From: a virus
Lineage: Duplodnaviria > Caudoviricetes
Reading direction: 5' to 3' (one strand)
DNA: 64,000 nucleotides
Virus record (IMG/VR): IMGVR_UViG_3300014204_000120
Span: 1-64,000 of that record
In this document: one piece after another, positions 1-64,000 of the stretch
Numbering within the stretch: position 1 is the first letter of the stretch
Layout of the letters: every line of letters begins with the position of its first letter
Made by a program: the position numbers and the translations under genes
The notes under the pieces: generated by a model
The model's database searches: none
Told to the model about the DNA's origin: nothing
Seen by the model: only the letters and a program-made list of their open reading frames with translations

Positions 1-13
1 AGGAGTTTATAAC

Positions 14-1891
14 ATGGCATTTTCTTTTGAAAAACTTTTACTTTTTAATCCATTTGCAAGATTCTTTCAACAAGCTAGAACAGAAGAATTTGCTAAGGAA
101 CAAGAAGAATCAAAAAATAGTCAAGGAATATCACAAGAAGAAATAGACTTGCGACATTTTGTAAACTACGACTATTTAGCACAACCAGGTTCTGCAATAA
201 CTTATATAGGAATACAATTTGAACAATACTTTGGTAGTAAAGCGGGTCGAATTCAAAAATATCGTCAAATGTCTAGATATCCTATTATTAACGATGCATT
301 AGATAATATATGTGACGATGCTGTTATAGATAATCCAGACGGTAATATAATAAATTTAGATATACTTCAAGAAATGCCGGAACATATTGAAGTTGAAATT
401 AGAAAAATATGGGATTATTTAATAACTTCAGTTTTTCGTTTTAATGAAAGAGGTTGGGAACTTTTTAGAAAATGGTTGGTTGAATCTGAATTATATGTTG
501 AATTAGTACTTAATAAAGAAGGCGATAATATTATTGGTATTAAAGTACTTCCTGCATATTCAATGATTCCTATATATGAAGAAAATAAAATAAAAGCATA
601 TATGCAAATTGTAGCTCCAGGCGTAGCTGTTGGTCCTCAAGGTGTTCAAGGTGAAAATGCAGTACAAGGATCTACTGGAATGGATCATGCTAATCAAGGT
701 AACGTAGCATATTCACACGTGGAAAATTATTCTCAAGGGGGTTTACCTAGTAGTATAATATTTGATAAAAGTCAAATAGCTTATTCTAATTATGGCGATT
801 ATGGCGATGGAATGTTAGATGTTCGTGGATTTTTAGAAAATGCTATTAGACCATTTAATCAATTAAAAAATATGGAAGATGCTCTAGTAGTTTATAGACT
901 AGTTAGAGCTCCACAAAGAAGAGTGTGGAATATTTATACTGCTAGAATGCCTAAAGGTAAAGCAGACGAATATATTAAACAACTTGCTAATAGATATAAA
1001 AAGAAAATTATATACGATTCTGAAACCGGCGCAATGAACTCCGCTCAGAATGTTCAAGGTTTAACTGAAGACTTTTGGTTCTCAAGAGATATTAACGGAA
1101 ACGGAACTACAGTAGATACTATTGGTGGCGATTCTAATTTTGGTGAAATGGATGATATAAAGTATTTTCAAGAAAATCTTTATAAAACAATGAAACTCCC
1201 AAAATCTAGATACGACGATACTCCTAACTCACAATTTGCTACTGGTAAATCAGGTGAAATTACAAGAGAAGAAATTAAATTCGCTAGATTTGTTGAAAGA
1301 CTACAAAGAAGATTTAAATATATTGTTCTTGAACCTTTCATTACATTACTTAGACTTCGTGGTATTGATGAAAAATATGTTAATCTAGGATTATATAATG
1401 TTTCATTTATTAGATCTAATTTGTTTAAAGAATATAAAGAACTAGAACTACTTGACTCTAGAATTTCAATACTAGGAACTGTTAGCCAATTCATTTATAG
1501 TAAAGAAGAAAACCCAACAGGATTTTTCGCTAAAGAATTCGCACTTAGAAGATTCTTCTTAATGAATGACGATGAATATAATTGGAATAATCAATTACTA
1601 CAAAAAGAAGTTGGAACTAAAGAACAAACTGAAGATGAATTTGGCGCAGGAAACGAACCTGGTGGATTTGGTGGTGAATTAGAAGCTGGTGGTATGGGTG
1701 GAGAAGAAACTCCTCCTGCTGAAGCTGGCGCTGCTCCTGAGACACCTGAAGCAACTCCAGAAGCACCGGAAGCACCTATTGAAACTCCAGAATCATATAA
1801 ACTAGACGTAAATACACTAAATACTAGTATATTGAAAGAATGGAATACTGTTGATGTTAATATTCAAAAAAAATATACAAGGAGAAAGTAA
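14..1891 (+). CDS. Portal protein, T4 gp20-like
   Basis: Motifs EDALVVYRLVRAPQRR, EDFWF, DDIKYF, EITREEIKFARFVERLQRRF are typical of gp20; AGGAG RBS; first gene of the head module. Confidence 0.95.
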   Translation: MAFSFEKLLLFNPFARFFQQARTEEFAKEQEESKNSQGISQEEIDLRHFVNYDYLAQPGSAITYIGIQFEQYFGSKAGRIQKYRQMSRYPIINDALDNICDDAVIDNPDGNIINLDILQEMPEHIEVEIRKIWDYLITSVFRFNERGWELFRKWLVESELYVELVLNKEGDNIIGIKVLPAYSMIPIYEENKIKAYMQIVAPGVAVGPQGVQGENAVQGSTGMDHANQGNVAYSHVENYSQGGLPSSIIFDKSQIAYSNYGDYGDGMLDVRGFLENAIRPFNQLKNMEDALVVYRLVRAPQRRVWNIYTARMPKGKADEYIKQLANRYKKKIIYDSETGAMNSAQNVQGLTEDFWFSRDINGNGTTVDTIGGDSNFGEMDDIKYFQENLYKTMKLPKSRYDDTPNSQFATGKSGEITREEIKFARFVERLQRRFKYIVLEPFITLLRLRGIDEKYVNLGLYNVSFIRSNLFKEYKELELLDSRISILGTVSQFIYSKEENPTGFFAKEFALRRFFLMNDDEYNWNNQLLQKEVGTKEQTEDEFGAGNEPGGFGGELEAGGMGGEETPPAEAGAAPETPEATPEAPEAPIETPESYKLDVNTLNTSILKEWNTVDVNIQKKYTRRK

Positions 1892-1892
1892 C

Positions 1893-2072
1893 ATGAAATC
1901 AATTATCAAAAGAGTATTGAATAACGAATGGTCATCTTTACAAACAGATGTAGAAAAAGAAGTTGCAGATAAGATTAAAACTAAAATTGATACTGCTAAA
2001 GTTAACGTATTAGCTAAACTTAATGGTATTGATCCAGCTAAACAAACTGAAATTTTAAATGTTAGTAAATAA
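1893..2072 (+). CDS. Small prohead core-like protein (gp67/68 position)
   Basis: ATG at 1893 follows AAGGAG (track start 1851 is too far upstream); lies between portal and protease. Confidence 0.55.
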   Translation: MKSIIKRVLNNEWSSLQTDVEKEVADKIKTKIDTAKVNVLAKLNGIDPAKQTEILNVSK

Positions 2073-2094
2073 ATATTTTTCTTAAAGATATTTA

Positions 2095-2102
2095 TATAAA
2101 TA
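2095..2102 (+). promoter_or_regulatory. T4-type late promoter TATAAATA
   Basis: Exact T4 gp55 consensus in the intergenic gap. It recurs at 2841, 6900, 15703, 15725, 19235, 19932, 20657, 36110, 36129, 39194, 42991, 43084, 51540, 55406, 57517 and 58959, mostly just upstream of gene starts. Confidence 0.75.
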
Positions 2103-2139
2103 CCTTATAGAAGTTATATAAGATATTTAGGAGGAATAG

Positions 2140-2811
2140 ATGAAACTTATACGAGAGTTTGTTGATATGGATTTAATTGAAATATTAAAGGAGGATGGTA
2201 TTGATACTAATGGTAATAAAGTTAAAGTTCTTAAATTAAAAGGTCCTTTTTTAGTAGCTGATGTTAGAAATAAAAATAATAGAATTTATCCGTTACCTGT
2301 TATAGTACGTGAAGTTAAAAGATTTAATGAGGAAAGAATAGCTAAAAATCGTGCTGTTGGAACATGTGATCATGAAGATTCGCCTCAAATTAACTTAGAA
2401 AGAATATCACATATTATTGAATCTTTAGTAATGGAAAAAAATGTTGGAATGGGAGTTGCTAGAGTTATTGATACTCCGACCGGTAGAATATTAAAAACAT
2501 TAGTAAACGAAGGTATTATACTCGGGATGTCTAGCAGGGGGATCGGTACACTTCAGGAAGATGGTACTGTTAATGATGATTTTTCAATGTTAAGTGTTGA
2601 TGCAGTACTTGATAACTCAGCTCCCGGATGTTTCGTTGAAGGAATACTTGAAAATAAGGAATATATTATGAATGGGGATCAAATTGTTGAGGTAGCAGTA
2701 CAAAATTTACAGAAAAAAGTTGATAAGAAATATGATGTTAAGTCTATGTCATCAGAGGTTTTAAGTTATATGTTAGATTTTTTAGGTGAAATAAAGGGAC
2801 TAAAAAGTTAA
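2140..2811 (+). CDS. Prohead protease, T4 gp21-like
   Basis: NKNNRIYP, GTCDH, SHII, TPTGRI, GMSSRGIG motifs. Confidence 0.93.
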   Translation: MKLIREFVDMDLIEILKEDGIDTNGNKVKVLKLKGPFLVADVRNKNNRIYPLPVIVREVKRFNEERIAKNRAVGTCDHEDSPQINLERISHIIESLVMEKNVGMGVARVIDTPTGRILKTLVNEGIILGMSSRGIGTLQEDGTVNDDFSMLSVDAVLDNSAPGCFVEGILENKEYIMNGDQIVEVAVQNLQKKVDKKYDVKSMSSEVLSYMLDFLGEIKGLKS

Positions 2812-2873
2812 AAAAGTTCCTATATTTTAAGTTGAAGTTATATAAATAATTACACGTTAGGAGGATTAACGAT

Positions 2874-3668
2874 ATGAGTGAGAAAATTACAGACAAGATT
2901 AAAAAGTTGTTATCTGCTGAAGATTTAAAGGTTTTTGAGGAAGCAGTTAGCAAAAAGATTGAACAGGCAGTTGCTCTTAAGGAGCAGGAATTGAAGGATA
3001 AGTACGATAAGTTAGCTGAAGAATATGTTTCAAAGAAATTAGCTGAAGAAACTGAAAAGTATAAGGCTACTTTAATTGAAGAGTATGATGGTAAGCTAAA
3101 GAATATCGAGAAGAAAGTTGTTACAAAGTTAGGAGCATTTTTGGATAATGTTATTAATGAGCAGATATCTAACGAAGCTATTGAAAAGTTAGCTATTAAT
3201 GAAATTGCATTACCAGTTCTTGAAGGTATTAAGAAAGTATTTGCAACAAACTATGTAGAACTTGATACCGATGGTTCTGCACTGCTTAAGTTAGAACAGA
3301 AGAAAAATGCTGACTTGGAAAAGAAAATCGGTGATATAACAAGTAAGTTAATGGAATCTGAAGAACGTGCTCAGACAGCTGCTACTTATTTGATTATTTC
3401 TGAAAAAACTGAAGGTCTTACAAAATCACAGAAAGCTCGCGTTGTGAATATGTTTAAGACTAAGAAGTTTGATGATGTTCAAGGTAATATTGATTCTGTT
3501 GTAGATATTATCAAAGAATCAAAAGATATCCCAGTAAAAGTTGATACTAAAGGTACTATTGACGAAGTTATTACTGAAGATAAACTGCCTGAGGAAAAAC
3601 CGGTTATTAAGGAAGAAAAAGAAGAATTCACGTTTGCATCAAAAGCAAATAGATTTTTAGAGGAATAA
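2874..3668 (+). CDS. Prohead core scaffold, T4 gp22-like
   Basis: Glu/Lys-rich coiled coil with many (I/L)xE sites; sits between protease and major capsid gene. Confidence 0.8.
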   Translation: MSEKITDKIKKLLSAEDLKVFEEAVSKKIEQAVALKEQELKDKYDKLAEEYVSKKLAEETEKYKATLIEEYDGKLKNIEKKVVTKLGAFLDNVINEQISNEAIEKLAINEIALPVLEGIKKVFATNYVELDTDGSALLKLEQKKNADLEKKIGDITSKLMESEERAQTAATYLIISEKTEGLTKSQKARVVNMFKTKKFDDVQGNIDSVVDIIKESKDIPVKVDTKGTIDEVITEDKLPEEKPVIKEEKEEFTFASKANRFLEE

Positions 3669-3696
3669 AAGACTACATCTATAGGAGGATATTAAT

Positions 3697-5058
3697 ATGA
3701 GTCTTGCATTAGTTAAGAAATGGGAAGCCGCAGAAGGCAAAATGTCCATTAAAGAAATTAAGGACAAATACGTTAAGGAAAATCTTGCTACTCTTTTAGA
3801 GAACCAGGAAAGAAAAGACTTTAACGGTGGAGAAATTTTAGAAGAAAGCTCACAGGGTGCGATGAACTACGGTACGATGGGTGGTTATACTGACGGTGCC
3901 GCAGCTTCTGACTCCTGGATCTTCCGTCCTATTGCTCTCGCACTTGTTAGACGTACTTTCCCTGACTTGTTTGCTAATAAAGTAGTAGGCGTACAAGCTA
4001 TGAGCACACCAGTTGGTCTTGCTTATGCTATGAGAGTTCTTTACAACGATGGTAATGGTAACGAAGTTGCTTGGGATAAGGTGCCTGAATATGCTGGTTA
4101 TTCTGGCTCAACAGTTGGTGTTTCCGCTCTTTTAAATGGAACGCATTATAATACATCAGCCGCAGACGGTTATGTTGATACATCCGCTACTGGTGCTGCT
4201 ACTTCGGCTGCTGAAGGTTGGACGATTGATAATACTTGTGTTGCTGAAGAATCCGCAGTTGATGGTTGTGGTGATTGGCCTCAGCTAAGAATGAGAATCG
4301 ATCAGCTTGCTATTACTGCTAAGTCCAGAAAGTTAGCAGCTAGCTTCAGTTTGGAAGCTGCTCAGGACGTAAAAGCTATGCACGGTATTGATATTGAAAG
4401 AGAAATGGTAAACTTCCTTCAGTACGAAATTACTGCTGAAATGGATAGAGAACTTATTGCTAAGATGAAGACTGCCGCAACGACAACCGCTAATGGCGGA
4501 GAGTCAATTACTGCTGTCGATCTTACTGGTTCTGGAACAGGTGTTGATGGTAGATGGTCTGGTGAAAAATATATGAACATCATCGCCGCTATTATCTATC
4601 AAGCTAACAAGATTGCCGTTACAACTCGTAGAGGTCCTGGTAACTTCGTTATCGTATCTCCTGCGATTGCTACTGCTCTTCAGGCTGCTGGACACCAGTT
4701 CGTAGCGTTTGCTTCAAATAACAAGATTAACGCTACTCAGGTTATGTCTTCAATCGGTAAGCTAAATGGTCAGCTTGATGTTTACAGAGACCAGTATGCG
4801 CGTACTGAATATGCAATGGTTGGATATAAGGGTAATGGTATTAGCGACTGTGGTATAATCTTCAGTCCTTATATCATGGGATTAACAAATAGGGCAATCG
4901 AGCCAAGTGACTTTACACCGCGTATTGGTGTAATGAGCCGCTATGCAGTTACTGATACTCTATTAGGTAGTGGAAGATATTATAGATTGGTTCCGTTCTA
5001 TAATGTCAACAAGCTTATTCCGGGTGCAACTACTTCTAATCTACCTTCTGGTTTCTAA
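3697..5058 (+). CDS. Major capsid protein, T4 gp23-like
   Basis: LLENQE, LVRR..P.L.A..VVGVQAM..PVG, AKSRKL, AQDVKAMHGID, FSPYI, P..FTPRIGVMSRYA. Confidence 0.97.
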   Translation: MSLALVKKWEAAEGKMSIKEIKDKYVKENLATLLENQERKDFNGGEILEESSQGAMNYGTMGGYTDGAAASDSWIFRPIALALVRRTFPDLFANKVVGVQAMSTPVGLAYAMRVLYNDGNGNEVAWDKVPEYAGYSGSTVGVSALLNGTHYNTSAADGYVDTSATGAATSAAEGWTIDNTCVAEESAVDGCGDWPQLRMRIDQLAITAKSRKLAASFSLEAAQDVKAMHGIDIEREMVNFLQYEITAEMDRELIAKMKTAATTTANGGESITAVDLTGSGTGVDGRWSGEKYMNIIAAIIYQANKIAVTTRRGPGNFVIVSPAIATALQAAGHQFVAFASNNKINATQVMSSIGKLNGQLDVYRDQYARTEYAMVGYKGNGISDCGIIFSPYIMGLTNRAIEPSDFTPRIGVMSRYAVTDTLLGSGRYYRLVPFYNVNKLIPGATTSNLPSGF

Positions 5059-5089
5059 TAGAAGTTAAATTTAGTAGTTAGATTTAAAA

Positions 5090-5123
5090 GGGTCAAGAGG
5101 ATTAATTTCCTCTTGACTTTTTT
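5090..5123 (+). terminator. Rho-independent terminator after the capsid gene
   Basis: GGGTCAAGAGG / CCTCTTGACTT stem followed by a T-tract. Confidence 0.85.
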
Positions 5124-5142
5124 ATTTGGAATATGTTAGATT
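5113..5142 (+). promoter_or_regulatory. Putative sigma70-type promoter overlapping the terminator
   Basis: TTGACT-18 nt-(TG)nTAGATT upstream of the endonuclease RBS AAAGGA. Confidence 0.45.
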
Positions 5143-5162
5143 ATTAATAGAAAGGAATTATT

Positions 5163-6836
5163 ATGATTTGTTCAATATGTGGATATACAAATGATTCTAA
5201 TAGATCATTTGCTAAACATATCAAAAAGCATAATATATCTATTAAAGAGTATTATGATAAGTTTTTGAAAACAGAAACTGATGGTATATGTATTTGTGGT
5301 AAAAAAACTAATTTTAAGAATATAGTTAAAGGATATTTTAGATATTGTTCATTAAAGTGTTCAGCTAATAGTGAAAAAACTATAAAGATTAGAAAAGAAA
5401 CTACAAAGAATAGATATGGTGATGAAAATTATAGAAATGTAGAAGCTAGTAAAAATGTATGGAATTCTAAGAGCGCTGAAGAAGTTAATGATATAGTTGA
5501 TAAACGTCGCCAAACTAAAGCTATTTTATATGGTAATGAAAAGTTTAATAATAGAGAAAAATCTATTGAAACTTGTAAAAATCGTTATGGTGTTAATCAT
5601 TTTACAAATAGAGATTTAGCTAAAAAAACATGTTTAGAAAAATATGGTGTAGATAATCCTTTTGCGGCAGAACAAGTTAAAAATGATATAAAACAGCATT
5701 GGGAATCGTTGGGTGTAACTCATCCAATGCATTTAAAATCAATTAAAAACAAAGTAACAAAAAACAGATTATTACATTATAAAAATAATTTAATTAATTT
5801 TATAGGTGATCAATTTGAAGTTTTAGATTATTTGGGTGAAAATGATATACATTTGAAGTGTAAAGAATGTAATAAGGATTTTTGGATACAGAAGCAGTTA
5901 ATATTATTTAGGTTAGAAAATAAAATAACACCGTGTTTACATTGTGTTAAATACGGAAGTATATCAAACAATGAAAATAATTTATTAAGTTATATTAAAA
6001 CAATTTATAGTGGTGAAATAATTGAAAATAGTAGAAAGATTATAGAGCCATATGAATTAGATATTTATTTACCAGAACTGAAGTTAGCATTTGAGTACGA
6101 TGGGTTATATTGGCATAATGAGAATTTTGTTAATAATAGTTATCATTTAAATAAAACTGAGTTGTGTGAAAAATTAGGTATACAATTAATACATATTTAT
6201 GAAGATGATTGGATTTATAATAATAGTATAGTTAAGTCTAGAATTTTAAATTTATTGAATAAGGTTACTAGAAAGATATATGCTAGAGAATGTGTTGTAA
6301 AGGAAGTTAGTTCCATTGAATCAAATAATTTTTTAAAAGACAATCATTTACAAGGTATATGTAATGCTAAAATACGATTAGGATTGTGGTATGATGAAGA
6401 ATTGGTTTCATTGATGACTTTTAGTGGATATAGAAAGAATTTGGGTAAAGTTAAAGAAACTAATTGTTATGAGTTATTAAGATTTTGTAGTAAATTAGAA
6501 ACAGTTGTTGTTGGAGGATCGAATAAATTATTTAAACATTTTATTAACACATATAGTCCTGATAAAGTTATAAGTTATGCCGATCGTAGTTGGTCTTCAT
6601 TATTAAAAAGTAATGTATATTTAAAAATGGGATTTAATTTTATTAGAAATACAGATATTAATTATTACTATATATTAAGAGATAGACGAGTTAATAGATT
6701 CAAATATAGAAAAAGTGAGTTGATTAAAGAAGGATTTGATAGTAAAAAGTCTGAAAAAACAATAATGTTAGAAAGAAAGATATATAGAATATATAATAGC
6801 GGTAATTTACTATTTGAATGGACTAAAACAGACTAA
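5163..6836 (+). CDS. Free-standing homing-endonuclease-like protein (Zn ribbons, KYGV-type repeats, PD-(D/E)XK domain)
   Basis: CxxC motifs, TCLEKYGVDNPF repeats, ELDIYLPELKLAFEYDGLYWH, C-terminal ISYADRSWS domain. Confidence 0.75.
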   Translation: MICSICGYTNDSNRSFAKHIKKHNISIKEYYDKFLKTETDGICICGKKTNFKNIVKGYFRYCSLKCSANSEKTIKIRKETTKNRYGDENYRNVEASKNVWNSKSAEEVNDIVDKRRQTKAILYGNEKFNNREKSIETCKNRYGVNHFTNRDLAKKTCLEKYGVDNPFAAEQVKNDIKQHWESLGVTHPMHLKSIKNKVTKNRLLHYKNNLINFIGDQFEVLDYLGENDIHLKCKECNKDFWIQKQLILFRLENKITPCLHCVKYGSISNNENNLLSYIKTIYSGEIIENSRKIIEPYELDIYLPELKLAFEYDGLYWHNENFVNNSYHLNKTELCEKLGIQLIHIYEDDWIYNNSIVKSRILNLLNKVTRKIYARECVVKEVSSIESNNFLKDNHLQGICNAKIRLGLWYDEELVSLMTFSGYRKNLGKVKETNCYELLRFCSKLETVVVGGSNKLFKHFINTYSPDKVISYADRSWSSLLKSNVYLKMGFNFIRNTDINYYYILRDRRVNRFKYRKSELIKEGFDSKKSEKTIMLERKIYRIYNSGNLLFEWTKTD

Positions 6837-6863
6837 AATTATAGTTTCATTATTATATTAAAA

Positions 6864-6894
6864 GGGTGCTTATAATGTTTAAGCATCCTTTTTT
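6864..6894 (+). terminator. Rho-independent terminator
   Basis: GGGTGCTT / AAGCATCC stem plus T-tract, directly followed by late promoter 6900-6907. Confidence 0.75.
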
Positions 6895-6942
6895 GTTTGT
6901 ATAAATATAGGTGTTAATAATACATTTAACGGAGGTATTGAT

Positions 6943-7350
6943 ATGAAAGTTATAAATGTTGCAGGATTTGATGTTAAAATTGAAAAGAATGGTAATGTTT
7001 ATATGGTATTAAATGACGGAAAGTTACATTATTTACCAGATGAGTGTTTGTATGACGATAATTTTCAAGGGTTGTTAAGGGTAGTAATTCCACCCGTAAA
7101 TGCACAAAAAGTTATAAATAGTAATGAGATAGTATCAAATAAAACTATTGATTTCGCGGAGCCTGTAGTTAAGGAAATAAGAGAAATTGAATTGCAATCA
7201 TTAGAGGAAAATGAAAAAAAGGTTTTAAAAGGTGTGAAATTAAAGAAAGAAACTAGAATAAAATTACATAGAACTAAAAATACATCATCTAAAAAAGAAG
7301 TAATTAAAGAAACTCTAGTAGAGGAATTAAATAATGGCAATAGTAACTAA
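6943..7350 (+). CDS. Hypothetical protein
   Basis: GGAGG RBS and late promoter upstream. Confidence 0.7.
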   Translation: MKVINVAGFDVKIEKNGNVYMVLNDGKLHYLPDECLYDDNFQGLLRVVIPPVNAQKVINSNEIVSNKTIDFAEPVVKEIREIELQSLEENEKKVLKGVKLKKETRIKLHRTKNTSSKKEVIKETLVEELNNGNSN

Positions 7351-8125
7351 TATAACTTCATTAACAGATATGAAGAATTATGTACTAAGAAAGTTAGGAT
7401 ATCCTGTTAATAATATTGAAATTTCAGACGAACAACTTGAAGACGCTATACACGACTCAGTACAAGATATTCAAAGATACTTATATGATGAAGGTTCTTA
7501 CCTAGATTATTTCTTATTTCAAACAACATCAGGCGTTAGTGAATATCCTTTATCTGCTGGTATATACGATTATACTACAAGTGCTAGATTAGAAAACGTG
7601 CAACAAGTCTGGGATTTCTCTGTAGCTTTTGGTATGGATGGTATTAATACAATGTTTAGTCCAACACATATACTACTTTATAATCAATATGTGGAACAAG
7701 GTAGTTATCCTGGTGGTCCTGCATATGGATCCCCAAACTCACTAGTATTAACTGATTATCAGTCTTCAATGATGTATTTAGATATGGTTGAAGAAATGTT
7801 TGGTAAAGGTTATACTATAAACTATATACCAGCAACAGATACATTAAGAGTAACTCCTACACCAAATATGGCGCTAGTAGGAGTACTGATATTTTATAGA
7901 AAAGCATATGCAACACAACTTTATAATAATCCATTACTAAAAAAATTAGCTGTTGCTAGGGCTGGTATACGGTGGTCCAGAAATCTTTCAAAATATGAAG
8001 GAGCTTTACCAGACGGATTGACTGTTAATGGGAGAGCTATGTTAGAAGATTATAAAGAAGAAGAAAAAGAAGTTTTGCAAAGAATGGAAGAAGAAAGCGA
8101 GCCTCCATCATTCATAGTAGCCTAA
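7334..8125 (+). CDS. Neck protein, T4 gp13-like
   Basis: YVLRKLGYPV.NIEI...Q...AI and W..NLSKY.G.LP.G.TVNG motifs. Confidence 0.88.
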   Translation: MAIVTNITSLTDMKNYVLRKLGYPVNNIEISDEQLEDAIHDSVQDIQRYLYDEGSYLDYFLFQTTSGVSEYPLSAGIYDYTTSARLENVQQVWDFSVAFGMDGINTMFSPTHILLYNQYVEQGSYPGGPAYGSPNSLVLTDYQSSMMYLDMVEEMFGKGYTINYIPATDTLRVTPTPNMALVGVLIFYRKAYATQLYNNPLLKKLAVARAGIRWSRNLSKYEGALPDGLTVNGRAMLEDYKEEEKEVLQRMEEESEPPSFIVA

Positions 8126-8141
8126 TAAAGGAGAAAATAAT

Positions 8142-8711
8142 ATGACTGTATCGAAGTATTTAAGTGAGAGTTTATATATAGAGGAAGATTTATTTATAGA
8201 GTCTTTTTTATCTAATTTAGTTGATAAGTTCAAGCCGATTATTCCTAAGACTGCGGATTTGGCGATGAAGTGGTTTAGGGAGTTTTTAGTTAGTTCGTCA
8301 TTAAAGGATATCCAGGAGATTAAGGTTCAGTTAGATAGTTTAAAGAATAAGAAGGTTGATGAGTCTATATTTAGTAAGGGGAAGGTAGGAACGTTTTTGT
8401 TTATATTATTAACTTTGTTTCCAAATGCGGTTAAGGCCAGTGAGTTTATTAGTCAGGTTGAAAATATGAAGCAAGAGGTAGTTGATGATAAGAAGGTAAA
8501 TGATTTAATGAATAAGTATGGAGAATTAGTTAATATAGAGGATATGAAGACGGCTATTCAGCAATTTGGAACAGAACAGCAAACTAGAACATTGGATGAT
8601 AAAGGAACACTTAAACAAATTCAAAATAAATTTAAGAGTTTGCCAGGGTCGACTACACAAGATAGAAAAAATAGAAGTAGTGAAATGGAAAAAATGATTG
8701 GAGGAATTTAA
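8142..8711 (+). CDS. Hypothetical protein with capsid-targeting-like N-terminus and one hydrophobic segment
   Basis: MTVSKYLSE start; TFLFILLTLF segment. Confidence 0.6.
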   Translation: MTVSKYLSESLYIEEDLFIESFLSNLVDKFKPIIPKTADLAMKWFREFLVSSSLKDIQEIKVQLDSLKNKKVDESIFSKGKVGTFLFILLTLFPNAVKASEFISQVENMKQEVVDDKKVNDLMNKYGELVNIEDMKTAIQQFGTEQQTRTLDDKGTLKQIQNKFKSLPGSTTQDRKNRSSEMEKMIGGI

Positions 8712-9118
8712 TGTCATTTAAAGAATATTTAAAAGAAGTTAATGATGTAAAAATTAGCGGAGTAACTATTAATTGGTTAAAAAATTGGCAGTGGAATAAG
8801 CATGTAGAGTTTCCATCAGATGATATAATTGAAGAATTGAAGGTATATGCACCTAAGAAGAATATACTGGAATTATATAGATATATAGATTTTGATGATA
8901 TTGCAAACGAAAAATCAAAAAAATTAAGATCATATACTAAAAATAAGGATATGGTTTTAAATTTTATTGAATTTGAAGATCCTATGCGCGGATATATAGA
9001 AGTATGGTATGGCGTTCCAGCTGATAAGATATTAATTGATTTATCTTTATTACCAAGTAAGTATTTAAAGATGATAGATCATGCTGAAATGAATGAAGTT
9101 ATTGTAATTGGATATTAA
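8711..9118 (+). CDS. Putative internal protein, possibly ADP-ribosyltransferase-like
   Basis: MSFKEYLKE start; LYR...SYT...NEVIV resembles the R-S-E ART pattern (weak). Confidence 0.45.
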   Translation: MSFKEYLKEVNDVKISGVTINWLKNWQWNKHVEFPSDDIIEELKVYAPKKNILELYRYIDFDDIANEKSKKLRSYTKNKDMVLNFIEFEDPMRGYIEVWYGVPADKILIDLSLLPSKYLKMIDHAEMNEVIVIGY

Positions 9119-9146
9119 AATAAGATTTAATAAAAGGAGCTAAATA

Positions 9147-9482
9147 ATGTCATATAAAGAATATTTAAAGGAAAGGTTTGATAAGTTTCAGCCAAGTCAA
9201 AACAGTGCAGAAGATTATATAGATTATTTAGAAGGCACGTTAATACCGGATTTACGTGAGTCTGGTAATGATGCAACGGCTGATGATTTTGAAAAAGTTA
9301 TAGAAATGTTAAAATACGATGAAAGAGATAAAAGGTTTGTATATAAAGGAAGATTTATTTACGCAGAATTTGTAGATTATTTAAAAGATACGTTAATACC
9401 GGATTTACGTGATTCTGGTATGGAGGCAACTGCTGAAGATTTTGAAGAAGGATTATATTGGTTAGAACAAGGAGATAAATAA
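9147..9482 (+). CDS. Putative internal protein with internal duplication
   Basis: MSYKEYLKE start; DYL..TLIPDLR.SG..ATA.DFE occurs twice. Confidence 0.65.
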   Translation: MSYKEYLKERFDKFQPSQNSAEDYIDYLEGTLIPDLRESGNDATADDFEKVIEMLKYDERDKRFVYKGRFIYAEFVDYLKDTLIPDLRDSGMEATAEDFEEGLYWLEQGDK

Positions 9483-9862
9483 TGTCATTTATACAGTTTT
9501 TAAGAGAACAAGAAGAAGACCAAGAAGATAAAGTAATGGGTGGAATCATTGAGTTTTTTTCAACCCATGAAAAGCCATCAGACAAAGACGTACACGCACT
9601 GGCGGAACAACTTGGTATAGACGAACACAAATTTGAAGAAAAAATATACGAACTGATTAGTAGCTTTCTAAATGCAGGTAAATTTAAAGAAAATCCAGTC
9701 GATCCTGATCCTAAAGAACTTGAAATGGGAATTAAAGTAGAAATGGAACATACGAAATCTCCTGCCTTAAGTAAACGCATAAGTCTTGATCACCTTGCAG
9801 AAATTAAAGACTATTATACAAGACTTGCTAAAATGGAAAAAGAAGCAGGAATTAAGGAATAA
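9482..9862 (+). CDS. Putative internal protein, DUF5661-like
   Basis: MSFIQFLRE start; ELEMGIKVEMEHT...ISLDHLAEIKDYYTRL motif. Confidence 0.65.
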   Translation: MSFIQFLREQEEDQEDKVMGGIIEFFSTHEKPSDKDVHALAEQLGIDEHKFEEKIYELISSFLNAGKFKENPVDPDPKELEMGIKVEMEHTKSPALSKRISLDHLAEIKDYYTRLAKMEKEAGIKE

Positions 9863-10821
9863 TGCAAAATTTTTATTATCCGAGGACGTGTAAAGGTATA
9901 ATAGTAGCACTGACTGATATGTTTGATAATATGGTCGTTTATAAGTACGCTACAGATACTATGTCTGCCGGATATGGTACATCAGCTCAAGTTATATCTA
10001 TACCAATACTTTTTGGACCGAACGAAAAAGAATATTTACAAAGAATTGAAGATCATGAGTATATTGCAAGCGGAACTGATGCTACTGGATATAAATCTGT
10101 AGAATCTGTTGGTCAAAGATATTATTTATATTTACCTAGAATGTCTTTAATTTTAAATGGTATTGCTTATGATGCAGAAAGAGCATATGGAGCTAATGAG
10201 TGGAGATCTTGGTTTCAAGAGACACTAGAATTAAGTGGATCTGATGTAGATGAAATATTGCGTGATTATGCTCCAGCTCCTTATAATTATAATTTTACTT
10301 TGAGTATAATGACCGATTCAATGGATTATTTTGCGCAGATTATAGAGAATATTTTGCCATATTTTAATCCTAAGTTATATTTAAGAGTTAAGGAGTTTTC
10401 ATTTTTGAATATAGAAAGGGATTTACCAGTTTCAATTAATGGTGTTAATCCTGAGTTTATAAGTCCTGAGATAAGTGATACAGAACGTAGATATGTAAAT
10501 GGGACTATAGATTTAACTGTTGAGGGATGGCAGTACAGACCGTTTGAGTATGGTAAGATTATTAAGAGTATACATAGTAAGTATTTTGTAGTTGATGCTA
10601 GTAATGATTATGGTATATCGGCGTTGTCAGCGGATGATGAACCATCAAAGATATATGTTATTTCAGCTGATTCTTTTGATACTTCAGGTGCGTTTATGAA
10701 TTCTGCCGGTGGTGTTGATACAAGTGCTATAAGTGCAATGGTACCTTATTCTTACAGTGGTACATATGAGGATAACGTAAAAGATCTATATTACTTTACT
10801 AGTGCGACTATTATAGGATAA
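9862..10821 (+). CDS. Tail terminator / sheath stabilizer, T4 gp15-like
   Basis: FYY...IIVA..DMFDN, IPILFGP.EK, LPRMS, PAPYNYNFTLSI, QIIENILPYFNP. Confidence 0.88.
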   Translation: MQNFYYPRTCKGIIVALTDMFDNMVVYKYATDTMSAGYGTSAQVISIPILFGPNEKEYLQRIEDHEYIASGTDATGYKSVESVGQRYYLYLPRMSLILNGIAYDAERAYGANEWRSWFQETLELSGSDVDEILRDYAPAPYNYNFTLSIMTDSMDYFAQIIENILPYFNPKLYLRVKEFSFLNIERDLPVSINGVNPEFISPEISDTERRYVNGTIDLTVEGWQYRPFEYGKIIKSIHSKYFVVDASNDYGISALSADDEPSKIYVISADSFDTSGAFMNSAGGVDTSAISAMVPYSYSGTYEDNVKDLYYFTSATIIG

Positions 10822-10834
10822 AAGGAGTTTATTT

Positions 10835-11341
10835 ATGGAAGGATTTGAAGGATTGACTTCTGCTTTTAATATGAATACTGAATTAATTGAAGTGGAAACT
10901 GATCATAAAATAAAATTAATTGAAGCCGAAATGCAAATCATTGAAGCTAAAAAACAAGACTTGGTTAATCGTGTAGCAGTTCATCAAGTTCCTATAATGT
11001 TTCAAGATCAAAGTTATCTTCAAGAGGAACTTAAATCACTTATACTACAAACTAGAACTACTCTAAATAAAGTTGAACAAGATATTAAAATTGGTGCTGA
11101 ACCTAGAAAAATTGAAGTATATGCTAAACTTGTTGAATCCATAGGTAAACAATATACTTCTTTAATTGAACTAAATAAAGCCATATTTGAAGCCCAAGTA
11201 GCAACTAACCAAGTAGATATAAATAACATAGGCAATAATAAAATAGCTTTGACTTCAGACCAATTGCTAGATATGATTAATAAAGCTAGTTCTAATAGTC
11301 AAATGAAAGATATTGACGCACATTTTGAAATTAAGGAATAA
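10835..11341 (+). CDS. Probable terminase small subunit (gp16-like)
   Basis: Helical protein with PRKIEVYAKL and TSDQLLDMI, positioned before the large terminase. Confidence 0.55.
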   Translation: MEGFEGLTSAFNMNTELIEVETDHKIKLIEAEMQIIEAKKQDLVNRVAVHQVPIMFQDQSYLQEELKSLILQTRTTLNKVEQDIKIGAEPRKIEVYAKLVESIGKQYTSLIELNKAIFEAQVATNQVDINNIGNNKIALTSDQLLDMINKASSNSQMKDIDAHFEIKE

Positions 11342-11351
11342 TATAATTTGA

Positions 11352-11651
11352 ATGATTTGGTACTGTGAAAATCCTAACTGCGACTACTCTACTAATAACC
11401 GTAATAAAATCAATTGGCACCATATTAAACCTAAAGAATTAAATGGATCCAATAGATCCTTTAACCGTGTTTTTCTTTGCCCTAACTGCCATAGTAATGT
11501 TTATATACCAGAATCAACTACTGGTAATCACGCTATCAAAACAGAAAACTCTATAATTATACTAGAAATACTTAACTCCACTACAGGTAAAATTTTGAAA
11601 ACTATAGATACTAAAGGAAATGAGATCTATAGCAAAATGAAAAATAATTAA
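11352..11651 (+). CDS. Small HNH endonuclease
   Basis: C...C, HHIKP...GSN...N...LCPNCH motif. Confidence 0.8.
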   Translation: MIWYCENPNCDYSTNNRNKINWHHIKPKELNGSNRSFNRVFLCPNCHSNVYIPESTTGNHAIKTENSIIILEILNSTTGKILKTIDTKGNEIYSKMKNN

Positions 11652-11667
11652 GGAGTAATATTGAAAA

Positions 11668-12570
11668 ATGAGTCACGAATATTTATCACAAGAACAAGCA
11701 GAAAAAATATTAAAGAATAATTTTTCTAATTGGATATTTAAACCATTTATTTATCAGGGTTATAGAAAAACTAGAGTTGATTATATATGTGAAAATGGCC
11801 ATGAAGGAAATGCTAATTTTGCAAATTTACAACAAAATAAAGGTTGTATGAAATGTCGTATAATTAAAAACGCAAATCGATGTAGAAAATCATATGAAAA
11901 TGCAATAAAACAATTATATAAAAAAAGACCTAATTGGATATTTGATCCATTTGAATATAAAAATGTACAAACTAGAATTTATTATACTTGTGATAAAGGT
12001 CATAAACATCACGCTACTTTTTTAAATATTATAAAAGGTAGAGGTTGTCCGTTTTGTAGTAAATATAAAATTCGTAGAAATCAAGAGCAAGCCGAATTGT
12101 ATGTTCAATCATTAAGACCTACATGGATATTTGATCCTTTTATTTATAAAGGGGCTTTTACTAGAGTCTATTATACATGTGAAAAAGGTCATAAACATAG
12201 TGCTACGATTAATAATTTAGGGAGATATGGATGTCCATATTGTAATGAATCTATTGGTGAAAGAATAATTGAAACTATATTAAAGGATAAATCAATAAAA
12301 TATATTAGACAATATAGATTTGAAAATTGTTGTAGTAAACGAAAACTTCCTTTTGATTTTTATTTACCTGATTATAATACTTGTATAGAATATGACGGCG
12401 AATTACATTTTAAATGTGTTAAATATTTTGGTGGAATAAAAGCATTTAGAAAAACTAAAATGAGAGATAAAATAAAAACTAATTATTGTAAAAATAATAA
12501 TATTAAATTAGTTAGAATAAATTATAAACAACGAAATAATATATCTAATATATTAAATAATATATTATAA
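11668..12570 (+). CDS. Homing-endonuclease-like protein (three Zn-ribbon repeats plus Vsr-like/PD-(D/E)XK domain)
   Basis: WIF.PF.Y....TR..Y.C..GH...GC..C repeated three times; FDFYLPDYNTCIEYDGELH. Confidence 0.75.
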   Translation: MSHEYLSQEQAEKILKNNFSNWIFKPFIYQGYRKTRVDYICENGHEGNANFANLQQNKGCMKCRIIKNANRCRKSYENAIKQLYKKRPNWIFDPFEYKNVQTRIYYTCDKGHKHHATFLNIIKGRGCPFCSKYKIRRNQEQAELYVQSLRPTWIFDPFIYKGAFTRVYYTCEKGHKHSATINNLGRYGCPYCNESIGERIIETILKDKSIKYIRQYRFENCCSKRKLPFDFYLPDYNTCIEYDGELHFKCVKYFGGIKAFRKTKMRDKIKTNYCKNNNIKLVRINYKQRNNISNILNNIL

Positions 12571-12582
12571 GGAATAATTGAT

Positions 12583-15500
12583 ATGTTTGAAGGAAATAAA
12601 TCATTAAGAAAAGCTGGTGAAAAAATTAATTATACTCAAGATATGGTTAATGAAATAGTTAAATGTAAATCTGATATAATTTATTTTGCAGAAAAATATT
12701 ATACTATTGTAACTATTGACGGTGGTAAACAAAATATTGCATTGTGGAATTGGCAGAAAAAAGTATTGAAAGCTTATATGAATCCTCCTAATAATAAAAA
12801 GAATATTATTTTGAAGATTGCTAGACAGAGTGGAAAATGTGTTTATATAGACAGTATTGTAAGAATTAGAAATAAGAGAAATGATGAAATTAAAGAAATT
12901 AAAATAGGAGATTTTTATAAAATACCAAATCATAAAAAAATAAAACCAATTGATAATAAGTTTATTGAATCTTTTGAAGTTGAAGAATGGGAAGTTGAGA
13001 CAAATTCAGGTTGGAAAGATATAACTCATATTCATAAAACTATTAAATTTGATATCTGGGAAGTAATTACAGAAAAATGTAGTTTAAAATGTGCTGATGA
13101 TCATATAGTAATGATTAATGATTTTAAGCAAAAGTTTGTTAAAGATTTAATTGTTGGGGTTGATAAAGTTATTACTAAAAATGGATTGGAAAAAGTAACA
13201 TTAGTTCAAAAGTTAGATATAGAACCACAAGAAATGTATGATATAACCGTAAAATCAGATACTCATACACTATATACAAATAATATATTATCTCATAATA
13301 CTACAATCACAACTATATTTTTATTATGGTATGTTTTATTTAATAAAGATAAGACAGCAGCTATAATGGCAAACAAAGAAGCTTTATCAATAGAAATATT
13401 AGATAGAATTAAAATAGCATTAAAATTTATTCCAGTATGGTTACAACAAGGTATAGTTGATTGGAATAAAAAATCAGTAGTGTTAGAAAATGGTAGTCGT
13501 ATTATAGCAGCTGCAACATCAAGCCAATCATTAACAGGGTTTACAATTAATTTACTTTATTTAGATGAATTTGCAAAAGTGCCTCAACATATTGCGGATG
13601 ATTTTATTGCGTCGACTTATCCAGTTATTACTTCTGGTAAAACATCGATGATCATTATGGTATCCACGCCTTTTGGCATGAACCATTTTTATAAATTTTG
13701 GATGGATGCAACTAGAAAGGATAGTAATACAAATAGTTTTTATCCTATAAGTGTAGGATGGTGGGAAGTGCCAGGTCGTGATGAAAATTTTAAAAAGGCT
13801 GTTATTAAAGATATTGGTAGAGTAAAATGGCAACAGGAATATGGAACTCAATTTTTAGGTTCATCATCAACATTAATTGACCCTGATATTTTAGAAAGAA
13901 TAGTATATAAAAATCCAGTAGCAACTAAATGGACTGGTTTATTATTGATATATGAACAGCCTCAAAACGGAATTACTTACGTTTTAGGGGTGGATTCTGG
14001 TAAAGGTACAGGTAGAGATTATTCGGTTATTCAGGTATTGAAAATTATTAACGAGTATAATATTGAACAAGTAGCATTATATAGAAATAATTTTGTTCGA
14101 CCACATGACTTCTCTCAGGTAGTTGTATCAATAGCTCAATTTTTTAATAATGCTTATATAATGATTGAGAATAATGATATAGGTCAATCTGTATGTGATA
14201 ATGTATGGTATGAATTGGAATATGAAAATTTAGTGAATGTTGATATGAAAGGATTGGGAATTAGAAGTACTAAATCATCAAAAAGAAATGCTAATGCTCT
14301 TTTAAAAGAATACGTAGAAAAACATTGGTTAAATATATGTGATGAACGCACTGTTTATGAATTAAGCAGATATGAAGAAGTAAAGCCGAACGTATTTGCT
14401 GCTGGGAAACACGAGCACGACGATTGTTTTAAAGAGGATACATTAATTAAAACCAAAAGAGGATATGTTTCAATTAAAGAAGTAAAAATCGGTGATGAAG
14501 TATTAACGCATAAAGGTAGATGGAAAAAAGTAACTAATTTAATTAAAAAACAATTTAATGGAGATTGGTACGATATTAAATTTAAGGGATTGCTTAACTT
14601 ATCAACTAGTTATAATCATCCAATTTATACAGATGAAAGAAGTTGGGTTATAGCTCAAGATTGGAAAACTCAATCATGTATTTCTGTTAAAATGCCATTA
14701 GAAAAAAATAAAAATAAAGTTTTAAAGTTTGATGATTATGTTGAAGTTAAAAAAATGGGGTATAATATTAATAAATTTGATTTGGTTATGGATTTTAATT
14801 TTGCTAAATTTTTAGGATTATTTTTAGCAGAGGGTTGTTGTGATAGAGTTAAAAGTCATCATTATACGATGTCTATGGCATTTCATATTAAAGAAGTTTA
14901 TCTTATTAATGAAATGTCAGAATATTTAAAAACTATAGGAATTAAATCACATATTTATTATCCAAAAGGAAAAAAAGGATGTTGTTTAACGTTTTCAAGT
15001 AAATTTTTATATACTGTTTTAAGTAAATGTTATGATAAAAATCGTTTTAAAGTTTTACCAGAATATGCTTTTGATTTAGGTGAAGATTTAAAATACGTTT
15101 TAGAGTATTGGCTTAAAGGAGATGGTTGGCATAGTAATGTTAAAAATAAGAATGATCATACTATAGGTGCGTCTATTAGTAAAAAATTAGCTTTAGATAT
15201 GAGAGATATAGCAATTTCTTTGGGTAAAAAAGCTAATATTCAAAAAGTAACTAAAAGAAAAAAAGGCGAAAAAGACCAGTATCATGTGACAGTATATAAT
15301 GATTATAATAAAAATTGTAATAGTCATAGTGTTATACCAATTTCAAATTTTGAAACACTTCATAAATTATCATATAAAAAAGAAAAACCTTTAATACAAA
15401 AAAGTCATTTTGAAGGTACTGTTTATAATATAAGTGTAGAGGAAGACGAAAGTTTTGTATGTGAAGGTATAGTTGTTCATAATTGTGTAACTTCTTTATT

Positions 15501-15696
15501 ATGGTCATTATTTTTTATTAAAACTGAAGAATATGATAGTGGAAACGAAGGTAATAAAACAATAACAGATGAGTATAATGTAGATAAAGGTAATTGGGAT
15601 GAAAAGGATGTAGAAGTTAAGGATGATAAGAAGGATATAGATGGATCTGACGGAAAGGGGGATCCTAATTGGCAGCCTTCAGCAATTTTTGTATGA
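12583..15696 (+). CDS. terL: Terminase large subunit, T4 gp17-like, with two inteins
   Basis: ARQSGK|TT Walker A, LYLDEFA Walker B, VSTPFG, GVDSGKG.GRDYS, HDD|C nuclease motif. Confidence 0.95.
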   Translation: MFEGNKSLRKAGEKINYTQDMVNEIVKCKSDIIYFAEKYYTIVTIDGGKQNIALWNWQKKVLKAYMNPPNNKKNIILKIARQSGKCVYIDSIVRIRNKRNDEIKEIKIGDFYKIPNHKKIKPIDNKFIESFEVEEWEVETNSGWKDITHIHKTIKFDIWEVITEKCSLKCADDHIVMINDFKQKFVKDLIVGVDKVITKNGLEKVTLVQKLDIEPQEMYDITVKSDTHTLYTNNILSHNTTITTIFLLWYVLFNKDKTAAIMANKEALSIEILDRIKIALKFIPVWLQQGIVDWNKKSVVLENGSRIIAAATSSQSLTGFTINLLYLDEFAKVPQHIADDFIASTYPVITSGKTSMIIMVSTPFGMNHFYKFWMDATRKDSNTNSFYPISVGWWEVPGRDENFKKAVIKDIGRVKWQQEYGTQFLGSSSTLIDPDILERIVYKNPVATKWTGLLLIYEQPQNGITYVLGVDSGKGTGRDYSVIQVLKIINEYNIEQVALYRNNFVRPHDFSQVVVSIAQFFNNAYIMIENNDIGQSVCDNVWYELEYENLVNVDMKGLGIRSTKSSKRNANALLKEYVEKHWLNICDERTVYELSRYEEVKPNVFAAGKHEHDDCFKEDTLIKTKRGYVSIKEVKIGDEVLTHKGRWKKVTNLIKKQFNGDWYDIKFKGLLNLSTSYNHPIYTDERSWVIAQDWKTQSCISVKMPLEKNKNKVLKFDDYVEVKKMGYNINKFDLVMDFNFAKFLGLFLAEGCCDRVKSHHYTMSMAFHIKEVYLINEMSEYLKTIGIKSHIYYPKGKKGCCLTFSSKFLYTVLSKCYDKNRFKVLPEYAFDLGEDLKYVLEYWLKGDGWHSNVKNKNDHTIGASISKKLALDMRDIAISLGKKANIQKVTKRKKGEKDQYHVTVYNDYNKNCNSHSVIPISNFETLHKLSYKKEKPLIQKSHFEGTVYNISVEEDESFVCEGIVVHNCVTSLLWSLFFIKTEEYDSGNEGNKTITDEYNVDKGNWDEKDVEVKDDKKDIDGSDGKGDPNWQPSAIFV
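12838..13299 (+). mobile_element. Mini-intein (154 aa) in the terminase Walker A
   Basis: Begins CVYIDS after SGK, contains CADDH block B, ends SHN before T; no LAGLIDADG domain. Confidence 0.9.
14425..15483 (+). mobile_element. Intein (353 aa) with LAGLIDADG endonuclease in the terminase nuclease domain
   Basis: Begins CFKEDT after HDD, contains LGLFLAEG and YWLKGDG motifs, ends VHN before C. Confidence 0.92.
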
Positions 15697-15756
15697 TTTT
15701 TTTATAAATACAGTTAAGAAGTAATATAAATAATGAGGTATGGAGATTAAAGTAAT

Positions 15757-15936
15757 ATGAGAACTTCTAGAAAGACTAATGCTGGGTTAGCTATATCTTC
15801 TAAGCCAGTGGAATTGATTTCTATTAAAGACGTTGAAGTTCAAGAAAATAAAGAAGTTATTGAAGATCCTAAAGTTATACCTATTATTGACGTTAATAAG
15901 AAAAGAAGTAAACGAAATAAGTTTTATGAAGATTAA
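15757..15936 (+). CDS. Small hypothetical protein (59 aa, missing from the ORF track)
   Basis: MRTSRKTNAG...NKFYED*; GGAG RBS and two late promoters upstream; fills the terL-sheath gap. Confidence 0.6.
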   Translation: MRTSRKTNAGLAISSKPVELISIKDVEVQENKEVIEDPKVIPIIDVNKKRSKRNKFYED

Positions 15937-15962
15937 TAGAAAATTAATACTTGGAGGAAATA

Positions 15963-17873
15963 ATGGCAAGAGTATTTAAAGCTCCTGGAATAAAAAGAGA
16001 CGAAATTGATTTATCTGAAATATTGATTCCAACTGGCACATCTAATGGTGGTATTGTACTTCGCGCTAAAAGAGGTCCTGTAAATAGACCTGTTTATATT
16101 TCTAATGATAAAGAATTTGTAGAAACATTTGGAGAGCCAATTTATACTTCAGGAACAGATAATACAACAACGAATGGAAAACTAATACCTGAATATGGTT
16201 ATGGTGCTTATGCTGCTTTGGAATTTTTAAAAGAATCAAGTTCCCTTTATGTGGTTAGAGATTATACTACAACTGCTGATACATATGCGTTTGCAAGTTT
16301 TGATAGTAGTTTAAATTATACTATTCAAAGCGCTGGTGTTTCTGGTGATAAATTTGAAAGAGGAAATAGATTAGATACATCTGAATATATTAGTATAATT
16401 GATGAATATGCTGGTGTTGGTGGATCTGGAGCAAGTAAAGTTATTGTTTCTTATGTTGGTCCTGGTGTAGATGGTAATAGCATTGCTGTTACTATTGAAC
16501 CATTTAGTCTTTCTGCTGATTGGAAATTTGCATATGATAATTATCCTTCTTCAGCTCATGCGGCTTCTGCTGCTTCATTAGAAAATGCTGAAATTGAAAG
16601 ATGGTATCCAATAGCAAGTCAAGTATTTAAATTGAATGTGTATACAAAATCTACTGATAAAAACTGGGAAGACTATTTTAAAACCGAAGCTGAAAGAACT
16701 GCTAAAACACTTTATATTTCTCCAACAGAATCATTTTATGGTTCGATTGACGAAGATCTTAAAGACGGTAATAATAATGATCTCTTTATTGAGAATATTG
16801 TCAACGGAGTTTCAAAATACATTTATATAAAGAAAGGTGTTACATTAGCAGTTAATCATTTTGATTATGTTAATAGTGTAAGTGATGTTTCAGCGTTACC
16901 TGATGCAGAAGATACTAACGGCGATACTTATGTTAAATACGATATGACAACAGCCGGTTCTTCAACTAATAGACTAGCTATTCTATCAGGTGGAGCAAGC
17001 AGCCAGAGTAACGGCCTTACTGATACTGCCGGTTGGACAATTTTTGAAGATAGAGAAAACGCAAATGTTAATATCTTAATTGGTACATCATATAGCACAA
17101 CAGTAAAACAAGAAATTGCCAGAATCGCATCAGTTCGTGCAGACTGTATTGCTGTGGTTCCTGCAGGTCAATTAAACCATGATACTGTAGCTGATGTTAA
17201 AGCTACTGAAGAATATGGTTATAGAAGTCCTTCATATGTTGCTATCTATGCGGGATTTTCAAAAGTATATGATAAGTACAATGACAAATATCTATATATA
17301 CCTAATTCAATTTTTGGTGCGGCTTTAATGGCAAGAGTTGATAATGTTGCTAATCCTTGGGATGCTCCTGCCGGTACTAATAGAGGAGTTTTACCTGTAG
17401 TAGATCAAAGAAAAATTTGGACAGAAACGGAAATAGGGGATCTATACGAATACAATATTAATGTACCGAAACTTACTAGAGGTTATGGACATGTCATGTG
17501 GGGAAACCGTACCTCCCAGTTGAAAAAGTCAGCACTTGATAGAATTAACGTGAGAAGAGGTTTACTATATATTGAGAATAATGTTGAGATCGCATTACTA
17601 CCATTTTTATTTGAAAACAATACAGCTAGAACAAGATTACGTGTGTTTAGTGTGGTTGACTCATTTTTAGCATCAGTACAAGCGGCTGGTGGATTAACTT
17701 CATATAAAGTGATCTGTGACGAGACTAATAATAGTAGTACTGTTATAGATTCTAATCAATTAAATGTAGATCTGTACGTGGCCAACGCACGCACGATAGA
17801 GTATATAAAATTGACTACTGTAGTAACACGTACCGGTATTTCATTTGATGAAGTTCAATTAACATCAGTGTAA
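15963..17873 (+). CDS. Tail sheath protein, T4 gp18-like
   Basis: APGI...EIDLS, GPVN.P, PWDAPAG.NRG, SALDRINVRR, FENN..RTR, CDETNN; ATG at 15963 after GGAGG. Confidence 0.95.
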   Translation: MARVFKAPGIKRDEIDLSEILIPTGTSNGGIVLRAKRGPVNRPVYISNDKEFVETFGEPIYTSGTDNTTTNGKLIPEYGYGAYAALEFLKESSSLYVVRDYTTTADTYAFASFDSSLNYTIQSAGVSGDKFERGNRLDTSEYISIIDEYAGVGGSGASKVIVSYVGPGVDGNSIAVTIEPFSLSADWKFAYDNYPSSAHAASAASLENAEIERWYPIASQVFKLNVYTKSTDKNWEDYFKTEAERTAKTLYISPTESFYGSIDEDLKDGNNNDLFIENIVNGVSKYIYIKKGVTLAVNHFDYVNSVSDVSALPDAEDTNGDTYVKYDMTTAGSSTNRLAILSGGASSQSNGLTDTAGWTIFEDRENANVNILIGTSYSTTVKQEIARIASVRADCIAVVPAGQLNHDTVADVKATEEYGYRSPSYVAIYAGFSKVYDKYNDKYLYIPNSIFGAALMARVDNVANPWDAPAGTNRGVLPVVDQRKIWTETEIGDLYEYNINVPKLTRGYGHVMWGNRTSQLKKSALDRINVRRGLLYIENNVEIALLPFLFENNTARTRLRVFSVVDSFLASVQAAGGLTSYKVICDETNNSSTVIDSNQLNVDLYVANARTIEYIKLTTVVTRTGISFDEVQLTSV

Positions 17874-17966
17874 TATAAAGTTTGGGACAGCGTAGGCATA
17901 CGTTTCCTGAAAACCCTAAATGAAGTAGGGATTACCAAACTTTATAAACCTATTTAGGGAGGTTAT
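17874..17966 (+). ncRNA. Putative structured cis-regulatory RNA leader, copy 1
   Basis: 12-bp closing stem, GGGACAG...ATTACC core, loop complementary to the RBS hairpin loop; second copy at 39200-39295. Confidence 0.65.
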
Positions 17967-19367
17967 ATGTATTGTTATATATGTGATAAAGAAATTAATT
18001 ATCATAAAGCAGTATTCCCACAGTTACATATTGTTAAGCATCATCATATAACTCCAAAAGAGTATTATGATTTATATTTACGTAAAGAAAATGAGGGTGT
18101 ATGTTTGATGTGTGGAAAAGAAACCGAGTTTTTGGGTATTGGTATAACTAAAGGATATAGAAAATGTTGTAGTTCTATTTGTTCGAATAATTATATTGGA
18201 AAGAAAATTAAAACTAAAAAAACATTATTAGAAGTATATGGTGATGAAAAATATGTTAATGTTGATTTAATGAAAAAAACTAATATTAAAAAGTATGGAA
18301 CTGAATGTACATTACATACTGATAATAATAATGAAAAGATGAAAATTTTAAGAAATGCGCAAAGATTTGATAGATTAAGTGAGAAATTAAAAAAATATAA
18401 TATAAGTGTTGTTAATGTAGAAAACGTGCAATTTTATATTTTAAAATGTAATAATTGTAATAATGAATTTAAAATTGGTAAAGATTTATTTTATAATAGA
18501 ATAATTAATAATTATCCTGTTTGTTTAATATGTTATCCCTTGAAACGATCATCTGGCATAGAAGAAGAATTTAGTAAATATATTCAAGAGTTATATTTTG
18601 GTGAAATTATTAGAAATAGTAGAAAAATTATTGTTGGTAAAGAAATTGATATTTATATTCCAGAATTAAAGTTGGCGTTTGAGTTTAATGGGATATATTG
18701 GCATTCTATTTTAAATAAACATAAAAATTATCATAAAAATAAGACTGAGATGTGTGAGAAGTTAGGTATACATTTGATACATATATACGAAGACGATTGG
18801 GCTAATAAACAGAATATTATTAAAAATGAAATTAAAAAATTATTGAAATTGTTTGATAATGTGGAATTTAGTAAAGATGATATAGTTAAAGAAGTTAATA
18901 ATGAAGAAGCGACTATATTTTTAAAAGAGAATAGTTTATATGAAAATGTTTGTGGTAATGTAAATATTGGTTATTTTCATTGTAATCAGTTAGTTGCAAT
19001 TATGATATTTAATAAATTAATTAATAATAAGTATAAGTTATTAAGATGTTGTAATAAGTTAGTTATGAAAAATTATGAGATTGAAAAGAAAATGTTAGAT
19101 TATTTTAAAAATAAGTATAATCCAAATAATATAAATGTGTTAGTTGATAGATCTTGGATTTGTAATGAAATTAACTCATTATATAATGTTTTAGGATTTA
19201 CTTTTGTTTCTAAGACTAAACCGAATCGTTTTTATATAAATACTAATGATATTAGAGAAATAGATAAAAATTCAATTATGAACGATCCCAGTAAGTATAT
19301 ATACGATTCTGGCAATTTAAAATATAGATATGAAGTAGATTTAAATAAGGAGATAAAAAATGTCTAA
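17967..19367 (+). CDS. Homing-endonuclease-like protein, paralogue of 5163-6836
   Basis: EIDIYIPELKLAFEFNGIYWH and KTEMCEKLGIHLIHIYEDDW shared with the 5163 protein. Confidence 0.75.
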   Translation: MYCYICDKEINYHKAVFPQLHIVKHHHITPKEYYDLYLRKENEGVCLMCGKETEFLGIGITKGYRKCCSSICSNNYIGKKIKTKKTLLEVYGDEKYVNVDLMKKTNIKKYGTECTLHTDNNNEKMKILRNAQRFDRLSEKLKKYNISVVNVENVQFYILKCNNCNNEFKIGKDLFYNRIINNYPVCLICYPLKRSSGIEEEFSKYIQELYFGEIIRNSRKIIVGKEIDIYIPELKLAFEFNGIYWHSILNKHKNYHKNKTEMCEKLGIHLIHIYEDDWANKQNIIKNEIKKLLKLFDNVEFSKDDIVKEVNNEEATIFLKENSLYENVCGNVNIGYFHCNQLVAIMIFNKLINNKYKLLRCCNKLVMKNYEIEKKMLDYFKNKYNPNNINVLVDRSWICNEINSLYNVLGFTFVSKTKPNRFYINTNDIREIDKNSIMNDPSKYIYDSGNLKYRYEVDLNKEIKNV

Positions 19368-19908
19368 TCTAACGATCGAAGGCAGAGCTCGTAAGCTTCC
19401 GGATATTCAGCGTACATGGCTTTGGGAGCTTGTAATTCCAAGTATAACGGATGTAACTGGTGGAGTAATTCAGAATGTAGAGGATTTGATAGTACGTTGT
19501 AGAACAGCTGTTATTCCCGCTAGAGGTACTGAAGGAATTCAAAGCAGTTTTATGGGAATGACACAATGGTTTCCTAGCAAACCTACATTTACACAAACGT
19601 TTGATGTAACGATAGAGGAAACTGAAGATCAAATAGTTCATAAGGCATTAACGGCTTGGTCAGATATACTTTTTAATACGGATCCAACGGCTGCTAATGG
19701 TGGTTCGTCAACAAGACCTTTAAAGAGGGATATGGCGAAGGATATATATTTGGTTATGTATACGTATGATCAAAGAGAAATGAAAAAGAAAATTAGATTT
19801 TATAATGCGTATCCTGAGAATGTTGGCGATGTAACATTAGATTATACTGATAATGCATCAGTTAAATTCGGGTGCGTTTTTCGTTATGATTTCTGGCGTT
19901 TAGTTTAA
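19360..19908 (+). CDS. Tail tube protein, T4 gp19-like
   Basis: NAYP..VGDVTLDY...F...FRYDFW; follows the sheath gene. Confidence 0.85.
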   Translation: MSNLTIEGRARKLPDIQRTWLWELVIPSITDVTGGVIQNVEDLIVRCRTAVIPARGTEGIQSSFMGMTQWFPSKPTFTQTFDVTIEETEDQIVHKALTAWSDILFNTDPTAANGGSSTRPLKRDMAKDIYLVMYTYDQREMKKKIRFYNAYPENVGDVTLDYTDNASVKFGCVFRYDFWRLV

Positions 19909-19938
19909 TATTATCTTCAAAAAAATACTTCTATAAAT

Positions 19939-19969
19939 ACTGTAGAGGATTTAGGTCCTCTACAGTTTT
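19939..19969 (+). terminator. Hairpin/terminator overlapping a late promoter
   Basis: ACTGTAGAGGA / TCCTCTACAGT perfect stem followed by TTT. Confidence 0.6.
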
Positions 19970-19995
19970 CTACATAAAACAAAGTCAGGTAAAAG

Positions 19996-20610
19996 ATGCC
20001 AAAAGGGATTAACGCGCTGGAGTTAAGAAAATTTTTTAGATCACCTGAAACTACGTTTGGGAAGTCTATACAGAGGAATTGGCAGTTTTCGGCGATGTTT
20101 ATATTTAATCCGTTAATGGGATTAAGTAGATTAGATGTAGCGCCGGAGATTCAGCCGTTTCATATATTAGATATAACGATACCGACATATGAGTTTGAGA
20201 AGGTAGTGATGATGTATGGACAGGTACCAAAGAGTATGCCTGTATTAAAGTTTGAGGGTTTTAATATAGATATAGTTATGGAAGAGGATGAAAAGGCTTC
20301 TGTAGAGTATTTTATTAATTGGAATCAAAGAAATATTATTAATAAGGATGGTTTATATAATGCACCGGATGATGCTAAGATAAGTGCGTTGATTGTAGAG
20401 ATACAGGATAAGACAGGAGATCCAGTTATATATTATATTTTTCATGATTTATATTATTTAGCAGCTACACCGGCGGCTTATTCATATCAAACTAGTGAAA
20501 GTATTAAAAGAACAGTAACATTTGGAGTTGATAGAGTTACTGAATATTTTACTAAGCAGAATTTAATATATAAGACGAGTAGTTTATTTAGTTCAATAAG
20601 AAAACGTTGA
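19996..20610 (+). CDS. Tube-fold baseplate/tube-initiator protein (gp54-like)
   Basis: gp19-like pattern (DITIP, YYIFHDLY...YSY...TVTF); position after the tube gene. Confidence 0.55.
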   Translation: MPKGINALELRKFFRSPETTFGKSIQRNWQFSAMFIFNPLMGLSRLDVAPEIQPFHILDITIPTYEFEKVVMMYGQVPKSMPVLKFEGFNIDIVMEEDEKASVEYFINWNQRNIINKDGLYNAPDDAKISALIVEIQDKTGDPVIYYIFHDLYYLAATPAAYSYQTSESIKRTVTFGVDRVTEYFTKQNLIYKTSSLFSSIRKR

Positions 20611-20671
20611 TTTTGAAAAAGTATTAAAATTGATAAAGTATAGTAATTTTCTTTAATATAAATAAAAATAT

Positions 20672-21928
20672 ATGAAAGTACAACGAACCGAAAGACATAT
20701 AATTGTTAAAAATAAATCCTTTGATGAAATTACGTTTTTATCAAAGAACCTATATAATTATTGTAATTATATTCTTCGTCATGTTTATTTTAATAAATTT
20801 GATGAAATACCCGAATATAAACATCTTATTAAATCCTTCAAAATTAAAGATAAAGAATTCTTTAATATTGATCAATATGATCTAATATCAGAACTAACGA
20901 AAAATAATCAAGTAGATTATAGAAAATTACCATCACAAGTAGCTCAACAGATAATTTTGTTATTGTATAAAAATTGGAAAGTGTTTTATAAATCTTTAAA
21001 AGTATTAAGTAAATTAAATGGTAAACCTAAAATGCCTAATTATAAAGATAAAGGAGGTAGAAATGTTGTAATCTTTACGAATCAACAGTGTCGTTTAAAG
21101 TCAGATGGGATGATATATTTTCCTAAAAGCACCAATATTCAGCCGTTGAGTACGAAAGTTAAATCGTTTAATCAGGTTAGGATAGTACCTCAAGCAACGT
21201 GTTATGTTGTAGAAGTAGTATATGAGAAAGAGATCGAAGTTTGTAAGGATTTAAATGATTTATTATATTTAGGAATTGATTTGGGTGTAGATAATTTGGC
21301 TACATGTGTAGATAATATAGGCAATAAACCTTTTATTATAAATGGCAAGATTATTAAATCTATAAATCAATTTTTTAATAAACAGAAATCTGTTCTTCAG
21401 TCTTATATTGGTAATAAAGGAACATCTAATAGAATTAATTCTTTAACGCACAAGAGGAATAATAAAGTTCAAGATTATCTTCATAAGACAAGTAGATACA
21501 TAATTAATTATTGTATTAATAATAAGATTAAAACAATAGTTATAGGTCATAATAATGATTGGAAAAATGAAGTAAATATGTCTAAAAGGAATAATCAGAA
21601 TTTTGTTTATATTCCATTTGCAACATTAATACAGCAAATCCAATATAAAGCAGAAGAAGTTGGAATCTCTGTAATTGAAATGAACGAATCTTATACCTCT
21701 AAATGTGATTCTTTGGCTTTAGAAGAAATTAAAAAACACGAATTTTATATTGGTAAAAGAATAAAAAGGGGTTTATTTCAATCATCTATTGGTAAATTAA
21801 TTAATGCTGATGTAAACGGTGCTTTAAATATTTTAAGAAAAGTAATCCAAGATGGTTTTGTAAAAGACCTATTGGATAAAGGTAATGTGTTTTTGCCAAA
21901 TAGGATTAATCCTATTAAAGTTACCTAA
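20672..21928 (+). mobile_element. tnpB: IS200/IS605-family TnpB RNA-guided nuclease, no tnpA
   Basis: SKNLYNY, LGIDLGVDNLA (RuvC-I), IVIGHN..WK, ESYTSK, NADVNGALNI (RuvC-III). Confidence 0.9.
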
Positions 21929-21939
21929 TAATTTTAACA
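21838..21939 (+). ncRNA. Putative TnpB omega-RNA scaffold overlapping the tnpB 3' end
   Basis: Position typical of omega-RNAs; successive hairpins ending in TTAACA; covarying copy at 57326. Confidence 0.65.
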
Positions 21940-21961
21940 ATTTTTTAATGGAGAACATAAC

Positions 21962-22846
21962 ATGAAAATGGAAGATGTGAAAGATGGTGAATTGAAATCG
22001 TTAGAAAGTAAGCCAGTTAGAGAAACTCGTGATGTACAGAGTGATGAGCAATTAGTTGGAATGGTACAAGCAATGAAACAAAAAGCACCATTGCAACAAG
22101 AAGCTATTGGTGAAAATTCAAATTATTGGGAAATTACAGGATTGCCTTCAAAAATGAGGTTTTATGATCCTGTTATGAAGATTTTAGGAAGGCCATTAAA
22201 GGTTCCGGAAGTTAAGAAAATATCTTCTATGAATGAAGATAATGGTGATTTTGTTTTAAATGATATTGTTAGGAAGGCTACAAAGAACATTAATTGTGAT
22301 GAATTATATGTTGCAGATAAACTTTTTATTATTTTTTGGTTAAGAGCAAATACATATAGAGATAGTGGTTTTATAGTCAATTATACTTGTATGAATAAAG
22401 AATGTGGTAAAAAGATAACGCATCATTTTGAAGTTGATGATTTAGATGTGACGTATATTTCTGATAGTTTTGATCCTAATAAGGAGTTTACATTGCTTAG
22501 TGGGATTAAAATAAAATATGATTATTTAAGAGTTAAGGATGAAATTTTTATTGAGAAGTTTAGGGAGATTAATTCTGAAGCTATTGGTGAAGTTGATAGT
22601 GAGTTGTTATCAATGGCTCAAATGATTAAAACTATTAATGGAGTTGAAAAGACTTTATTGCAAAAGTATCATTGGATGATTGAAGCTGATCCTAATGATT
22701 TTGCATATTTAAAAAGTTATATAGAAAAGAATGGTATGGGAATAAAGCCTTATATTAATGTGAAGTGCGAGCATTGTGGAGGAACAACCCCAGTGGGGAT
22801 ATCCTTTCGCGCAGACTTCTTTATTCCCGATTATAAGTTTGAATGA
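21962..22846 (+). CDS. Baseplate hub assembly protein, T4 gp26-like
   Basis: LPSKMRFY, D..FI.FWLRA..Y, CxxxxC and CEHCG, ends DFFIP. Confidence 0.7.
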   Translation: MKMEDVKDGELKSLESKPVRETRDVQSDEQLVGMVQAMKQKAPLQQEAIGENSNYWEITGLPSKMRFYDPVMKILGRPLKVPEVKKISSMNEDNGDFVLNDIVRKATKNINCDELYVADKLFIIFWLRANTYRDSGFIVNYTCMNKECGKKITHHFEVDDLDVTYISDSFDPNKEFTLLSGIKIKYDYLRVKDEIFIEKFREINSEAIGEVDSELLSMAQMIKTINGVEKTLLQKYHWMIEADPNDFAYLKSYIEKNGMGIKPYINVKCEHCGGTTPVGISFRADFFIPDYKFE

Positions 22847-23048
22847 TATACTTGAAATACAATTTCAATTGACTTATAATTTACATATATCTTTTAGTGA
22901 TTTTGATGATATGGAGTTTTATGAATTGATTTGGCTTTATGAAAGAGTTGCTGATGAAAAGCATAAGGAAAATGAAGCAGAAAATAGTAATAGGAGAGGA
23001 ATACCAATATCAAAAATGTTAGAGAGTGGAAGAATACCAAATGGTTGA
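22776..23048 (+). CDS. Small baseplate/tail assembly protein (gp51-like); start uncertain
   Basis: FQL...HISFSDFDDM.FYE pattern; overlaps the gp26-like gene; no clear ATG with RBS. Confidence 0.5.
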   Translation: MEEQPQWGYPFAQTSLFPIISLNDILEIQFQLTYNLHISFSDFDDMEFYELIWLYERVADEKHKENEAENSNRRGIPISKMLESGRIPNG

Positions 23049-24807
23049 AAAACAAGATAAAGGAAACGATTTTTTAACTCATAGTTTTTTGAGAAATACT
23101 GCATTTGCTAAGCAAGAAAACGTTAGCGCGCAAAACCGTAATTTAGGTATTTTTTCAACTAAAGGTATTAAAGAACTGTTTAATATAACAAAAGAACTTA
23201 GAAATATTAATAAAAATTTATTAACTCAAAAAGCATCTGCCAATAAAAAAGACTTTGTTCGCCGTGAAGATACTAACTTGAAACTTATTAAAGAAGTAGA
23301 CGATCTTGAAGAACTAATGAAAGAAAATAATAAGTTGCAAAAAAAGAAATCTAGCGGACTATTAGGAATGATTGGTAATATAGCTAAAATGGGACTTGTT
23401 GGTGGATTAGTTGGATATTTATTATTTGGTGATAATAAGTATATTAAAGCTGCGCGTGATATGTTTAAAACAGTTGGTGGTTTTATATGGGATGGTTTAA
23501 AATGGGTCGGTAAAAAGATTAAAGATTGGTGGGATGATGGTGGAGATAAATTTACACTTGGAATAATGAATAGTATTAAGGATGGATTAATTACAGGTAT
23601 TAAAGGAATATGGGAATGGGCTAAAAATAATCCAGAATTAGCTATAGGTGGTGGATTAATAGGGGCATTACTTACTGGTAATATTGGTGGGTTAGCTAAA
23701 TTAGCTACTTCATTAGCTACATTATCGTTTGATGTTATGGGTCAAATGGTAAAACATCCAGGATTTGCTTTGGTATTAGCATCAACAGCAGCTATTGTTT
23801 ATGATATAATTAAAGCCAAAGAAGTTGCTGATATAGTTAAACAAACAAAAGAAAAAGAAAAAAGTCAGTATGCGGATAGAACAACTTCATGGAAAGATAG
23901 AGCTGTAGCACAAAATTGGAAAATAGAAGATAAACAAAGACTATATGAAATTTTAGGGCAAGAAACAAATTTACAAAATGCTTTATATGGTACAACTCAG
24001 GGAAGTTTTTCTAAAAGAGGATCTAGAGTTAAAAAAGTTGGCGAACAAATGGGATTATTTGATCCTGGTCGTCGTCCTGATGTAGCTCTTCAATTTGCAC
24101 CTACTGGTAAATGGACAGACGAATCAAGAACGCAAGCATTACAATATGAGTATAACAGACTTGGAAAAACAAAAGGATCAATGGCTAAACAATATGGATC
24201 TTATACTTCAATGAGGTTTAATGAAGATCCAAATGAAATATATCCTGGTATTAAATTAGCTGATTCGAGTGTAGACATTGAGAATTTAAATCCACCAGTT
24301 CGAAAAAAATTATTAGATTTGGGTGAAGCTTATAAAGCTAAATATCCAGATAAAAGTATTGTTATTAATTCTGGGCGTAGAACACGTGAACAACAGCAAC
24401 AATTATATGATGAAGCAAAGGATAAAAGTAAAGTAGCTATTCCTGGAAAATCTCCTCATGAATTCGGATATGCTGTTGATATTCAAACATTAGGAAATGA
24501 AGGTTTTAATGATTGGTCATTAGCTACTAGTAAAGGTTTTCATAGACCTATAGCATCTAAAGAACCTTGGCATACTGAATTTGGTCAACATGGTACAACG
24601 GTTGATAGTGAATATGGGGATCCTGTTAATAATAATTTGCCTAGAAGTACTATAGAAAGAATAATGAAAGGAGAACAAAACGATCCTATTGATTTATCTG
24701 AAAAAACTATTAGTTTATTAGCAGATGCTTTAGGTATGTCAATGAAGGGAGTTATGCCAAAAGGTCAAACACCAAGAGTTAGTTTTGATACGAGTATGAG
24801 GAGCTAA
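23041..24807 (+). CDS. Tape-measure-like tail protein with C-terminal M15-family peptidoglycan peptidase
   Basis: Helical Gly/Trp-rich region, then SGRRT..QQ.LY, PGKSPHEFGYAVDI, EPWH (HxxxxxxD...H zinc site). Confidence 0.75.
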   Translation: MVEKQDKGNDFLTHSFLRNTAFAKQENVSAQNRNLGIFSTKGIKELFNITKELRNINKNLLTQKASANKKDFVRREDTNLKLIKEVDDLEELMKENNKLQKKKSSGLLGMIGNIAKMGLVGGLVGYLLFGDNKYIKAARDMFKTVGGFIWDGLKWVGKKIKDWWDDGGDKFTLGIMNSIKDGLITGIKGIWEWAKNNPELAIGGGLIGALLTGNIGGLAKLATSLATLSFDVMGQMVKHPGFALVLASTAAIVYDIIKAKEVADIVKQTKEKEKSQYADRTTSWKDRAVAQNWKIEDKQRLYEILGQETNLQNALYGTTQGSFSKRGSRVKKVGEQMGLFDPGRRPDVALQFAPTGKWTDESRTQALQYEYNRLGKTKGSMAKQYGSYTSMRFNEDPNEIYPGIKLADSSVDIENLNPPVRKKLLDLGEAYKAKYPDKSIVINSGRRTREQQQQLYDEAKDKSKVAIPGKSPHEFGYAVDIQTLGNEGFNDWSLATSKGFHRPIASKEPWHTEFGQHGTTVDSEYGDPVNNNLPRSTIERIMKGEQNDPIDLSEKTISLLADALGMSMKGVMPKGQTPRVSFDTSMRS

Positions 24808-24808
24808 T

Positions 24809-25759
24809 ATGGGATTTATATCAGGAGCATTTAATAAAAGTGTGTTTGATAAATCTTCATATAAAGCAGCTATTGGAGATACTAGTATTGATGGAACTAA
24901 TGGTTATGCTGTTATTAAAATTAAACCAGATTATCCAAGAAGTAATGAAGAAGAAGATCCTGTAATAATTGGGGTAATTCAAAAAGATGGTTTATCTTTT
25001 TCGCTGGATGCTAATTGGCAAGAGTTAGGTGGTATGGCAGGATCTATTTTTCCAACAATGGCTACTAAATTCAGAGGGGCATATGAAGTAGCAAACAATG
25101 CTTCAATGATAGCCGGTAATTCAGATTTTGGAGCAGTAGCAGCGTCTAGAAAAATATATCAAAAAAGTGGATATTTGAAAATTAGTCCGAATATAAGAAT
25201 TGTTGACTGGAAGGGAGTAGGTCAACCGATAATGTCAGCTTTAATATTATTGACTTATATTACTCCATCAAACGTACCATTATTAACAGCTGAACAATTA
25301 GGTAATGAAATAAAAGAATTATATGCAAAAATTAAAGATAAATTAGGTGATAAAGCAACTGAAGTATTAGAAAAATTTGAGGGAATTTATAGTAATGCAA
25401 CTAAGGAAATTTCTGAAGCTGTTGATAATGTAACAGTGGATAATAAATTAGGTGGAGTTTTAAATTCAACTAAAAATCAATTATCAGATGTTGAAAAAGA
25501 TTATTCATTAAGATCTTCGCCGGTTCCATTAACAGTTTCTATAGGCCAATTTTTTAAAAGAAGTGATATGATTATTGAAAATGTAAGTATAAATTTTTCA
25601 AAAGAAATGACATTAGCGGGTCCTTTATATGTTGATATAGATATTTCAATGAGTTCTAGAAAAATAGTTTCAAATGTAACAGATATAGGAATTATATTTC
25701 CTGATAATAAGTCTAGAGTATATTATATTGGAGCAAGTGAAAATTCAACAGGTATTTAA
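24809..25759 (+). CDS. Baseplate/tube-cap protein (gp48-like position)
   Basis: C-terminal P.TVSIG.F....IENVSINFS...GPLYVDIDI tube-like motif; synteny. Confidence 0.5.
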   Translation: MGFISGAFNKSVFDKSSYKAAIGDTSIDGTNGYAVIKIKPDYPRSNEEEDPVIIGVIQKDGLSFSLDANWQELGGMAGSIFPTMATKFRGAYEVANNASMIAGNSDFGAVAASRKIYQKSGYLKISPNIRIVDWKGVGQPIMSALILLTYITPSNVPLLTAEQLGNEIKELYAKIKDKLGDKATEVLEKFEGIYSNATKEISEAVDNVTVDNKLGGVLNSTKNQLSDVEKDYSLRSSPVPLTVSIGQFFKRSDMIIENVSINFSKEMTLAGPLYVDIDISMSSRKIVSNVTDIGIIFPDNKSRVYYIGASENSTGI

Positions 25760-25761
25760 TT

Positions 25762-26094
25762 ATGGCGATGAATAAATTTAGAAGAACTAATTTTTATGTA
25801 CAAGAAGAAGTAGATGAAGTATTAGAAAATGATCTTGTAAATAATTATTGGGATTTATTTAAAATAAAGAGAGAGATGTCGTTTGTGACTATAGGTAGAA
25901 CATTTATAGCCAGACCAGATTTATTAAGTTTAAAAGTTTATGGTACTCAAGATTATTGGTGGATATTGTGTAAGCATAATAAAATTGATGATGTTTGGAA
26001 TGATATGACGATTGGAGATGTAATAGAAGTTCCAGATGTTCGGGATATAAATGATTGGTTTTCTGATGTGTTGATTGCAAAAAAGAAAAAATAA
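25762..26094 (+). CDS. Baseplate wedge protein, gp53/LysM-like
   Basis: RPDLLSLKVYG...YWWIL...N.I.D....G..IEVP. Confidence 0.85.
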   Translation: MAMNKFRRTNFYVQEEVDEVLENDLVNNYWDLFKIKREMSFVTIGRTFIARPDLLSLKVYGTQDYWWILCKHNKIDDVWNDMTIGDVIEVPDVRDINDWFSDVLIAKKKK

Positions 26095-26107
26095 GGAAGA
26101 TTAATGA

Positions 26108-27319
26108 ATGGCCGGAATTTTACAACCAGCTGGGCAACAATTTTTATGCTCTTTAGTTATTAAGGGAAATCAATATAATTCCTTAAATATAAATTATTTG
26201 GTCATTCGAGAGTGGATTTTTAATATAATACCTACAATAGAAATACAATTTTTAGATGAAGGATATCTAACAGAAGCAACCCCACTAGAAGATAACGAAG
26301 ATATTATAGTAATATTAGCTAAACATGAAGGCGATGAAAATCCTCTGCAAATGACGTTTTCATTAGATGATTACGAAGTTGGAGTTATTGGTGATAATAG
26401 AAAAACAATAATCACAATGACAGCTCATTTAAAAGTAGAAGATTTTTTCACTACTAAAAATAGAAGTTTATCAAGACGAGATTCTGCTTCAGTATTAGAA
26501 CAAATAGCTCAAGAAGCAAATATTACATTTACTAATCCACAAAATGTTAAACCTACCGATAATATGGTATGGTATCAATCAAATATTAGTAATTTTGCTT
26601 TTGTGAAACACGTATTGAAAAGAGCATATATTCCAGAAGATTTACCATTGTTCTATGCTAACTCAAATAATAAGTTCGTATATACTTCGTTGTTTGCAGA
26701 ATTAAACAAACAAAAATTAAGAAAAGCTAAGTTTAATGTAGAACAATTTGAAATGAACGTAAAAGACGATAACGATAAAGATGAAACTATTTGGTTTAAT
26801 GCTTATGATATTGTAAACTATTCAGGCTTCTATAATAAAATATTCGGTTACGGAGTATCAGTTAATTACTATGATTTAGACCAAAATAGAACATTTAATT
26901 ATTCTGATATAACAAAAGTAACGGATTTATCATATAGAGATAAGAATTTGAAAGGTAAAGCTGTTTTTAATAGAAACGCAGGAGATTTTATTAACTCTAA
27001 TGTTTATAGTGAAGAATACTTTGAAACATATGCTAAAAATAAATTTATACTACATAACTTTTTTGCAATGGGTATGATAATTAATATAAACGCTCTAGAA
27101 ACAGTTAATTTAATGGATACTATTCATATTGAAATACCTTCACAAATGAAAGAAAATAATATAAACGAAGTAATGACAGGAAAATATATAGTAGCAGGAA
27201 TACAACACGAAGTTTCAAACGGTGGATATTATAAGAAAAAGGTCTCAATACATAGAAACGGTATGAATAAAAGCGTTGCATTAGGTAATGATCATATATA
27301 TCAGGTCGAAAAATCATGA
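26108..27319 (+). CDS. Baseplate hub protein (gp27-like)
   Basis: Between gp53-like and gp5-like genes; C-terminal GKYIV.GI.H motif. Confidence 0.6.
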   Translation: MAGILQPAGQQFLCSLVIKGNQYNSLNINYLVIREWIFNIIPTIEIQFLDEGYLTEATPLEDNEDIIVILAKHEGDENPLQMTFSLDDYEVGVIGDNRKTIITMTAHLKVEDFFTTKNRSLSRRDSASVLEQIAQEANITFTNPQNVKPTDNMVWYQSNISNFAFVKHVLKRAYIPEDLPLFYANSNNKFVYTSLFAELNKQKLRKAKFNVEQFEMNVKDDNDKDETIWFNAYDIVNYSGFYNKIFGYGVSVNYYDLDQNRTFNYSDITKVTDLSYRDKNLKGKAVFNRNAGDFINSNVYSEEYFETYAKNKFILHNFFAMGMIININALETVNLMDTIHIEIPSQMKENNINEVMTGKYIVAGIQHEVSNGGYYKKKVSIHRNGMNKSVALGNDHIYQVEKS

Positions 27320-27966
27320 AAGAAACTATAAGAAAACAAATGGGTATGACTCCTTATGAAATTCAAAAGGAAATGCTAGATGCAGAACCTACTGATAAAA
27401 TGTATGGAGATTATACTGGTATAGTGGTTAATAATAACGATCCTGACAAACAAGGTAAATGCCAGATAAGAGTTTATGGTGTGTTTGGGGATGAAGTGCC
27501 AAATAGTGATTTACCGTGGGCTTTACCAGACTTTAATTTTGTTGGTAGTAAAGTAGGTTCTTTTACAGTTCCACCAAACAATGCATTAGTTAAGGTATAT
27601 TTTGATAGAGGCGATATATATTTGCCTCATTATACTACTAAAGCTGTTAAATCCAATAGCTTACCAACACAAAAGGATACAGATTATCCAAATAATATAG
27701 TTTTAATTGAAACTGATGATGGAGATTATATTACTTTTAATAGAAAAACTAAAGTAATTAAGTTTTACCATCATACAGGATCTCAAATGATTATAAATAA
27801 AGAGGGTGAAGCTGTAATACATTCTGCTCCATCAGTTAGACTAGACTCAACAACACAAGTTATTTTAGGTGATTCTGGTGGATATGTTGTAACAGCTCCC
27901 AATCCTGGTCAAATAGTAACTCAAAGTGGTGCAATTTTAACAGCACAAGCAAAAATTAGAGCATAA
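27316..27966 (+). CDS. Baseplate central spike (gp5 N-terminal OB fold), no lysozyme domain
   Basis: GIVVNNNDPDKQG...IRVYG...LPWA...VPP...V.VYF..GD. Confidence 0.85.
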   Translation: MKETIRKQMGMTPYEIQKEMLDAEPTDKMYGDYTGIVVNNNDPDKQGKCQIRVYGVFGDEVPNSDLPWALPDFNFVGSKVGSFTVPPNNALVKVYFDRGDIYLPHYTTKAVKSNSLPTQKDTDYPNNIVLIETDDGDYITFNRKTKVIKFYHHTGSQMIINKEGEAVIHSAPSVRLDSTTQVILGDSGGYVVTAPNPGQIVTQSGAILTAQAKIRA

Positions 27967-27967
27967 T

Positions 27968-28348
27968 ATGGCAACTTTAGGAGAATTATTAAATATAGAT
28001 TATAAACAAAATTCAATGACGCTTGAAGAACTACAAGTTGCTTTGAGTACTGCTTCTTCTTTACCTATTCTTTCAAAACAGCCTAGCGTTTTAGCGGCTA
28101 TATCTTCTGTTACATCTGCATTAACAGCATATACAATAGCTATCAAAGTTTACAATACTTTATATGCCCTAATGCCATCAATCAAGATAGCTACAAAAGC
28201 AGCGGCAATTCCATTAAATCCGGCTATGGCAACTGAAGTAGCACAAGACGTTCTTCTTCAGGCTCAATCAATTATTATGGAACAAGCAAATCAACTAATC
28301 GTGAATGTTAAAAACTCAGTACTTAATTTAGAGGTTTCAGGAACTTAA
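27968..28348 (+). CDS. Hypothetical protein
   Basis: Tightly coupled ORF in the baseplate operon. Confidence 0.6.
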   Translation: MATLGELLNIDYKQNSMTLEELQVALSTASSLPILSKQPSVLAAISSVTSALTAYTIAIKVYNTLYALMPSIKIATKAAAIPLNPAMATEVAQDVLLQAQSIIMEQANQLIVNVKNSVLNLEVSGT

Positions 28349-31300
28349 ATGGCTATTGATAGTGAAAGAATATATGAACAGATTATGGTCAGGTTAAAAA
28401 CTGTCTATACTACTGTTACTACGCCATTAAGTGCAGATTCAAACGGAGACTTAGTTTATACAGATAAGTCTATTTATCCATTTGATCCAGAAAAATTAAA
28501 TATAGCTATGGGTAAAGATTCAAGTAATAATGATATTTTACCTACATCAGCAGTTATTAATTTAAACTATAATGGCCAAAAATATACTAATATAGAATCA
28601 GTTGTATTAGCTATATCAGAAGAAATAGAACATCAATTAAAATATGAATGGACTTTAGATGATATAAGTGATGTTAGCGCTACTAATGCAGCTGACGAAG
28701 ACGTTTTAATATATAACGCTATTGTTTCTGCATGGCATAATATACCATCTGATACTTTAAGTGCATATCATAATCATGACCAAAGATATTATACTGAAAC
28801 TGAAATTGATGAAAAATTAGCTGAACTTAGTGTGGGTGGTGGATCTACTGGTGTAAATGTTGTATCAATTGCTTTAGTTGCTGAGATTAGTAATAGAATA
28901 TCAGCTGATAATAAATTGTCAAATTTAATTTCATCTACGTCGGCTACGGCGATGAATGCTATATCAGTTGTATCCAATGCAGTTTCCGTAGTTTCTGTAG
29001 CAGCGGCAAATGCATTATCAGTAGCACAGGCGGCCGGTGCAACTGCAGTTCAAGCAAACGTGGATGCAGTTTCAAATAATTTATCTATAACTTCAGCGGC
29101 TGTATATGATGCAATATCAGTTGTATCAAATGCGTTATCTAATGAAATAAGTAATAGGATTTCTTCTAATAATGTTTTATCTAATTTAATTTCATCAGTA
29201 TCAGCAGCGATATTGGATGATATATCTGTTGTTTCTGTTGTAGCAGCCGATGCTAAATCAATTGCTAACGTAGCTTCTGGTGTTGCTGTTGATGCATTAT
29301 CTGTGGCGAATAGATTATCATTATCAGCCGACAATATTCTATCAATAGCTAATGACGCAAAATCAATTGCTAATGCGGCTTCTAATGCAGTTTCGGTTGA
29401 GACATCTAATCGTGTTTCTGCGGATAATGCTTTATCAAACTTAATTTCGTCTACGTCAGCAACCGCGATGGATGCTGTATCTGTCGTATCAGTAGTGGCA
29501 GCTAATGCTTTATCTGTGGCTAGTTTAGAGATAAGTAATCGTCAGTCGGCAGATAATGTTCTTTCAAATCTAATATCTTCTACATCAGCTACGGTGATGG
29601 ATGATATATCTGTTGTATCTGTAGTTGCGGCTGATGCTAAATCAATTGCTAATGTAGCATCAGGTGTTGCTGTAGATGCTTTATCTGTGGCTAATAGATT
29701 GTCATTATCAGCTGATAATATTTTATCGATAGCTAATGATGCTCGTTCAATAGCGAATGCCGCATCAGAAGCCGTATCAGTAGAAGTTAGTAATCGTCAA
29801 TCCGCGGATAATGCCCTTTCAAACTTAATATCATCAACTTCAGCTACAGTAATGGATGCAGTATCGGTAGTGTCTCAAGCTGTATCAGTTGTATCTGTAG
29901 CGGCCGCGGATGCATTGTCTGTAGCTAATGTGGCTTCCGGTGTTGCAGTAAATGCTCTTTCAACAGCTAATAGATTATCCTTGTCAGCTGATAATATTTT
30001 ATCAATCGCTAACGACGCTAAATCAATCGCTAGTTCTGAAATAAGTAACCGAATATCAGCTGATAATGCGTTATCTAATTTAATTTCATCCACGTCAGCA
30101 ATCGCGATGGATGCAGTTTCTGTTGTTTCAGTAGTAGCAGCCGATGCTAAATCAATCGCTAGTTCCGAAATCAGTAATAGAATTTCAGCGGATATTGCTC
30201 TTTCAAACCTAATATCTTCTACGTCAGCTACGGCGATGCAGGCAATATCCGTTGTATCTCAAGCCGTATCGGTTGTATCCGCCGCTGCGGATGATGCTTT
30301 ATCGGTAGCTAATGCGGCTTCTGGTGTTGCCGTTGATGCTTTATCTGTAGCGAACAGACTTTCATTGTCAGCCGATAATATTCTATCAATAGCTAATGAA
30401 GCAAAATCAATTGCTAACTCAGCTTCTAATGCGGTTTCAGTAGAAGTAATTGATAGACAATCGGCTTCAGCTGCTTTGGAATCACATATTAGTAATGTAT
30501 CGGTCATGACTTCAGCAGAAATCAGCAATAGGATTTCTGCTGATAATGCACTATCAAACTTAATATCTTCTACGTCAGCTACGGCGATGCAGGCTATATC
30601 GGTTGTATCGGTTGTTGCAGCTGATGCTAAATCAATTGCTAGTTCTACATCTGTAGTAGCGGCCAAAGCTTTGTCTGTAGCATCAGCAGAAATGAGTAAC
30701 CGAATATCCGCTGATATTGCTCTTTCAAATTTGATTTCTTCTACGTCCGCTACGGCGATGCAGGCAATATCGGTTGTATCGCAAGCAGTATCGGTTGTAT
30801 CAGTATCAGCGGCAGCTGCCGCAAGCGCCGTTGTTGCTGAGGTAAGTAACAGAAGGTCGGCTTCGGCTGCATTGGAATCACATATCAGTACAGTATCAAT
30901 AGTAGCTAAAGATGCTGCTTCAGCGGCCAATGTAGTATCTGTTGCAGCTGCCGCTGCCGCAAGCGCAGTTGCTGCCGAAGTAATTAACAGGATTTCAGCA
31001 GATAATGCGTTATCAAACTTAATATCATCTACGTCTGCAACTCCACATAATTTATTATCTCCAATGCATGGAGATACAATTGAACAATCACCATATGATG
31101 GGGCTATAATAGTTGCGATGGTAAGAAATGAAGTAACTGCATGGGAAACTGTAGCAGTGCCAGATACAGGATTTGAAGTTAAATCATATTTTGGATTTGA
31201 TGGTGGAGAGACTTATCCAAGTTATAAACTTTTTGATTTTGTTTTCTCCGCAGATAATGCATTATCAAATTTGATTTCATCTACATCAGCTACGGTGATG

Positions 31301-33172
31301 AACGCAGTGTCTGTAGTATCTCAGGCAGTTTCTGTCGTTTCGGTAGCAGCAGCGGCGGCATCAAACGCGGCTTCTGCGGCAGAAGCTCATGCAAATGCCA
31401 TATCTGTCTGGGCAGTGAACACAGACCAACTTAATGCAGTATCTAATGCATTATCAAATGAAATAAGTAACAGACAATCAGCGTCAGCTGCTTTAGAAAG
31501 TCATATTGGTGATGTATCTTCAATTGCTGATACTGCGGCTGGTTATGGATTAGCTGCATTAGATGCAGTGTCAATTGTATCAGTAGCGGCGGCTAATGCT
31601 TTATCAGTTGCAAATAGGATTTCACTTTCAGCAGCGGCTTTAGAAATTCATATCAATACCGTATCTGAAGTAGCTAGAAGCGCTTTAAGTGTAGCACAAT
31701 TAGCATTGACAGCGGCATATGAAGCGAAGGATATGGCAAGCGTTGTATCTGCTACAGCCATGCAGGCAATATCGGTAGTATCAAATGCAGTGTCAATAGT
31801 ATCTGTAGTCGCCGCCAATGCAACATTAATAGCAAACGCGGCTTCTGTTAATGCGGCTAAAGCTTTATCGGTAGCTTCAAACGCCACATCAATAGCTAAT
31901 GCCGCATCAAACAAGGCTTCAGCTCTTTCTGTGAATATTGCTCCTTTACTTGCGGGTAGTATATTAGTAGATCATATTGGTGAAAAAACATCAGCTAATA
32001 CTGTAACAATTGACGATCCACTTACTTTAGCTAGTTATTTGAATTTGTATGATGGTACAACTGGTGATGCTGGTATATATTTTGCAGGAGATGGTCCCGG
32101 CGTGGGTTGGTATCACAGTGCCGCTAGTACATGGACGTATACAACAGGAGTAGGGGATGTTTTATCTATAAGCAATAATGGATTATTTACTAATAAGATA
32201 TCAGAGTTTACTGGCGGTAGTGGCATATCGCTTGAACATGCTACAGTCTGTGCCTCTACGTTGCAGGCTACCGGGTTGAGCGTGGGGAGGGCGCTGACGG
32301 CAGCAAATTATTTGCTTGACCTTTATAGCGCGTCAGACAATGCGTATCCACATATAACGTCCAATGACAATACAAAGTATGCATTCTTGGCGGTTACGGC
32401 AAAAACAAACCGTAGCATTATGATTGGAGCGTATGGGGATGGACATGCGCCAGGAACGCTGTTTGGCGTGTCACTAATTGGTGCTTCATTTGTAATGAGT
32501 GATGGCGTTGCGGCAATGGGCCTCGGCACAACATCTGCTGCACCTCTTTATATCGGCACAAACAACACTGCCGCCATCACCATCTCTACCGCGCAGGCCG
32601 TCACCTGTGCCAGCACCCTTACCGCCGCAGGGGTTTTCCTCGCTCCAAACGGTTCCAATACCGCTCCTGCGTATTCCTTCTCTGGCGACACCGACACCGG
32701 ACTCTATTCTGGTTCCTCAAATGTTTGGCAACTTGTTGCAGGAACCACTATCTGCTTATTATCAAACGGCAGTATCTTGCGCAGCAGCCTCGTCTACAAT
32801 ACCACCGTTTCCAGCTCCCGCGATGTTGAGGTCAATAGCACCGGCGATTTGGGATATGTTTCTTCATCCATCAGATTCAAGGGCAATATCAAGGATTTGG
32901 ATTCTAAAACCACAGAGCGCATCTATGACCTTCAGCCAAAAACATTTCAGTATAAAAAGCGCGATGATTATGGTAAAATATCAGAGGAACTTGAGGATGT
33001 AACACAGTGGGGTTTCATAGCAGAGGAAGCAGAAAAGGTGTTGCCAGAACTGGTGTATTACGGTTCAAAGGGTGAAGTAGACGGATTCAATTATAAGGGG
33101 CTTATCACCCCACTTATTGCCGAAGTCAAGAAACTAAGAGCAAGGGTGGAAGAGCTGGAAAAGAACAAATAA
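28349..33172 (+). CDS. Long tail fibre with Ser/Ala/Val-rich repeats and C-terminal S74 intramolecular chaperone
   Basis: HNHDQRYYTETEID, long repetitive coiled coil, P.YSF.GDTDTG, SSIRFKGNI...GFIAEE...PELV...coiled-coil end. Confidence 0.85.
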   Translation: MAIDSERIYEQIMVRLKTVYTTVTTPLSADSNGDLVYTDKSIYPFDPEKLNIAMGKDSSNNDILPTSAVINLNYNGQKYTNIESVVLAISEEIEHQLKYEWTLDDISDVSATNAADEDVLIYNAIVSAWHNIPSDTLSAYHNHDQRYYTETEIDEKLAELSVGGGSTGVNVVSIALVAEISNRISADNKLSNLISSTSATAMNAISVVSNAVSVVSVAAANALSVAQAAGATAVQANVDAVSNNLSITSAAVYDAISVVSNALSNEISNRISSNNVLSNLISSVSAAILDDISVVSVVAADAKSIANVASGVAVDALSVANRLSLSADNILSIANDAKSIANAASNAVSVETSNRVSADNALSNLISSTSATAMDAVSVVSVVAANALSVASLEISNRQSADNVLSNLISSTSATVMDDISVVSVVAADAKSIANVASGVAVDALSVANRLSLSADNILSIANDARSIANAASEAVSVEVSNRQSADNALSNLISSTSATVMDAVSVVSQAVSVVSVAAADALSVANVASGVAVNALSTANRLSLSADNILSIANDAKSIASSEISNRISADNALSNLISSTSAIAMDAVSVVSVVAADAKSIASSEISNRISADIALSNLISSTSATAMQAISVVSQAVSVVSAAADDALSVANAASGVAVDALSVANRLSLSADNILSIANEAKSIANSASNAVSVEVIDRQSASAALESHISNVSVMTSAEISNRISADNALSNLISSTSATAMQAISVVSVVAADAKSIASSTSVVAAKALSVASAEMSNRISADIALSNLISSTSATAMQAISVVSQAVSVVSVSAAAAASAVVAEVSNRRSASAALESHISTVSIVAKDAASAANVVSVAAAAAASAVAAEVINRISADNALSNLISSTSATPHNLLSPMHGDTIEQSPYDGAIIVAMVRNEVTAWETVAVPDTGFEVKSYFGFDGGETYPSYKLFDFVFSADNALSNLISSTSATVMNAVSVVSQAVSVVSVAAAAASNAASAAEAHANAISVWAVNTDQLNAVSNALSNEISNRQSASAALESHIGDVSSIADTAAGYGLAALDAVSIVSVAAANALSVANRISLSAAALEIHINTVSEVARSALSVAQLALTAAYEAKDMASVVSATAMQAISVVSNAVSIVSVVAANATLIANAASVNAAKALSVASNATSIANAASNKASALSVNIAPLLAGSILVDHIGEKTSANTVTIDDPLTLASYLNLYDGTTGDAGIYFAGDGPGVGWYHSAASTWTYTTGVGDVLSISNNGLFTNKISEFTGGSGISLEHATVCASTLQATGLSVGRALTAANYLLDLYSASDNAYPHITSNDNTKYAFLAVTAKTNRSIMIGAYGDGHAPGTLFGVSLIGASFVMSDGVAAMGLGTTSAAPLYIGTNNTAAITISTAQAVTCASTLTAAGVFLAPNGSNTAPAYSFSGDTDTGLYSGSSNVWQLVAGTTICLLSNGSILRSSLVYNTTVSSSRDVEVNSTGDLGYVSSSIRFKGNIKDLDSKTTERIYDLQPKTFQYKKRDDYGKISEELEDVTQWGFIAEEAEKVLPELVYYGSKGEVDGFNYKGLITPLIAEVKKLRARVEELEKNK
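28860..31930 (+). repeat. Degenerate coding repeats in the tail fibre (E.SNRISADNALSNLISSTSAT.M.AISVVS..)
   Basis: More than ten copies visible in the protein, diverged at synonymous sites. Confidence 0.85.
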
Positions 33173-33237
33173 TCATTAATATGTAAAAACTATATATAAT
33201 AAAGATAAAGACAATCACATTGAACAGGAGAATTTGA

Positions 33238-33774
33238 ATGGAAACAATTAAACTAACAAATGAAAAAGTTATGGGAATTGTAACAATATTAGACGCTTTA
33301 AATGTTTTAGAATTTGATGAAAAGATGTATGCAGATGAAAAAACTTCAAGATCGTATTGGCAAAAATTCGCATACGCCATTTCAAGAAATACCGATGCTT
33401 TTAGTTCATCAATAAAATCAATTAAAAAAGTATTAGATCCATCGAAAGAATATATAGAATATGATAAGAAAAGATTTGAATTAGCCCAAAAATATGCAGA
33501 TTTAGATAAAGACGGTAAACCTATTATTAATGGTAATTCATATGTTGTAAGACAAAACAGAGATAAATTTGATAGAGAAATTGAAATATTAACAAAGGAA
33601 TTTAAAACAGCAATAGATAATCAAAAAAAGTTAAGTGATAATATGCCTCAATTTTTAGAAACTGAAGAAGAAGTAAGTTGTTATAAAATTAAGTCTGAAT
33701 GGGTTCCTTTGACTTTAAACGCACAGCAATTAAGAGCATTGTTACCGTTAATAGATGGAGAATTTAATAAATAA
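33238..33774 (+). CDS. Putative tail-fibre-associated chaperone, paralogue of 53929-54450
   Basis: EYDKKR.EL..KYA..D.DG.PIINGN shared with 53929; both follow a fibre gene. Confidence 0.55.
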   Translation: METIKLTNEKVMGIVTILDALNVLEFDEKMYADEKTSRSYWQKFAYAISRNTDAFSSSIKSIKKVLDPSKEYIEYDKKRFELAQKYADLDKDGKPIINGNSYVVRQNRDKFDREIEILTKEFKTAIDNQKKLSDNMPQFLETEEEVSCYKIKSEWVPLTLNAQQLRALLPLIDGEFNK

Positions 33775-33789
33775 AAAGGAAATTGAACA

Positions 33790-35154
33790 ATGGCAATTGA
33801 AACTTTTGATTTAAGTGCCACAAAAATCAACGTATCATACTGTATAGACGAAGAAACAAAAGAAAGACAACTATATCTTAATGGTCTTCGAGATATACCT
33901 AGATTAAAAGAAATTCAAGAAATAACTAGTGCTTCGTGCGCAATTGTTGCTTTTGGCCCTTCTTTAAATGATACTTGGAATGAAATCTATAAGTTTAAAA
34001 ATATTATAACTGGTTCTGGTTCACATAAGTTTTTATTGGATAAAGGAGTCAACCCGGATAGCTTTGATAACTGGTGGCATATGGAATGTGACCCCAGAGA
34101 TCATAAAATAAAACTTTTAGGTAAGCCCCATCCAAAAATACAATATCTTATAGCTGATACATGTCACCCAAAGTTGTTTGATGTACTTAAAGATTATAAT
34201 GTAAAGATGTGGCACATATACGATTCAAAATTAATACAAACAATGCCAGATTATTATAAAAGAGGAGAAGTTTGTGTAATAGGTGGAAGTAATGTTGGTA
34301 TAAGACAATTAACAATGGCAAGAGTTTTAGGATTTATAAATATACATGTGTTAGGATTAGATTTTAGTTTTCCAGAACCAGAAGAAGGAAAATTACCACA
34401 ACAACACGCGGCGTTTCATCCAAAGTGTAATGCTAATATTGCTAAAATTGTTATTGAAGATAAAACATATTTTACAACACAAGTAATGATTCATTATGCA
34501 AGAGAGTTTTGGCACGAAGTACAATTGTTACCTGATATAAAAGTAGTTTTACATGGTAATGGAATGTTACAACATTGGGCACAGACTAAAGCTCAAGAAC
34601 CAAAACAAAGGGTAAGTATGAAATCTGTTGCCTTGGTTATACCAGAAGTTATAAGTAATGATTATGTTGAATTGAATAGACAATTACATGAAAGTTCTCA
34701 TGAGTATGGTACATTTAGTTTTCAACATGCTAAAACAGTTATCAAACTTAAAGAAAGTTTAAATACATCTTCAGTACTTGATTATGGTTGTGGTAAGGGA
34801 ACATTAGGTCAAAGACTTCCTTTTCCAATATGGGAATATGATCCTGCTATTCCTGGTAAAGATAAGGCACCAAGACCGGCAGATTTAGTTACTTGTTTTG
34901 ATGTATTAGAGCATATTGAACCAGAATATTTAGATAATGTTTTAAAAGATTTAGCAAGATGTGTTTTAAAGATAGGTTATTTTACTATTAATATGGCACC
35001 TTCATCCAAAACTTTAGCTGATGGAAGGAACGCTCATTTGATTCAAAAAGATGAAGCTTGGTGGAAAGAAAAGTTATCTGAATATTTTTTACTTGTTAAT
35101 AATTCTATAATTAAAAAAGGACCACAATTATTTGTAATAGCAGCGCCTAAATAG
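33790..35154 (+). CDS. DUF115/Maf-like domain fused to a class I SAM methyltransferase
   Basis: CAIVAFGPSL, GGSNVG...ARVLGF..IHVLGLDFSF (DUF115/MptE-like); VLDYGCGKG and DVLEHIEP (methyltransferase). Confidence 0.75.
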   Translation: MAIETFDLSATKINVSYCIDEETKERQLYLNGLRDIPRLKEIQEITSASCAIVAFGPSLNDTWNEIYKFKNIITGSGSHKFLLDKGVNPDSFDNWWHMECDPRDHKIKLLGKPHPKIQYLIADTCHPKLFDVLKDYNVKMWHIYDSKLIQTMPDYYKRGEVCVIGGSNVGIRQLTMARVLGFINIHVLGLDFSFPEPEEGKLPQQHAAFHPKCNANIAKIVIEDKTYFTTQVMIHYAREFWHEVQLLPDIKVVLHGNGMLQHWAQTKAQEPKQRVSMKSVALVIPEVISNDYVELNRQLHESSHEYGTFSFQHAKTVIKLKESLNTSSVLDYGCGKGTLGQRLPFPIWEYDPAIPGKDKAPRPADLVTCFDVLEHIEPEYLDNVLKDLARCVLKIGYFTINMAPSSKTLADGRNAHLIQKDEAWWKEKLSEYFLLVNNSIIKKGPQLFVIAAPK

Positions 35155-35164
35155 GAGGATTGAA

Positions 35165-36118
35165 ATGTTTAAAATTACTGAAAGAATTGATAAGGTTACG
35201 AATGTTGATTCAGATCGATTAAAGGAAGTTCTTCCTGCACCTAAATCAGTTAAAATAGAATTGACTAGTAGGTGTAATTATCGTTGTGCTTTTTGTTCAC
35301 ATCAGACTAAAAAAAGTACATCAGATATGGATTTGAATTTGTTTAAACGTATTACTAAAGAAATGCAAGAAGCTGGTGTAACTGAAATAGGTTTATTTTA
35401 TTTGGGTGAATCATTTACTAATCCAACATTATTAGTTAATGCTATTAAATATCTTAAACAGGATTTGAATTTTCCTTATACTTTTTTAACATCTAATGCT
35501 TCTTTAGCCAATCCAGAACAAGTTGAAGCATGTATGGCGGCTGGATTAGATAGTTTAAAATGGTCTTGTAATACAGCTAATCCAGAACAGTTTAAAAAGG
35601 TAGTACAAGTTTCAGAAAAAATGTTTCATAAGTCACTGAATAATATTAAATCTGCGTATGAGATTAGAAAAGCAAAAGGATATAAAACCGGATTATTTGC
35701 ATCATCTATTCGTTATGATGATGAACAACATGAAACTATGATGCAAATGTTAAATGAAAAAGTTATTCCTTATGTTGATGAACACTATTGGTTACCTTTA
35801 TATACGATGGGTAGTTTATCAACAGTTCGTAGAGAAGCAGATTTAGGTTATAGACCAACTGCTGGTAATCAAGGTAGACAGGATGCTTTAGTCAATCCTC
35901 TTCCTTGTTGGACAGTATTTACCGCAAGTCATGTTATTGCTAATGGTAAAGTATCAGCTTGTTGTTTTGATGCTAATGAAAATTGGATTATGGGCGATTT
36001 AACTAAACAATCATTTATGGATGTTTGGAACTCAGAAGAATATCAAAAGCTTAGAAAAGCTCATATTGCTAAAAATATTAAAGGAACGGTTTGTGAAAAT
36101 TGCGTGGCTTATAAATAA
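35165..36118 (+). CDS. Radical SAM enzyme with SPASM/twitch domain
   Basis: IELTSRCNYRCAFC (CxxxCxxC); PCW...G.V..CC.D...GDL...VWN...CENC. Confidence 0.9.
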   Translation: MFKITERIDKVTNVDSDRLKEVLPAPKSVKIELTSRCNYRCAFCSHQTKKSTSDMDLNLFKRITKEMQEAGVTEIGLFYLGESFTNPTLLVNAIKYLKQDLNFPYTFLTSNASLANPEQVEACMAAGLDSLKWSCNTANPEQFKKVVQVSEKMFHKSLNNIKSAYEIRKAKGYKTGLFASSIRYDDEQHETMMQMLNEKVIPYVDEHYWLPLYTMGSLSTVRREADLGYRPTAGNQGRQDALVNPLPCWTVFTASHVIANGKVSACCFDANENWIMGDLTKQSFMDVWNSEEYQKLRKAHIAKNIKGTVCENCVAYK

Positions 36119-36171
36119 AAGTAGTAACTATAAATAAATGTATAGACTTATATTTATAAGGAATATAATGA

Positions 36172-36552
36172 ATGATCAGGGAACTTTCTGACAATTGGGC
36201 GTATGATATAGCTAAAAATCCTATTTCTAATGGTGAAATTAAAGATGTTGAAGTTATTAACCAATCCATAGAAATGATTTTAGGTATTGCTCCAGGAGAA
36301 AGACTATTTAATACTTCATTTGGATTAGGTCTACAAAATCGTATTTTTAATATAGCTTCTCCAGAAGAAGGTGAATCTATTTTAGACCAAATATCTGAAG
36401 CTATTAAAACTTGGGAAGATAGAATTACGTTGGTGGAAAGTCAAATGCAAATTAAAATAGAACCTGATAATAATATGATAATACTTATAATTCCTTATAT
36501 TATCAAACGCAATAGAATAAAAAGCGTCTTCCAAAAGAAAATCTACGGATAA
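36172..36552 (+). CDS. Baseplate wedge protein, gp25-like
   Basis: INQSI..IL...PGERLFN..FG...AI..WE.RI. Confidence 0.9.
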   Translation: MIRELSDNWAYDIAKNPISNGEIKDVEVINQSIEMILGIAPGERLFNTSFGLGLQNRIFNIASPEEGESILDQISEAIKTWEDRITLVESQMQIKIEPDNNMIILIIPYIIKRNRIKSVFQKKIYG

Positions 36553-36564
36553 TGAGGTTATAGA

Positions 36565-39183
36565 ATGGCAACTAATTTTTTAAAGTACACATCGTTAACT
36601 TATGACTCAATTCTGCAACAAATAACAGATAAGTTTAATTCAGACTCTAGATTTGCTAACTTTAGACAATCTGCTATCGCTTCTCTTATGGCTGAAATAT
36701 TTGCCGGCGTTGCAGACTTAGTTAACTATAATTTAGAAAGACGAGCCGAGGAAGCCTTTTTAGACACAGCCAAACTTAAAAGTTCGGTTATTCTACTTTC
36801 CCGTATGCTTGGTTATGTAATGCAAAGACCAATTCCTGCTTCGGCTACTTTAAAAATTAAATTGAAAGGTGACTTTAGTTCCATTATTAGTACTACAGAT
36901 AAATTACAAATACCTTTACAATCATCATTTAGTTATGGTGGTTATAAATTTATTTTAAAGAAAACACTAATAATTAATCTTTCATCATACGTAGACGCAA
37001 TGATATTAGACGGCGCTGCTTATGAATCAGACTATATTACTGTAGACCAAAATAATGATGCTATTGATATCATTCAAGGCGAAATTAAAGAAAAAGTAAT
37101 TGAAGGATCTACTAACCCTCTAATTGGATCCACATTCCAAGTCTATAAAATTGATGATACAGAATTTAGTAACATGTATGGCTCTGAAGACTACGATAAT
37201 CCTGTTACTAGAATTTGGATAGGCGATAATAAATCAACAGATAACGAATATACAATTGATAGAAGGTCTCTTATAAACTGGGAAGTCATTGAAGCGTTCT
37301 CAGATCAAGAAAATATTAAAGTCGCCGTAGTTAGATCTGCTATTAATGAAGGTGTAGAATTACTTTTTGGTAACGGTAGATATGCTAGTGATGGTGTGAA
37401 CTATACTACATCCGGTGGTGCTATAACTTCATATGATAATTTATACGTTCAATACTTAGCTACTAAAGGTTTTAAAGCTAATCAATCAGGCGTTGTTGAT
37501 AAAAAAGTAACATATAGTGGTAGAGTTTATACTAATACCGGAAAGGATATCACAAACAAAGTTGATTTTTATTTTGCTACTAATATAGTTGGTGGCGCTG
37601 ATGCTGAAAGTCTAGAATCTATTAAGTATAACTCACCAGGAATCTTTGCGGCATTAGATCGATGCGTAACAAAGGATGATTATGTAAACTATTTAAAATC
37701 ATTAACTTCTCCTATTAGTATTAAAAATGCTATTGCTTTTGGAGAAGCTGAAGAACTAAACTCTGATACAGGTCGTGATGCAGTTATTCGCCTATTTAAT
37801 GTAGTCCTATTCTCAGTCTTAGGTCATTTATACCAAGTTAATACTTCACCATATTACTATTATACTAAAGAAAATGGTTTGGATAATAACGTACTAGACT
37901 CAAACTTTAATATAGACGATATATCTTACTGGAACTATTTTAATGTGTTTGTTAAAGGAGATACAGAAAGCCTAACAGCTAACTCCCAAATAGTAAGACA
38001 ACTAAAAGAATATACAACATCAGCATTCCAATATAAAATCTATGGTCACGAAATAGATGATACTACTGGCGCATACTATAGTACAAACTACGGTGAAAAT
38101 TTAACTTTATACATCAGCTATACTACAGACGATTCATCTTATAATACAAGTCTAAGCGCTGATACTTCTATTACTGTTGACGTTAGAAGTTTGTCATCTA
38201 AATCAAACGATACCGACGCAATGGAAACTCTAGCATCTCTAATCCAAACTCAACTATTATTAGTCACCGATACTCGCGGTTCTAACACAACAGAAAATAC
38301 ACACTATAATCAAACGGCATTCCCTAACGTTACTGTTACATACGATTCAACAGATAAAGACCTGACTATAGCTTTTGGACAGAATACACCATGTTATATT
38401 GACGAATTTACTAGCGCTACAGGTGCTTCTGATTTAGGACTAAGAATACTATCAGGAACTGCAGCCGTTGGACCTGACGCAGTACTTGTATCTCTGACTA
38501 ATAACCTAAGTCAGAATATAATCAGCGTGGTAGATAAGTTGGACACAAGAGCGCAAATCACAACCAGACCAATATATCTATCAAGTATTATTGAAAAAAT
38601 TAAAATTACTGGTGTGGTAAAAATAAACAGCCTTTATGATACAGAAACTGAAAGAACTAATTTTTATGATGCAATATACAAATGGGCAGATACAACAGCA
38701 GATTTTAAAATTAATCTTTATAAAAGTTCTGTCATAGAAATTATTGAACAGTTTACATCTGTTAAATATACAAATATAAATTTTGAGGCGGATTATCCTA
38801 CACCAGTTAGTACATCAGCATTTTATATAACGGGTGCTAATAAATGGGTTAATAATGGATTTAGTAATAATGCTCAAAAATTATATGCTTATAATTTAAT
38901 TGATCAAAAGATTAATGATTTTTTGGTAGACGAATCTTTGATAACGAAAAGATATTTTTTGGTAACTTTTGCTAAAAATTTATATAATGCTTTTAAAAAT
39001 TTGGGCGGAAATTATGCTACGTTTGTTGATACCATTAATTTTAATAATCTAATTTCTGATATTAATAAAGATTATATTTATATAATGAGAACTAATATGT
39101 TAGATGACGATGGTAATATTACTGAATATTCACTTCCAAATCAAATAGTACAGTTAATATGTAATTTAAATATTGAGTATTAA
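36565..39183 (+). CDS. Baseplate wedge protein, gp6-like
   Basis: EAFLDTA....SV..L...LGY, FGNG, GGADAES.ESIK.N.P..FA..DRCVT..DY. Confidence 0.9.
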   Translation: MATNFLKYTSLTYDSILQQITDKFNSDSRFANFRQSAIASLMAEIFAGVADLVNYNLERRAEEAFLDTAKLKSSVILLSRMLGYVMQRPIPASATLKIKLKGDFSSIISTTDKLQIPLQSSFSYGGYKFILKKTLIINLSSYVDAMILDGAAYESDYITVDQNNDAIDIIQGEIKEKVIEGSTNPLIGSTFQVYKIDDTEFSNMYGSEDYDNPVTRIWIGDNKSTDNEYTIDRRSLINWEVIEAFSDQENIKVAVVRSAINEGVELLFGNGRYASDGVNYTTSGGAITSYDNLYVQYLATKGFKANQSGVVDKKVTYSGRVYTNTGKDITNKVDFYFATNIVGGADAESLESIKYNSPGIFAALDRCVTKDDYVNYLKSLTSPISIKNAIAFGEAEELNSDTGRDAVIRLFNVVLFSVLGHLYQVNTSPYYYYTKENGLDNNVLDSNFNIDDISYWNYFNVFVKGDTESLTANSQIVRQLKEYTTSAFQYKIYGHEIDDTTGAYYSTNYGENLTLYISYTTDDSSYNTSLSADTSITVDVRSLSSKSNDTDAMETLASLIQTQLLLVTDTRGSNTTENTHYNQTAFPNVTVTYDSTDKDLTIAFGQNTPCYIDEFTSATGASDLGLRILSGTAAVGPDAVLVSLTNNLSQNIISVVDKLDTRAQITTRPIYLSSIIEKIKITGVVKINSLYDTETERTNFYDAIYKWADTTADFKINLYKSSVIEIIEQFTSVKYTNINFEADYPTPVSTSAFYITGANKWVNNGFSNNAQKLYAYNLIDQKINDFLVDESLITKRYFLVTFAKNLYNAFKNLGGNYATFVDTINFNNLISDINKDYIYIMRTNMLDDDGNITEYSLPNQIVQLICNLNIEY

Positions 39184-39199
39184 GATATTTTAATATAAA

Positions 39200-39295
39200 T
39201 AATGGTAGAAAGTTGGGACAGCCACAAATGGTTTTCTAACCCCAATTTAGAATTACCTTCTTTCTACTATTAAAAAACCTTATTGGGAGGTTTTG
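39200..39295 (+). ncRNA. Putative structured cis-regulatory RNA leader, copy 2
   Basis: Same architecture and core as 17874-17966; begins right at late promoter 39194-39201. Confidence 0.65.
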
Positions 39296-40432
39296 ATGTG
39301 TAAAAAATTAACTAAAGAAGAATTTATTGAACGATCAAAAAAAATTCACGGTAATAAATACGATTATAGTTTAGTAGATTATATTAATAATAATACTAAA
39401 GTTAAAATTATTTGTTTAAAATGTAATAAAATATTTGAACAAACACCAAATAATCATTTAAATGGTAAGGGTTGTAAAAAATGTAGAAAAACTAAGCACA
39501 AAATGTCAACAATTGAATTTATTGCAAGAGTAAAAGAGATTTGGGGTGATGTTTATGATTATAATTTGGTAGAATATAATAATTTAAACGATAATATTAA
39601 AATTATATGTAAGATTCATGGAGTGTTTAAACAAAAACCTAAAGATCATCTTAGAGGTTGCGGTTGTAGACAATGTGGTATAGATAAAACTAGAAAATTA
39701 AAAATAATGTCATGGGATGATGTTTTAACAAAGTTTAAAAAAATTTATGGTAATGAATATGATTATAGTGAATCTGTGTATCTTTCAATGAATTATCCGA
39801 TTGCTATAATTTGTAAAAATCATGGAATTTTTTATATGTTGCCTAAATATCATTTACATAATGGTGGATGTCCAAAATGCTCAAGACAAAAAATGATAAT
39901 TACAAAAACCAAAAAAATAGAAAATGTTTTATTAGATTTTCGAAATGTTCATGGTGATAATTATGATTATAGTCAGGTTGAATATATTAATAGTAGAACT
40001 AAAATTAAAATTATATGTAAAAAACACGGGATATTTGAACAAACACCAAACAATCATTTAAGAGGTGAATGTTGTCCTAAATGTAAAATATCATTAGGAG
40101 AAAATAAAATATTAATTTGGTTAAATAAAAATAAAATAAAATTTGAACAGCAGAAAGAATTTGATGGTTGTCAATGTAAATTTAATTTAAAATTTGATTT
40201 TTATTTATCAGATTATAATATCTGTATTGAATATGATGGAGGATTACATTTTAAACCTGTTGAATATTTTGGTGGTGAAGAAGCACACGAAAAAACTAAA
40301 ATGAGAGATCAAATAAAAAATGATTATTGTAAAAATAATAATATTAAACTATTTAGGATACCATATTGGAAATTTAATGATATAAATTATATTTTAAAGA
40401 ATATAATAGAAGAAGCAAAAAACTTTTTTTGA
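39296..40432 (+). CDS. Homing-endonuclease-like protein (four YDYS.V.Y...KIIC..HG.F.Q.P..HL.G.GC..C repeats plus Vsr-like domain), related to 11668-12570
   Basis: Repeats visible; FDFYL.DYN.CIEYDG.LHF...YFGG...KTKMRD shared with 11668. Confidence 0.78.
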   Translation: MCKKLTKEEFIERSKKIHGNKYDYSLVDYINNNTKVKIICLKCNKIFEQTPNNHLNGKGCKKCRKTKHKMSTIEFIARVKEIWGDVYDYNLVEYNNLNDNIKIICKIHGVFKQKPKDHLRGCGCRQCGIDKTRKLKIMSWDDVLTKFKKIYGNEYDYSESVYLSMNYPIAIICKNHGIFYMLPKYHLHNGGCPKCSRQKMIITKTKKIENVLLDFRNVHGDNYDYSQVEYINSRTKIKIICKKHGIFEQTPNNHLRGECCPKCKISLGENKILIWLNKNKIKFEQQKEFDGCQCKFNLKFDFYLSDYNICIEYDGGLHFKPVEYFGGEEAHEKTKMRDQIKNDYCKNNNIKLFRIPYWKFNDINYILKNIIEEAKNFF

Positions 40433-40945
40433 TTATCTAGTCAGAACTATTTTATGATTATGTGTGATATTTTTGATAGCTCTACCACGTAAATCAAATG
40501 TATAACTAGTATTACTGAAACGGTTTATACGAACATTTTTATGTGATGGGATTATTGAACTAGACTGAAGACCTGAAAATTTTTCCCAGTTATCAAAATT
40601 TTCTGGTAGACTATCGACAATTTCAAGTAAAAAATTAGTTATAATATATCCATCTTTGTTAATCCAGATTTGACTGCTGGTGAAGTCAATAGCAAATGCA
40701 TTACACCAAAGACTATTAGTCAATGTCTGACCACTAATTATAGTTGCATCATTATTTTTAATTAGTGGTTTACTGTGGGGATAGTATTCATACCGGCAAG
40801 GATTTGGGAACGGGCAGACCTGAACTGAGTCATGCCAGTTTACATAACCGAGTTGTTTATCGCCAAAATTCATACACCAAGTCGTATCAGCTGCGAAACT
40901 GATACCAATGAACAGAAGCACGGTTGATACAATTTTCTTGAACAT
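40433..40945 (-). CDS. Secreted protein with signal peptide and basic C-terminal FDLRGR tail
   Basis: MFKKIVSTVLLFIGISFA|A signal peptide; AAAGGA RBS; has its own promoter. Confidence 0.7.
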   Translation of the reverse strand: MFKKIVSTVLLFIGISFAADTTWCMNFGDKQLGYVNWHDSVQVCPFPNPCRYEYYPHSKPLIKNNDATIISGQTLTNSLWCNAFAIDFTSSQIWINKDGYIITNFLLEIVDSLPENFDNWEKFSGLQSSSIIPSHKNVRINRFSNTSYTFDLRGRAIKNITHNHKIVLTR

Positions 40946-40986
40946 TGACTAATCCTTTCTTTAGGTTAATTTCCAATCGCAACCAT

Positions 40987-41015
40987 AATATACATCAGTT
41001 CAATGGATTTGTCAA
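40987..41015 (-). promoter_or_regulatory. sigma70-type promoter for the secreted-protein gene
   Basis: Minus strand TTGACA-17 nt-TATATT. Confidence 0.7.
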
Positions 41016-41041
41016 GGTCAAAAATCAGAAAAAATCAATTG

Positions 41042-41375
41042 CAGTCCGTCCGCGCACGTGTGGAGTTTACCTCAGTTGAATCAAATAAAACTTCAGTCGT
41101 TGCAGTCCGTCCGCGCACGTGTGGAGTTTACTGTTTTATGTCTAGTACCCAAATTGCCAGATACAGTCCGTCCGCGCATGTGTGGAGTTTACGACAATAG
41201 AGCTGATGGTGTGTTGGAAAAAGACAGTCCGTCCGCGCATGTGTGGAGTTTACAAATTAACTTGTCATATTAAAAACAATAAAGGCAGTCCGTCCGCGCA
41301 TGTGTGGAGTTTACCAAAATCATAATAACTATTGAATTGGTCAAACCAGTCCGTCCGCGCATGTGTGGAGTTTAC
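41042..41375. CRISPR. CRISPR array: 6 repeats of 29 bp, 5 spacers of 32 bp
   Basis: Repeat CAGTCCGTCCGCGCA(T/C)GTGTGGAGTTTAC at 41042, 41103, 41164, 41225, 41286, 41347; exact 61-bp period; unique spacers. Confidence 0.97.
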
Positions 41376-41605
41376 ACCAACCAGTTGTGGCGGAGTTTTA
41401 AAAATTCCACTATGTGTTGTATTTAAAGATATTTAAATAAAACGGTGCGGGTTAGTGAGTGGTATAATTAACCAATCAAATTAAGATTTGGTGAAGCTAA
41501 AATTATCCCTCACCTTTTGGCTAAGGACCTTAGCCAAGGCAATTAAATTAATAATTACCTATTCAAATATTTTATTAAAATGTCAAAGAACAATATATCA
41601 TCTAT
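41376..41605 (-). ncRNA. Putative tracrRNA/leader RNA between the cas12f-like gene and the array
   Basis: Own TGTTATATT extended -10 (41610-41618), hairpins TTGGCTAAG/CTTAGCCAA and GGTGAGG/CTTCACC, partial repeat similarity at 41387-41410. Confidence 0.55.
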
Positions 41606-41627
41606 TAATAATATAACATCTTCTTTT

Positions 41628-42917
41628 TTATAAATCAATGTTTGTTGAATTTGCAATATTAATAGCAGCATTTAAATCAGCGTTAATTTCATTGTTACAG
41701 TGTTTACATATAAACTTATCTTGAGAAAGACGATTATCTTTATCCACATATCCGCATTTAGAGCATGTTTGACTGGTATAAGCCGCTTTGATTGTAACAA
41801 CTTTTACGCCTTCTTTTTCAGCTTTATAAGTTATCATGCTTTGTAGTTGATAATATGGCCAGTGCATGAGAAGCATTGGTTTATTTTTAGAGATACCTGA
41901 TAGATTTTCAATTTTAATAATACCAGCATTGTTTTTGATTGCATAATTAATGATTTGTTTGCTAATGAAGTGATTATAACTGGTATGGAAATTAGATATA
42001 TTATTTCTTAGTCTATTTAGATTTTTCAGTTTCTTTTTTCTACCATGCCCTCCGCCAGCTCTGGCTATGCTTTTTTGTAATGATTTTCTGCGGTTATATA
42101 ATTGTATAGATGTTTTAATGTAATCTTCTTTGTTTCCAATAAAAATAGGATTTTCAGAGTTTTGTAAAGCACAAACGGCAGGATTAACCATACCTAAATC
42201 TACACCAACAACAATGTTTGAATCTAAATTATGTTCTTTAATTTTTTCAGATATAACTAGATTAAAAAATAAATCATTGTCTTTGAGTTGAATAGTAGAT
42301 GCACATGTTTTAATTTGAGAAATGTCATTAATATTTTCGTTTTCAATAATTTTATCAACAGTGTGTTTAATATTGGCAGGATCTTTACCAAATAATATAC
42401 CAAATTTTATAATTTCACCTTTTTTTATGTGCCAATTAAAATAATACTTATCATTTGTTTTTTCTAATTTAATAGATATTTGCGTTACTGGTAATGGCAT
42501 ATTTGCTTTAAATGAAGTTATTGATTTTTTTCCAATTTTAATTTCTCTAAAGTCACTTTTATATTTTTTATATACTGATGTTTTTAGTGTATTGGTTATA
42601 CTGGGTGGTAAATTAGGATACTTAGCTTTGACGTCGTGTTCGAATTGGGCTTCATCTTTAATACCAAAATGTTCAAAGAATTTTTCGCGTATTTTATTAA
42701 CTTCGTCTTTATCTTTTATATCAACATCATGTCGTGCTAATAATCGCTCCATCCATTGTTCATTAAATATAATTCCACCAATTATATAATTAGCAGCTCT
42801 AAACGAGTCATTAAATAATTGATATAATCGTTTCCATTGGGCATCCTTTTCCTCTTTAGAATCAGTTGCAACAAACAGTTTTAGTTTTAATACTCTGGTA
42901 TGCATTCCTTCAGTCAT
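41628..42917 (-). CDS. cas12f: Compact Cas12f-like (TnpB-derived type V) nuclease, about 429 aa
   Basis: VGVDLG (RuvC-I D), IKIENL (RuvC-II E), CSKCG..CKHC zinc finger, NADLNAAINIA (RuvC-III D); KKYKS..REI..G..SI.SFK...PL resembles Cas12f1 proteins as I recall them; ATG 42917 after GAAAGGA; adjacent array. Confidence 0.8.
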   Translation of the reverse strand: MTEGMHTRVLKLKLFVATDSKEEKDAQWKRLYQLFNDSFRAANYIIGGIIFNEQWMERLLARHDVDIKDKDEVNKIREKFFEHFGIKDEAQFEHDVKAKYPNLPPSITNTLKTSVYKKYKSDFREIKIGKKSITSFKANMPLPVTQISIKLEKTNDKYYFNWHIKKGEIIKFGILFGKDPANIKHTVDKIIENENINDISQIKTCASTIQLKDNDLFFNLVISEKIKEHNLDSNIVVGVDLGMVNPAVCALQNSENPIFIGNKEDYIKTSIQLYNRRKSLQKSIARAGGGHGRKKKLKNLNRLRNNISNFHTSYNHFISKQIINYAIKNNAGIIKIENLSGISKNKPMLLMHWPYYQLQSMITYKAEKEGVKVVTIKAAYTSQTCSKCGYVDKDNRLSQDKFICKHCNNEINADLNAAINIANSTNIDL

Positions 42918-43117
42918 AATATATCCTTTCAATAAATGTTAATATTAATATAACATTTTCTTTTTAAGAAGTTGTTTAATATTTCAAAAATATAAATACT
43001 TAGTGAGTTTATTCAAAGATATTTTAAATAATTCTTAGTTTAAGACTTTATAGAATATAATCATATCACATTGTTAAATCCGTTATAAATACGTATATAG
43101 TTGTATAGGAGAAGTAA

Positions 43118-45493
43118 ATGTCAAAGTATTATGTAAAAATTAGTAATGCGTATGTATCAACAGGATTAGGAAGCACGTTTTCCCCGTTTACGTTTACACA
43201 GTTTGTAGACAGGTTATCATCAACTACGGTTTCTGATGAGTATTATGTTTCTGGAACGAGGATAATCAACACAGATTTATTAATGACAATTAGTGGTGCT
43301 ACATGTGTAATCAGTGCTTGGGGAGAGGATCCATATTACATTGTAGGTAATAGTGCTGATATATATTTTGCTATTGGGTCAAACAGTTTAAACATATATG
43401 ATATGATATTGGGATGCACATTATCAACAACGACTGAAGTTTTATTTGATTCGACTGAGGATGAAGCTAGGTCACAGAATTTAGTTATAGATAATTGTTA
43501 TATAAATTTAACTACGTATAATATTGGTTTTGAGGATTTTAATAGTGTAATAGTACGGAATTCTAATTTAGTTGCAGATAAAATAATAGGTCAGAACATA
43601 GTTAGTATGTCGTTTGTTAATGATATATTTGATGTTAGTGATATAGATTGTACAGAAGATAATGATGTTGATGTATTCACTTTGGATAATTGTGCGTTTA
43701 CAAGTGCTACGGCTGGATTTACAACGGATGATACAGATTGGACTAATGTACAGGAATTATGGGCAAGACCAGATGATATATTTAATGCAAGTGTTTCAGC
43801 AATTTCAGCTGATAGTTTTCATTATTTAAGTGCTGATTTTGGAACAATTACAATAAGTGGAGATACTGATTATACAAACACATGGTATAATGGAAGACGA
43901 GATGGTATAGGAAGTTTATATTTTCCAGCATTAAGTGGTGTAAGTGTTTCAGCATCGTTAGTATCAGCTGCACCAAATACAACCATTAGTTTTGTTTTGA
44001 GTGGTAATAATCCTTTTACAGTTTTTAGTGCAACGAGTGCTACATATTATTTTGATGATGAAAATACGTCCGCGGTAAATACAAATAGTACATTAGCGCA
44101 TATATATTCGGCTACAGATTATTATAATACTAGTGCTGTTATGATTTCTAAAAATAGTTGGTATACAGTTACAACACCAGTCCAAGTTATATTAGTAGGA
44201 GCATTTACAGTTATAATAAAGGTATATGATGCTTTTGGAAATGATAAGACTGGTGGAGTATTAAGACCTTTATCATATGTATCAGTTTCAGCAAGTGCTA
44301 ATGGATATGATGGTATAGATAGTTATGTATGGGATTTTGGAGATGCTACTGGTAGTGTTCCAGTTTCAGGTATAACTAATCCTGATAATACATATTATAT
44401 TGGATTAGGAATGAAGACTATATCTTTAACTGCTCATGCTGTAGAAGAAACATTCTCTGCAACAGCAAATACAACATTAGGAATATCAGCTTTAACAAGT
44501 GCTTATTATGTTAATATAACTTCAGCTTATGATGCTAATACTGGTAATATAGGAACATTAGCTGATCCATATAATTGGGATGAATTTAAAACTAGAGTTG
44601 AATCGTTTGTAAGTGCAGATTATAGTGATACATATTATTTAAGTGGAAGTAGAAAATTAACACAACCTACAACAGGTCAAAATGTATTAGCTATAAATTC
44701 GTTGAAAAATTTAACTATTGACTGTTGGGAGAATTCAGCAACGCATGGAGCTCCTTGGTTGCTTGAAATAGAAGACTGGACAACGACAAATGCTAATTCG
44801 ATATTATCGGCAGTCGGAACAACATTAAAGAATGGTATAATTTATAATAAGAGATATATTTCTCCTGGTTATGGTGGAACATTAAAGATAACTAATGTAT
44901 ATGATATGTTTATAGTTTATCAAGGTACATATGCTGGAATAGAAATAGACCCTTGGAACTTTGTATTATATTGTGGTGGTACATGTGGTGTAGTAATGCC
45001 AAGTGCGGATTCAAATATTATAGGAAGTACTTTATATTTAAGTGGAAATGGATTTACTGATAATTTTGTTGTAGGAGATTATTCAGAAATATATTTACCA
45101 GCGACTCAACAAACAGGATATAATTTAGATTTAATAGATTCTGTTTTTGTTAATTTAGATTTAGAAGATTCTAATTATTTCAGTGCTGCTGATGTATATA
45201 TTAGAAATAGTACTTTTAATAGAGCTTCTAGTGCTATTGAAGCAGATTTTGATATATCAGCTAATGATGATAGTCAGTTTGGTTGGTCTCCACCCGTTAG
45301 TTATCCGTTTACACCAAGTCATAGGTTATATGATAAAAATATAGAGTATGTGATATTAAAGAAGGGAGACTTAGTACCGTTTAGTGATATTGATATGCCG
45401 CCTAATCCGGGCTATGGAGCTTCGGCATATTCTGAATATGATACTGGCTTGTGGGGTTATGCTAGAAATCAATATAATACAAGTGCGAGTTAA
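43118..45493 (+). CDS. Virion structural protein with two beta-helix-like modules and PKD-like domains
   Basis: YYV...G.G....P(F/Y)...F module twice; SYVWDFGD PKD motif; late promoter upstream. Confidence 0.65.
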   Translation: MSKYYVKISNAYVSTGLGSTFSPFTFTQFVDRLSSTTVSDEYYVSGTRIINTDLLMTISGATCVISAWGEDPYYIVGNSADIYFAIGSNSLNIYDMILGCTLSTTTEVLFDSTEDEARSQNLVIDNCYINLTTYNIGFEDFNSVIVRNSNLVADKIIGQNIVSMSFVNDIFDVSDIDCTEDNDVDVFTLDNCAFTSATAGFTTDDTDWTNVQELWARPDDIFNASVSAISADSFHYLSADFGTITISGDTDYTNTWYNGRRDGIGSLYFPALSGVSVSASLVSAAPNTTISFVLSGNNPFTVFSATSATYYFDDENTSAVNTNSTLAHIYSATDYYNTSAVMISKNSWYTVTTPVQVILVGAFTVIIKVYDAFGNDKTGGVLRPLSYVSVSASANGYDGIDSYVWDFGDATGSVPVSGITNPDNTYYIGLGMKTISLTAHAVEETFSATANTTLGISALTSAYYVNITSAYDANTGNIGTLADPYNWDEFKTRVESFVSADYSDTYYLSGSRKLTQPTTGQNVLAINSLKNLTIDCWENSATHGAPWLLEIEDWTTTNANSILSAVGTTLKNGIIYNKRYISPGYGGTLKITNVYDMFIVYQGTYAGIEIDPWNFVLYCGGTCGVVMPSADSNIIGSTLYLSGNGFTDNFVVGDYSEIYLPATQQTGYNLDLIDSVFVNLDLEDSNYFSAADVYIRNSTFNRASSAIEADFDISANDDSQFGWSPPVSYPFTPSHRLYDKNIEYVILKKGDLVPFSDIDMPPNPGYGASAYSEYDTGLWGYARNQYNTSAS

Positions 45494-45496
45494 TAT

Positions 45497-46069
45497 ATGA
45501 ATTATTTAATGTTATGGAAAGGTAAAAATCCAACTAATAGATTAGATTATATTAAATCAGTTTTAGATAAAGTTACGGATGAAGATACTATAACAATTGT
45601 ATCAGATAACAAGTTTCTACGTAATAAGAAGATACATTGGAAAAGCATAAATACTGTAGAAGAAGATTTATATAAAGACCATCCTTATTTAAAAAGTATC
45701 ATATTACAGGCAAGTTCGGTTAGATGGTCTGATATATTAAGATTTTATTTACTAGGGCAAATAACTAATACTTTATATGTAGATACTGATATAGAGTTAA
45801 TACAGAGACCGATATTTGATGATTTAGAGCATCCATATTTAATAAAGTATAATCGTAGATATTGGGATTTGAGTATGATGTATAACGGTAATAATACTGG
45901 TTTTTTTAAGGATTTTTTAAAATTGTTAGAGCCAATAATACAAAGAAGACCTGAAAGATTAAATGAATATGTATATTTTTTTACTTATCTAAATAGGTGG
46001 ATAAGTAAGAATAAGGTAAATGAAATAGATTCTAAGATATATAATCATTATGAATTAAGAGGAAAATAA
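45497..46069 (+). CDS. Glycosyltransferase, DXD / GT32-like
   Basis: WSDILRFYLL...LYVDTDIEL motif. Confidence 0.75.
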   Translation: MNYLMLWKGKNPTNRLDYIKSVLDKVTDEDTITIVSDNKFLRNKKIHWKSINTVEEDLYKDHPYLKSIILQASSVRWSDILRFYLLGQITNTLYVDTDIELIQRPIFDDLEHPYLIKYNRRYWDLSMMYNGNNTGFFKDFLKLLEPIIQRRPERLNEYVYFFTYLNRWISKNKVNEIDSKIYNHYELRGK

Positions 46070-48985
46070 ATGGCTGATACTTTTTATGTAGATTTTGATT
46101 TAAGTACGAGTGGAAACATTGGTACTTCTGGTGATCCTTTTAACTGGGATGATATGGTTTATTGTTTGGAAAATAGTATTTCAGCTGATAGTAATTTTTA
46201 TTGTAAAGGTAGTCAAGTTGGTGGGGGTGTTGCAGTAGATAATGCTGGCGGTGAATTAGTAAAGTTATTAGGTTGGGGTGATGAAGTATGGAGATTAAGT
46301 GGCACTAATTGGAGTTTTAATATAGTTGATGCTATTTATTTTGATAATGCTATACTTTATGATGTTGGTATGAATGCTATTGGTAATATTAGTAATTGTT
46401 TTATTTTTAACGGATTATTTATTATTTTATATGATAATAGCAAGAATACTTTTGTTTTAACTAAAACATTATCTGATATCTCTGAATATGATTATGGTTG
46501 TTTAAATGCATGTGTTTATGTAGAGAATAGTGAAACATTAATAGATAATACACATGGAGGTAATAGTGCCGTTGATTGTATTACAAACAGTTTAACTTTT
46601 TCTGGGGCATTTTCAGATCATAGTGATGGTGGTGGAAACATACTAAATGCTGATATGGGATATATACCTCATTTTACTGAAACTAATTTAGAAAAGTTTA
46701 ATTTGGGATGGGGAGAATATGGTGTTGGTTTAACATGGGCAGAACCATTTTCAGGATATTATATTGATTTTAGTGAATCTACAAGCGGTCACGCAGGAAC
46801 AATATTTGATCCTTTTAATTATGATGATTTTATAGATTCACTATCAGGAACTAATAGAACTTATAAAGCTAAAGGTTCATATGAATCACCATCAAATGTT
46901 AGTATATTGATTACTTCAGCTGTTAGTATTAGCGCATGGGATGTATATAATTATGGACCTTGGAGATTAAAATCTACATATGCTGTTATTGATATTAGTA
47001 ATTCAGCATCAGATATAAACGATTGTATTTTAGCAGGAGATTATACTGGTTATATTGCTATTCCAAATTGTAATAATGTATATATTATTGATGCATGGTC
47101 TGTAGAATTGAATGGAAATGAAATGACAAATGTAGTTTTTGGTCCAGAATATATGTTTATATTTGGTAGTATAAGTAATACTAATTTTATATTTAATAAT
47201 TGTCTTTTTGCTTTATCAGGAAGACCTACTGATGGATATGGTCAACTTGTACCTAATAACGGAAGTATAGTAAATAATTCGGCAACATTCAATGATTGTT
47301 ATACAACTGAAGATGAATTATCTGGTTTATGTAGAACTGCAGACGTAACAACTATTGTTGATAATGGAATAAATTATAGTGTTTCAGCTAATAATACACC
47401 AAATCCTCCTAACTGGGAAGATATTAATTTAGCAAACTTTAATGCAATTGCTGAAAATCAAATTGTTTCGTGGGCTACTAATAGAACATTTTATTTTAAT
47501 ATTAATAATGTTTATTCAGCAACTGATGGTTCTGGATTAACAACAGATCCTTGGTCCATAGAACAGTTTCAAGAATTTATGCGTTATACATATGGTGCTA
47601 ATGGAGTAAGCGGTCAAACTTTTGTTAGAGATTATGATACTTTAAAAGTTAAAGGTTCATATGAAGCTCCTTCAGATGTGATATTTTTACCATATTGGTT
47701 AAATGATGAATATCGGTCAAGCGCTGTTACAATAGAAGCATGGGAACCAACTATTAATGGACATTGGAAGGTTAGACCTATAAACGCATTGGATGTATCA
47801 GATTTTAGCATATATGATATTAATCAAGGTAGACCTGTAAGTTTAATCATTAAAGATGGAGTAATTCAAAATTTATATGTTAAAACACATGCCGGCCCTA
47901 TATCATTAAACGACTATGCAACAACATTACCGCCTTATGGATTAGTTGATTATCAATTTAAGAATTGTATATTAAGTGGAGATACTTGGTTTGATAATAC
48001 TATTAATTCTGCTACTTCAGCAAATAATTATGATATGTTTAATGGTTGTACTTTTGTTGATGGAACTTTCTATCTTAAAGACCAAATTTATACAACTTGT
48101 GCCGGATATACTGGTATAATAGAGGATTCAACAGTTTTTGAAAAATTAGAATTTAATGATTGCGTGGCTTTGAATACATTATTTGATTTAACAGATATTT
48201 CTACTTCTGGATTATATATGCCGCCTAAAGATTTAATAACATTTAATTATTGTGAATTTTCTGGAACATCGGCACAGAGCATAGAATATAGTGCGGCATA
48301 TGATGATGTAACATTAAGTGCATGTAATTTTGAAATAACTCCTTCGGTTACTTTTCCATTATATGATGATATAACAGTAAATAATCAAGACTCATTAGAT
48401 TATAGATTATATGGTTTAACAAAAACTAAAGAAACGCGTGAAGATACATGGATAGCGGATGATTATAATGAAGGTTATATGGATTCTTCACGTAAAGCAG
48501 CCGGATCATTTTCATTTGCTCATATTAGTTATTTAGGTCATATTGGTGCATTTTATTTCGGGCCTGTTAGTGAAACGATAAATGTAGGAACTTTAGAAAT
48601 ATCAGCGGTTTTATTACAACCAACAATTTCAACAGTTAATGCAATTTCAGCAACAGTAGTTCCGACACAATTAACAGTAAGATATACTTTATTACAACCA
48701 ACAATATATGCTACACAAGATTTAGAAATTGATTTTGTAGGGGTTCCGGTTTCTGGTCCTGTTCCATTAATAGTTGAATTTACTGCATATATTAATTTTT
48801 CTGCGGAGTTAAAGAATAAATATAAGGTAAAAGAGTATAGATGGTGCTTCAACTACGACTACGATAATAATACTTGTTTAGAAGATTGGGTTATTACTAC
48901 AGCAAATCCAACGACTCATATATATAAAGGCCATGCGGGTCAAAAATTTAGTGTTAAAGCTTGTGTAACACTTGAATTATTATAA
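46070..48985 (+). CDS. Virion structural protein with three beta-helix-like modules and a C-terminal PKD-like domain
   Basis: FYVD..GTSGDPFN, YYID..GTIFDPFN, FYFN..GLTTDPWS; P.SGPVPL.V.FTA...NPTTHIY. Confidence 0.65.
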   Translation: MADTFYVDFDLSTSGNIGTSGDPFNWDDMVYCLENSISADSNFYCKGSQVGGGVAVDNAGGELVKLLGWGDEVWRLSGTNWSFNIVDAIYFDNAILYDVGMNAIGNISNCFIFNGLFIILYDNSKNTFVLTKTLSDISEYDYGCLNACVYVENSETLIDNTHGGNSAVDCITNSLTFSGAFSDHSDGGGNILNADMGYIPHFTETNLEKFNLGWGEYGVGLTWAEPFSGYYIDFSESTSGHAGTIFDPFNYDDFIDSLSGTNRTYKAKGSYESPSNVSILITSAVSISAWDVYNYGPWRLKSTYAVIDISNSASDINDCILAGDYTGYIAIPNCNNVYIIDAWSVELNGNEMTNVVFGPEYMFIFGSISNTNFIFNNCLFALSGRPTDGYGQLVPNNGSIVNNSATFNDCYTTEDELSGLCRTADVTTIVDNGINYSVSANNTPNPPNWEDINLANFNAIAENQIVSWATNRTFYFNINNVYSATDGSGLTTDPWSIEQFQEFMRYTYGANGVSGQTFVRDYDTLKVKGSYEAPSDVIFLPYWLNDEYRSSAVTIEAWEPTINGHWKVRPINALDVSDFSIYDINQGRPVSLIIKDGVIQNLYVKTHAGPISLNDYATTLPPYGLVDYQFKNCILSGDTWFDNTINSATSANNYDMFNGCTFVDGTFYLKDQIYTTCAGYTGIIEDSTVFEKLEFNDCVALNTLFDLTDISTSGLYMPPKDLITFNYCEFSGTSAQSIEYSAAYDDVTLSACNFEITPSVTFPLYDDITVNNQDSLDYRLYGLTKTKETREDTWIADDYNEGYMDSSRKAAGSFSFAHISYLGHIGAFYFGPVSETINVGTLEISAVLLQPTISTVNAISATVVPTQLTVRYTLLQPTIYATQDLEIDFVGVPVSGPVPLIVEFTAYINFSAELKNKYKVKEYRWCFNYDYDNNTCLEDWVITTANPTTHIYKGHAGQKFSVKACVTLELL

Positions 48986-48995
48986 GGAAAATGTA

Positions 48996-51539
48996 ATGTC
49001 AACTTCTGCAATTTATGTAGACATATCAAATGATTTAGATGCAACGCCTGGAACAGGTACCTCTGCATCACCATTTAATTACGTTCAATGTCAAGACCAT
49101 TATTATGATGTGAGTGGTTTTGATCTACATATAATTTATTATATGAAAGGTTTGCGACAAATAACACAAGACGAAGATTTGACTAATTATGGTTCAACTT
49201 CTGCTAATCCAATTTCAGCATCATTTCTACCTTGGGATATGTCAACGTATGGTCCTTGGATTATAAGTGCTGTTAATGGAACAGGAGAATATGCCACACT
49301 GCCTTATTGGAATTTTGAAATTTATAACGAATATGATGATGGAACTTCACAATTAGTTGTCGATGGTTTAGTTGTCCACGTTTATGATTTTACATTTTGG
49401 ACTGTAAATAATACAGCACCTGAGATGAGTGGATTTCAACACGTTTTAAAAAATTCTTATATTTATGTTAGTCATGCTGGGAAAATTTATCTAGACGAAT
49501 TAGCTATAAATCCAGTTAAAATTCTAGGATGTACTTTTAAAATTAGATATAATAAAACCATGTATATATATCAAACGGCACCTCTTGATTTTGTTGATTG
49601 TTTTTTTGATGAGTTAAGTCAATATGGTTTATATTATTATAGTGTTGATGTATCTGCTGTTAGTTTTAGTGGTTGTTATTTTGTTAATGATTTATCGGCG
49701 ACTGTTGCAACGGATTATCAGCTTTCATCACTTAATTTAGACGATGATTGCGTAACTTCATTTGAATTAAGTCAATCAATATCAGGATTTCAGAATATAA
49801 CAGATACAAATTATACAGATTATGATTATACGAATTATGGTTTATCAGCTATTACTGATACAGATATTATAAATCGTTGGACAACATTAGACTATAACGA
49901 CGGATTTTTTAGTTCATCTAGACAATCCGTAGGAGCTTTTTATTTTCATATGCCACCTTTTAACGTTAATGTATTATATACAGTTTATCCAAAACTAAGT
50001 TTTGTTAATAATGATTTTATATTTTCTGCTAATTTAGAGCCAACTGGTACATTTGATCCAACTTGGACATCAGCATATACTGTGTTATATGGAGATGGTC
50101 AATATTTTACATCAACATCAGCTATAGAAGTAACAAGATCATATGCTAATAGAGGTAACTATGTTTCGATTCATAATTATAAAATAACCAGTGCAACAGG
50201 CGAAACATACTATAATAATACAAGCGCTATTGGTAATATTAAAGTTAATCCTATACCAGAAATAGCTTTTACAGGATATTCATATGTTTTATCAGGTCTT
50301 AGTTTTTATGATGTTAAAGGTGGATATTATATAACTGATACTGTTGTTAGTGCTAATTGGGATTTCGGTGATGGGAGTTTATCTAGTACTACTGATTTAG
50401 ATGCAATATTAATTCATAGTTATAGTGCTGTTGGTAATTATACAGTATCAGTATCGGCATATGATGTTAGTGGTAATGTTGGTGTTGGTAGTGATGTTGT
50501 TGGTATATTAGAAGGGGCTAATTGTGTATCTAAGGAAGATTATATAACTTTATGCGGTCCTGGTTCAAGTTTAGCGCGATATGGTAATAGTAGATTTATT
50601 GATTTAAAAACTTATTTACCTGATTATTTAAAAGATGGTGAAGTAGAAGAATTTATAGAAGTCTTTGAAGACTTTTTAAACGAAATGTATGATGGTCAAG
50701 ATGGATGGATAAATAGTGCTACTTCAGAATTACCCATAACAGAAACGTGGAATTCAAATAGTGCAACTTCAGGAGGTCCAACTAGAGACTTTACATACGA
50801 TATAAGTGGTACTACTGTTGATACTGAAGCTACAGATGCAGAACAAATAATAGTTGATTGGCCTGTAAATAGTATGTCAGCTTCTCCTAAAATATCAATA
50901 TTAGAAAAAGTATATAGATTAACAGAATTGCATGATCCTGATTTAATAGATTTGGAATATATACAATACTTTGCTAAAAACTTAGGATATAACGTAAATG
51001 TATATCGTGATGAATTAGGCATTAGCGGAACGTATGCTTCATCTACATCAGCAAATTCAGCATGTACTGATAATGAAACTAATAGATATATACGATTTGT
51101 AGTACAAAATTTGCCAACGTGGTATAAAATTAAAACAACAAGAAATGCTATAAAAGTTATGCTTTATTCTTTTGGATTAGTTGGAGATATTTTGGAATAC
51201 TATACTTCAAACTATAAATCATATCCCGAAGGTCAATGGAAACTTGACTCTGAAACAGATTTAAGAAATATTCCTGATAACTGGTATCCTACACCGCATT
51301 TTGCTCTTTTAGTAGATTTAGATACAAGTACTGATATATCATTTGATTTATCACGTAGAGATAAAGTTATTAGAGCTATTGAATCCATTAGACCAATTAA
51401 TACTGTTTTTAAAAGATTAGTAGGATATGCTAAAAGAACATTTGAATTAACTACAGCTGCTTGGATTAGAATGACTAGATATACTGATATTAGATCTGAT
51501 GGTTATAGTAATAGCTGGTGGGATGGAACGTGGTATTAA
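48996..51539 (+). CDS. Baseplate wedge gp7/P2 gpI-like domain fused to beta-helix-like and PKD modules
   Basis: IYVD..GTSASPFN; NWDFGDG PKD; DPDLIDLEYIQYFAKNLGY...WYKIKTT..AI...L..FG...IRPINT. Confidence 0.7.
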   Translation: MSTSAIYVDISNDLDATPGTGTSASPFNYVQCQDHYYDVSGFDLHIIYYMKGLRQITQDEDLTNYGSTSANPISASFLPWDMSTYGPWIISAVNGTGEYATLPYWNFEIYNEYDDGTSQLVVDGLVVHVYDFTFWTVNNTAPEMSGFQHVLKNSYIYVSHAGKIYLDELAINPVKILGCTFKIRYNKTMYIYQTAPLDFVDCFFDELSQYGLYYYSVDVSAVSFSGCYFVNDLSATVATDYQLSSLNLDDDCVTSFELSQSISGFQNITDTNYTDYDYTNYGLSAITDTDIINRWTTLDYNDGFFSSSRQSVGAFYFHMPPFNVNVLYTVYPKLSFVNNDFIFSANLEPTGTFDPTWTSAYTVLYGDGQYFTSTSAIEVTRSYANRGNYVSIHNYKITSATGETYYNNTSAIGNIKVNPIPEIAFTGYSYVLSGLSFYDVKGGYYITDTVVSANWDFGDGSLSSTTDLDAILIHSYSAVGNYTVSVSAYDVSGNVGVGSDVVGILEGANCVSKEDYITLCGPGSSLARYGNSRFIDLKTYLPDYLKDGEVEEFIEVFEDFLNEMYDGQDGWINSATSELPITETWNSNSATSGGPTRDFTYDISGTTVDTEATDAEQIIVDWPVNSMSASPKISILEKVYRLTELHDPDLIDLEYIQYFAKNLGYNVNVYRDELGISGTYASSTSANSACTDNETNRYIRFVVQNLPTWYKIKTTRNAIKVMLYSFGLVGDILEYYTSNYKSYPEGQWKLDSETDLRNIPDNWYPTPHFALLVDLDTSTDISFDLSRRDKVIRAIESIRPINTVFKRLVGYAKRTFELTTAAWIRMTRYTDIRSDGYSNSWWDGTWY

Positions 51540-51578
51540 TATAAATATTAATATAATAAGAATTTAAGGAGTTTTATA

Positions 51579-53912
51579 ATGGCTAATGTTATGCTTACAA
51601 GAGCTGGTTTGCAATATGTACTATCAGCACATGATGATGGTGTTTATGTAGATGTTAGATACTTTATACCAGTATATGATGATAGAATAGACCCAACACT
51701 TAGAACTACAGGTGCGCTTTCTTCTATAGCTCAAATTGCGGATGAAACTGCAACTGCACCTTATGGTGAAAAAATATGGAATATATCAGGTTATTCGTTA
51801 TCTGATACGGATGATTATGTTATTTCTGCTGTAGCTTTTACTAGTGATAGATTAGTAGATTCATATCAAAAAGTTCAAGTCAATACGAATTTATATGGTA
51901 TTGTACCATTATCTACACAAATTAGCGGAATGGCTTTTGCTGTATCTGCTGGTTCAATGGCAGGATATTATGATTGGGATGTGACTGGTGGAGGAGTTGT
52001 AACGGGAAATAATGATAGACCTACTAGCGCAGATGATGATTATTTTGTTGTTACTGATTATTATCCAGTATATGATTCTGCTGCTGAAGAAAGATTACGT
52101 GGTGTATTTAAAGCAGAAATTAATAAGAGAATGGGTAAATTTAAGTTTAATAAAATAGCTATGTATGCAGTACAGGTTGATACTGATGGTGTGGTTTTGG
52201 GTAGTTGCTTCTTTGGTGAGGCTTATTTAGATACTCCAGTTGTTAAAACAGAATTAGCAACTGATGGTTTTGATAACTTTATATTTGATATTCAGATAGA
52301 TTTAAGCGGAACTTCTGCTACATGGAATGATGTGTTCTTTTCAAGTTCGGCGGATTATTGGAGTCATAGCCCGGGTGGATTGTATTATTCCGGTCGTATA
52401 GGTGTAGGTAATTTTACGGGTGATGTTAGAGAAATTAGTGCCACTGCACATTTTAAGAAATCAAGAGATGTTAGTGGAACAGTTGATAATGATATACCTA
52501 CATTAAGATTAGATTATGACGCTTCTAGATTTGTATCAATGGATGTTGTAAGTGGCGGTTATTTTGTTTCTGGTACAAATGGTGGAGACTTAGTTATTCA
52601 AGTTTCTGATTGGTCTACTTATTGTGGTGAAACTATTGCAATAAGACCTAAAGTAGCTAGAACTATAGCTTTAGGAACTACAACTTATCCATATGAGAGA
52701 GTAGCATTAAATGATAATAGATTACATGCTATTGATGTAAATAATGGCCAGGTTAAAATAGGCAAACTTAACGGTTATTCAGAATCAGATTATTATGGTA
52801 TTCCATCAATATATTTAAGTGATTTAGCAGTAGAAATTACTGCAACATCAGACGGATCAACTGGTTCTGATATAAACGGTGCGTATATTGGTGGGGATTT
52901 ATTTAGAAAGTATCAAAATCTATTTATTTTCACAACATTTTATTGTAATACTGGAAATGAATATTATGATAGAGATATTGCTATAGTTGCTGGTTTAGAC
53001 GCAAGTGGAACATATAGTGCAGTTGGAACTCCTTCAGCGAAGATTAATCACATGTCTTTAACCAGACAACTTTTAAATAGTCAGAATTTTAGTTCTAATG
53101 TTGCTAGCGCTGCTGAAATTCATTTAGCTGCTAAAGGCGGTATTAAACTACATGGTGTTTTAGAATTAGAAAATATTAGAAATAGTTATGTTACAGATAG
53201 TGTAACTTATACACCTAATAATGCAATGATAATATCTAAGCAAAATAATTTGTTATTAGTAGCAGGATTAAATTCATTAGTAGATTATGATACATTAAAC
53301 ACATATTTTGCAACAAGATCTGAGTATATGAGTTCTTGGTTGACATCTACTAGTCAATTATTATTAATGGGTAAGACTATTTCTACTATTGGTAATATTA
53401 AACCGTGGATTACTAATACTGATGATATTGGGTCTTTATCACTTAAATATAAAGGTTTATATGTTGAAAATGCAAGAGTAACAGCTTTAACAGTAAACAC
53501 TATTGGAGTAACTCAACTAGGAGCTTCTGAAATAACAGCAACAAATTTGACAGCTACAAATCTTGTTACAACAAACGGTTTTAGAATGTTATCAACTGAT
53601 ACACCACTAAAATATTATGTAAAAAACGTAATGTTAGGTACTTTAGTTGCTAATACTAATACTTTAGTGGATACTATAACCGGATTAGGTTCAATGAATA
53701 TTTTTGGATATAATATCACAATTTTAGATGGTGTTAAGTATTTTCCTCCAGGTTATGAAACATCAGATCATCCATTAATATACTCATATTCTACTTTTAT
53801 TAATCAGGCTGTTGGAGGAGAAACAACATATATAAATATAATTCCAAAAGCTACAACTTTTTCTAATTGTCCTTGTTATATTGTTATATTTTATCAAACC
53901 GCTACAGGATAA
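51579..53912 (+). CDS. Baseplate-attached fibre/receptor-binding protein
   Basis: N-terminal LTRAGL and G.FKFNKIAMYA resemble fibre base domains; DIGS..LKY..LY fibre motif. Confidence 0.55.
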   Translation: MANVMLTRAGLQYVLSAHDDGVYVDVRYFIPVYDDRIDPTLRTTGALSSIAQIADETATAPYGEKIWNISGYSLSDTDDYVISAVAFTSDRLVDSYQKVQVNTNLYGIVPLSTQISGMAFAVSAGSMAGYYDWDVTGGGVVTGNNDRPTSADDDYFVVTDYYPVYDSAAEERLRGVFKAEINKRMGKFKFNKIAMYAVQVDTDGVVLGSCFFGEAYLDTPVVKTELATDGFDNFIFDIQIDLSGTSATWNDVFFSSSADYWSHSPGGLYYSGRIGVGNFTGDVREISATAHFKKSRDVSGTVDNDIPTLRLDYDASRFVSMDVVSGGYFVSGTNGGDLVIQVSDWSTYCGETIAIRPKVARTIALGTTTYPYERVALNDNRLHAIDVNNGQVKIGKLNGYSESDYYGIPSIYLSDLAVEITATSDGSTGSDINGAYIGGDLFRKYQNLFIFTTFYCNTGNEYYDRDIAIVAGLDASGTYSAVGTPSAKINHMSLTRQLLNSQNFSSNVASAAEIHLAAKGGIKLHGVLELENIRNSYVTDSVTYTPNNAMIISKQNNLLLVAGLNSLVDYDTLNTYFATRSEYMSSWLTSTSQLLLMGKTISTIGNIKPWITNTDDIGSLSLKYKGLYVENARVTALTVNTIGVTQLGASEITATNLTATNLVTTNGFRMLSTDTPLKYYVKNVMLGTLVANTNTLVDTITGLGSMNIFGYNITILDGVKYFPPGYETSDHPLIYSYSTFINQAVGGETTYINIIPKATTFSNCPCYIVIFYQTATG

Positions 53913-53928
53913 AGGAGTTTAAATTGAT

Positions 53929-54450
53929 ATGAAAACAAAGTTGACGCGTGAAAGGATTTTTCAGATTTGGTTTGTTTTAACTAATCTAAAAGTTCCAGAA
54001 AATGAGATGTTGGATAAAAGGTTTGACTATGCTAAAAATAGAACCTTAGATAGTTTAACACCAGAAGTAACTGAGATTGTTAAAGCAAGAAAGTCTGGTA
54101 TTCCTAAATATGATGAGTTTGATATAAAACGAAAAGAAATATTGATGAAGTATGCTAGTAAAGACGAACAAGGTAATCCAGTTATTAATGGTAATCAATT
54201 TTCTATTAATGGTGAAAATTTGGAAGAAGCTAATAAATCATTAAATGAATTAATAGAAACATATAAAGAAGCTTTAGATGAAAGACAAAAAGAGATTGAT
54301 ATTTATAACGAGATTATTAATGAAGAAATAGAAATAGATATTACTCCAGTTTCATTTATTGCATTACCAACGTTTGTTAAAGAAGAGTTTACTAAGGTTA
54401 TTAGACCAATGATTAAAGAAACAGATGAAGAAATTGAGGGATTATTATAA
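53929..54450 (+). CDS. Putative fibre-associated chaperone, paralogue of 33238-33774
   Basis: EFDIKR.EI..KYA.KDEQGNPVINGN. Confidence 0.55.
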   Translation: MKTKLTRERIFQIWFVLTNLKVPENEMLDKRFDYAKNRTLDSLTPEVTEIVKARKSGIPKYDEFDIKRKEILMKYASKDEQGNPVINGNQFSINGENLEEANKSLNELIETYKEALDERQKEIDIYNEIINEEIEIDITPVSFIALPTFVKEEFTKVIRPMIKETDEEIEGLL

Positions 54451-54992
54451 TGGCTACTGAGACAATGTTTCCTAATTTGTTTCATAGTAGTAATTGGCAA
54501 GTTAATTTTTCTAACATGCCAGCACTTGAATCAATTAGAGATATGCGACTATATGATAATCTAGTTAAAAGTGTAACATTTCCTGATTATAATATGTCTG
54601 AGATATATTCTGATTTTATGGGATTTAGAGTTCGTCATCCAGAAGCACCTAAGATTAATGTAGATTTATCCCAGATACAAATAAGTTTTAAATTATCAGA
54701 AGATATGAGGAATTATATATACTTATTTGAGTGGATGAAGGCTATGAAGGCTGGAGATGTGACTGATTTTAGTTCAGAAGAAGATTTATTTAGAAAAAAC
54801 ACTATAAAATCAATTTCACTAAATATATTAGACAATCAGAAAAGAACAGTAGCGGTGTGGAGATTTACAGAGGCATTTTTATTAAGTTTAAGTTCATTGG
54901 CTTTAGATAATGGTATAAGTGAAGAAGTTACTTTTACTTGTAATTTTTCATATGAACAAATTTTATATGAGAAGAAGAATGTGCTAACATAA
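54450..54992 (+). CDS. Tail completion / tube-fold protein (gp3-like)
   Basis: VKSVTFP, F.LSEDM.NY..LFEWM, LNILDN, RF.EAF..SLS.L..D....TF...FSY. Confidence 0.7.
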   Translation: MATETMFPNLFHSSNWQVNFSNMPALESIRDMRLYDNLVKSVTFPDYNMSEIYSDFMGFRVRHPEAPKINVDLSQIQISFKLSEDMRNYIYLFEWMKAMKAGDVTDFSSEEDLFRKNTIKSISLNILDNQKRTVAVWRFTEAFLLSLSSLALDNGISEEVTFTCNFSYEQILYEKKNVLT

Positions 54993-55002
54993 TGGAGCAT
55001 CT

Positions 55003-55395
55003 ATGAATATTGAAAAAATTAAGGATAGTTTATTAGAAATTAAGTTATTAGTTGATATGAAGGTAGTAGCAGAAACGCTTTCACGCATAGGGATTGCTAA
55101 TAAGAAGCAGAAAATTTTATATCCTTCGTGTTATGTTATTGAAAACGATTCTAAGTATTATCTAGCACATTTCAAACAGTTATTTTTATTAGCAAGGAAT
55201 AGTGCTTATAATGCAATATGTGACGATGATATATTGAGAAGGAATGCAATAGCTTTTTGTTTAAAGGAGTGGGAATTGATAGATGTACAGGATGAATTGA
55301 TAGTTCCTCATAATAAATACATATATGTGTTACCTTATAGTCAGAAGAATGAATGGAGTATAAAGCATAAATTTAATTTAAGAAGCTTAATTTGA
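55003..55395 (+). CDS. regA: Translational repressor RegA
   Basis: ETLSRIGIA.KK.K.LY.SC...YY..HFK.LF.L...RRN.IA..L..W.LI matches the T4 RegA family. Confidence 0.9.
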   Translation: MNIEKIKDSLLEIKLLVDMKVVAETLSRIGIANKKQKILYPSCYVIENDSKYYLAHFKQLFLLARNSAYNAICDDDILRRNAIAFCLKEWELIDVQDELIVPHNKYIYVLPYSQKNEWSIKHKFNLRSLI

Positions 55396-55426
55396 TATTA
55401 AATAATATAAATACTAAGGTGAAATA

Positions 55427-55618
55427 ATGACATATAATAGAGATGAACGGTTAATGTCACGAATAGACGAAAATGATATAGAGGATTTTCAGACATACGA
55501 GATATATTATAAGTTGTTTGAAAGCGAAGATGAACCAAAAGAGTTAGATTTTAATAGTAGGATAAATAGTAGTGATGATTTTTATTGTGACGAAAATGAA
55601 GAAGAAAGAACCTTCTAA
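55427..55618 (+). CDS. Small acidic hypothetical protein
   Basis: Late promoter 55406 and AAGGTG RBS. Confidence 0.55.
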   Translation: MTYNRDERLMSRIDENDIEDFQTYEIYYKLFESEDEPKELDFNSRINSSDDFYCDENEEERTF

Positions 55619-55641
55619 ATTAAATAGAGAGGAGTAATATT

Positions 55642-57303
55642 ATGCTAGAATTTGCAACTTATTTGAAAGAGACTTTCAATCAGGATGTATCAAAAGCAGA
55701 AGATATAATTAAAGAGAAGTGGAACAAAGTAAAGGCTATTATGAAAGAAGCTTTTGATGGTCCTTATGCTGACAAACAAACAGCATTAAATCGTATACAA
55801 AACGATTTTATTGATAAGACTATTGCTCCTTCAACTATTGATGTAGATTTTTTAAAAAATAATATGGAATATGTAGTTGAAAAGATTAATGCATTGGATG
55901 AAGGTGATATTAAAATTATCATCAACAACGATACAAATAAAAGCGGTAAAGGCGGAATGGCAGAACCAACAGTTACTACAATACCTTCAGTAACACCAAT
56001 CTATACGACAGATGATGAAACTGATATAGATATGGAAACTGAATCTGCTAAGGCTAAAAAGAAAGGTAAGAAAGGCAAGAAAGCCGAAAAGGAAGAGGAA
56101 GAGGAATTAGAAGAAAAGGCAGAGAAACCAGAAGTTCCTGAAGTAACAGACGAACCAGAAGAAACTCCCGAAGTAACTCCTGATGAAGTGATACCGGATA
56201 CGGAACCAGAAGAAACTCCTGAAGAAAAACCAGAAGAAACTGTAGACGAACCAACAGATATAGAAGCCAAAAAACTAACTATCACTGTTGTAGATAATAA
56301 AGTAACAGTTGATCCAGAAAATGAAGATACTGGTTTAGAACATAAAGATTATGAATTTGAATCACCAACACAGGCACAAAAATTCGCCGACTCACTAAAA
56401 CAATTTTTTGGCGAACAAGGATTTGAACTAACTGATAATTCAGAAGAAACTCCCGAAGAAACACCAGAAGAAAAACCTGAAGGTGAAGAAACACCAGAAG
56501 AAAAACCTGAAGGCGAAGAAACTGAAGACGATGTTATTAGTTGGGAAGATGTAGAAGATGAGGAAGTTCCAGATGAAGAAGACGATGAAGATGTTGGTGA
56601 ATCTATTGATATTAATAAATTAGTAGGTAAATTGGTTCGTGTTGGCGATAAATGGTATAATGTAACAAGTATTGCAGAATCTAAATTAGTTTGTGTTGAT
56701 AAAGATGGTAATGAAAGTAAATTTGGTTTAACAGAAGTTGAAGAAGCTGAAGTTGATAAAGCTGAAGAAAAGAAAGAAGAAGACGAAGAAAAAGCTAAGA
56801 AAGAAAAAGAAGAAAAGGAAAAGAAAGAGAAAGAAGAAGCAGATAAGAAAGAAGCTGAAGAAAAAGAAGAAGCTGCTGAAAAAAAGGAAGATGAAAAAGA
56901 AGAAGTCGAAGAAGCATTATCTATAACTAAATTAGCTCGTAGATTTATGTTTGACGATGATGATACTGTAGACGAATCTGAAACACCTAAAATGCCTTCA
57001 GTAGATAAAGCTTTTACTAAAACAAAAGAACCTTCAGCGGCTTTAACTGCTACTCCTAAAAAGCCTAATGAAAAGTTGGAGAAAACTAATAAACCTGAAA
57101 CTATGTCTAAAAAAGCTCCTTCCGCAGCTTTAACTGCTAAACCTTCTAAACCTAAAGAAAAGGTAGAAACTGTTAAGACTCCTAAGGTAGAAAAGAAAGC
57201 TCCACCTAAAGGTAATTTAACAGCTAAACCAGCTAAACCTAATGAGAAAATTGAAACTGTTAAAGCTCCTTCATTTGACGCAGAATATAATAAAAAGCTT
57301 TAA
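55642..57303 (+). CDS. Acidic low-complexity putative head core/internal protein
   Basis: MLEFATYLKE start; EETPEEKPE repeats; three C-terminal P...LTA.P.KP.EK.E repeats. Confidence 0.7.
   Translation: MLEFATYLKETFNQDVSKAEDIIKEKWNKVKAIMKEAFDGPYADKQTALNRIQNDFIDKTIAPSTIDVDFLKNNMEYVVEKINALDEGDIKIIINNDTNKSGKGGMAEPTVTTIPSVTPIYTTDDETDIDMETESAKAKKKGKKGKKAEKEEEEELEEKAEKPEVPEVTDEPEETPEVTPDEVIPDTEPEETPEEKPEETVDEPTDIEAKKLTITVVDNKVTVDPENEDTGLEHKDYEFESPTQAQKFADSLKQFFGEQGFELTDNSEETPEETPEEKPEGEETPEEKPEGEETEDDVISWEDVEDEEVPDEEDDEDVGESIDINKLVGKLVRVGDKWYNVTSIAESKLVCVDKDGNESKFGLTEVEEAEVDKAEEKKEEDEEKAKKEKEEKEKKEKEEADKKEAEEKEEAAEKKEDEKEEVEEALSITKLARRFMFDDDDTVDESETPKMPSVDKAFTKTKEPSAALTATPKKPNEKLEKTNKPETMSKKAPSAALTAKPSKPKEKVETVKTPKVEKKAPPKGNLTAKPAKPNEKIETVKAPSFDAEYNKKL
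56455..56522 (+). repeat. 30-bp coding tandem repeat (EETPEEKPEG)
   Basis: GAAGAAACACCAGAAGAAAAACCTGAAGG(T/C) twice plus a partial copy. Confidence 0.85.
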
Positions 57304-57325
57304 ATTAGAGTTGAATACATTTAAA

Positions 57326-57440
57326 AAAAGTAATCCAAGATGGTTTTGTAAAACGCCTATTGGATAGAGGTTCTGTGTTTGAGCCGTATAAAATCAATTT
57401 GATTTTATTAAAAAATTCTAATTAAATAGAATTTATAACA
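57326..57440 (+). ncRNA. Orphan copy of the TnpB omega-RNA scaffold
   Basis: About 60 nt nearly identical to 21838-21897 with compensatory changes, then two structurally equivalent hairpins and TAACA; no tnpB nearby. Confidence 0.7.
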
Positions 57441-57477
57441 TAACATAAGAAACAGTAATCACTAATGTAGTCAACTT

Positions 57478-57516
57478 AAAAAGTCTATCATTTAATTTTG
57501 ATAGGCTTTTTGTTTT
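57478..57516 (+). terminator. Rho-independent terminator
   Basis: AAGTCTATCA / TGATAGGCTT stem plus T-tract, followed by late promoter 57517. Confidence 0.75.
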
Positions 57517-57543
57517 TATAAATACTATGTAAGGAATATACTT

Positions 57544-57933
57544 ATGCATTTTAAAGACTTTTATTTATTACAAGAAAAGAAGTTTTTAACAATATCTAAT
57601 CAAAAAATTGAAATAGATATTGAAAACTTAGACTTATATAGTACAAGTCATTCAGATCAACAAATGAATCGACTTGATAATTATAAACGAATGAATATTA
57701 CAGAAGATGAAATTATTAAAGACTTAGAAAAAGCATTACCTAAAATAATGAATGATTATGCTAACGGTGAAATAGAAAATGAAGCTGAATTTTTAGTTAA
57801 GAATAAAGAAACTAAGTTAAACATTATTGGTGCTCTTAAAATGCGTAAAGGCAAGGACTTTATATCTATCATTACAGTTATGAGAAAACCTGGTTATATT
57901 CCTAAAGATGGTACGTATACTTATGAGATATAA
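57544..57933 (+). CDS. Putative internal protein
   Basis: MHFKDFYLLQE start; IITVMRK C-terminal motif. Confidence 0.6.
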   Translation: MHFKDFYLLQEKKFLTISNQKIEIDIENLDLYSTSHSDQQMNRLDNYKRMNITEDEIIKDLEKALPKIMNDYANGEIENEAEFLVKNKETKLNIIGALKMRKGKDFISIITVMRKPGYIPKDGTYTYEI

Positions 57934-57934
57934 T

Positions 57935-58318
57935 ATGAAATTTACTGAATATTATAATTTAAATGAATCTATTGTTATAAAAGCATATCATGGTAGTCGT
58001 GAGAATAAAATTAAAGATTTTAATGTTAGAGATAGTGAAGCACTTAGAGTTTCGGGTATATACTTTTCAAAAAATAAAGAAGAAGCTAAGAAATATACTA
58101 AAATTAAAGGAATACAAGACGAAAATAGAATTACAACAGTAGAAATAACATTTAAAAATCCGGCAGATAGAGAAGTTTTAGATAAGTTAGGTTATCGTTT
58201 AAATGGAATGGAAATGAAAAATAAATTAATTTCAATGGGATATGATGGCGTTATTGATGATTTTATGGATGAAATAGTTGTATTTAATAAAAATCAAATT
58301 AAGGTATTGGATGTATAA
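57935..58318 (+). CDS. Putative internal protein, ADP-ribosyltransferase-like
   Basis: MKFTEYYNLNE start (ATG 57935); AYHGS...GIYFS....A..Y...GYDGVI...EIVVF..NQIK (H-Y-E ART pattern). Confidence 0.65.
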   Translation: MKFTEYYNLNESIVIKAYHGSRENKIKDFNVRDSEALRVSGIYFSKNKEEAKKYTKIKGIQDENRITTVEITFKNPADREVLDKLGYRLNGMEMKNKLISMGYDGVIDDFMDEIVVFNKNQIKVLDV

Positions 58319-58321
58319 ACC

Positions 58322-58948
58322 ATGAAATTTACTGATTATTATGACTTAAATGAACGATTAGGTAGTGAATTTAGAAACTTAATAGTTGTAGATGTTCAGC
58401 CTTTATATGAAGAAAATATTACAAAAAAGTTTTCAATAGAAGATTTTGGTAATTTTCTTACTACTATAAAGAAGAATATATTATATTTCTATAACGGTCC
58501 TGAAACTATTGATAGTGAAGACTCTTCTGAAGCTATAACTGGATGGTTAATTGAAAATAATCCTGATCTAGAAAACTTTGAATGGGATAAAGTAACATGG
58601 CAAGATAAGGGATACGCGTTCTATAGGGGTTGGATGGATTATGGTATAACAGATAATGGAATGAAACAAGCTTTACGTTATATGGCTATTAATAGAAAAC
58701 ATGATTCTAGAGATATACCTGTAGATGTATGGAAAAATGTATTGCCAGCTATTGATTATAAGCATTTAAAAGATATAATAGAAACAGAACCAATATGGGA
58801 ACCAGATATTAGTATAAGTGAACTGAAGGATAATTGGGATGGTTCTTTAATTTGCGGCGGTGGACAAAACGAGTGCCTTAAGGAAATACAATTATTACTT
58901 AATGCATTTAATATTAATTATAAGTTAGTTGATAGTTTTATATATTAA
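58322..58948 (+). CDS. Putative internal protein, isochorismatase/cysteine-hydrolase-like
   Basis: MKFTDYYDLNE start; LIVVDVQP, DKGY, CGGGQNECL give a D-K-C triad pattern. Confidence 0.55.
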   Translation: MKFTDYYDLNERLGSEFRNLIVVDVQPLYEENITKKFSIEDFGNFLTTIKKNILYFYNGPETIDSEDSSEAITGWLIENNPDLENFEWDKVTWQDKGYAFYRGWMDYGITDNGMKQALRYMAINRKHDSRDIPVDVWKNVLPAIDYKHLKDIIETEPIWEPDISISELKDNWDGSLICGGGQNECLKEIQLLLNAFNINYKLVDSFIY

Positions 58949-58986
58949 ATTCAAGTATTATAAATAGTTAATAGGAGAATTCAATA

Positions 58987-59478
58987 ATGTTAGGTTATCA
59001 AAAATATCTTACAGAGATAGGTAAAGTTCAAGGTGTTTTTTTAACAACGCCTGAAGATTTGAATTCAGATTATATTAAAGTTATAGCTGATAGTGAGTTT
59101 GAAAAGGATATATCAGATAAAGATGCAGAAGAAATATTACAAAATGTGTTAAATAATCAAAAAGAATATAAATTACTTACTAAATCAATTGGTAATAATG
59201 TTTATCCTTTATATGATGAAATAATTAGAAAGGAAATTCAAAAGAAATATAATATAAAAAACAATATAAAAAATCAAGTTATGAGGCATTTAAGCGATGT
59301 GTTTAATGCATCTAATTGGCGTGAAGAAGCGGAAAAGGCTATTTATTGGTTTTTAAAGGATAATACCGGAAAGTATCAATATAATTCAGTATATGAACCA
59401 GATAATTCAAAACATAGTATAAGTGATGAAAGTCAATTAGCTAACGATATGTATGATGAAATAGGAACAGATTTTTAA
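58987..59478 (+). CDS. Putative internal protein
   Basis: MLGYQKYLTE start; late promoter 58959. Confidence 0.6.
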   Translation: MLGYQKYLTEIGKVQGVFLTTPEDLNSDYIKVIADSEFEKDISDKDAEEILQNVLNNQKEYKLLTKSIGNNVYPLYDEIIRKEIQKKYNIKNNIKNQVMRHLSDVFNASNWREEAEKAIYWFLKDNTGKYQYNSVYEPDNSKHSISDESQLANDMYDEIGTDF

Positions 59479-59489
59479 AGGAGAAAAAT

Positions 59490-59744
59490 ATGCCATTTCA
59501 TGAATTTGTAAAAGATGTTCAAAATGATTTTAATCAAGAAGCTATTCAAAATGCAAGTAAAGCTTTAGAATTGTTACAAAAAGCCAGTAGTTATTTAGGT
59601 GATGCAGCTTCAGCATGGGAAAATGCAGGTAATCAAACTGGTGATTTTATTCATTTTAAACAATTAGTAGATGAAATTATAATAACAGATAATGGAGAAG
59701 CCGGTTTAAAACCATTTGTAGCATCGTTTAAACAAGGAAAATAA
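59490..59744 (+). CDS. Putative internal protein, paralogue of the next gene
   Basis: MPFHEFVKD; A..LLQ.AS..L..A...W...DE.I....GEAGLK. Confidence 0.65.
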   Translation: MPFHEFVKDVQNDFNQEAIQNASKALELLQKASSYLGDAASAWENAGNQTGDFIHFKQLVDEIIITDNGEAGLKPFVASFKQGK

Positions 59745-59745
59745 T

Positions 59746-59997
59746 ATGTCATTTCATAATTTTATAGTAGAAAAGTCAGAAGCCGGTAATGCTTTTAAAA
59801 TAGCTAAAGAAGCAATGTTATTATTACAAGAAGCTTCAGCTAAATTAGAATCAGCAGATATGGTATGGAAACAATCATTTGATGAATCTAGTATTTTTGA
59901 ACAGTATCAAAAAAGAATAGATGAAATGATATCTTCTAATCATGGTGAAGCAGGACTAAAAGCTGATATAGAAAACTTTTATAAAATGGAGTTCTAA
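59746..59997 (+). CDS. Putative internal protein, paralogue of the previous gene
   Basis: MSFHNFIVE; same motif as 59490. Confidence 0.65.
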   Translation: MSFHNFIVEKSEAGNAFKIAKEAMLLLQEASAKLESADMVWKQSFDESSIFEQYQKRIDEMISSNHGEAGLKADIENFYKMEF

Positions 59998-59999
59998 TA

Positions 60000-60344
60000 A
60001 TGAGCTTTCAAGATTATTTAAAAAATATGGAAAACAAAGATAGAATTTTTAAAGTTAAAGATAGTTTTCCTGTATGGATTAATACTGGTGAAGTTAAAAA
60101 ATCAAATTATTATTATGGAAATACACAGATAATTTTGCCAGTTTTTGAAAAATATATAACAATGCCAGATGATGAAATACATATAAAACATGGAACCGGC
60201 TATATAATTAAAGGTGATGATCCTAGAAGTACGTTAATGGCTGTTTCATTAATTGAGCCTAAAAGTCCATTTGAAAAAGAATATAGATCACAATATATTA
60301 TGGATCAATTACCTGATGAAAAATATATTGAAGAAATAAAGTAA
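60000..60344 (+). CDS. Putative internal protein
   Basis: MSFQDYLKNME start. Confidence 0.6.
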   Translation: MSFQDYLKNMENKDRIFKVKDSFPVWINTGEVKKSNYYYGNTQIILPVFEKYITMPDDEIHIKHGTGYIIKGDDPRSTLMAVSLIEPKSPFEKEYRSQYIMDQLPDEKYIEEIK

Positions 60345-60361
60345 TTTTAAAGGAGAAAACA

Positions 60362-61309
60362 ATGTCATTTACACAATATTTGAAAGAATCTAGTCCTGGT
60401 CAAATTATGGTAAAGCAAGCAGAAAGTAAAAGAAAACAGATATATAAAAAGTATATGGTACAAGGTAATTCGTTTTCTCCTGTTGGTGAAATAGTTACTG
60501 AAAAAGTATTACCAGCCGGAATATATAGAATTCAAAATAGTATGGAAGGTATATTTTTTGAAATTCATGATGTTAATACTGATGATATTTTGAGATTTGA
60601 AGATAGTAGATATAATAGTATTTTACAAGAAATAGATAATTTTTGGAATTTAAAAGCAGACTTTACAAAATATGGGTTTACACATAAAAGAGGAGTCTTA
60701 CTTTTCGGGGAACCAGGTTCTGGAAAGAGTGCGTTGCTTAAGTTAGCTATGGCAGAAACTGTTGAAAAGAATAATATAGTACTTATTACAAAGGATGCGC
60801 ATACTTTAGTTAGTGGATTACGTGCATTACGTGAAGTTGAAAAAGAACGTAAAGTATTATGTATTATTGAAGATATAGATGAAATAATTAATTATGGTGG
60901 AGAACACGCTATTTTAGAGTTGTTTGATGGAGATTCACAGACAGATAACGTATTATTTTTAGCAACTACAAATTATATTCAAAAATTACCACCAAGAATA
61001 CTTAGAGCTTCACGTTTTGATAGAAAGATTAAAATAGATAATCCACCAACTGAAGGTAGATATGCGTATTTAAAAGCTAAGCTTAAAGAGAATATAGAGG
61101 ATGCTAAGATTCACGAGTTAGCAGAAAAGACAAAAGGATTATCTTTTGCACAATTAAGGGAGTTTGTTATATCTACATTTTGTTTAAAGCATGATGCTGA
61201 TAAGGTTATAGATAGGTTAAAAAATCATTTAGAGTCTAATTTATCAGAAGGCGATGAGTTTAAGAGATTTTTAGGTTCAAAAATGTTAGATGAAGGATTA
61301 AAGTTATAA
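60362..61309 (+). CDS. AAA+ ATPase with capsid-targeting-like N-terminus
   Basis: RGVLLFGEPGSGKS, IIEDID, ATTNY, RASRFDR; starts MSFTQYLKE. Confidence 0.9.
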   Translation: MSFTQYLKESSPGQIMVKQAESKRKQIYKKYMVQGNSFSPVGEIVTEKVLPAGIYRIQNSMEGIFFEIHDVNTDDILRFEDSRYNSILQEIDNFWNLKADFTKYGFTHKRGVLLFGEPGSGKSALLKLAMAETVEKNNIVLITKDAHTLVSGLRALREVEKERKVLCIIEDIDEIINYGGEHAILELFDGDSQTDNVLFLATTNYIQKLPPRILRASRFDRKIKIDNPPTEGRYAYLKAKLKENIEDAKIHELAEKTKGLSFAQLREFVISTFCLKHDADKVIDRLKNHLESNLSEGDEFKRFLGSKMLDEGLKL

Positions 61310-61695
61310 TGAAATTTAATGATTATTATTATCAGGATCCATTAGAGTTTGTATCTATGGTGAACGATATGTTAAAGGAAGACATAGAGTTCACGTCTTC
61401 ATTGGATCCTATTTTTATAGCACGATTATCTAATTACCTTGAAAAACGATTTCCTTCATTTGGTGATTTTAATACAGCTATAGGTCTTGAGTTGCGTAAG
61501 TATATGAGTGGCGATAACAATCAAATTAAGAAGATGCAACGTAAAATTCATAATGTAATAAATAAAGCTAAAGAAAAGTTTTTACATAGCATAGAAGATA
61601 AATGTAATAAAATAAGAGCTGTTCCGACTGATAATATAACTGATACGCCACCAGTTACCATTGAGGAACCTATACAAAATGATCAGCTTTCTTAA
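61309..61695 (+). CDS. Hypothetical protein
   Basis: Coupled ORF starting MKFNDYY. Confidence 0.6.
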   Translation: MKFNDYYYQDPLEFVSMVNDMLKEDIEFTSSLDPIFIARLSNYLEKRFPSFGDFNTAIGLELRKYMSGDNNQIKKMQRKIHNVINKAKEKFLHSIEDKCNKIRAVPTDNITDTPPVTIEEPIQNDQLS

Positions 61696-62083
61696 TTACT
61701 ATGAATTAGACAAACCAACAAGAATTGAAATCGATCAAATTAATAATCTAAAGGACGATAAACTTTTCGTGTTAGTTTGTGGAGATAGTAATAAAGCAAC
61801 AGTCAGCGAGAAGTTTATACAACTTTCTGCTATTAATGCAGAAACCAATCAAATAAACGAAGAAATACAATCAGTTTTAAAAGGTAAAGAATCAATAATA
61901 CTAATTGAAAATAATGATATTGAAATAATAAAAGAAAGGTTATTATCCGCAAAAAAGAATTTTTTCACCACGATATACGTTTTAGTTGAAGCTATACAAT
62001 CCAAGCAAGATAATAAGATTATTTTAAATGAATTAATACAAAATAATACTTTAGTAGATTTCTATGTTTATTTGAAACGATAA
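61679..62083 (+). CDS. Hypothetical protein
   Basis: ATG 61679 after GAGGA; starts MISFLNYYE. Confidence 0.55.
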   Translation: MISFLNYYELDKPTRIEIDQINNLKDDKLFVLVCGDSNKATVSEKFIQLSAINAETNQINEEIQSVLKGKESIILIENNDIEIIKERLLSAKKNFFTTIYVLVEAIQSKQDNKIILNELIQNNTLVDFYVYLKR

Positions 62084-62086
62084 ATA

Positions 62087-62115
62087 TTGACATTCACTAT
62101 AGAAAATGTTATTTT
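62087..62115 (+). promoter_or_regulatory. sigma70-type promoter for the glycosyltransferase operon
   Basis: TTGACA-17 nt-(TG)nTATTTT. Confidence 0.55.
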
Positions 62116-62137
62116 TGAATTGAAAGGATTTTATATA

Positions 62138-62938
62138 ATGATCAAAATTATAAGTGGTTGGTCAAACATAGGTGGTTCAACAATAGCTTTTATTAATTTA
62201 ACCAATGCTTTAAACGAAGCCGGTTATGAAGCTATGTTTTATGGACCACATCTATGGCACTTAAATCAATGTAAATCTGCACAATATAATCGTGGAAATA
62301 AGTTATCAGTTAATAAAGATGATACTTTAATAATTCATTTTATAAATTCCTTTAATAGTAGACCGCCTGTTAAAGGATTTTTCTTTTCTAGTCACGAGCA
62401 AGATATTTTTCCAATAAAGAACATTAATTATTCTATTTATGATAAGATACATTTCGTTAGTGAACATCAAAAACAGTATCATTTAGTAGAACATCCTTAT
62501 TTTATCATTCCAAATATATTAAATGATTTGAAACCTAATACTAAATCTAATAAGAAAATTGGCGGGATTATAGGTTCAATTGATAGAAATAAAAGGGTCG
62601 ATGAATCTATTAAAAGGGCTTTAGCAGACGGATGTGAACAAGTTTTAATTTATGGTGTTTTATCAGATCCTTGGTGTTGGCAAACTCAGATAGCTCCTTT
62701 AATCGATGGTAATAAAGTTATATATAAAGGAATTGAAGACGATAAACAAAAAATGTATGATTCTGTAACAGACGTTTATCATTCATCTATACTAGAAACG
62801 TGGGGTTATATTAAAGGAGAATGTAAATTAACAGGTACTAATTTTCACGGTAATAATTCAACTAACGGATACTGGGAACTAAGTAAAGACGAAATTGTTA
62901 AAAAATGGATAAAGGAATTAGAATATGATACAAAATAA
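62138..62938 (+). CDS. Glycosyltransferase, GT-B (GT4-like)
   Basis: GGST.A...L...L...GYE, FVSEHQK, IIPN, GSI...K, HSS..ETWG; ATG 62138 after AAAGGA. Confidence 0.75.
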   Translation: MIKIISGWSNIGGSTIAFINLTNALNEAGYEAMFYGPHLWHLNQCKSAQYNRGNKLSVNKDDTLIIHFINSFNSRPPVKGFFFSSHEQDIFPIKNINYSIYDKIHFVSEHQKQYHLVEHPYFIIPNILNDLKPNTKSNKKIGGIIGSIDRNKRVDESIKRALADGCEQVLIYGVLSDPWCWQTQIAPLIDGNKVIYKGIEDDKQKMYDSVTDVYHSSILETWGYIKGECKLTGTNFHGNNSTNGYWELSKDEIVKKWIKELEYDTK

Positions 62939-63689
62939 TTTTAAAATAATTATACCTTCATATAATACTGCGCCGTGGATCCAAAAATGTATATGGTCAT
63001 TGCATAATCAAGCATATACTAATTGGAAATCTGTTATAATAGATGATGCTTCAACTGATAAAACATTAGAATATATTTTAAGTTTTATGAAAGATATTCC
63101 AGAGGCAGACAATTATAAAAGAAAGCAATATAGATTATTACAGAGAAATGTTAATGTTGGTGCTTTAGAAAATATAGTATATGGTATTAACTTAATATGT
63201 GATAATGATGAAGATATAATAGTTTTGTTAGATGGAGATGATTCATTATCTGCGCATGATGTATTAGAATATTTAAATGAAGTTTATCAAAATCAAAATA
63301 TATGGCTGACTTATGGTCAGTATATTCATATGTCTGATAATAAAACTCGTGGTATGAATAAACCTTTAACAATGAGTACTAGAGAATATAGAGATGGTAA
63401 AGAATATTGGTGTACATCTCATTTAAGAACATTTAAATATAAGGTATGGAAACAGTTAAAAGATGTTGATTTAAGAATGTCAAATGGAAAGTATTATCCT
63501 ATGGCGTGGGATTTAGCTATAATGTATCCTTTAGTTGAAATGTGTGGTAATAGAAGAATTCAGTTTATTAATAAGATAATGTATATTTATAATGATACGA
63601 ATCCTATAAGTGATGGTAAAAAAAATCCAATATATCAAATTAGTTTAGCCAGAGAAATTAAAAACAAACCAAAATATCCAGAATTATGA
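62925..63689 (+). CDS. Glycosyltransferase family 2
   Basis: IIIPSYN....I.KC..S..NQ...W..VIIDDASTD and LLDGDD. Confidence 0.9.
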   Translation: MIQNNFKIIIPSYNTAPWIQKCIWSLHNQAYTNWKSVIIDDASTDKTLEYILSFMKDIPEADNYKRKQYRLLQRNVNVGALENIVYGINLICDNDEDIIVLLDGDDSLSAHDVLEYLNEVYQNQNIWLTYGQYIHMSDNKTRGMNKPLTMSTREYRDGKEYWCTSHLRTFKYKVWKQLKDVDLRMSNGKYYPMAWDLAIMYPLVEMCGNRRIQFINKIMYIYNDTNPISDGKKNPIYQISLAREIKNKPKYPEL

Positions 63690-64000
63690 AAGTAGTAATT
63701 AATCGTACTGGTAAACCATTAAGATTTACTGAGTATAAGAAAGAAATACCGTGGGATGGTAAGCGATATATAGTTCCTGATAATATTGCTGAAAAATATC
63801 GAGGTTATTTAGAAGTTATTGATATTGATAAATCAAATGAAATAGATGGTTTAAAACATGAAATTAGAGAAGCTACTAAAAAATTAGGTATATTAACAGA
63901 CGAAAATAAAAACAAACAACATTTATTTGATAATTTAAAGAAGAATATTGTTGTACCTAAAATAGATTTTTTATATTCGTTTCATTTTAATGAAGATCAA
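63686..64000 (+). CDS. ORF truncated by the window end
   Basis: ATGA overlap with the GT2 stop; open to position 64000 (MKVVINRTGKP...). Confidence 0.65.
   Translation, partial: MKVVINRTGKPLRFTEYKKEIPWDGKRYIVPDNIAEKYRGYLEVIDIDKSNEIDGLKHEIREATKKLGILTDENKNKQHLFDNLKKNIVVPKIDFLYSFHFNEDQ

What the first reader, a model, noticed from the sequence alone, without database searches (positions are those of the whole stretch)
17874..17966. Covarying 3-way-junction RNA leader with a kissing loop over the RBS, shared by two unrelated endonuclease genes
Seen here and at 39200-39295: a closing stem (TATAAAGTTTGG/CCAAACTTTATA vs TAATGGTAGAAAG..GG/CC..CTTTCTACTATTA), invariant GGGACAGC, a small hairpin (CGTA-GGCA-TACG vs CCA-CAAA-TGG), a third stem (TTCCTG/TAGGGA vs TTCTAA/TTAGAA), invariant ATTACC, then a hairpin AACCT/AGGTT holding the GGAGG RBS. 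The third-stem loop is complementary to the RBS-hairpin loop in both copies (CCCTAAAT/ATTTAGGG vs CCCAAT/ATTGGG). The two downstream genes belong to different families, and their paralogues (5163, 11668) lack the motif. Inference: a riboswitch-like, ribozyme-like or protein-binding element that silences toxic nucleases. It is more elaborate than the simple RBS hairpins of T4 homing endonuclease genes, and I do not recognise it as a named family.
Basis: partly seen in the sequence, partly recalled or inferred. Interest (0 to 1): 0.78.

Follow-up and report, generated by a model that had tools for sequence, protein, structure and literature searches.

The report
Kissing-loop RNA lock on homing endonucleases
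Two selfish DNA-cutting-enzyme genes of this uncultured large phage each start with the same folded RNA leader, absent from Rfam, in which one hairpin loop pairs exactly with the ribosome landing site and so most likely throttles production of the enzyme.

Summary
Both elements (17874-17966 and 39200-39295) fold as described and belong to a large phage-only RNA family with no Rfam match.

- **Family support:** a covariance model finds 64 distinct copies in IMG/VR loci. 92.9% of cells pair (62% when shuffled), and 16 of 20 pairs show double changes.
- **Architecture:** a three-way junction with an invariant core (GAC / AGC..GUU / U..A / UUA), followed by a small hairpin holding the Shine-Dalgarno.
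- **RBS pairing:** the P3 loop matches its own RBS (at least 6 nt) in 33 of 41 copies, against 19% for mismatched partners.
- **Best reading:** a cis-acting translational throttle that travels with homing-endonuclease cassettes placed in strongly transcribed late operons. No evidence supports a ligand or self-cleavage.
- **Not nuclease-specific:** about one third of the downstream genes encode other proteins.
- **New here:** the same scaffold also occurs antisense next to divergent endonuclease genes, often inside tRNA arrays. There its P2 loop is the reverse complement of that gene's RBS, which suggests a trans-acting form.

This scan has already noted the cis form in at least 25 other genomes. 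None of the three subfamily cores that covered the junction matched any of 50,697 GenBank phage records by BLAST. A model scan of ten of those records, eight from cultured phages, found nothing either.

The parts
17874..17946 (+). Copy A three-way junction. P1 17874-17885/17935-17946; J1/2 GAC 17886-17888; P2 17889-17904 (loop GGCA); P3 17905-17931; J3/1 UUA 17932-17934.
   Evidence: Sequence. Model hits R1 37.4 bits and R2 48.5 bits. Family covariation.
17914..17921 (+). Copy A anti-RBS segment CCCUAAAU in the P3 loop.
   Evidence: An 8-nt perfect complement of 17952-17959. Duplex -11.4 kcal/mol.
17947..17969 (+). Copy A P4 hairpin (AACCU/AGGUU). The loop AUUUAGGG overlaps the SD GGGAGG 17957-17962. 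ATG at 17967.
   Evidence: 5-bp stem closing directly on the target.
17967..19367 (+). Homing endonuclease A (466 aa; phrog_3339 / phrog_559), inserted between the tail sheath gene (15951-17873) and the tail tube gene (19360-19908).
39200..39272 (+). Copy B three-way junction. P1 39200-39212 plus 39215-39216 pairs with 39256-39257 plus 39260-39272; J1/2 GAC 39217-39219; P2 39220-39233 (loop CAAA); P3 39234-39252; J3/1 UUA 39253-39255.
   Evidence: Sequence. Model hits R1 31.8 bits and R2 42.4 bits. The MFE fold equals the consensus fold.
39241..39246 (+). Copy B anti-RBS segment CCCAAU in the 7-nt P3 loop.
   Evidence: A 6-nt perfect complement of 39282-39287. Duplex -7.8 kcal/mol.
39276..39298 (+). 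Copy B P4 hairpin (AACCU/AGGUU). The loop holds AUUGGG; SD GGGAGG 39285-39290; ATG at 39296.
39296..40432 (+). Homing endonuclease B (378 aa; phrog_559, DUF4379 treble-clef repeats), placed after the baseplate wedge gene (36565-39183).
39194..39201 (+). TATAAATA box (T4-type late-promoter consensus) abutting the 5' end of copy B's P1. A transcript started about 6 nt later would still hold the junction.
   Evidence: in this window the box shows a strand bias of 23 to 9, and 19 of the 23 plus-strand boxes are intergenic, most of them 8-60 nt before an ORF. The start site itself is inferred.

Best explanation
Both window elements are members of a widespread, uncatalogued RNA family of uncultured tailed phages. 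A 55-75-nt three-way junction with an invariant core displays an anti-RBS sequence in the loop of its third arm. That loop forms a kissing complex with the loop of a small downstream hairpin (P4) holding the 5' part of the Shine-Dalgarno, while the P4 stem ties up the 3' part.

The leader therefore competes with the 30S subunit for the RBS. It keeps translation of the downstream gene low and roughly constant, even though the gene sits in a very strongly transcribed late operon (sheath-tube and baseplate here).

Leader and gene behave as one mobile cassette. The same scaffold precedes endonucleases of at least four unrelated catalytic families, free-standing or inside group I introns.

What is shown: the helices, the invariant junction, the loop-RBS and P4 covariation, and the gene contexts. 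What is inferred: that pairing lowers translation, and that no external signal is needed.
For: - **Helices:** 64 distinct copies; 92.9% of cells paired against 62% shuffled; 16 of 20 pairs with compensatory double changes; slid controls 38-50%. RNAalifold predicts the same helices independently.
- **Junction:** a search that did not fix the junction recovered 53 structured members. All keep GACAGC and AUUA, while the P1 closing pairs covary (GG/CC 37, AG/CU 15, CA/UG 1).
- **Loop-RBS pairing:** at least 6 nt of perfect complement in 33 of 41 copies, against 19% for mismatched partners, 0 of 2000 permutations. The paired segment ends 1-13 nt before the start codon.
- **P4 stem:** at least 3 bp around the target in 27 of 33 copies, 0 of 5000 permutations.
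- **Energies:** kissing duplexes of -11.4 and -7.8 kcal/mol fall in or just below the range of an SD:anti-SD duplex (-11.8 to -13), so competition, not absolute blockage, is expected.
- **Operon context:** 20 of 33 copies follow a same-strand ORF within 62 nt. No terminator lies between sheath, leader A, the endonuclease and the tube gene.
- **Downstream genes:** HNH/NUMOD4, GIY-YIG, LAGLIDADG and phrog_559/3339-type endonucleases.
- **Precedent:** RBS sequestration is the established control of T4-type homing endonuclease genes (PMC2988022).
Against: - No experiment exists. Translation control is inferred from position and covariation only.
- An absolutely conserved junction is more than a simple RBS mask needs, which hints at a bound partner or a demanding tertiary fold.
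- Copy A's minimum-energy fold uses another P3 register (CCCUA/UAGGG, -22.0 against -18.0 kcal/mol for the consensus) that partly hides the anti-RBS.
- About a third of family members precede genes that are not nucleases, so 'nuclease silencer' is too narrow.
- Most copies were first collected with a pattern that fixed GGGACAGC, GTTT and ATTACC, and the alignment was fitted to the model.
Confidence: 0.72

Rival explanations
1. A regulated switch. The invariant junction is a binding pocket for a small molecule, an ion or a conserved host or phage protein (ribosomal protein, chaperone, RNase). Binding stabilises or releases the loop-RBS kiss.
For: The junction nucleotides GAC / AGC..GUU / U-A / UUA are invariant in 53 of 53 members found without fixing them, while all the stems covary. 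The same core is kept in the antisense stand-alone form, which suggests the core has a role of its own.
Against: The downstream genes share no metabolic theme. No alternative terminator/antiterminator or second RBS conformer is conserved. No Rfam riboswitch matches. The hosts look diverse: family members range from about 32% to 68% G+C.
Confidence: 0.15
2. T4-style transcript-dependent control. A promoter inside the leader produces shorter transcripts that lack the anti-RBS arm, so only these are translated, as for I-TevI and Aeh1 mobE.
For: TATAAATA behaves as a late promoter in this phage. TATA-rich words are enriched in the segment between the junction and the RBS target, which includes the P1 3' strand (TTTATA in 10 of 33 against 1.1 shuffled). 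This is the T4 paradigm (PMC2988022). Earlier notes of this scan proposed it for other genomes.
Against: In copy B the only consensus box (39194-39201) lies before the junction, so its transcript would keep the lock. In copy A the box-like TATAAAGU is itself the P1 5' strand, and UUUAUA is its pairing partner. The enriched words are therefore explained by an AU-rich outer P1. No start sites are mapped.
Confidence: 0.1
3. An RNA processing or stability element, or a small self-cleaving ribozyme. It would separate the endonuclease message from the upstream structural-gene message, or cut at the RBS hairpin docked by the kissing loop.
For: The position at cistron boundaries and, in the antisense form, inside tRNA arrays, where precursor processing is intense. 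The general layout, a hairpin docked by a loop-loop kiss onto a junction, recalls the VS ribozyme (own knowledge).
Against: No match to any ribozyme family in Rfam 15, even at E up to 1-10. The junction has only six unpaired nucleotides. Nothing in the sequences marks a cleavage site.
Confidence: 0.04
4. A DNA-level feature (endonuclease recognition site, recombination hotspot or cruciform) rather than an RNA.
For: It travels with homing endonuclease genes, and its outer P1 is an AT-rich inverted repeat.
Against: G-U pairs outnumber A-C mismatches by about 5 to 1 in both arrangements, or roughly 2.5 to 1 once the invariant P2 G-U pair fixed by the search pattern is set aside, which is strand-specific. 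The third-arm loop tracks the RBS at a fixed distance from the start codon. The stems vary freely in sequence while keeping their pairing.
Confidence: 0.02

Closest known systems
RBS-sequestering hairpins of T-even homing endonuclease genes (I-TevI, I-TevII, I-TevIII, segB, Aeh1 mobE; review PMC2988022)
   Same: A cis RNA structure masks the Shine-Dalgarno of a homing endonuclease gene embedded in a host transcription unit. It limits a risky nuclease without blocking downstream genes.
   Different: Those are simple, lineage-specific hairpins relieved by a late promoter placed inside them. Here a conserved three-way junction with an invariant core presents the anti-RBS in a loop, the RBS sits in a second hairpin loop (a kissing complex), and the family spans many unrelated phages and endonuclease families. 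The one consensus promoter box lies outside the lock.
Riboswitches that sequester the SD in a pseudoknot (preQ1-II/III, SAM-II/V, NAD+-II) and the purine riboswitch three-way junction
   Same: A compact conserved junction plus base pairing to the RBS. The purine class also has three helices with a loop-loop kiss.
   Different: No ligand, no metabolic gene association and no Rfam match. Here the kiss is between P3 and an external RBS hairpin, not between L2 and L3, and P2 and P3 abut without a J2/3 strand.
Kissing-loop antisense control and type I toxin-antitoxin RNAs (CopA/CopT, hok/sok, IstR-1/tisB, Zor/Orz, SymR/SymE)
   Same: Loop-presented complementarity to the translation initiation region of a harmful gene. 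The antisense form found here is encoded divergently next to its target, like IstR, Orz or OhsC.
   Different: Those RNAs share no scaffold with one another. Here one conserved scaffold is used both in cis and, apparently, in trans, with the targeting loop moved from P3 to P2.
GIR1 lariat-capping ribozyme before homing endonuclease ORFs in twin-ribozyme group I introns
   Same: A dedicated structured RNA at the 5' end of an intron-borne endonuclease message. In four related loci this leader lies 28-170 nt after a group I intron core.
   Different: GIR1 is a roughly 190-nt catalytic RNA of eukaryotic nuclear introns. No catalysis is indicated here.
Unnamed candidates in 'Identification of over ten thousand candidate structured RNAs in viruses and phages' (PMC10690425)
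   Same: The same data source (IMG/VR) and the same kind of object (covarying motifs directly upstream of phage genes).
   Different: The text mentions no endonuclease-associated motif, and its tables are not held here. Overlap can be neither shown nor excluded.

Membership tests
T4-type RBS-sequestering hairpin with embedded promoter | The Shine-Dalgarno of the endonuclease gene is base-paired in a stable upstream-encoded structure. | tested here: met
   Loop-RBS complement of 8 nt (A) and 6 nt (B), plus a P4 stem over the rest of the SD. Family-wide covariation.
T4-type RBS-sequestering hairpin with embedded promoter | A late or middle promoter sits inside the structure, so that its transcripts lack the inhibitory arm. 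| tested here: not met
   The only TATAAATA near copy B (39194-39201) lies 5' of the whole junction. Copy A has only a 6-of-8 match, and that match is the P1 5' strand itself. Start sites are not mapped.
Riboswitch | A conserved aptamer core amid covarying stems. | tested here: met
   GACAGC, GUU and AUUA are kept in 53 of 53 members found without fixing them.
Riboswitch | A specific ligand and association with genes of one pathway. | tested here: not met
   The downstream genes are endonucleases of four families, DUF1376, Prim-Pol, a methylase and others. Ligand binding is not testable with these tools.
Any Rfam 15 family (riboswitches, ribozymes, leaders, sRNAs) | A score at or above the family's gathering threshold. 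| tested here: not met
   No match in the 64-kb window at gathering. No match in 17500-19500 at E up to 10. No match on the element in 13 related loci at E up to 1 or in 16 loci at gathering.
Group I intron (RF00028) as host of the endonuclease genes | An intron catalytic core flanking the ORF, and a split host gene. | tested here: not met
   There is no RF00028 hit in the window. The sheath, tube and baseplate genes are intact, so both endonucleases are free-standing. In L003, L061, L157 and L177 the leader does follow an intron core.
Type I toxin-antitoxin-like antisense RNA (applies to the antisense form in other phages, not to the window copies) | A small RNA gene beside the target gene, with complementarity to its translation initiation region. 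| tested here: met
   The P2 loop matches the reverse complement of the divergent gene's RBS (at least 6 nt) in 21 of 31 copies, 0 of 3000 permutations, with the start codon 3-9 nt beyond. The G-U excess marks the junction strand as the RNA.
Type I toxin-antitoxin-like antisense RNA (applies to the antisense form in other phages, not to the window copies) | The RNA is expressed on its own and represses a toxic product. | not testable with these tools
   There are only sequence hints: intrinsic terminators or U-tracts right after the element in some copies.

The most novel reading that the evidence does not exclude
The invariant three-way junction is a general, programmable 'anti-RBS presenter' of phages, not just a mask. 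The same scaffold would work in cis (P3 loop against its own RBS) and in trans, as a stand-alone small RNA encoded antisense beside an endonuclease gene (P2 loop against that gene's RBS), often inside tRNA arrays. Its conserved core would recruit a common partner (ribosome, RNase or chaperone) or drive RNA-RNA docking. That would make it an antitoxin-like RNA system dedicated to taming selfish nucleases.
Probability: 0.3. Interest if true: 0.85.

Novelty: new variant of a known kind. Interest (0 to 1): 0.72.

Why it matters
Homing endonucleases are the commonest selfish genes of large phages. How they are kept harmless inside essential, highly expressed operons is known only for a few T4-type cases.

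This is a single conserved RNA scaffold, shared by endonucleases of at least four catalytic families (HNH, GIY-YIG, LAGLIDADG and the window's phrog_559/3339 type) and by other low-dose genes. Its covariation is as strong as that of curated Rfam families. It would be:
- a new structured-RNA class;
- a portable, sequence-programmable translational throttle;
- with its antisense form, a possible link between cis leaders and trans-acting antitoxin-like RNAs.

It also gives annotators a marker for mobile endonuclease cassettes and for small RNA genes hidden in phage tRNA arrays.

Tried and rejected
- **Rfam:** searched at gathering and at permissive E-values on the window and on 29 related loci. 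Nothing fell on the element; only group I introns, tRNAs, a tmRNA and int-alpA turned up nearby.
- **MAFFT alignments of mixed-geometry copies** misplaced P3 and P1. This was solved by seeding the model with five equal-length copies.
- **Bacterial and archaeal genomes:** a pattern scan of 185,579 species genomes returned 120 rows with no convincing member. I did not pursue prophages further.
- **Cultured phages:**
  - Four BLAST queries were run against 50,697 GenBank phage records. Three covered a subfamily core and gave only chance hits. The fourth, started 6 nt upstream of the L138 model hit (9091-9155), did cover the GGGACAGC core and P2 and reached into the downstream flank; its only two hits fell in the downstream part of the query.
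  - A model scan of T4, CP30A, phiR1-RT, DAC16, K, SPO1, fHe-Yen9-04, Munch, LR756504 and Lak-B1 found nothing (run with strict filters).
- **Literature:** full-text searches found no description. One search for the bare 8-mer was useless. The IMG/VR catalogue paper could not be checked because its tables are not held.
- **Ideas rejected:**
  - The two endonucleases are intron-borne (no intron core; host genes intact).
  - The element is a tRNA-like gene. ARAGORN was run only on the loci of the antisense form and called nothing on the element there. T-loop-like P2 loops occur only in one subfamily.
  - The TATA-rich words after P1 are promoters. They are the pairing partner of the outer P1 5' strand.

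Full report
**What is in the window**

The window is the first 64 kb of a 137,849-base IMG/VR virus record, estimated 53% complete. It has 30.5% G+C. It encodes the late genes of a large myovirus-like phage:
- major head protein, 3697-5058;
- terminase large subunit with an intein, 12583-15696;
- tail sheath, 15951-17873;
- tail tube, 19360-19908;
- baseplate wedge, 36565-39183.

Two free-standing homing endonuclease genes interrupt this array. Gene A (17967-19367; phrog_3339/559) lies between sheath and tube. Gene B (39296-40432; phrog_559 with DUF4379 repeats) lies after the baseplate wedge gene. The two proteins share no detectable pairwise similarity (best E 0.2). Each has a paralogue elsewhere in the window: 5163-6836 (31% identity to A) and 11668-12570 (38% identity to B).

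**The observation**

Both elements are exactly as described; coordinates are in the parts list. Each has:
- a closing stem P1 ending in GG/CC;
- three unpaired bases, GAC;
- a hairpin P2 that begins AGC and ends GUU, with a G-U pair;
- a hairpin P3 that abuts P2 directly and closes with U-A;
- three unpaired bases, UUA;
- after a short linker, a 5-bp hairpin P4 (AACCU/AGGUU) whose loop and 3' strand contain the GGGAGG Shine-Dalgarno.

The P3 loop is complementary to the P4 loop over 8 nt in A (CCCUAAAU/AUUUAGGG) and 6 nt in B (CCCAAU/AUUGGG). Single-sequence folds are better than shuffles (z -2.8 and -3.4). For B the minimum-energy fold is the consensus fold. For A an alternative P3 register is 4 kcal/mol better. 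The paralogues lack the element: 5163 lies behind an intrinsic terminator that follows the head gene, and 11668 has a plain AAGGAG site.

**It is a family**

A pattern scan of IMG/VR gave a third copy with all helices changed and the loop-RBS pair changed to CCCUUAA/UUAAGGG. Looser patterns gave dozens more.

I built a covariance model from five equal-length copies. Among 100 sources that were mostly chance pattern matches it hit only the structured ones. Over all loci it found 69 copies, 64 of them distinct.

On that alignment:
- 92.9% of cells pair, against 62.0% after shuffling and 38-50% when partners are slid;
- 16 of 20 pairs carry double compensatory changes;
- the covariation score is 0.747 against 0.167;
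- RNAalifold predicts the same three helices, 14 of 18 pairs with double changes.

My patterns had fixed GGGACAGC, GTTT and ATTACC, so I repeated the search with a P2-only pattern. All 53 structured hits keep GACAGC and AUUA. The two P1 closing pairs covary (GG/CC 37, AG/CU 15, CA/UG 1). The model also found variants in which the conserved C-G pair of P2 is U-A.

A scan of 48 full viral records gave one to five copies per record. The same pattern in 185,579 bacterial and archaeal genomes returned 120 rows with no convincing member. The family therefore looks phage-specific.

No Rfam 15 family matches the element.

**The kissing loop and the RBS hairpin are family features**

Among the 41 copies with an ORF starting within 50 nt:
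- the P3 loop has a perfect complement of at least 6 nt in its own downstream 60 nt in 33 cases, and of at least 7 nt in 24;
- mismatched loop-target pairs reach this in 19% and 4.5% of cases, and none of 2000 permutations reaches 33;
- the paired segment ends 1-13 nt before the start codon, median 8.

A stem of at least 3 bp closes around the target in 27 of 33 copies, against 47% for mismatched flanks and 0 of 5000 permutations.

**Gene context**

The downstream genes of this cis form include:
- HNH/NUMOD4, GIY-YIG and LAGLIDADG-plus-HTH endonucleases, and the window's phrog_559/3339 type;
- also DUF1376, Prim-Pol primase, a DNA methylase, HTH_36, DUF5055 and several unnamed small proteins.

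One weaker case, without a convincing loop-RBS match, precedes a TnpB.

Twenty of 33 copies follow a same-strand ORF within 62 nt. In L003, L061, L157 and L177 the leader lies 28-170 nt after a group I intron core. The leader thus accompanies both free-standing and intron-borne endonucleases.

**How it most likely works**

The RBS is doubly tied up, by the kiss and by P4. The kissing duplexes (-11.4 and -7.8 kcal/mol) fall in or just below the range of an SD:anti-SD duplex. I therefore read the element as a throttle that competes with the 30S subunit, not as an absolute block.

This suits a gene needed in a few copies but carried on some of the most abundant late messages. It also matches the established logic of T4 endonuclease control (PMC2988022).

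In this phage TATAAATA behaves as a T4-type late promoter. There are 23 boxes on the coding strand against 9 on the other, and 19 of the 23 are intergenic, most of them 8-60 nt before an ORF. One box abuts copy B (39194-39201). A start about 6 nt later would still include the junction, so the T4 trick of a promoter inside the hairpin is not seen here.

TATA-rich words are enriched after P1 in the family. They are the pairing partners of an AU-rich outer P1.

The invariant junction remains unexplained by a pure mask. A bound partner or a demanding tertiary fold is possible, and I give that rival 0.15.

**A second, antisense arrangement (new relative to earlier notes of this scan)**

About a third of the family lacks a loop-RBS match downstream. 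These copies have a short P3 loop, a long P2 loop rich in CUCC, and an outer P1 of ATAAATAG/CTATTTAT. They lie on the strand opposite to an adjacent, divergently oriented gene.

- The P2 loop repeats 6-9 nt of the flank. It is therefore the reverse complement of that gene's RBS region. This holds in 21 of 31 copies, against 12% for mismatched partners and 0 of 3000 permutations. The start codon lies 3-9 nt beyond.
- Further copies found by the model in full records show the same, for example 9-nt matches in L375 and L377.
- Of the ten neighbouring genes scanned against PHROGs, seven match families annotated as endonuclease or homing endonuclease. Two gave no PHROG match but start with GIY-YIG-like N-terminal motifs (my reading of the sequence). 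One matches only a family of unknown function.
- Many copies sit inside phage tRNA arrays.
- G-U pairs outnumber A-C mismatches about five to one, as in the cis form. Once the invariant P2 G-U pair fixed by the search pattern is set aside, the ratio is about 2.5 to 1. The junction strand is therefore the RNA strand.
- Some copies are followed at once by a terminator or a U-tract.

The simplest reading is a stand-alone small RNA that targets the neighbour's RBS in trans, much like a type I antitoxin. This is inference only.

**Comparison and novelty**

The principle, RBS sequestration of homing endonuclease genes, is known. The following are not in Rfam or in the literature I could search:
- the conserved scaffold;
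- the loop-loop geometry;
- the spread across endonuclease families and non-nuclease genes;
- the antisense form.

The IMG/VR catalogue of 10,006 unnamed candidates may contain the family, but that cannot be checked here.

I found no cultured phage carrying it. These searches are of limited sensitivity.

Earlier notes of this scan describe the same cis leader in at least 25 other genomes and reached similar readings. None mentions the antisense form. Those notes are not independent evidence.

**Verdict**

This is a real feature and a new structural family within a known kind of control. The window copies are typical cis members.

Noticed in passing
L218:3344-3412 (-), L196:1104-1173 (+), L191:1989-2054 (-), L156:8476-8545 (+) and about 25 other loci: An antisense form of the same junction. 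It has a short P3 loop and an outer P1 of ATAAATAG/CTATTTAT. Its P2 loop equals the reverse complement of the RBS of a divergent homing endonuclease gene. It often lies inside phage tRNA arrays and is sometimes followed by a terminator.
   Followed up: partly
P2 loops of related loci (e.g. L079, L135, L145, L003, L155, L201): 18 of 39 cis-form copies carry a 6-nt palindrome in the P2 loop (UUCGAA, UUGCAA, UAGCUA, UCAUGA, CUGCAG), against 2.1 expected. This would allow loop-loop dimers. The two window copies have plain tetraloops (GGCA, CAAA) and lack it.
   Followed up: partly
window 19235-19242: A TATAAATA box inside the 3' end of endonuclease A, 118 nt before the tail tube start (19360), which overlaps the endonuclease stop. 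It looks like a downstream-gene promoter embedded in the endonuclease ORF, as described for T4.
   Followed up: no
window, 23 sites on the + strand (e.g. 2841, 43084, 58959): TATAAATA shows a 23:9 strand bias. 19 of the 23 plus-strand boxes are intergenic, most of them 8-60 nt before ORFs, so this phage probably uses T4-type late promoters.
   Followed up: partly
window 12583-15696: The terminase large subunit carries an intein with a LAGLIDADG domain (Intein_splicing, Hint, LAGLIDADG_3). It is a fifth selfish element in the late region.
   Followed up: no
window 5091-5126: A strong intrinsic terminator sits between the major head gene and the leaderless endonuclease paralogue at 5163. This is a different way of insulating an endonuclease from a very abundant transcript.
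   Followed up: no
window 17914-17930: In copy A the anti-RBS CCCUA can also pair with UAGGG in the 3' side of its own P3 (an alternative register, 4 kcal/mol better than the consensus fold). That segment has the same sequence as the RBS-proximal UAGGG, so it is a possible internal competitor.
   Followed up: partly
L003, L061, L157, L177: The leader plus endonuclease lies 28-170 nt downstream of a full group I intron core (RF00028). It probably sits in the intron's 3' peripheral region.
   Followed up: partly
L064:9158-9272: Here the locked RBS serves only a 14-codon ORF, followed by a second gene with its own strong RBS. This is a possible leader-peptide variant.
   Followed up: no
L152:599-1813: A phage-encoded class II aminoacyl-tRNA synthetase-like gene (tRNA-synt_2b plus HGTP_anticodon) lies just downstream of an antisense-form element, whose target is a GIY-YIG gene on the other side.
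   Followed up: no

Follow-up and report, generated by a model that had tools for sequence, protein, structure and literature searches.

A phage-borne Cas12f1-family nuclease beside a tracrRNA-like scaffold and a CRISPR array of type I-E-style geometry

The closest described systems

In the characterised loci of type V-F1, the subtype of the Cas12f1 nucleases, the repeats measure about 36-37 nt. The locus described here, located in the IMG/VR record IMGVR_UViG_3300014204_000120 (137,849 bp in total, of which positions 1-64,000 constitute the window, i.e. the whole 64,000-nucleotide stretch that was analysed), is probably a self-contained, phage-borne CRISPR unit of type V-F-like character, made up of a Cas12f1-family nuclease, a tracrRNA-like scaffold and an array. 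It resembles the Cas12f1 systems (CnCas12f1, 8HR5; AsCas12f, 8J12/7WJU/8DZJ; and those designated Al3, Os, Rh and Sp) in the size of the effector (429 vs 415-508 aa), in domain order, RuvC triad, zinc finger and full-length fold, and in the placement of a tracrRNA-like scaffold between gene and array, and it shares the lack of adaptation genes with the V-U3-type loci of V-F1. It differs from them in that the repeats are 29 nt long, which does not match the V-F1 length, and the spacers 32 nt long, in the style of type I-E, and in that the scaffold stands at a fixed distance from the array and the whole is carried by a phage.

A second system that has to be considered is Cas12r of the Thermus Lalka phages, a phage-encoded, TnpB-derived effector of 564 aa without a tracrRNA, in which 15 bp separate the gene from an array of 29-bp repeats and 31-33-nt spacers, adaptation genes are missing, spacers are added gene-proximally and target rival mobile elements, and the use of the host type I-E Cas1-Cas2 has already been proposed (bioRxiv 10.64898/2026.04.20.719267). 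The present locus is likewise phage-borne, with 29-bp repeats, spacers within the 31-33-nt range and no adaptation genes; compared by description, it differs in its smaller effector of 429 aa, its 252-nt scaffold and its membership of the Cas12f1 family. Two Thermus phage records are included among the tblastn matches, below the best 40 listed. The plasmid-borne Type IV-A3 systems are described as lacking an adaptation module, acquiring spacers in trans and acting in conflicts between mobile elements (bioRxiv 10.1101/2023.06.23.546257), with a class 1 multi-subunit effector on plasmids in place of the single nuclease found here on a phage.

The nuclease, its scaffold and the array

The protein-coding part of the cassette consists of a single gene.

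41628..42917, minus strand: gene of the cas12f-like effector (429 aa), in which the RuvC triad is intact and the zinc finger has the form CxxC..CxxC (open reading frame, profiles, alignment and fold)

The open reading frame begins with ATG, 9 nt downstream of a Shine-Dalgarno-like purine run, and its product matches the Pfam families Cas12f1-like TNB (PF07282, E = 2.9e-24) and OrfB_IS605 (PF01385) as well as the NCBIfam family guided_TnpB (186 bits). The RuvC residues D240, E337 and D414 do not vary among the homologues, nor do the four cysteines of the zinc finger (C385, C388, C404, C407), and all of them align with their counterparts in CnCas12f1 and AsCas12f; reading frame, Pfam matches and invariant residues thereby agree with the initial description, made from the sequence alone, of a RuvC protein of ~429 aa with three acidic residues and a zinc finger. 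In a phmmer search of the PDB the best match is CnCas12f1 (8HR5, E 3.8e-55), followed by the Al3, As, Os, Rh and Sp Cas12f proteins (AsCas12f at E about 1e-44, the range extending to 3.2e-41), the identity of the matched Cas12f structures being confirmed by PMC13186708. The AlphaFold model of the effector (pLDDT 82.4) is superimposed by Foldseek on Cas12f structures with full-length TM values of 0.73-0.77, as against 0.56 for ISDra2 TnpB (8H1J), and LaTranC is matched with a phmmer E of 2.6e-4 and a TM of 0.47. Sequence and predicted fold both identify the 429-aa protein as a Cas12f1-family nuclease with complete active-site residues. In an unrooted FastTree phylogeny of 109 relatives it falls on a long branch inside an SH-99 clade of 10 rows whose members are 38-42% identical, and a copy of the gene that is 95% identical occurs in another sample (L184).

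Downstream of the gene and read from the same strand are the scaffold and the array, the features of which are the following.

42940..42970, minus strand: the upstream one of two 31-nt direct repeats, agreeing with 41603-41633 at 26/31 positions and situated 23-53 nt ahead of the start codon
41603..41633, minus strand: the other 31-nt copy, which overlaps the stop codon
41517..41536, minus strand: 5' hairpin of the scaffold, present throughout the clade and containing three pairs that covary (six-locus alignment)
41454..41514, minus strand: long-range stem of the scaffold, with arms 41506-41514 and 41454-41463 (alignment and fold)
41445..41451, minus strand: anti-repeat, predicted to pair with repeat nt 14-21 (alignment)
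41399..41410, minus strand: candidate second anti-repeat, to repeat nt 1-11 (inspection; three or four of the six loci only)
41376..41398, minus strand: leader-proximal segment (locus comparison)
41042..41375, minus strand: CRISPR array with its leader end at 41375, comprising six repeats of 29 nt and five spacers of 32 nt

Between the array and the gene lie 252 nt of non-coding DNA (41376-41627), the 170-nt core of which folds with a z of -3.2 relative to shuffles, so the structured non-coding stretch of ~250 nt noticed at the outset is upheld. Judged from the comparison of loci, this stretch is a tracrRNA-like scaffold, composed of the 5' hairpin, the long-range stem, which in this phage encloses an additional stem-loop insert, and the predicted anti-repeat. 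Across six loci, 90.9% of the cells of the alignment are paired in the proposed structure, as opposed to 36-46% when the partners are slid, and the covariation score, computed from six sequences only, is 0.294 vs 0.185 in shuffles, with 0/500 shuffles reaching 0.294. The 8-bp anti-repeat helix is 91.5% paired over the same six loci, with one compensatory and four one-sided changes; the duplex energy of scaffold and repeat is no better than with shuffled repeats and is not significant. The distance from the hairpin to the repeat is 105-106 nt in four loci, and the motif TTGGT (gene strand, 41376-41380) directly adjoins repeat 1 here and in three relatives. A truncated seventh repeat at 41381-41400 was considered and rejected, this segment being better described as part of the conserved leader end. 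No Rfam family was matched at E up to 1. A promoter-like site is predicted at 41638-41610, at the head of the transcription unit of scaffold and array, and the upstream copy of the 31-nt repeat, near which there is a weak sigma-70-like match, may also be a promoter.

The repeats recur every 61 bp, at start positions 41042, 41103, 41164, 41225, 41286 and 41347, and these exact copies confirm the six 29-bp repeats and five 32-bp spacers of the sequence-only reading. The two repeats at the lowest coordinates differ by a single C/T from the other four, which are identical. Since the conserved motif adjoins repeat 1 and the variant repeats occupy the opposite end of the array, the leader is placed at 41375. 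The array is the sole one in the 137,849-bp record, and a search of IMG/VR with the repeat sequence gave no match. The proposed type I-E layout with a palindromic repeat is borne out as far as the 29+32 geometry is concerned, whereas the palindrome is weak, with a folding energy of -2.4 kcal/mol on the gene strand and -6.0 kcal/mol on the opposite strand; a stable gene-strand stem-loop of the kind associated with Cas6e is absent, and no type I-E cas genes were found in the record. The repeats of the relatives are more clearly type I-E-like than that of this phage, which is the most diverged of the clade and has 16-18 of 29 positions in common with them. Zero Pfam matches to Cas1, Cas2 or Cas4 were obtained over the entire 137,849-bp record (~53% complete), which extends the absence of these genes already seen in the window.

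Relatives of the cassette and two alternative readings

The members of the clade with usable flanks carry the same scaffold beside 29-nt type I-E-like repeats with 32-nt spacers.

P0009/L019-21: scaffold with 29-nt repeats and 32-nt spacers
P0004/L016-17: scaffold with 29-nt repeats and 32-nt spacers
L102: scaffold with at least 11 repeats
P0003/L182 and P0008/L010: scaffold and mini-array upstream of the gene
P0006/L012-14: contigs that end within the first repeat

The P0009 protein is identical in L019 and L021, which come from different samples, yet their spacers differ. Most of the relatives that were found have ~36-nt repeats with ~30-nt spacers, and both stem-arm motifs of the scaffold occur in these 36-nt-repeat relatives and in dCas12f loci as well. 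Arrays adjoin homologues at many loci, contrary to the possibility, raised together with the first interpretation, that homologues are never beside arrays. L102 is the only relative that was binned with a cellular genome; in its MAG, where a host type I-E system was looked for, Cas1 was not detected, and the repeat occurs on the L102 contig only.

The reading that best competes with that of a CRISPR unit, itself unlikely, holds that the gene belongs to a TnpB- or TranC-like element that still moves in the manner of IS200/IS605, with an incidental array beside it, and would represent an evolutionary intermediate. In its favour, the clade member P0008/L010 adjoins a Y1 transposase, the NCBIfam assignment goes only as far as the general guided_TnpB subfamily, and in P0004/L016 the scaffold, the anti-repeat and a half-repeat form one continuous omega-RNA-like guide with a separate array alongside. 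The clade thus holds both joined (P0004) and split guide scaffolds, in which it resembles TranC (LaTranC, 9JFO/9JFQ) and the omega RNA of TnpB and recalls the RNA-splitting model, while the similarity of these proteins to the effector is only distant. Against this reading, the Cas12f1 nucleases are far closer to the effector than ISDra2 TnpB or LaTranC, and the core motifs of the tracrRNA are common to many other array-bearing relatives and to the dCas12f clade. The scaffold of the effector starts past the stop codon, does not overlap the open reading frame and is followed by six repeats; no transposase was found in the 137.8-kb record, in which Y1 and serine recombinases were looked for, and no transposon ends were seen. 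The features of an IS200/IS605 TnpB (OMEGA) element, namely TnpA and transposon ends, an omega RNA overlapping the reading frame and a single fixed guide, are accordingly missing here. As the nearest characterised proteins by phmmer and Foldseek are Cas12f1 and the tracrRNA core is shared with array-bearing relatives, the earlier suggestion of an independent TnpB-to-Cas12 intermediate is not supported.

It is very unlikely that the array is an orphan mini-array serving the type I-E Cascade of a host, and that its TnpB-like neighbour is a selfish element, not related to it, which has an omega RNA of its own. Such an arrangement would agree with a 29+32 layout in a record without cas genes and with the accumulation of mobile nucleases in this phage (a second TnpB-like gene and three homing endonucleases), but effector, scaffold and I-E-like array travel together at ~40% identity through unrelated contexts and with fixed spacing, the anti-repeat of the scaffold changes along with the repeat, the repeat has lost the gene-strand stem that a Cas6e-type enzyme needs, and the record contains no transposase.

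The phage, the target of spacer 1 and the proposed mechanism

The carrier is a large T4-like phage, and its record is estimated by CheckV to be only about 53% complete. Genes for the portal, major head protein, terminase, sheath and baseplate surround the cassette, and effector, structured RNA and array form a genuine unit that the phage carries. The same phage also encodes another TnpB-like gene, unrelated to the effector, along with three homing endonucleases.

41018..43049, no strand assigned: the cassette, a replaceable island (comparison with related phages)
41071..41102, minus strand: spacer 1, leader-distal and oldest, matching 43428-43459 at 31/32
43428..43459, plus strand: protospacer in the 791-aa virion gene at 43118-45493 (spacer 1 match)

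At the position of the island, L186, a related phage, has 376 bp that include a small zinc-ribbon reading frame, and L185, also related, has a DNA methyltransferase and a 420-aa gene. A near-identity search of a phage collection with the DNA of the locus gave no match, and no relatives were retrieved from IMG/VR through the 791-aa neighbour protein.

The target of spacer 1 lies about 500 bp from the cassette, in a structural gene, and two related phages without the cassette have the same protospacer site. At least this one spacer targets related phages, in line with the original proposal that the system is aimed at competing phages. The base immediately 5' of the protospacer (43427) is A in the carrier and G in the two related phages, an argument on the flanking motif that draws on one site and two relatives. 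Type V-F Cas12f1 nucleases act as an asymmetric homodimer on one guide RNA and cleave double-stranded DNA in dependence on a 5' motif, and for such a dependence in this phage the G/A difference is the only hint. Taken together, the match and the difference in the flanking base suggest, at the level of sequence, kin exclusion or homing. Spacers 2-5 gave no match in IMG/VR when searched as exact 23-25-nt prefixes, and none in the phage's own 137.8 kb at <=8 mismatches; the array compared with the phage collection in distant mode gave chance-level matches only (E = 4), and the spacers of the relatives matched only their own arrays within the DNA of this analysis. The GC content of the spacers agrees with that of the phage, as would fit low-GC targets.

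That the cassette is a decaying, non-functional relic, in which the accidental acquisition of spacer 1 from the phage itself was followed by escape, is most improbable: the short array, the most diverged repeat of the clade (16-18/29), the long branch of the protein and the mismatch of spacer 1 to every known target would fit it, but the reading frame is unbroken and encodes every catalytic and zinc residue, 4/6 repeats are identical, the scaffold helices are retained and a 95%-identical copy of the gene persists in another sample (L184).

In the mechanism proposed for the phage-borne CRISPR unit, scaffold and array would be transcribed from a promoter located where the gene ends, the anti-repeat would pair with the middle of every 29-nt repeat, whose final 8 nt would run into the spacer, and the complex of Cas12f and guide would cut double-stranded DNA beside a 5' flanking motif. 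Because the length and spacing of the repeats and, in the relatives, their sequence are of I-E style, host type I-E Cas1-Cas2 is put forward as the inserter of new spacers, presumably at the scaffold-proximal end. The indirect evidence for such adaptation in trans consists of the constant spacer length of 32 nt, the motif conserved at the leader end and the turnover of spacers in a relative (P0009). Acquisition by these borrowed enzymes is plausible; as an idea it is no longer new, the earlier proposal being that made for phage Cas12r, and for plasmid type IV-A3 borrowed acquisition is reported as shown. As the sole identified target is a conserved virion gene, next to the cassette site, of cassette-free relatives, the role of the unit is likely competition with co-infecting relatives, possibly with the cassette being copied into them.

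Free-standing homing endonucleases of T4-like phages and the TnpB-assisted retention of transposons are comparable systems. In these, too, a nuclease sits between conserved genes, its target lies a few hundred bp off in genomes without the nuclease, and the carrier's own copy of the target is changed at a base that matters; in the cassette, a CRISPR spacer would supply the specificity that the protein or a fixed guide supplies there. A further, joint proposal, which is offered as tentative, is that the Cas12f clade as a whole has adapted its tracrRNA to repeats of type I-E style, giving it access to host adaptation enzymes, and that the cassette of this phage is an RNA-guided homing or kin-exclusion element. 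According to it, spacer 1 would guide Cas12f to the virion gene in co-infecting relatives that lack the cassette, the carrier would be shielded by the changed base just before the target, and repair off the carrier genome would spread the cassette, the CRISPR spacer taking the place of the fixed guide used in the retention of TnpB transposons.

With 429 aa and an intact active site, the effector belongs to the smallest nucleases linked to arrays; as a possible editor it is an ordinary candidate. The clade provides natural examples of a tracrRNA re-matched to a foreign repeat. With a spacer that matches the adjacent gene in relatives lacking the cassette, CRISPR-guided homing between phages becomes open to direct testing. 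Beside Cas12r, the locus would be a second, independent case of a phage unit without adaptation genes that relies on the host type I-E integrase, and it indicates that a class 2 family, Cas12f1, can run on class 1-style arrays, as a conserved clade found in phages and on other contigs.

Phage genome and cassette

The source phage is a T4-like myovirus, whose IMG/VR record (137,849 bp; GC 29%; CheckV completeness estimate of approximately 53%) contributes its first 64 kb as the window. Nearly all phage genes are carried on the plus strand, and the cassette of nuclease gene, scaffold and array (41018-43049) is one of the few minus-strand islands.

Features of the phage (matches to PHROGs) and of the cassette
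14-1891, portal
3697-5058, major head protein
12583-15696, plus strand, large terminase
15951-17873, tail sheath
36565-39183, baseplate wedge
41042-41375, CRISPR array of six exact 29-bp repeats (period 61) with five 32-bp spacers
41628-42917, minus strand, cas12f-like ORF (429 aa)

The anatomy described in the sequence-only reading, namely a RuvC protein, a structured noncoding stretch and six 29-bp repeats with five 32-bp spacers, is correct, as is its remark that adaptation genes are missing: neither Cas1, Cas2 or Cas4 nor a Y1 transposase or serine recombinase gave a profile match anywhere in the 137,849-bp record, in which the array is the only one. Transcription on the gene strand, with the leader from 41376 onward, is indicated by the arrangement seen across the family, the anti-repeat, a 5-nt leader-end motif directly adjoining repeat 1 in the window phage and three relatives, and a C/T variant common to the two repeats at the far, low-coordinate end. 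The only contrary signal is the folding of the window repeat (-6.0 kcal/mol on the plus strand vs -2.4 on the gene strand), which is opposite to that of the relatives' repeats, folding better on the gene strand; the window repeat is the most diverged, with 16-18 of 29 positions in common with theirs.

Three HNH/homing-endonuclease genes on the plus strand (5163-6836, 17967-19367 and 39293-40432) follow the major head, tail sheath and baseplate genes; the third lies directly upstream of the Cas12f island and has a longer, different counterpart (501 aa) in the related phage contig L186. At 1037 aa, the terminase ORF is longer than usual, and the splitting of its profile matches across distant parts of the protein suggests an inserted element, e.g., an intein or nuclease. 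A second TnpB-family gene (20672-21928, plus strand; 418 aa; NCBIfam guided_TnpB, 191 bits) has no adjoining array, and its product is 28% identical to the Cas12f-like protein, with the CxxC zinc finger apparently missing in the pairwise alignment. A strong promoter-like site (11/12 matches) at 40987-41015 on the minus strand serves a 170-aa minus-strand gene and coincides with the island's left junction; the same motif occurs twice in L186 (3725-3745 and 4020-4040), flanking a small replacement ORF on both sides.

The nuclease and its predicted scaffold RNA

The 429-aa protein matches the Pfam Cas12f1-like TNB and OrfB_IS605 profiles and the NCBIfam guided_TnpB subfamily. Its top match in a PDB sequence search was CnCas12f1 (8HR5, E 3.8e-55), followed by Al3Cas12f, AsCas12f, OsCas12f, RhCas12f and SpCas12f1, with weaker scores for Un1Cas12f (~1e-24) and LaTranC (2.6e-4) and with ISDra2 TnpB absent among the matches listed; the identities of these entries were confirmed from PMC13186708 and PMC12259090. 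An AlphaFold2 model (pLDDT 82.4) resembles CnCas12f1 and AsCas12f along its whole length (TM 0.73-0.77, vs 0.56 for ISDra2 TnpB, 0.54 for Cas12p and 0.47 for LaTranC). The three catalytic acidic residues and the zinc finger noticed earlier are borne out by an alignment of the nine closest homologues, in which D240, E337, D414 and four zinc cysteines are invariant. Together, these matches in sequence and fold and the invariant residues identify the protein as a Cas12f1-family member with its catalytic residues intact. The independent TnpB-to-Cas12 origin that had been proposed is therefore not supported, CnCas12f1 being nearest, and the Cas12f1 sequence matches and full-length fold similarity speak against a separate TnpB offshoot. 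A close relative of the cassette circulates elsewhere, as indicated by a 1277-bp contig from another metagenome (L184, JGI sample 3300037067) that is 95% identical to window 41513-42789 and ends within the scaffold.

The 252 nt between the ORF and the array contain no ORF. A structure alignment of six loci, extending from the hairpin through the end of repeat 1, gave three helices.

Scaffold elements from the six-locus alignment
41517-41536, 5' hairpin
41506-41514 with 41454-41463, long-range stem
41445-41451, putative anti-repeat just after the long-range stem, predicted to form an 8-bp helix with repeat nucleotides 14-21

In this structure 90.9% of the cells are paired, vs 36-46% after sliding the partners by 1-3 columns, and the covariation score, from six sequences only, is 0.294 vs 0.185 in shuffles (reached by 0/500). 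Pairing reaches 91.5% in the anti-repeat helix, where one change is compensatory and four are one-sided; the energy of the scaffold-repeat duplex is no better than with shuffled repeats. Four loci have 105-106 nt between the hairpin and the first repeat, vs 162 nt in the window phage, because of an extra stem-loop in the latter. Relatives with 36-nt repeats share both stem motifs, as do the nuclease-dead Cas12f loci of Weeksellaceae reported in PMC12259090, which marks the window scaffold as the predicted tracrRNA core of the Cas12f family.

Copies of a 31-nt direct repeat (26/31 identical) lie on either side of the ORF, the first preceding the start codon and the second, which also bears a promoter-like site, overlapping the stop codon; no further copy at 26/31 similarity was found in the whole record. 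We infer two transcription units, the gene and the scaffold plus array, which fits this bracketing repeat and promoter-like site.

Arrays of relatives and spacer acquisition

Contigs were retrieved for the nearest homologues in the databases, at 38-42% identity, and these proteins form one clade with the window protein at an SH-like support of 99 (FastTree, 109 relatives). Five 29-nt repeats separated by 32-nt spacers come after the gene for homologue P0009 (L019-21), on the strand of that gene; a Phycisphaerae-bin contig (L102) carries at least 11 such repeats, also with 32-nt spacers; upstream of the gene, P0003 (L182) and P0008 (L010) have the same scaffold with a mini-array of two repeats, and P0004 (L016-17) has a same-style array, likewise upstream. 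All three P0006 contigs that reach past the scaffold (L012-14) break off inside the same type of 29-nt sequence, as expected if assembly breaks at an array. Spacers beside an identical P0009 protein in two samples are entirely different, indicating that clade arrays turn over. Beyond the clade, most relatives at 30-46% identity adjoin arrays, mostly with ~36-nt repeats, in viral contigs and bacterial bins. The notion of homologues never being found beside arrays thus clearly fails. The cassette is one member of a conserved clade that, as far as found in the literature searched, is undescribed.

In P0004, the anti-repeat and half-repeat form one uninterrupted hairpin ahead of a possible fixed guide, an omega-RNA-like joined form within the same clade. 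Contig L016 (1617-1680; 15-228) carries two guide forms, a continuous scaffold/anti-repeat/half-repeat RNA just after the gene and the separate array of 4-5 repeats, which is a natural joined-plus-split guide arrangement. On L010, a 322-aa Y1 transposase gene lies on the opposite strand ~600 bp from the scaffold and mini-array (4201-5169 and 5781-5980), and some clade members may remain transposon-linked. Distant relatives also lie between arrays with 29-32-nt repeats (L118, a Clostridioides difficile chromosome; L059-L062, L068, L070-L072 and L112); these repeats presumably resemble those of host class 1 systems, type I-B-like in C. difficile and type I-C-like elsewhere, and the family may generally fit its arrays to the repeats of the host.

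Type I-E arrays share the 29+32 geometry. In a phage relative farther removed (L063/L064), the repeat folds into a strong stem at its center (-16.1 kcal/mol) and has a sequence style that we take to match type I-E repeats. The preprint on Cas12r, a Thermus Lalka phage effector, gives the same geometry for Thermus type I-E arrays (bioRxiv 10.64898/2026.04.20.719267). That a host type I-E Cas1-Cas2 supplies the spacers, as the sequence-only reading held, is a reasonable supposition given a constant spacer length, a conserved leader end, the P0009 turnover and the missing adaptation genes; no Cas1 was found in the L102 bin, and no type I-E system or host in the data searched. Host type I-E adaptation has been proposed already for the Cas12r phage lineage (bioRxiv 10.64898/2026.04.20.719267), which differs in having a 564-aa effector without tracrRNA, the window protein having 429 aa and a tracrRNA-like scaffold, and a similar in-trans idea exists for plasmid type IV-A3 (bioRxiv 10.1101/2023.06.23.546257). 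The adaptation idea is plausible and was published before for another lineage.

Spacer 1 and the neighboring virion gene

Spacer 1, at the leader-distal end and hence the oldest, has a 31/32-position match at 43428-43459, within the phage's own gene for a 791-aa virion protein and ~500 bp from the start of the nuclease gene. A metagenome scan with its prefix found two related phage contigs (L185 and L186) with flanks 81-99% identical to the window, in which 41018-43106 is replaced by a DNA methyltransferase and a 420-aa gene (L185) or by 376 bp with a 72-aa zinc-ribbon ORF (L186), making the cassette a replaceable island. The expectation of phage targets is borne out by spacer 1, which matches these relatives. 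Spacers 2-5 found no matches in IMG/VR prefix searches, their GC of 0.19-0.41 fitting low-GC targets such as related phages.

The protospacer is present in both relatives. A mismatch at spacer position 26 is common to all three genomes and falls outside the roughly 20-nt region used by Cas12f-type guides. The base just 5' of the protospacer (guide-identical strand) is G in both relatives and A in the window phage, one of only two window-phage-specific differences across the 85 nt compared. Since a flanking G would be required by a type I-E-style or Cas12r-style motif (bioRxiv 10.64898/2026.04.20.719267), the carrier may be protected by the motif change while its relatives stay cleavable. An accidental acquisition from the phage's own DNA, with later escape, would leave a similar picture; chance proximity of target and cassette is unlikely (~1.2 kb of an estimated 260 kb, ~0.5% per spacer). 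With its target beside the cassette, the arrangement obeys the same logic as free-standing homing endonucleases, and this phage carries three of those.

Overall, the locus is a genuine Cas12f1-family unit, carried by a phage and apparently functional, that combines a tracrRNA-like scaffold with a type I-E-style array, and its most interesting point is possible spacer-guided homing or kin exclusion, as suggested by one spacer and two relatives.

Follow-up and report, generated by a model that had tools for sequence, protein, structure and literature searches.

A Ser-(Ala/Gly) motif enriched in outer virion proteins of a T4-like phage: a candidate acceptor tag for serine O-modification

Between positions 43,118 and 53,912 of the window (the whole 64,000-nt stretch of DNA analysed) four large genes encode proteins in which Ser-Ala and Ser-Gly recur in similar short contexts, and a gene resembling those of glycosyltransferases lies between two of them. 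A preliminary description took this as a sequon for an O-glycan coat over the whole particle. The locus therefore raises the question of whether the motif exceeds what composition predicts, in which proteins it does so, and what it might serve. The phage is uncultured and T4-like. The features of the fibre operon, and a further fibre gene, are as follows.

43084..43091, + strand: late promoter word of T4 type (TATAAATA), lying 34 nt ahead of the 43118 gene
43118..45493, + strand: 791-aa baseplate-distal/fibre protein, the richest motif carrier, bimodular with a PKD-like central region
45497..46069, + strand: predicted 190-aa GT-A DxD glycosyltransferase (AF2 model, pLDDT 95; D96/D98)
46070..48985, + strand: fibre protein of 971 aa in which a 'YYVD..G.G....PF' module occurs three times
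48996..51539, + strand: fibre/baseplate protein of about 847 aa with a PKD domain (PKD_4, E 2e-9)
51579..53912, + strand: 777-aa outer protein, weakly enriched
28349..33172, + strand: Ser/Ala-rich repeat fibre of 1607 aa, S74 chaperone domain at the C-terminus

The promoter word occurs genome-wide no more often than composition predicts, and its placement before ORF starts, which alone counts, is suggestive. Enrichment was expressed for each protein as the z of the observed S-[AG] number against within-protein shuffles. The proteins of 43118-45493 and 46070-48985 contained 36 S-[AG] dipeptides against 12.7 expected (z 7.6) and 32 against 11.4 (z 6.8), and the 48972-51539 ORF contained 30 against 9.8 (z 7.3); the excess noticed by eye in these three proteins thus survived composition shuffling. 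The third gene likely starts at the ATG at 48996, as first described, 48972 being a TTG upstream. The 51579 protein, also put forward as a rich carrier, was enriched more weakly (19 against 10.6, z 3.0). In the 1607-aa fibre the excess arises because the tandem repeat unit, which includes ISAD and TSAT, carries the motif.

When the three large proteins (43118, 46070 and 48972/48996) were pooled, Ser-Ala was found 66 times against 15.7 expected from within-protein shuffles (z 13.7) and Ser-Gly 32 times against 17.8 (z 3.7); neither the inverted Ala-Ser (11 observed, 16 expected) nor Thr-Ala (9 observed, 15 expected) was enriched. The consensus is [T/V/L/I/F]-Ser-[Ala/Gly], a tripeptide 4-6 times above chance in the outer tail proteins. 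Serine was the sole enriched residue at x of [LIVFT]-x-[AG] (77 against 11.7 expected, z 21), with threonine depleted at this position, and after [LIVFT]-Ser solely Ala (47 against 5.4) and Gly (30 against 6.3) were enriched. No D, E, K or R preceded the serine (Asp 0 against 2.7 expected). Since all six serine codons (AGT, TCA, TCT, AGC, TCG and TCC) were used, each in proportion, the signal lies at the protein level and not in a DNA word. The Bacteroidota O-glycosylation sequon D-(S/T)-(A/I/L/V/M/T) was ruled out by the zero Asp at -1, the depletion of Thr and the restriction of +1 to Ala and Gly.

Outer virion proteins alone showed the excess; no other ORF of the genome did. S-[AG] was rare in the terminase, scaffold and internal-protein candidates, as the preliminary description had noted by eye, and whole-protein enrichment was not found in the terminase, the portal, the capsid protein (z 1.3), the sheath (z 0.4), gp6 (z 0.7) or other structural proteins. 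The structural proteins of T4 and cyanophage S-CAM9, very large fibre proteins included, showed no motif excess. Three conserved proteins carry the motif locally.

4099..4222, + strand: stretch of a variable surface loop in the major capsid protein (gp23 type; gene 3697-5058), 4 to 5 S-[AG] sites
7334..8125, + strand: neck protein aligning with T4 gp14, three clustered motif sites at residues ~65-90
9862..10821, + strand: gp15 tail sheath stabiliser (PF16724, E 2.5e-36)

In gp15 (13 against 4.1 expected, z 4.9) the motifs lie in insertions at about residues 33-42 and 70-85 and in a 70-residue C-terminal tail with about ten of them; these insertions and the extension are clade-specific, being absent from the T4 and S-CAM9 gp15, and four motif sites of the tail are conserved across about 45 relatives. 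The 4 to 5 capsid sites fall within about 40 residues, a cluster matched by 15 of 1000 shuffles, and the neck cluster was matched by 3 of 1000; both are non-significant because of multiple testing over 181 ORFs. Serine followed by a small residue is nevertheless retained at the capsid loop in four relatives with variable flanks, and the neck sites are also conserved in relatives. The proposed clustering in loop insertions of conserved proteins is real for gp15, and in capsid and neck it is unusual only locally. A virion-wide coat does not follow: enrichment is limited to the baseplate-distal/fibre proteins and gp15, with a few sites in the capsid and neck loops.

The motif excess is retained in relatives of 29-43% genomic GC, among them two complete genomes with terminal repeats, G001 and G002 (264 and 254 kb), whose fibre proteins reach z 8. 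Each homologue of the 43118 protein in five relatives has 29-47 sites; 69 of the 110 motif columns are private to one homologue, and motif serines are more conserved than other serines (0.53 against 0.30, p 7e-4). The C-terminal half of the 48996 protein is kept in all relatives, with residues 300-850 at 45-57% identity. In conserved proteins the motif comes with clade-specific insertions, and the folds that bear it comprise beta-helix-like modules, PKD-like domains, a repeat fibre, the gp15 tail, the capsid loop and the neck loop.

The statistics, the conservation and the gene context thus support a motif on outer virion proteins that is sequon-like, Ser-specific and independent of fold, which sustains the sequon part of the original proposal without its extension to the whole particle. 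From the motif statistics, conservation, enzyme folds and families, and gene order, which are direct observations, we infer a serine modification, an enzyme reading the motif and the kind of group added: [T/V/L/I/F]-Ser-[Ala/Gly] may be an acceptor tag for serine O-modification, most likely O-glycosylation, a tentative reading with a rough probability of 0.45. It is favoured because the motif is sharp and directional (Ser only at the centre, Ala or Gly only after it), because it is fold-independent, confined to outer proteins and arrives with clade-specific insertions, and because its density is held across homologues while positions change, over the whole GC range.

The same pattern might instead have arisen without any chemical modification, as a structural or evolutionary habit peculiar to the fibre and loop modules of this lineage, which we consider rather unlikely. 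Such a habit could be a strand-edge or turn signature (hydrophobic residue in, Ser out, small residue in), spread by inheritance and by module duplication and recombination; the alternation suits a beta-strand, many sites are positionally conserved within structural elements ('YYLSGTR', PKD-like strands), some of the excess elsewhere is due to tandem fibre repeats, and the motif survives in relatives without each specific transferase. A packing rule would, however, admit exposed Thr, Asn and Asp, and Ser alone is enriched; nor does it account for the motif in unrelated folds and in insertions of conserved proteins, for positions that change while density is kept, or for the very large T4 and S-CAM9 fibre proteins without the signal.

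If the motif is an acceptor tag, an enzyme should act on it. The 45497 gene begins 4 nt past the 43118 stop, its own stop abuts the 46070 start, and its position within the fibre operon is the same in the relative G004. The top Foldseek matches of the modelled protein were YeGT (8ovt), PaToxG (4mix), SetA, LtpM and alpha3GalT; at E <= 1e-3 the PDB yielded 224 matches, those listed at the top being glycosyltransferases without exception. Across 55 homologues D96 and D98 are the sole invariant columns. The protein itself gave no match in Pfam to PF04488 (GT32/Gly_transf_sug-like), and 15 of the 55 homologues match this family weakly (best E 5.5e-4). Judged by its modelled fold, it is a genuine GT-A DxD glycosyltransferase, in agreement with the preliminary description. 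It cannot define the motif, because G001 and G002 have no member of the family and yet keep the motif at z 8; its assignment as the required writer was therefore discarded.

The phage carries far more glycosylation machinery than had first been recorded, as listed below.

33790..35154, + strand: SAM methyltransferase fusion carrying an MptE-like/DUF115 (Maf-type) domain, 454 aa (PF01973 51 bits; Methyltransf_23)
35165..36118, + strand: radical SAM/SPASM enzyme, adjoining the Maf-like gene
62087..62938, + strand: candidate GT-B (GT4-like) glycosyltransferase, 283 aa (Atlas structure, TM 0.79-0.85 to GT4 clusters)
62925..63689, + strand: GT2 glycosyltransferase, partner of the GT4-like gene (PF00535, 73.6 bits)
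63686..64000, + strand: start of a soluble glycan island extending to about 78.6 kb of the genome

The GT4-like protein, which has no Pfam match, is found at 61-68% identity in G001-G004 and is absent from G006 and G009; the GT2 is found at 55-60% in G001-G003 and at 29% in G004. The pair is present in 5 of 5 strong-motif genomes covering the locus and in 0 of 2 weak-motif relatives, a co-occurrence that amounts to one clade against outgroups, that is, a single evolutionary event. Distant GT4-like homologues in glycan islands of other phages have no S-A-rich protein within 10 kb, and distant relatives without detectable GT2 or GT4 have some S-A-rich fibres, largely tandem repeats.

The Maf-like 33790 gene sits within the baseplate operon and is absent from five relatives; the adjoining radical SAM/SPASM gene has a weak homologue in G001 (24% identity) and none in G002. 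The island encodes GT7C/GT2-like and GT10-like proteins, epimerases, methyltransferases and radical SAM enzymes, together with the nonulosonic-acid genes for a Cst-II/Maf-like transferase, a PseF-like cytidylyltransferase (102.6 bits) and NeuB (PF03102, 198 bits), the last two below their equivalog cut-offs. The Cst-II-sized 71550-72311 product (253 aa) scored 55.7 bits to PF01973 (cut-off 34.6). The MptE-like family profile matched Cst-II at 8e-5 and Maf 5mu5 at 5e-3, and the match of the Maf-like proteins to PseD was faint (E 2e-4; cut-off 670 bits). The NeuB and cytidylyltransferase pair also occurs in G001. The complete G002 lacks the 45497 family, both Maf-like genes, NeuB and the cytidylyltransferase and keeps the motif.

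No clear membrane segments were found in the 28 toolkit ORFs tested; two exceeded the hydrophobicity threshold, 71550-72311 (1.82), whose segment we read as buried core, and 78698-79138 (1.75). Pfam scanning of island ORFs gave no flippase or polymerase. No ThyA-family hydroxymethylase or hydroxylase was found in five genomes, two of them complete, which leaves the known routes to glycosylated DNA pyrimidines without their first enzyme (PMC13326640).

The reading of the motif as a serine O-modification tag draws further on the PglL precedent of Ala-flanked serine sites (PMC8423747) and the hydrophobic surroundings of Maf sites (PMC11339370). It draws also on a soluble toolkit with a GT-A gene inside the fibre operon, on the GT4-like/GT2 pair tracking strong-motif genomes, and on the missing ThyA-family enzyme for a DNA route. 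Against it, the distribution of the motif is not cleanly matched by that of any single transferase, and comparable islands elsewhere have also been interpreted as host-surface modifiers. Better candidates for the writer than the 45497 enzyme are the GT4-like/GT2 pair, the baseplate-operon Maf-like gene and the nonulosonic-acid island. In the mechanism we propose, the tag would lie on putatively surface-exposed parts of the virion (baseplate-distal fibres, gp15 tail and insertions, capsid loop and neck loop), and soluble late-infection phage enzymes would modify the tagged proteins in the cytoplasm, either ahead of assembly or in its course. A glycan-starting transferase, for which the clade-conserved GT4-like/GT2 pair (62087-63689) is the candidate, would require the serine to be followed by a small residue and preceded by an uncharged one; lineage-specific enzymes (the 45497 GT-A, the Maf-like proteins and the nonulosonic-acid island) might then extend or vary the glycan.

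It is improbable that the tag serves another serine modification, such as phosphorylation, acylation or a radical-SAM/SPASM change, or is read by a host enzyme, as in hijacked flagellin-type glycosylation. The radical SAM/SPASM gene and the methyltransferase fusion of the baseplate operon would fit the former, which is opposed by the weak or missing SPASM homologues in the complete relatives and by the lack of any kinase or acyltransferase candidate among about 55 ORFs scanned against Pfam. A host-encoded writer would account for no phage transferase being universal among motif carriers, but has no direct support. Least probable is a role of the transferases and the island in glycosylating DNA or the host envelope, their co-location with the motif being coincidental: T4-like phages classically glycosylate DNA, similar cyanophage islands usually bear annotations for LPS or cell-wall modification and the GT4-like/GT2 pair directly follows clamp-loader genes, but the ThyA-family enzyme, clear membrane segments and a flippase or polymerase were lacking in the sets searched, the fibre operon contains one of the glycosyltransferases and the baseplate operon one of the Maf-like genes, and the motif itself would be left unexplained.

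Among known systems, the GT-A toxins and effectors YeGT, PaToxG, Legionella SetA and LtpM resemble the 45497 protein most closely in structure. The GT-A fold and the DxD motif are common to these protein-glycosylating toxins and the phage enzyme (TM 0.62-0.67, query-normalised), which is a minimal 190-aa domain with only 10-18% identity to them; the glycan-building alpha3GalT and LARGE1 score nearly as high, so a protein acceptor is not established by this likeness. In Gram-positive cocci the cytoplasmic GT-B enzyme GtfA/GtfB (GT4) starts Ser O-glycans on Ser-Ala/Val/Glu repeats of serine-rich-repeat adhesins, and variable glycosyltransferases extend them. It acts on a long repeat of low complexity, whereas the motif here consists of single tripeptides dispersed across folded domains, and the 283-aa GT4-like protein, likened to it by description, is about half the size of GtfA.

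PglL of Neisseria and Burkholderia strongly prefers Ser over Thr and Ala-flanked serines, with the optimum WPAAASAG; it resides in the membrane, works in the periplasm with lipid-linked glycans and follows no rigid sequon (PMC8423747). In contrast, the phage enzymes scanned are soluble, phage assembly is cytoplasmic, and no ORF scanned matched a PglL/Wzy_C-type protein. Maf enzymes transfer CMP-activated nonulosonic acids in the cytoplasm to exposed Ser/Thr amid hydrophobic residues; they measure about 600 aa, bind flagellin through N- and C-terminal domains and have no sequon (PMC11339370). Of the Maf/Pse/Leg systems (PDB 5mu5) the phage has NeuB, a PseF-like protein and two MptE/DUF115-domain proteins, which at 253 aa and 454 aa (the methyltransferase fusion) fall short of the full Maf architecture. 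A Maf system does not accompany the motif everywhere, as G002 shows.

Virion glycosylation in mycobacteriophages was reportedly treated by Freeman et al. in 2023. Mycobacteriophages Che8, Corndog and Myrna have their own glycosyltransferases, thought to decorate structural proteins; the targets are siphovirus capsid and tail-tube C-termini, and the available part of the source describes no defined tripeptide (PMC12619734). Here the putative targets are mainly T4-like myovirus fibres, baseplate and gp15, the candidate tag is a sharply defined Ser-(Ala/Gly), and the genome encodes a putative nonulosonic-acid pathway. As far as that account goes, the two systems share soluble phage glycosyltransferases, for which the candidates here are the 45497 GT-A, GT2, GT4-like, GT7C-like and GT10-like proteins, and they may also share add-on acceptor segments, C-terminal extensions there and putatively the gp15 tail here.

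The dipeptide Ser-[Ala/Gly] was counted in each predicted protein and compared with shuffles of that protein's own sequence, which keep its composition. Observed over expected counts were 36/12.7 (z 7.6) for the product of the gene at 43118, 32/11.4 (z 6.8) for that at 46070 and 30/9.8 (z 7.3) for that at 48972. The excess noticed in the preliminary description thus survives composition correction in these three main proteins (z 6.8 to 7.6), since it holds against own-sequence shuffles, and a composition artefact is ruled out; it was also clear in gp15 (z 4.9) and weaker in the product of 51579 (z 3.0). The same description had extended the motif to the whole virion, which did not hold: capsid, sheath, gp6 and portal were at chance when shuffled as whole proteins, as were terminase and all the non-structural ORFs. 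The features referred to in this part are the following:

28349-33172: gene for a 1607-aa Ser/Ala fibre in which a unit like ISNRISADNALSNLISSTSAT is repeated about 13 times, with a C-terminal Peptidase_S74 intramolecular chaperone domain
43118, 46070, 48972 (likely ATG start 48996) and 51579: four motif-rich genes, downstream of gp6 and the Cas12f cassette and preceded by a T4-type late promoter word at 43084
45497-46069: GT-A glycosyltransferase gene, 190 aa
62087-78632 of the whole record (about 62.1 to 78.6 kb; 62087-64000 in the window, the remainder past its end): glycan gene run of about 17 kb, soluble genes (locus L062)

The IMG/VR virus record of 137.8 kb, of which the window covers the first 64 kb, is about 53% complete and has 29% GC. 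The source phage is a T4-like myovirus that branches deeply. Its capsid protein, of the gp23 type, has a cyanophage as closest isolate, at only 34% identity, and gp15, gp25, gp6 and RegA were also found. The four large motif-rich proteins showed no relatives in Pfam, PHROGs or PDB sequence searches except for a PKD domain. A 379-aa ORF (39293-40432) between gp6 and the Cas12f cassette encodes a treble-clef zinc finger of the DUF4379 family; it may be a homing-type nuclease that entered the baseplate operon. A 136-aa ORF at 57908-58318, adjoining a small Hcp-like ORF, encodes an ADP-ribosyltransferase domain of the ART-PolyVal type, which scores 48 bits and so passes the cut-off. Two ORFs of about 175 aa (33238-33774 and 53929-54450), each 3' of a fibre gene, share phrog_1401 (function unknown) and are likely fibre assembly or chaperone paralogues.

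When the three main proteins were pooled, Ser-Ala ranked top of the 400 dipeptides (66/15.7, z 13.7), followed by Ser-Gly (32/17.8); Ala-Ser (11/16), Thr-Ala (9/15) and Thr-Gly were not enriched. Within [LIVFT]-x-[AG], Ser alone was enriched at x (77/11.7, z 21), and of the residues following [LIVFT]-Ser, Ala (47/5.4) and Gly (30/6.3) were the only ones in excess. Position -1 held one of T, V, L, I, F and N, with D, E, K and R always absent. These preferences define a tripeptide motif, and the lack of Asp at -1 in the three main proteins rules out the Bacteroidota D-S/T-A sequon. All six Ser codons take part at motif sites, so that the signal lies at the protein level; together with persistence of the motif at 43% GC, this rules out a DNA-level word or codon effect. 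No period was found in the spacing between sites in the three proteins, which rules out a periodic structural repeat there, and a general property of phage fibres is ruled out by T4 gp5 to gp37 and the giant structural proteins of cyanophage S-CAM9, which gave |z| ≤ 2.0 in the same test.

The fibre regions of five related records were compared, two of which (G001, 264 kb, and G002, 254 kb) are complete with terminal repeats. The relatives' genes downstream of gp6 showed the same kind of excess (z 5 to 8), and in genome-wide scans of G001, G002 and the more distant G006 and G009 a handful of structural ORFs stood out. The excess spans 29% to 43% GC among the records; genomic GC is 29% in the record of the window, 43% in G001 and 33.5% in G002, despite structural proteins that are 60-84% identical. 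In the 43118 family (36-44% identity) motif serines were conserved at 0.53 versus 0.30 for other serines (Mann-Whitney p 7e-4). Each protein holds 29 to 47 sites; of the 110 motif columns, 69 occur in a single sequence and four in all, and motif density is thus held while positions turn over. Small proteins rich in Ser-Gly in the two distant records were set aside as motif carriers, their excess coming from tandem repeats. In G009 (the record of L049) nine ORFs of 250-380 aa, for example 12547-13305 and 164380-165516, share an N-terminal domain followed by 6 to 14 tandem 18-residue repeats (TINTLSGGYVRSYDTSKL), from which their Ser-Gly excess arises; it is not related to the motif. Neither are two small proteins of G006 (the record of L019; 92052-93104 and 103143-103715), made of NSGN(R/K)NSG and WESGxW repeats.

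The motif had also been placed in loop insertions of conserved virion proteins, and this was borne out for gp15 and fell short of significance for the capsid. The gp15 motifs lie in a C-terminal tail of 70 residues and in two insertions, none of which T4 or S-CAM9 gp15 has; segments of this kind are more numerous in the nearer relatives, and the gp15 motif is weak in G006 (z 2.3) and G009 (z 1.2). Four sites of the tail (F-x-T-S-G, T-S-[AG]-G, S-A-[IV]-P and [FY]-x-x-S-G) are shared with about 45 relatives from IMG/VR, the most distant of them 40% identical. The capsid protein has 4 to 5 Ser-[Ala/Gly] sites in its most variable stretch, where the Ser and the small residue are retained in four relatives while the flanks vary; conservation over five sites gave p 0.11, not significant, and the local cluster was no rarer than expected over the 181 ORFs scanned. 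Three conserved motif sites were found in the neck protein. In the 1607-aa fibre, whose local GC is 39% as against about 30% elsewhere in the window, tandem repeats account for the excess, and the protein is no independent evidence because the motif sits within the repeat.

The DXD glycosyltransferase proposed at 45497-46069 was confirmed. Its protein had no match in Pfam or PHROGs and no relatives in the viral-contig search, and its sequence profile retrieved nothing from the PDB; an exhaustive HMMER search gave a family of about 190 aa with 62 representatives. In an alignment of 55 sequences D96 and D98 were the sole invariant columns, and 15 of the 55 members matched PF04488 weakly. Language-model neighbours fell in Gly_transf_sug and NleB/SseK clusters. 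AF2 reached pLDDT 95 with the 55-sequence alignment versus 36 with four sequences, and the best Foldseek matches were YeGT, PaToxG, SetA and LtpM, protein-glycosylating GT-A toxins or effectors, followed by Alpha-1,3-GalT and LARGE1. The invariance of D96/D98, the predicted fold and these matches identify a genuine DxD GT-A enzyme. The gene starts 4 nt past the 43118 stop and ends at the 46070 start, with a counterpart in the same position in G004 at 35% identity. No family member is present in G001, G002, G003 or G005, so that the enzyme is accessory rather than motif-defining, and its absence from complete relatives rules it out as an essential writer.

Further glycan machinery is present. 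In the baseplate operon, 3' of the repeat fibre and a chaperone-like gene, a fusion of an MptE-like/DUF115 (Maf-type) domain with a methyltransferase is followed by a radical SAM/SPASM enzyme. The glycan gene run encodes sugar transferases (GT-B/GT4-like, GT2, GT7C/GT2-like, GT10-like and a 253-aa Cst-II/Maf-like protein), two epimerases, three methyltransferases (FkbM methyltransferases among them), three radical SAM enzymes (with B12- and SPASM-type members), a class III aminotransferase, a PseF-like cytidylyltransferase and NeuB, and suggests a phage-borne nonulosonic-acid pathway with heavy tailoring. Hydrophobicity over 19-residue segments exceeded the threshold of 1.6 in two of the 28 ORFs tested (71550-72311, 1.82; 78698-79138, 1.75); the former segment is read as buried and not as a membrane anchor because it coincides with the conserved core of the enzyme. 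Neither flippase nor polymerase was found in a Pfam scan that took in all of the island except four small ORFs and did not extend into its flanks. Maf-like, cytidylyltransferase and NeuB genes are also carried by G001; G002 lacks all three, which rules out Maf-like/NeuB as universal writer, and has four GT2 genes and one GT1 gene.

The GT4-like gene (61-68% identity) and its GT2 neighbour (62087-62938 and 62925-63689) are the sole pair common to all genomes covering the locus, G000 (the record of the window) to G004. The GT4-like orthologue of G004 (G004:C1:61267-62073) has one in-frame TGA within the match, which may point to recoding, to a pseudogene or to an error in sequencing. The pair is missing from G006 (91% complete) and G009, where PF00535 and PF13692 gave no match either. 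Co-occurrence of pair and motif is consistent, but phylogenetically it is one event. No Ser-Ala-rich protein was found within 10 kb of distant GT4-like loci in other phages, but their fibre genes were out of range.

The motif acts more like an enzyme recognition tag than like a packing motif, because it is Ser-only, needs a small residue after and avoids charge before, is fold-independent, sits on add-on loops and keeps its density while positions drift. This behaviour and a glycosylation toolkit that is soluble, expressed late and in part embedded among the fibre genes favour, as the most likely reading, a serine O-glycosylation acceptor tag, to which a probability of roughly 0.45 is assigned. 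The clade-conserved GT4-like/GT2 pair would initiate the glycan on the tag serine, and the variable enzymes would diversify it. More tentative is the full scheme, in which the clade's own soluble enzymes would O-glycosylate, in the cytoplasm, the serines of uncharged/hydrophobic-Ser-(Ala/Gly) in putatively exposed parts of fibre, neck and capsid with swappable glycans, here including a tailored nonulosonic acid. The main rival, a lineage-specific structural habit with no modification, draws on the sites in conserved structural contexts and on the fact that no transferase tracks the motif perfectly; the tag-like behaviour speaks against it, and it is considered unlikely. Were the serines unmodified, this would still be an unusually clean lineage-specific selection on a dipeptide, needing a structural explanation. 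A different modification, or a writer supplied by the host, is judged improbable; a host writer would account for the lack of a phage transferase shared by all motif carriers. Least probable is that the transferases have unrelated roles; the two routes known to lead to glycosylated pyrimidines in DNA each begin with a ThyA-family enzyme (PMC13326640), and none was found in five of these genomes.

A glycan coat over the fibres would matter for host recognition, for resistance to proteases and for the way in which particles are recognised. To our knowledge, a few mycobacteriophages are the only phages with demonstrated glycosylation of the particle, and the literature searched described neither nonulosonic acids on the virions of tailed phages nor a tripeptide tag. 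If the full scheme is true, this would be the first sequon-directed glycan coat on a tailed phage outside the actinobacteriophages. Should the tripeptide mark attachment sites in this abundant environmental T4-like lineage, virion glycosylation could become predictable from sequence, and the soluble glycan islands of large phages, long puzzling, would gain a target. Tag and writer could then also serve for glyco-engineering in the cytoplasm, with a sequon that is defined.

Among known systems, glycosylation of the virion by phage enzymes is documented for mycobacteriophages, as summarised in PMC12619734. PglL enzymes strongly prefer Ser over Thr, and Ser flanked by Ala (PMC8423747), a precedent for the Ser-Ala/Gly chemistry proposed here. 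Maf enzymes modify sites among hydrophobic residues (PMC11339370), a precedent for the surroundings of the phage sites; they do so without a sequon, whereas the phage motif is a tripeptide.

Follow-up and report, generated by a model that had tools for sequence, protein, structure and literature searches.

Stand-alone omega-RNAs are known from the OMEGA (TnpB/IscB) systems (Altae-Tran et al. 2021, in the summary given by PMC10691335); mobilised forms exist beside loci that contain an effector and work in trans (PMC10691335, PNAS 2023), and little is documented on how they originate or what role they play in viruses. PATEs whose omega-RNAs depend on TnpB supplied in trans are also on record (Meers et al., bioRxiv 10.1101/2023.03.14.532601), and a 2026 review has a category for transposon homing into co-infecting phages (PMC13565253). 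The locus described here is a clear example of the already published stand-alone omega-RNA, to which it adds population evidence for the origin and the likely target of such an RNA. It lies in a window of 64,000 nucleotides at the start of an IMG/VR phage contig of 137.8 kb (about half complete); all window features annotated below are on the + strand. The contig contains one tnpB and, about 35 kb away from it, one orphan, a second copy of the tnpB 3′ end that stands on its own.

Judged by its sequence, the orphan is a stand-alone omega-RNA in the published sense: a scaffold is joined to a flank-derived guide, neither an effector nor a transposase is adjacent, a related effector is encoded elsewhere in the genome, and the orphan has evidently been mobilised, as the presence/absence polymorphism among sister phages and the further orphans in two related records (G001 and G002) indicate. 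Unlike the published cases, it is found in a T4-like phage, promoterless in the 3′ UTR of a late gene, with an action in trans that is here predicted only; it also keeps the C-terminal frame of TnpB open, and its junctions suggest break repair over transposition. With PATEs it has in common that it is a short, protein-less derivative whose omega-RNA would depend on the TnpB of another element, but PATEs have left- and right-end palindromes and are moved by TnpA, whereas the orphan has no recognisable left end and its edge lies inside the tnpB ORF. As in ISDra2 and ISGst TnpB (PMC8612924; Meers et al.), the scaffold and the tnpB 3′ end overlap, DNA past the right end would serve as the guide, and the putative target is the allele without the element, beside a candidate TAM; unlike those elements, the orphan belongs to another sequence and structure family (without an Rfam match), the RuvC-II motif of the resident TnpB is rearranged, and the likely arena of homing is that of co-infecting phages ("non-restorative homing", PMC13565253) and not that of sister chromosomes. 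The proposed cutting of a relative's allele, followed by co-conversion of the cassette and its markers, recalls the free-standing homing endonucleases SegF, SegB and Mob of T-even phages (PMC13565253), except that specificity would here come from an RNA guide and that the nuclease gene is 35 kb away.

DNA nearly identical to the window was found in landfill (2018–2022) and groundwater (2022) metagenomes. The resident tnpB (20672–21928, 418 aa, PF01385 and PF07282) is surrounded by T4-like tail-tube and baseplate-hub genes and is the sole full tnpB match in the 137.8-kb contig. Its relatives at no more than 66% identity number in the thousands, many of them on large viral contigs, and in the "phages" collection the region of tnpB gave only distant TnpB matches. 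The RuvC residues D203 (IDLG) and D380 (NADVNGA) of the resident TnpB are canonical and conserved. The canonical RuvC-II glutamate is absent: residues 289–298 read IVIGHNNDWK (VIGYNKxWK in the family), and the whole clade shares this absence together with an invariant glutamate within ESYTSK; this residue, E339, is a likely candidate for its replacement. A triad of D203, E339 and D380 was initially taken as canonical and was dropped after an alignment to PDB structures and comparison with PMC10691335, which describes rearranged RuvC clades, some of them virus-specific, that it predicts to be active. [quoted passage not shown] The omega-RNA scaffold of the resident element (21821–21963) takes in the final 36 codons of tnpB together with the right end, and finishes in AACATAACAT. 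Its putative guide (21964–21983), placed by homology with the right-end boundary ..AACGT|G that was mapped at many insertion sites, spans the first codons of the baseplate-hub gene, the ATG of which consists of the AT of the right end and the following G; no second target of this guide was found in the 137.8-kb contig.

The orphan first stood out as a repeat shared by the tnpB 3′ end and an intergenic gap. This repeat is genuine: the 24-mer GTAATCCAAGATGGTTTTGTAAAA is exact at 21842 and at 57330 only, with none expected by chance, and blastn aligns 57320–57398 with 21832–21910 at 84% identity over 79 nt. A covariance model (R1), built from an alignment (A4) of the 3′ ends of the resident element and of 13 related viral tnpB genes, with the orphan left out, found the orphan over the whole length of the model (57310–57447, 67.9 bits, E ~1e-7); in the window and in the 137.8-kb contig its only other match was the resident copy (21821–21964, 93.5 bits), so that the covariance-model scan proposed in the sequence-only reading bears out its assignment. 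The orphan scaffold (57322–57446) comprises hairpins at 57333–57365, 57369–57385, 57388–57408 and 57413–57434 and a tail, ATAACATAACAT. The resident and orphan copies fold into the same series of four hairpins (z-scores −2.7 and −3.3), both finish in tandem AACATAACAT, the common end that had been noticed from the sequence, and the single-stranded motifs AAAAGUA, GAU, AUAGAGG, GUGUU and AUAACAU are preserved in the orphan. In the wider family, near-identical elements of one group (L039) occupy many different sites and their similarity ends at ..TTTTAATAACGT(G), which places the right ends by homology at ..AACATAACAT|G (21963/4) for the resident copy and ..AACATAACAT|A (57446/7) for the orphan, in agreement with the R1 alignment. 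From these comparisons, the orphan is an omega-RNA scaffold derived from a tnpB 3′ end and a transposon right end.

Base pairing in the family is best documented in hairpins 1 and 2. RNAalifold on A4 returned two hairpins with changes on both sides in 13 of the 17 pairs, and in a 17-sequence alignment, which was fitted to the model, 94.8% of cells were paired and 14 of 17 pairs covaried; none of 500 shuffles attained the observed score, and every slid control was far lower. The resident scaffold thereby has covariation support across the family for these two hairpins. The change from GGTAA/TTGCC in the resident copy to GGTTC/GAGCC in the orphan is a true double compensatory change, as had been claimed. 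The further claim that the next hairpins keep their pairing stands insofar as both copies fold four hairpins, but hairpins 3 and 4 are single-sequence folds without covariation support, whose register varies among relatives, and the orphan has lost one pair in the inner stem of hairpin 1 (GAC to CGC). No Rfam family reached its gathering score in the window, 57200–57600 had no match in the "phages" collection, and the neighbouring 553-aa and 129-aa ORFs had no Pfam or PHROG match to TnpB. With its scaffold, flank-derived guide and terminator, and with exactly one tnpB in the genome, the orphan is rightly described as an omega-RNA that lacks an adjacent tnpB.

Where the differences between the two copies arose is suggested by the reading frame of the orphan. 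In the frame of tnpB, which has a codon beginning at 57330, the orphan reads through 57315–57425 (about 36 codons) without a stop, and its translation ..LKKVIQDGFVKRLLDRGSVFEPYKINLILLKNSN* (which includes ..KKVIQDGFVKRLLDRGSVFEPYKIN..) aligns with the C-termini of TnpB proteins. It carries the family-consensus residues DRG and PYK.N, which the resident TnpB lacks, and it differs from the resident by synonymous changes (CCA/CCG, ATT/ATC) and conservative R/K swaps. A phmmer search of this 36-aa pseudo-C-terminus against 1.8 billion proteins gave one spurious match. By these features the orphan is the last ~36 codons and the right end of a second, diverged TnpB element of the IS1341/IS605 type. 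An open frame with a family-typical TnpB tail indicates that the compensatory changes most likely predate orphaning and accrued in an intact second tnpB, and consequently the compensatory pairs noticed in the sequence-only reading are not evidence of selection on the orphan. Identity to the resident copy is about 90% over the first ~65 nt of the orphan and about 50% over the remainder, a mosaic that would fit gene conversion between copies.

The orphan lies in the 3′ UTR of a 553-aa late-gene ORF (55642–57303), and empty sites do exist in related phages: sister contigs in three landfill runs from three studies (X5, X7 and X9) skip it. The contig from X7 (471 nt, of which 316 and 155 nt flank the joint) joins 57295 to 57454, and that from X9 joins 57297 to 57478; the 23 diverged letters of the latter correspond to 57456–57477 in its own version. 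The X5 contig joins 57286 to 57445, a skip of 158 nt in which 4 letters fit either side and of which the joint is flagged "between: not known". X7 and X9 read GAATAT-AATAAAAAG-TAATCAC, with the gene ending in EYNKK*, an end shared by P0122, a sister protein of 87% identity, whereas X5 reads GAATAT-AAGAAACAG-TAATCAC and ends in EYKKQ*. The window reads GAATAT-AATAAAAAG-(57298–57446)-AAGAAACAG-TAATCAC. Two natural allelic forms of one 9-mer thus flank the insert, the left copy (57289–57297, just after GAATAT) being the allele of X7, X9 and P0122. The insert that the sisters lack measures 149 nt (57298–57446), or 158 nt if parsed as 57289–57446, and adds a leucine and a new stop to the gene (EYNKK* to EYNKKL*). 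The 14-bp intrinsic terminator of the 553-aa gene (57477–57512), already noticed from the sequence, starts 30 nt past the scaffold and is native, since it is present in the sisters; beyond it, a box resembling T4 late promoters (TATAAATA, 57517–57524) would serve the next gene (57544).

The sister contigs without the orphan show it to be a discrete insertion, placed after the stop codon of the 553-aa gene and before its terminator; the sequence-only reading located it rightly, at 57326–57460, but gave it too small an extent. The sisters share variants that the window does not have, for example at 57246, and the NKK type occurs in the most diverged of them, which argues that the empty site is ancestral. 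Alternatively, both empty alleles could be microhomology deletions (at ATAA or AG) of an ancestral filled allele. The possibility that the orphan is the remnant of a second tnpB recently deleted at this place does not agree with the empty sites of the sisters, and it is correct to the extent that the orphan descends from a second tnpB lineage. Neither the sisters nor a donor were found by protein search or by exact and degenerate DNA patterns in viral, metagenome and genome collections, in which entries close to the window may be missing by design. The locus thus provides natural before-and-after alleles in wild phage populations.

The edges of the insert bear on how it arrived. Its right boundary coincides with the end of the scaffold, and its left edge is a patchwork (57297–57321): GCTTTAAAT (57297–57305) equals tnpB codons 384–386 (21821–21829), and colinearity returns after 13 extra nt with two in-frame stops. 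A 13-mer in this stretch, AGTTGAATACATT (57309–57321), is an inverted copy (12/13) of the native flank at 57464–57476, a quality of match that occurs about twice in the window, both strands counted; this 13-mer is also similar to the start of the left end in a distant subgroup of elements (L069, L075, L076, L078 and L080). The left junction is a near-palindrome, and no transposon left end was found at the orphan, the left edge of which is inside the tnpB ORF. The flank arm at 57464–57476 would pair with 57309–57321, and the resulting closing stem would enclose both the scaffold and a guide of 17 nt; this stem appears in the MFE and centroid folds of 57290–57520 (z −4.6) and is absent from folds of the G001 orphan and of the resident copy. 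ISDra2-type TnpB cuts about 15–21 nt from the TAM, so that the flank at 57464–57476 falls in the cutting zone. The right boundary at the scaffold end, the left boundary within the ORF, the filler copied from the flank and the 9-mer in two alleles together suggest that the orphan most likely arrived by repair of a double-strand break or by partial homing, and not by TnpA transposition. A donor phage would have carried a full element at ATAT| of the X5-type allele, and the donor TnpB would have cut a relative; repair synthesis from the right flank would then have run about 150 nt through the right end, copying only the part proximal to that end, before the nascent strand was joined to the other end of the break by microhomology. 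An alternative is a clean 158-nt insertion of the IS605 type, 3′ of ATAT in an X5-type site. An origin by deletion between direct repeats of the left end and the 3′ end was also considered and was dropped on the evidence of the sister joints.

If the scaffold ends where the R1 alignment places it, the guide would be AAGAAACAGTAATCACTAAT (57447–57466), which refines the earlier placement near ATAACATAAGAAACAGTAATC; its first 9 nt are the right, X5-type copy of the target 9-mer. The guide exactly equals the empty allele of X5, GAATAT|AAGAAACAGTAATCAC, and matches the commoner empty allele (X7, X9 and P0122) at 18 of 20 positions, with TAM-proximal mismatches at positions 3 and 7; it has no other target in the 137.8-kb contig. 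Past the left ATAT, the carrier agrees with the guide for 9 nt and then departs from it, and would thereby be self-immune; ACAT stands before the guide's own copy. A search for targets beside a TAM has thus yielded an exact match in a natural allele, together with a guess at the TAM itself: WTAT (ATAT/TTAT) is a candidate that fits the flanks of the L039 group, the orphans of G002 and the AAATAT|ATG before the resident tnpB, for which the predicted empty allele would read ..ATAT|GAAAATGG. A TTGAT-like reading fits other flanks; TTGAT and AAAAG had been the first guesses for the TAM and were dropped on the sister joints.

No sigma-70-like promoter or terminator was found between the 553-aa ORF and the orphan, so that the orphan would be the 3′ UTR of a late mRNA ending at 57512. 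A search for RNA runs with the locus returned none, and X11, possibly an RNA run, gave short, unrelated-looking pieces only. According to PMC10278001, TnpB processes the mRNA that encodes it into omega-RNA, and a transcript that stops at the native terminator could likewise be trimmed to the scaffold and a guide of ~17–20 nt. The resident TnpB would load this RNA in trans and cut the uninterrupted allele (..ATAT followed by AAGAAACAGTAATCAC..) in co-infecting sisters, and repair with the carrier genome as template would transfer the insert together with markers close by, as in a guide-only homing or kin-competition element. Like the route of origin and the TAM, the transcription, processing, binding by the resident TnpB and cleavage assumed here are inferred. 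Both the homing of TnpB elements between co-infecting phages and the birth of guide-only elements are directly testable at this locus.

The records that hold the two closest viral TnpBs also contain orphans. In G001, one tnpB is accompanied by one orphan that is nearly identical to its own tnpB 3′ end, from AAAAGTAATCC to GATAACAT. In G002, a 102-kb phage record, one tnpB is accompanied by two orphans (L101 1620–1745 and L105 1630–1755, both on the − strand), which have in common a 125-nt AT-rich leader unrelated to tnpB and ending in TTTTTTATAAAAAG, and which occupy different sites, after ..TTAT| and ..ATAT|; leader and scaffold together could be a mobile unit of promoter plus scaffold. Three complete records of a more distant subgroup have a tnpB of its own for each R1 match. 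By sequence comparison, orphans that begin at the same scaffold position are a recurrent feature of the clade of the resident TnpB.

That the orphan is a stand-alone omega-RNA gene, born of break repair and guiding the resident TnpB in trans against the allele of the sisters, is a serious possibility that falls just short of an even chance. It is favoured by an intact and family-typical scaffold, by a guide equal to the X5 empty allele in the presence of sisters without the insert, by the common starting position of the orphans in related records and by the published stand-alone omega-RNAs that act in trans; a function with the resident TnpB is plausible. Against such use in trans speak the 3′ half of the scaffold, which is strongly unlike that of the resident, the broken pair in hairpin 1 and the missing canonical RuvC-II glutamate; against the guide reading speak also the two TAM-proximal mismatches to the commoner empty allele, the single copy in the contig and the flagged joint of X5. 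The same origin could instead have left an inert scar: a 3′ fragment, copied or retained from a second tnpB element, whose RNA the resident TnpB does not use and which would have survived solely on account of its youth and its harmless position in a 3′ UTR. An open, family-like frame points to descent from another intact tnpB, which already accounts for the compensatory differences; the single copy lacks a promoter, a scaffold pair is lost in a piece whose 3′ module has diverged from the resident's, the patchwork 5′ edge is what sloppy repair would leave, and phages without the insert coexist in the same habitats; a scar is thus quite possible, if somewhat less than an even proposition. Against a scar, the retained piece spans the whole scaffold model and stops a little 5′ of it, like the independent orphans in G001 and G002; its guide is still exact to a natural empty allele, and the overall fold is very stable (z −4.6). 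A present-day function of the orphan is close to evenly balanced. A bolder form of such a function, a working guide-only gene drive with a late-gene transcript, excision aided by the 13-nt arm and a distant TnpB that cuts a second locus of the sisters, is rather unlikely; if it is true, homing between phages, triggered by TnpB, would have left its natural footprint in the 9-mer of two alleles and in the filler.

Two further explanations compete with these. A non-autonomous IS200/IS605 mini-element like a PATE or MITE, with a left and a right end and moved in trans by a TnpA of the host, would explain the X5 parse, in which a clean 158-nt insertion lies directly 3′ of ATAT without target duplication, as in IS605; the resemblance of AGTTGAATACATT to the left-end start of the distant subgroup and the mobilised appearance of the G002 orphans with their common leader point the same way. 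But the 13-mer can equally be read as the local flank copied in inverted orientation, the insert begins with 9 nt that equal internal tnpB codons, no tnpA was seen in the neighbourhood of tnpB, and the X5 parse requires the element to start by chance with the X7-type target 9-mer. The minimal non-autonomous element also offered in the sequence-only reading is therefore, for want of a left end, very unlikely. The position in a 3′ UTR, the strong fold and the closing stem to the native flank would equally suit transposon debris co-opted as a cis-acting stabiliser or attenuator of the 553-aa mRNA, with no link to TnpB; since the sisters express this gene without the insert and every conserved feature is of the TnpB-scaffold type, such a role is exceedingly improbable.

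Several minor observations concern the surroundings of the orphan and of related elements. A 17-nt inverted repeat (88% complementary) connects 57516–57532, in the late-promoter region of the next gene, with 57422–57438, in hairpin 4 and the tail of the orphan, and may be a chance product of AT-richness. One X5 contig tracks the orphan as far as position 57423 of the window and then continues into unrelated sequence (TTAATACAGGTGTAAG...); it may stem from a different site, occupied by a related element or by the donor lineage. At the resident element, the ATG of tnpB (window 20611–20674) comes after AAATAT, without a Shine-Dalgarno sequence and 8 nt 3′ of an TATAAATA box (20657–20664), and the same layout is found in L038 (1460–1503); the resident element may perhaps have no left end and borrow the late promoter of the gene that it interrupted.

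The right ends of the clade (window 21940–21970; L014, the L039 group and L101) finish in ..(GGAG/AGGAAG)..AUAAC(G/A)U, usually followed by G; this creates an ATG or GTG with which, in many independent insertions, the phage gene downstream starts. For the baseplate-hub gene (21962), both the RBS GGAG and the ATG are supplied by the resident element. Elements of this clade thus sit at exact gene starts, where the displaced gene receives a new RBS and start codon. In L011, with a tnpB of 63% identity, the first ~23 nt of the downstream gene, ATGATAGATAAAACTGATTATGG, recur in diverged form, ATGGAAGATAAAATTGATTATGG, just 5′ of tnpB (1455–1503 and 2735–2765), so that the target is present twice in two allelic forms, like the 9-mer around the orphan.
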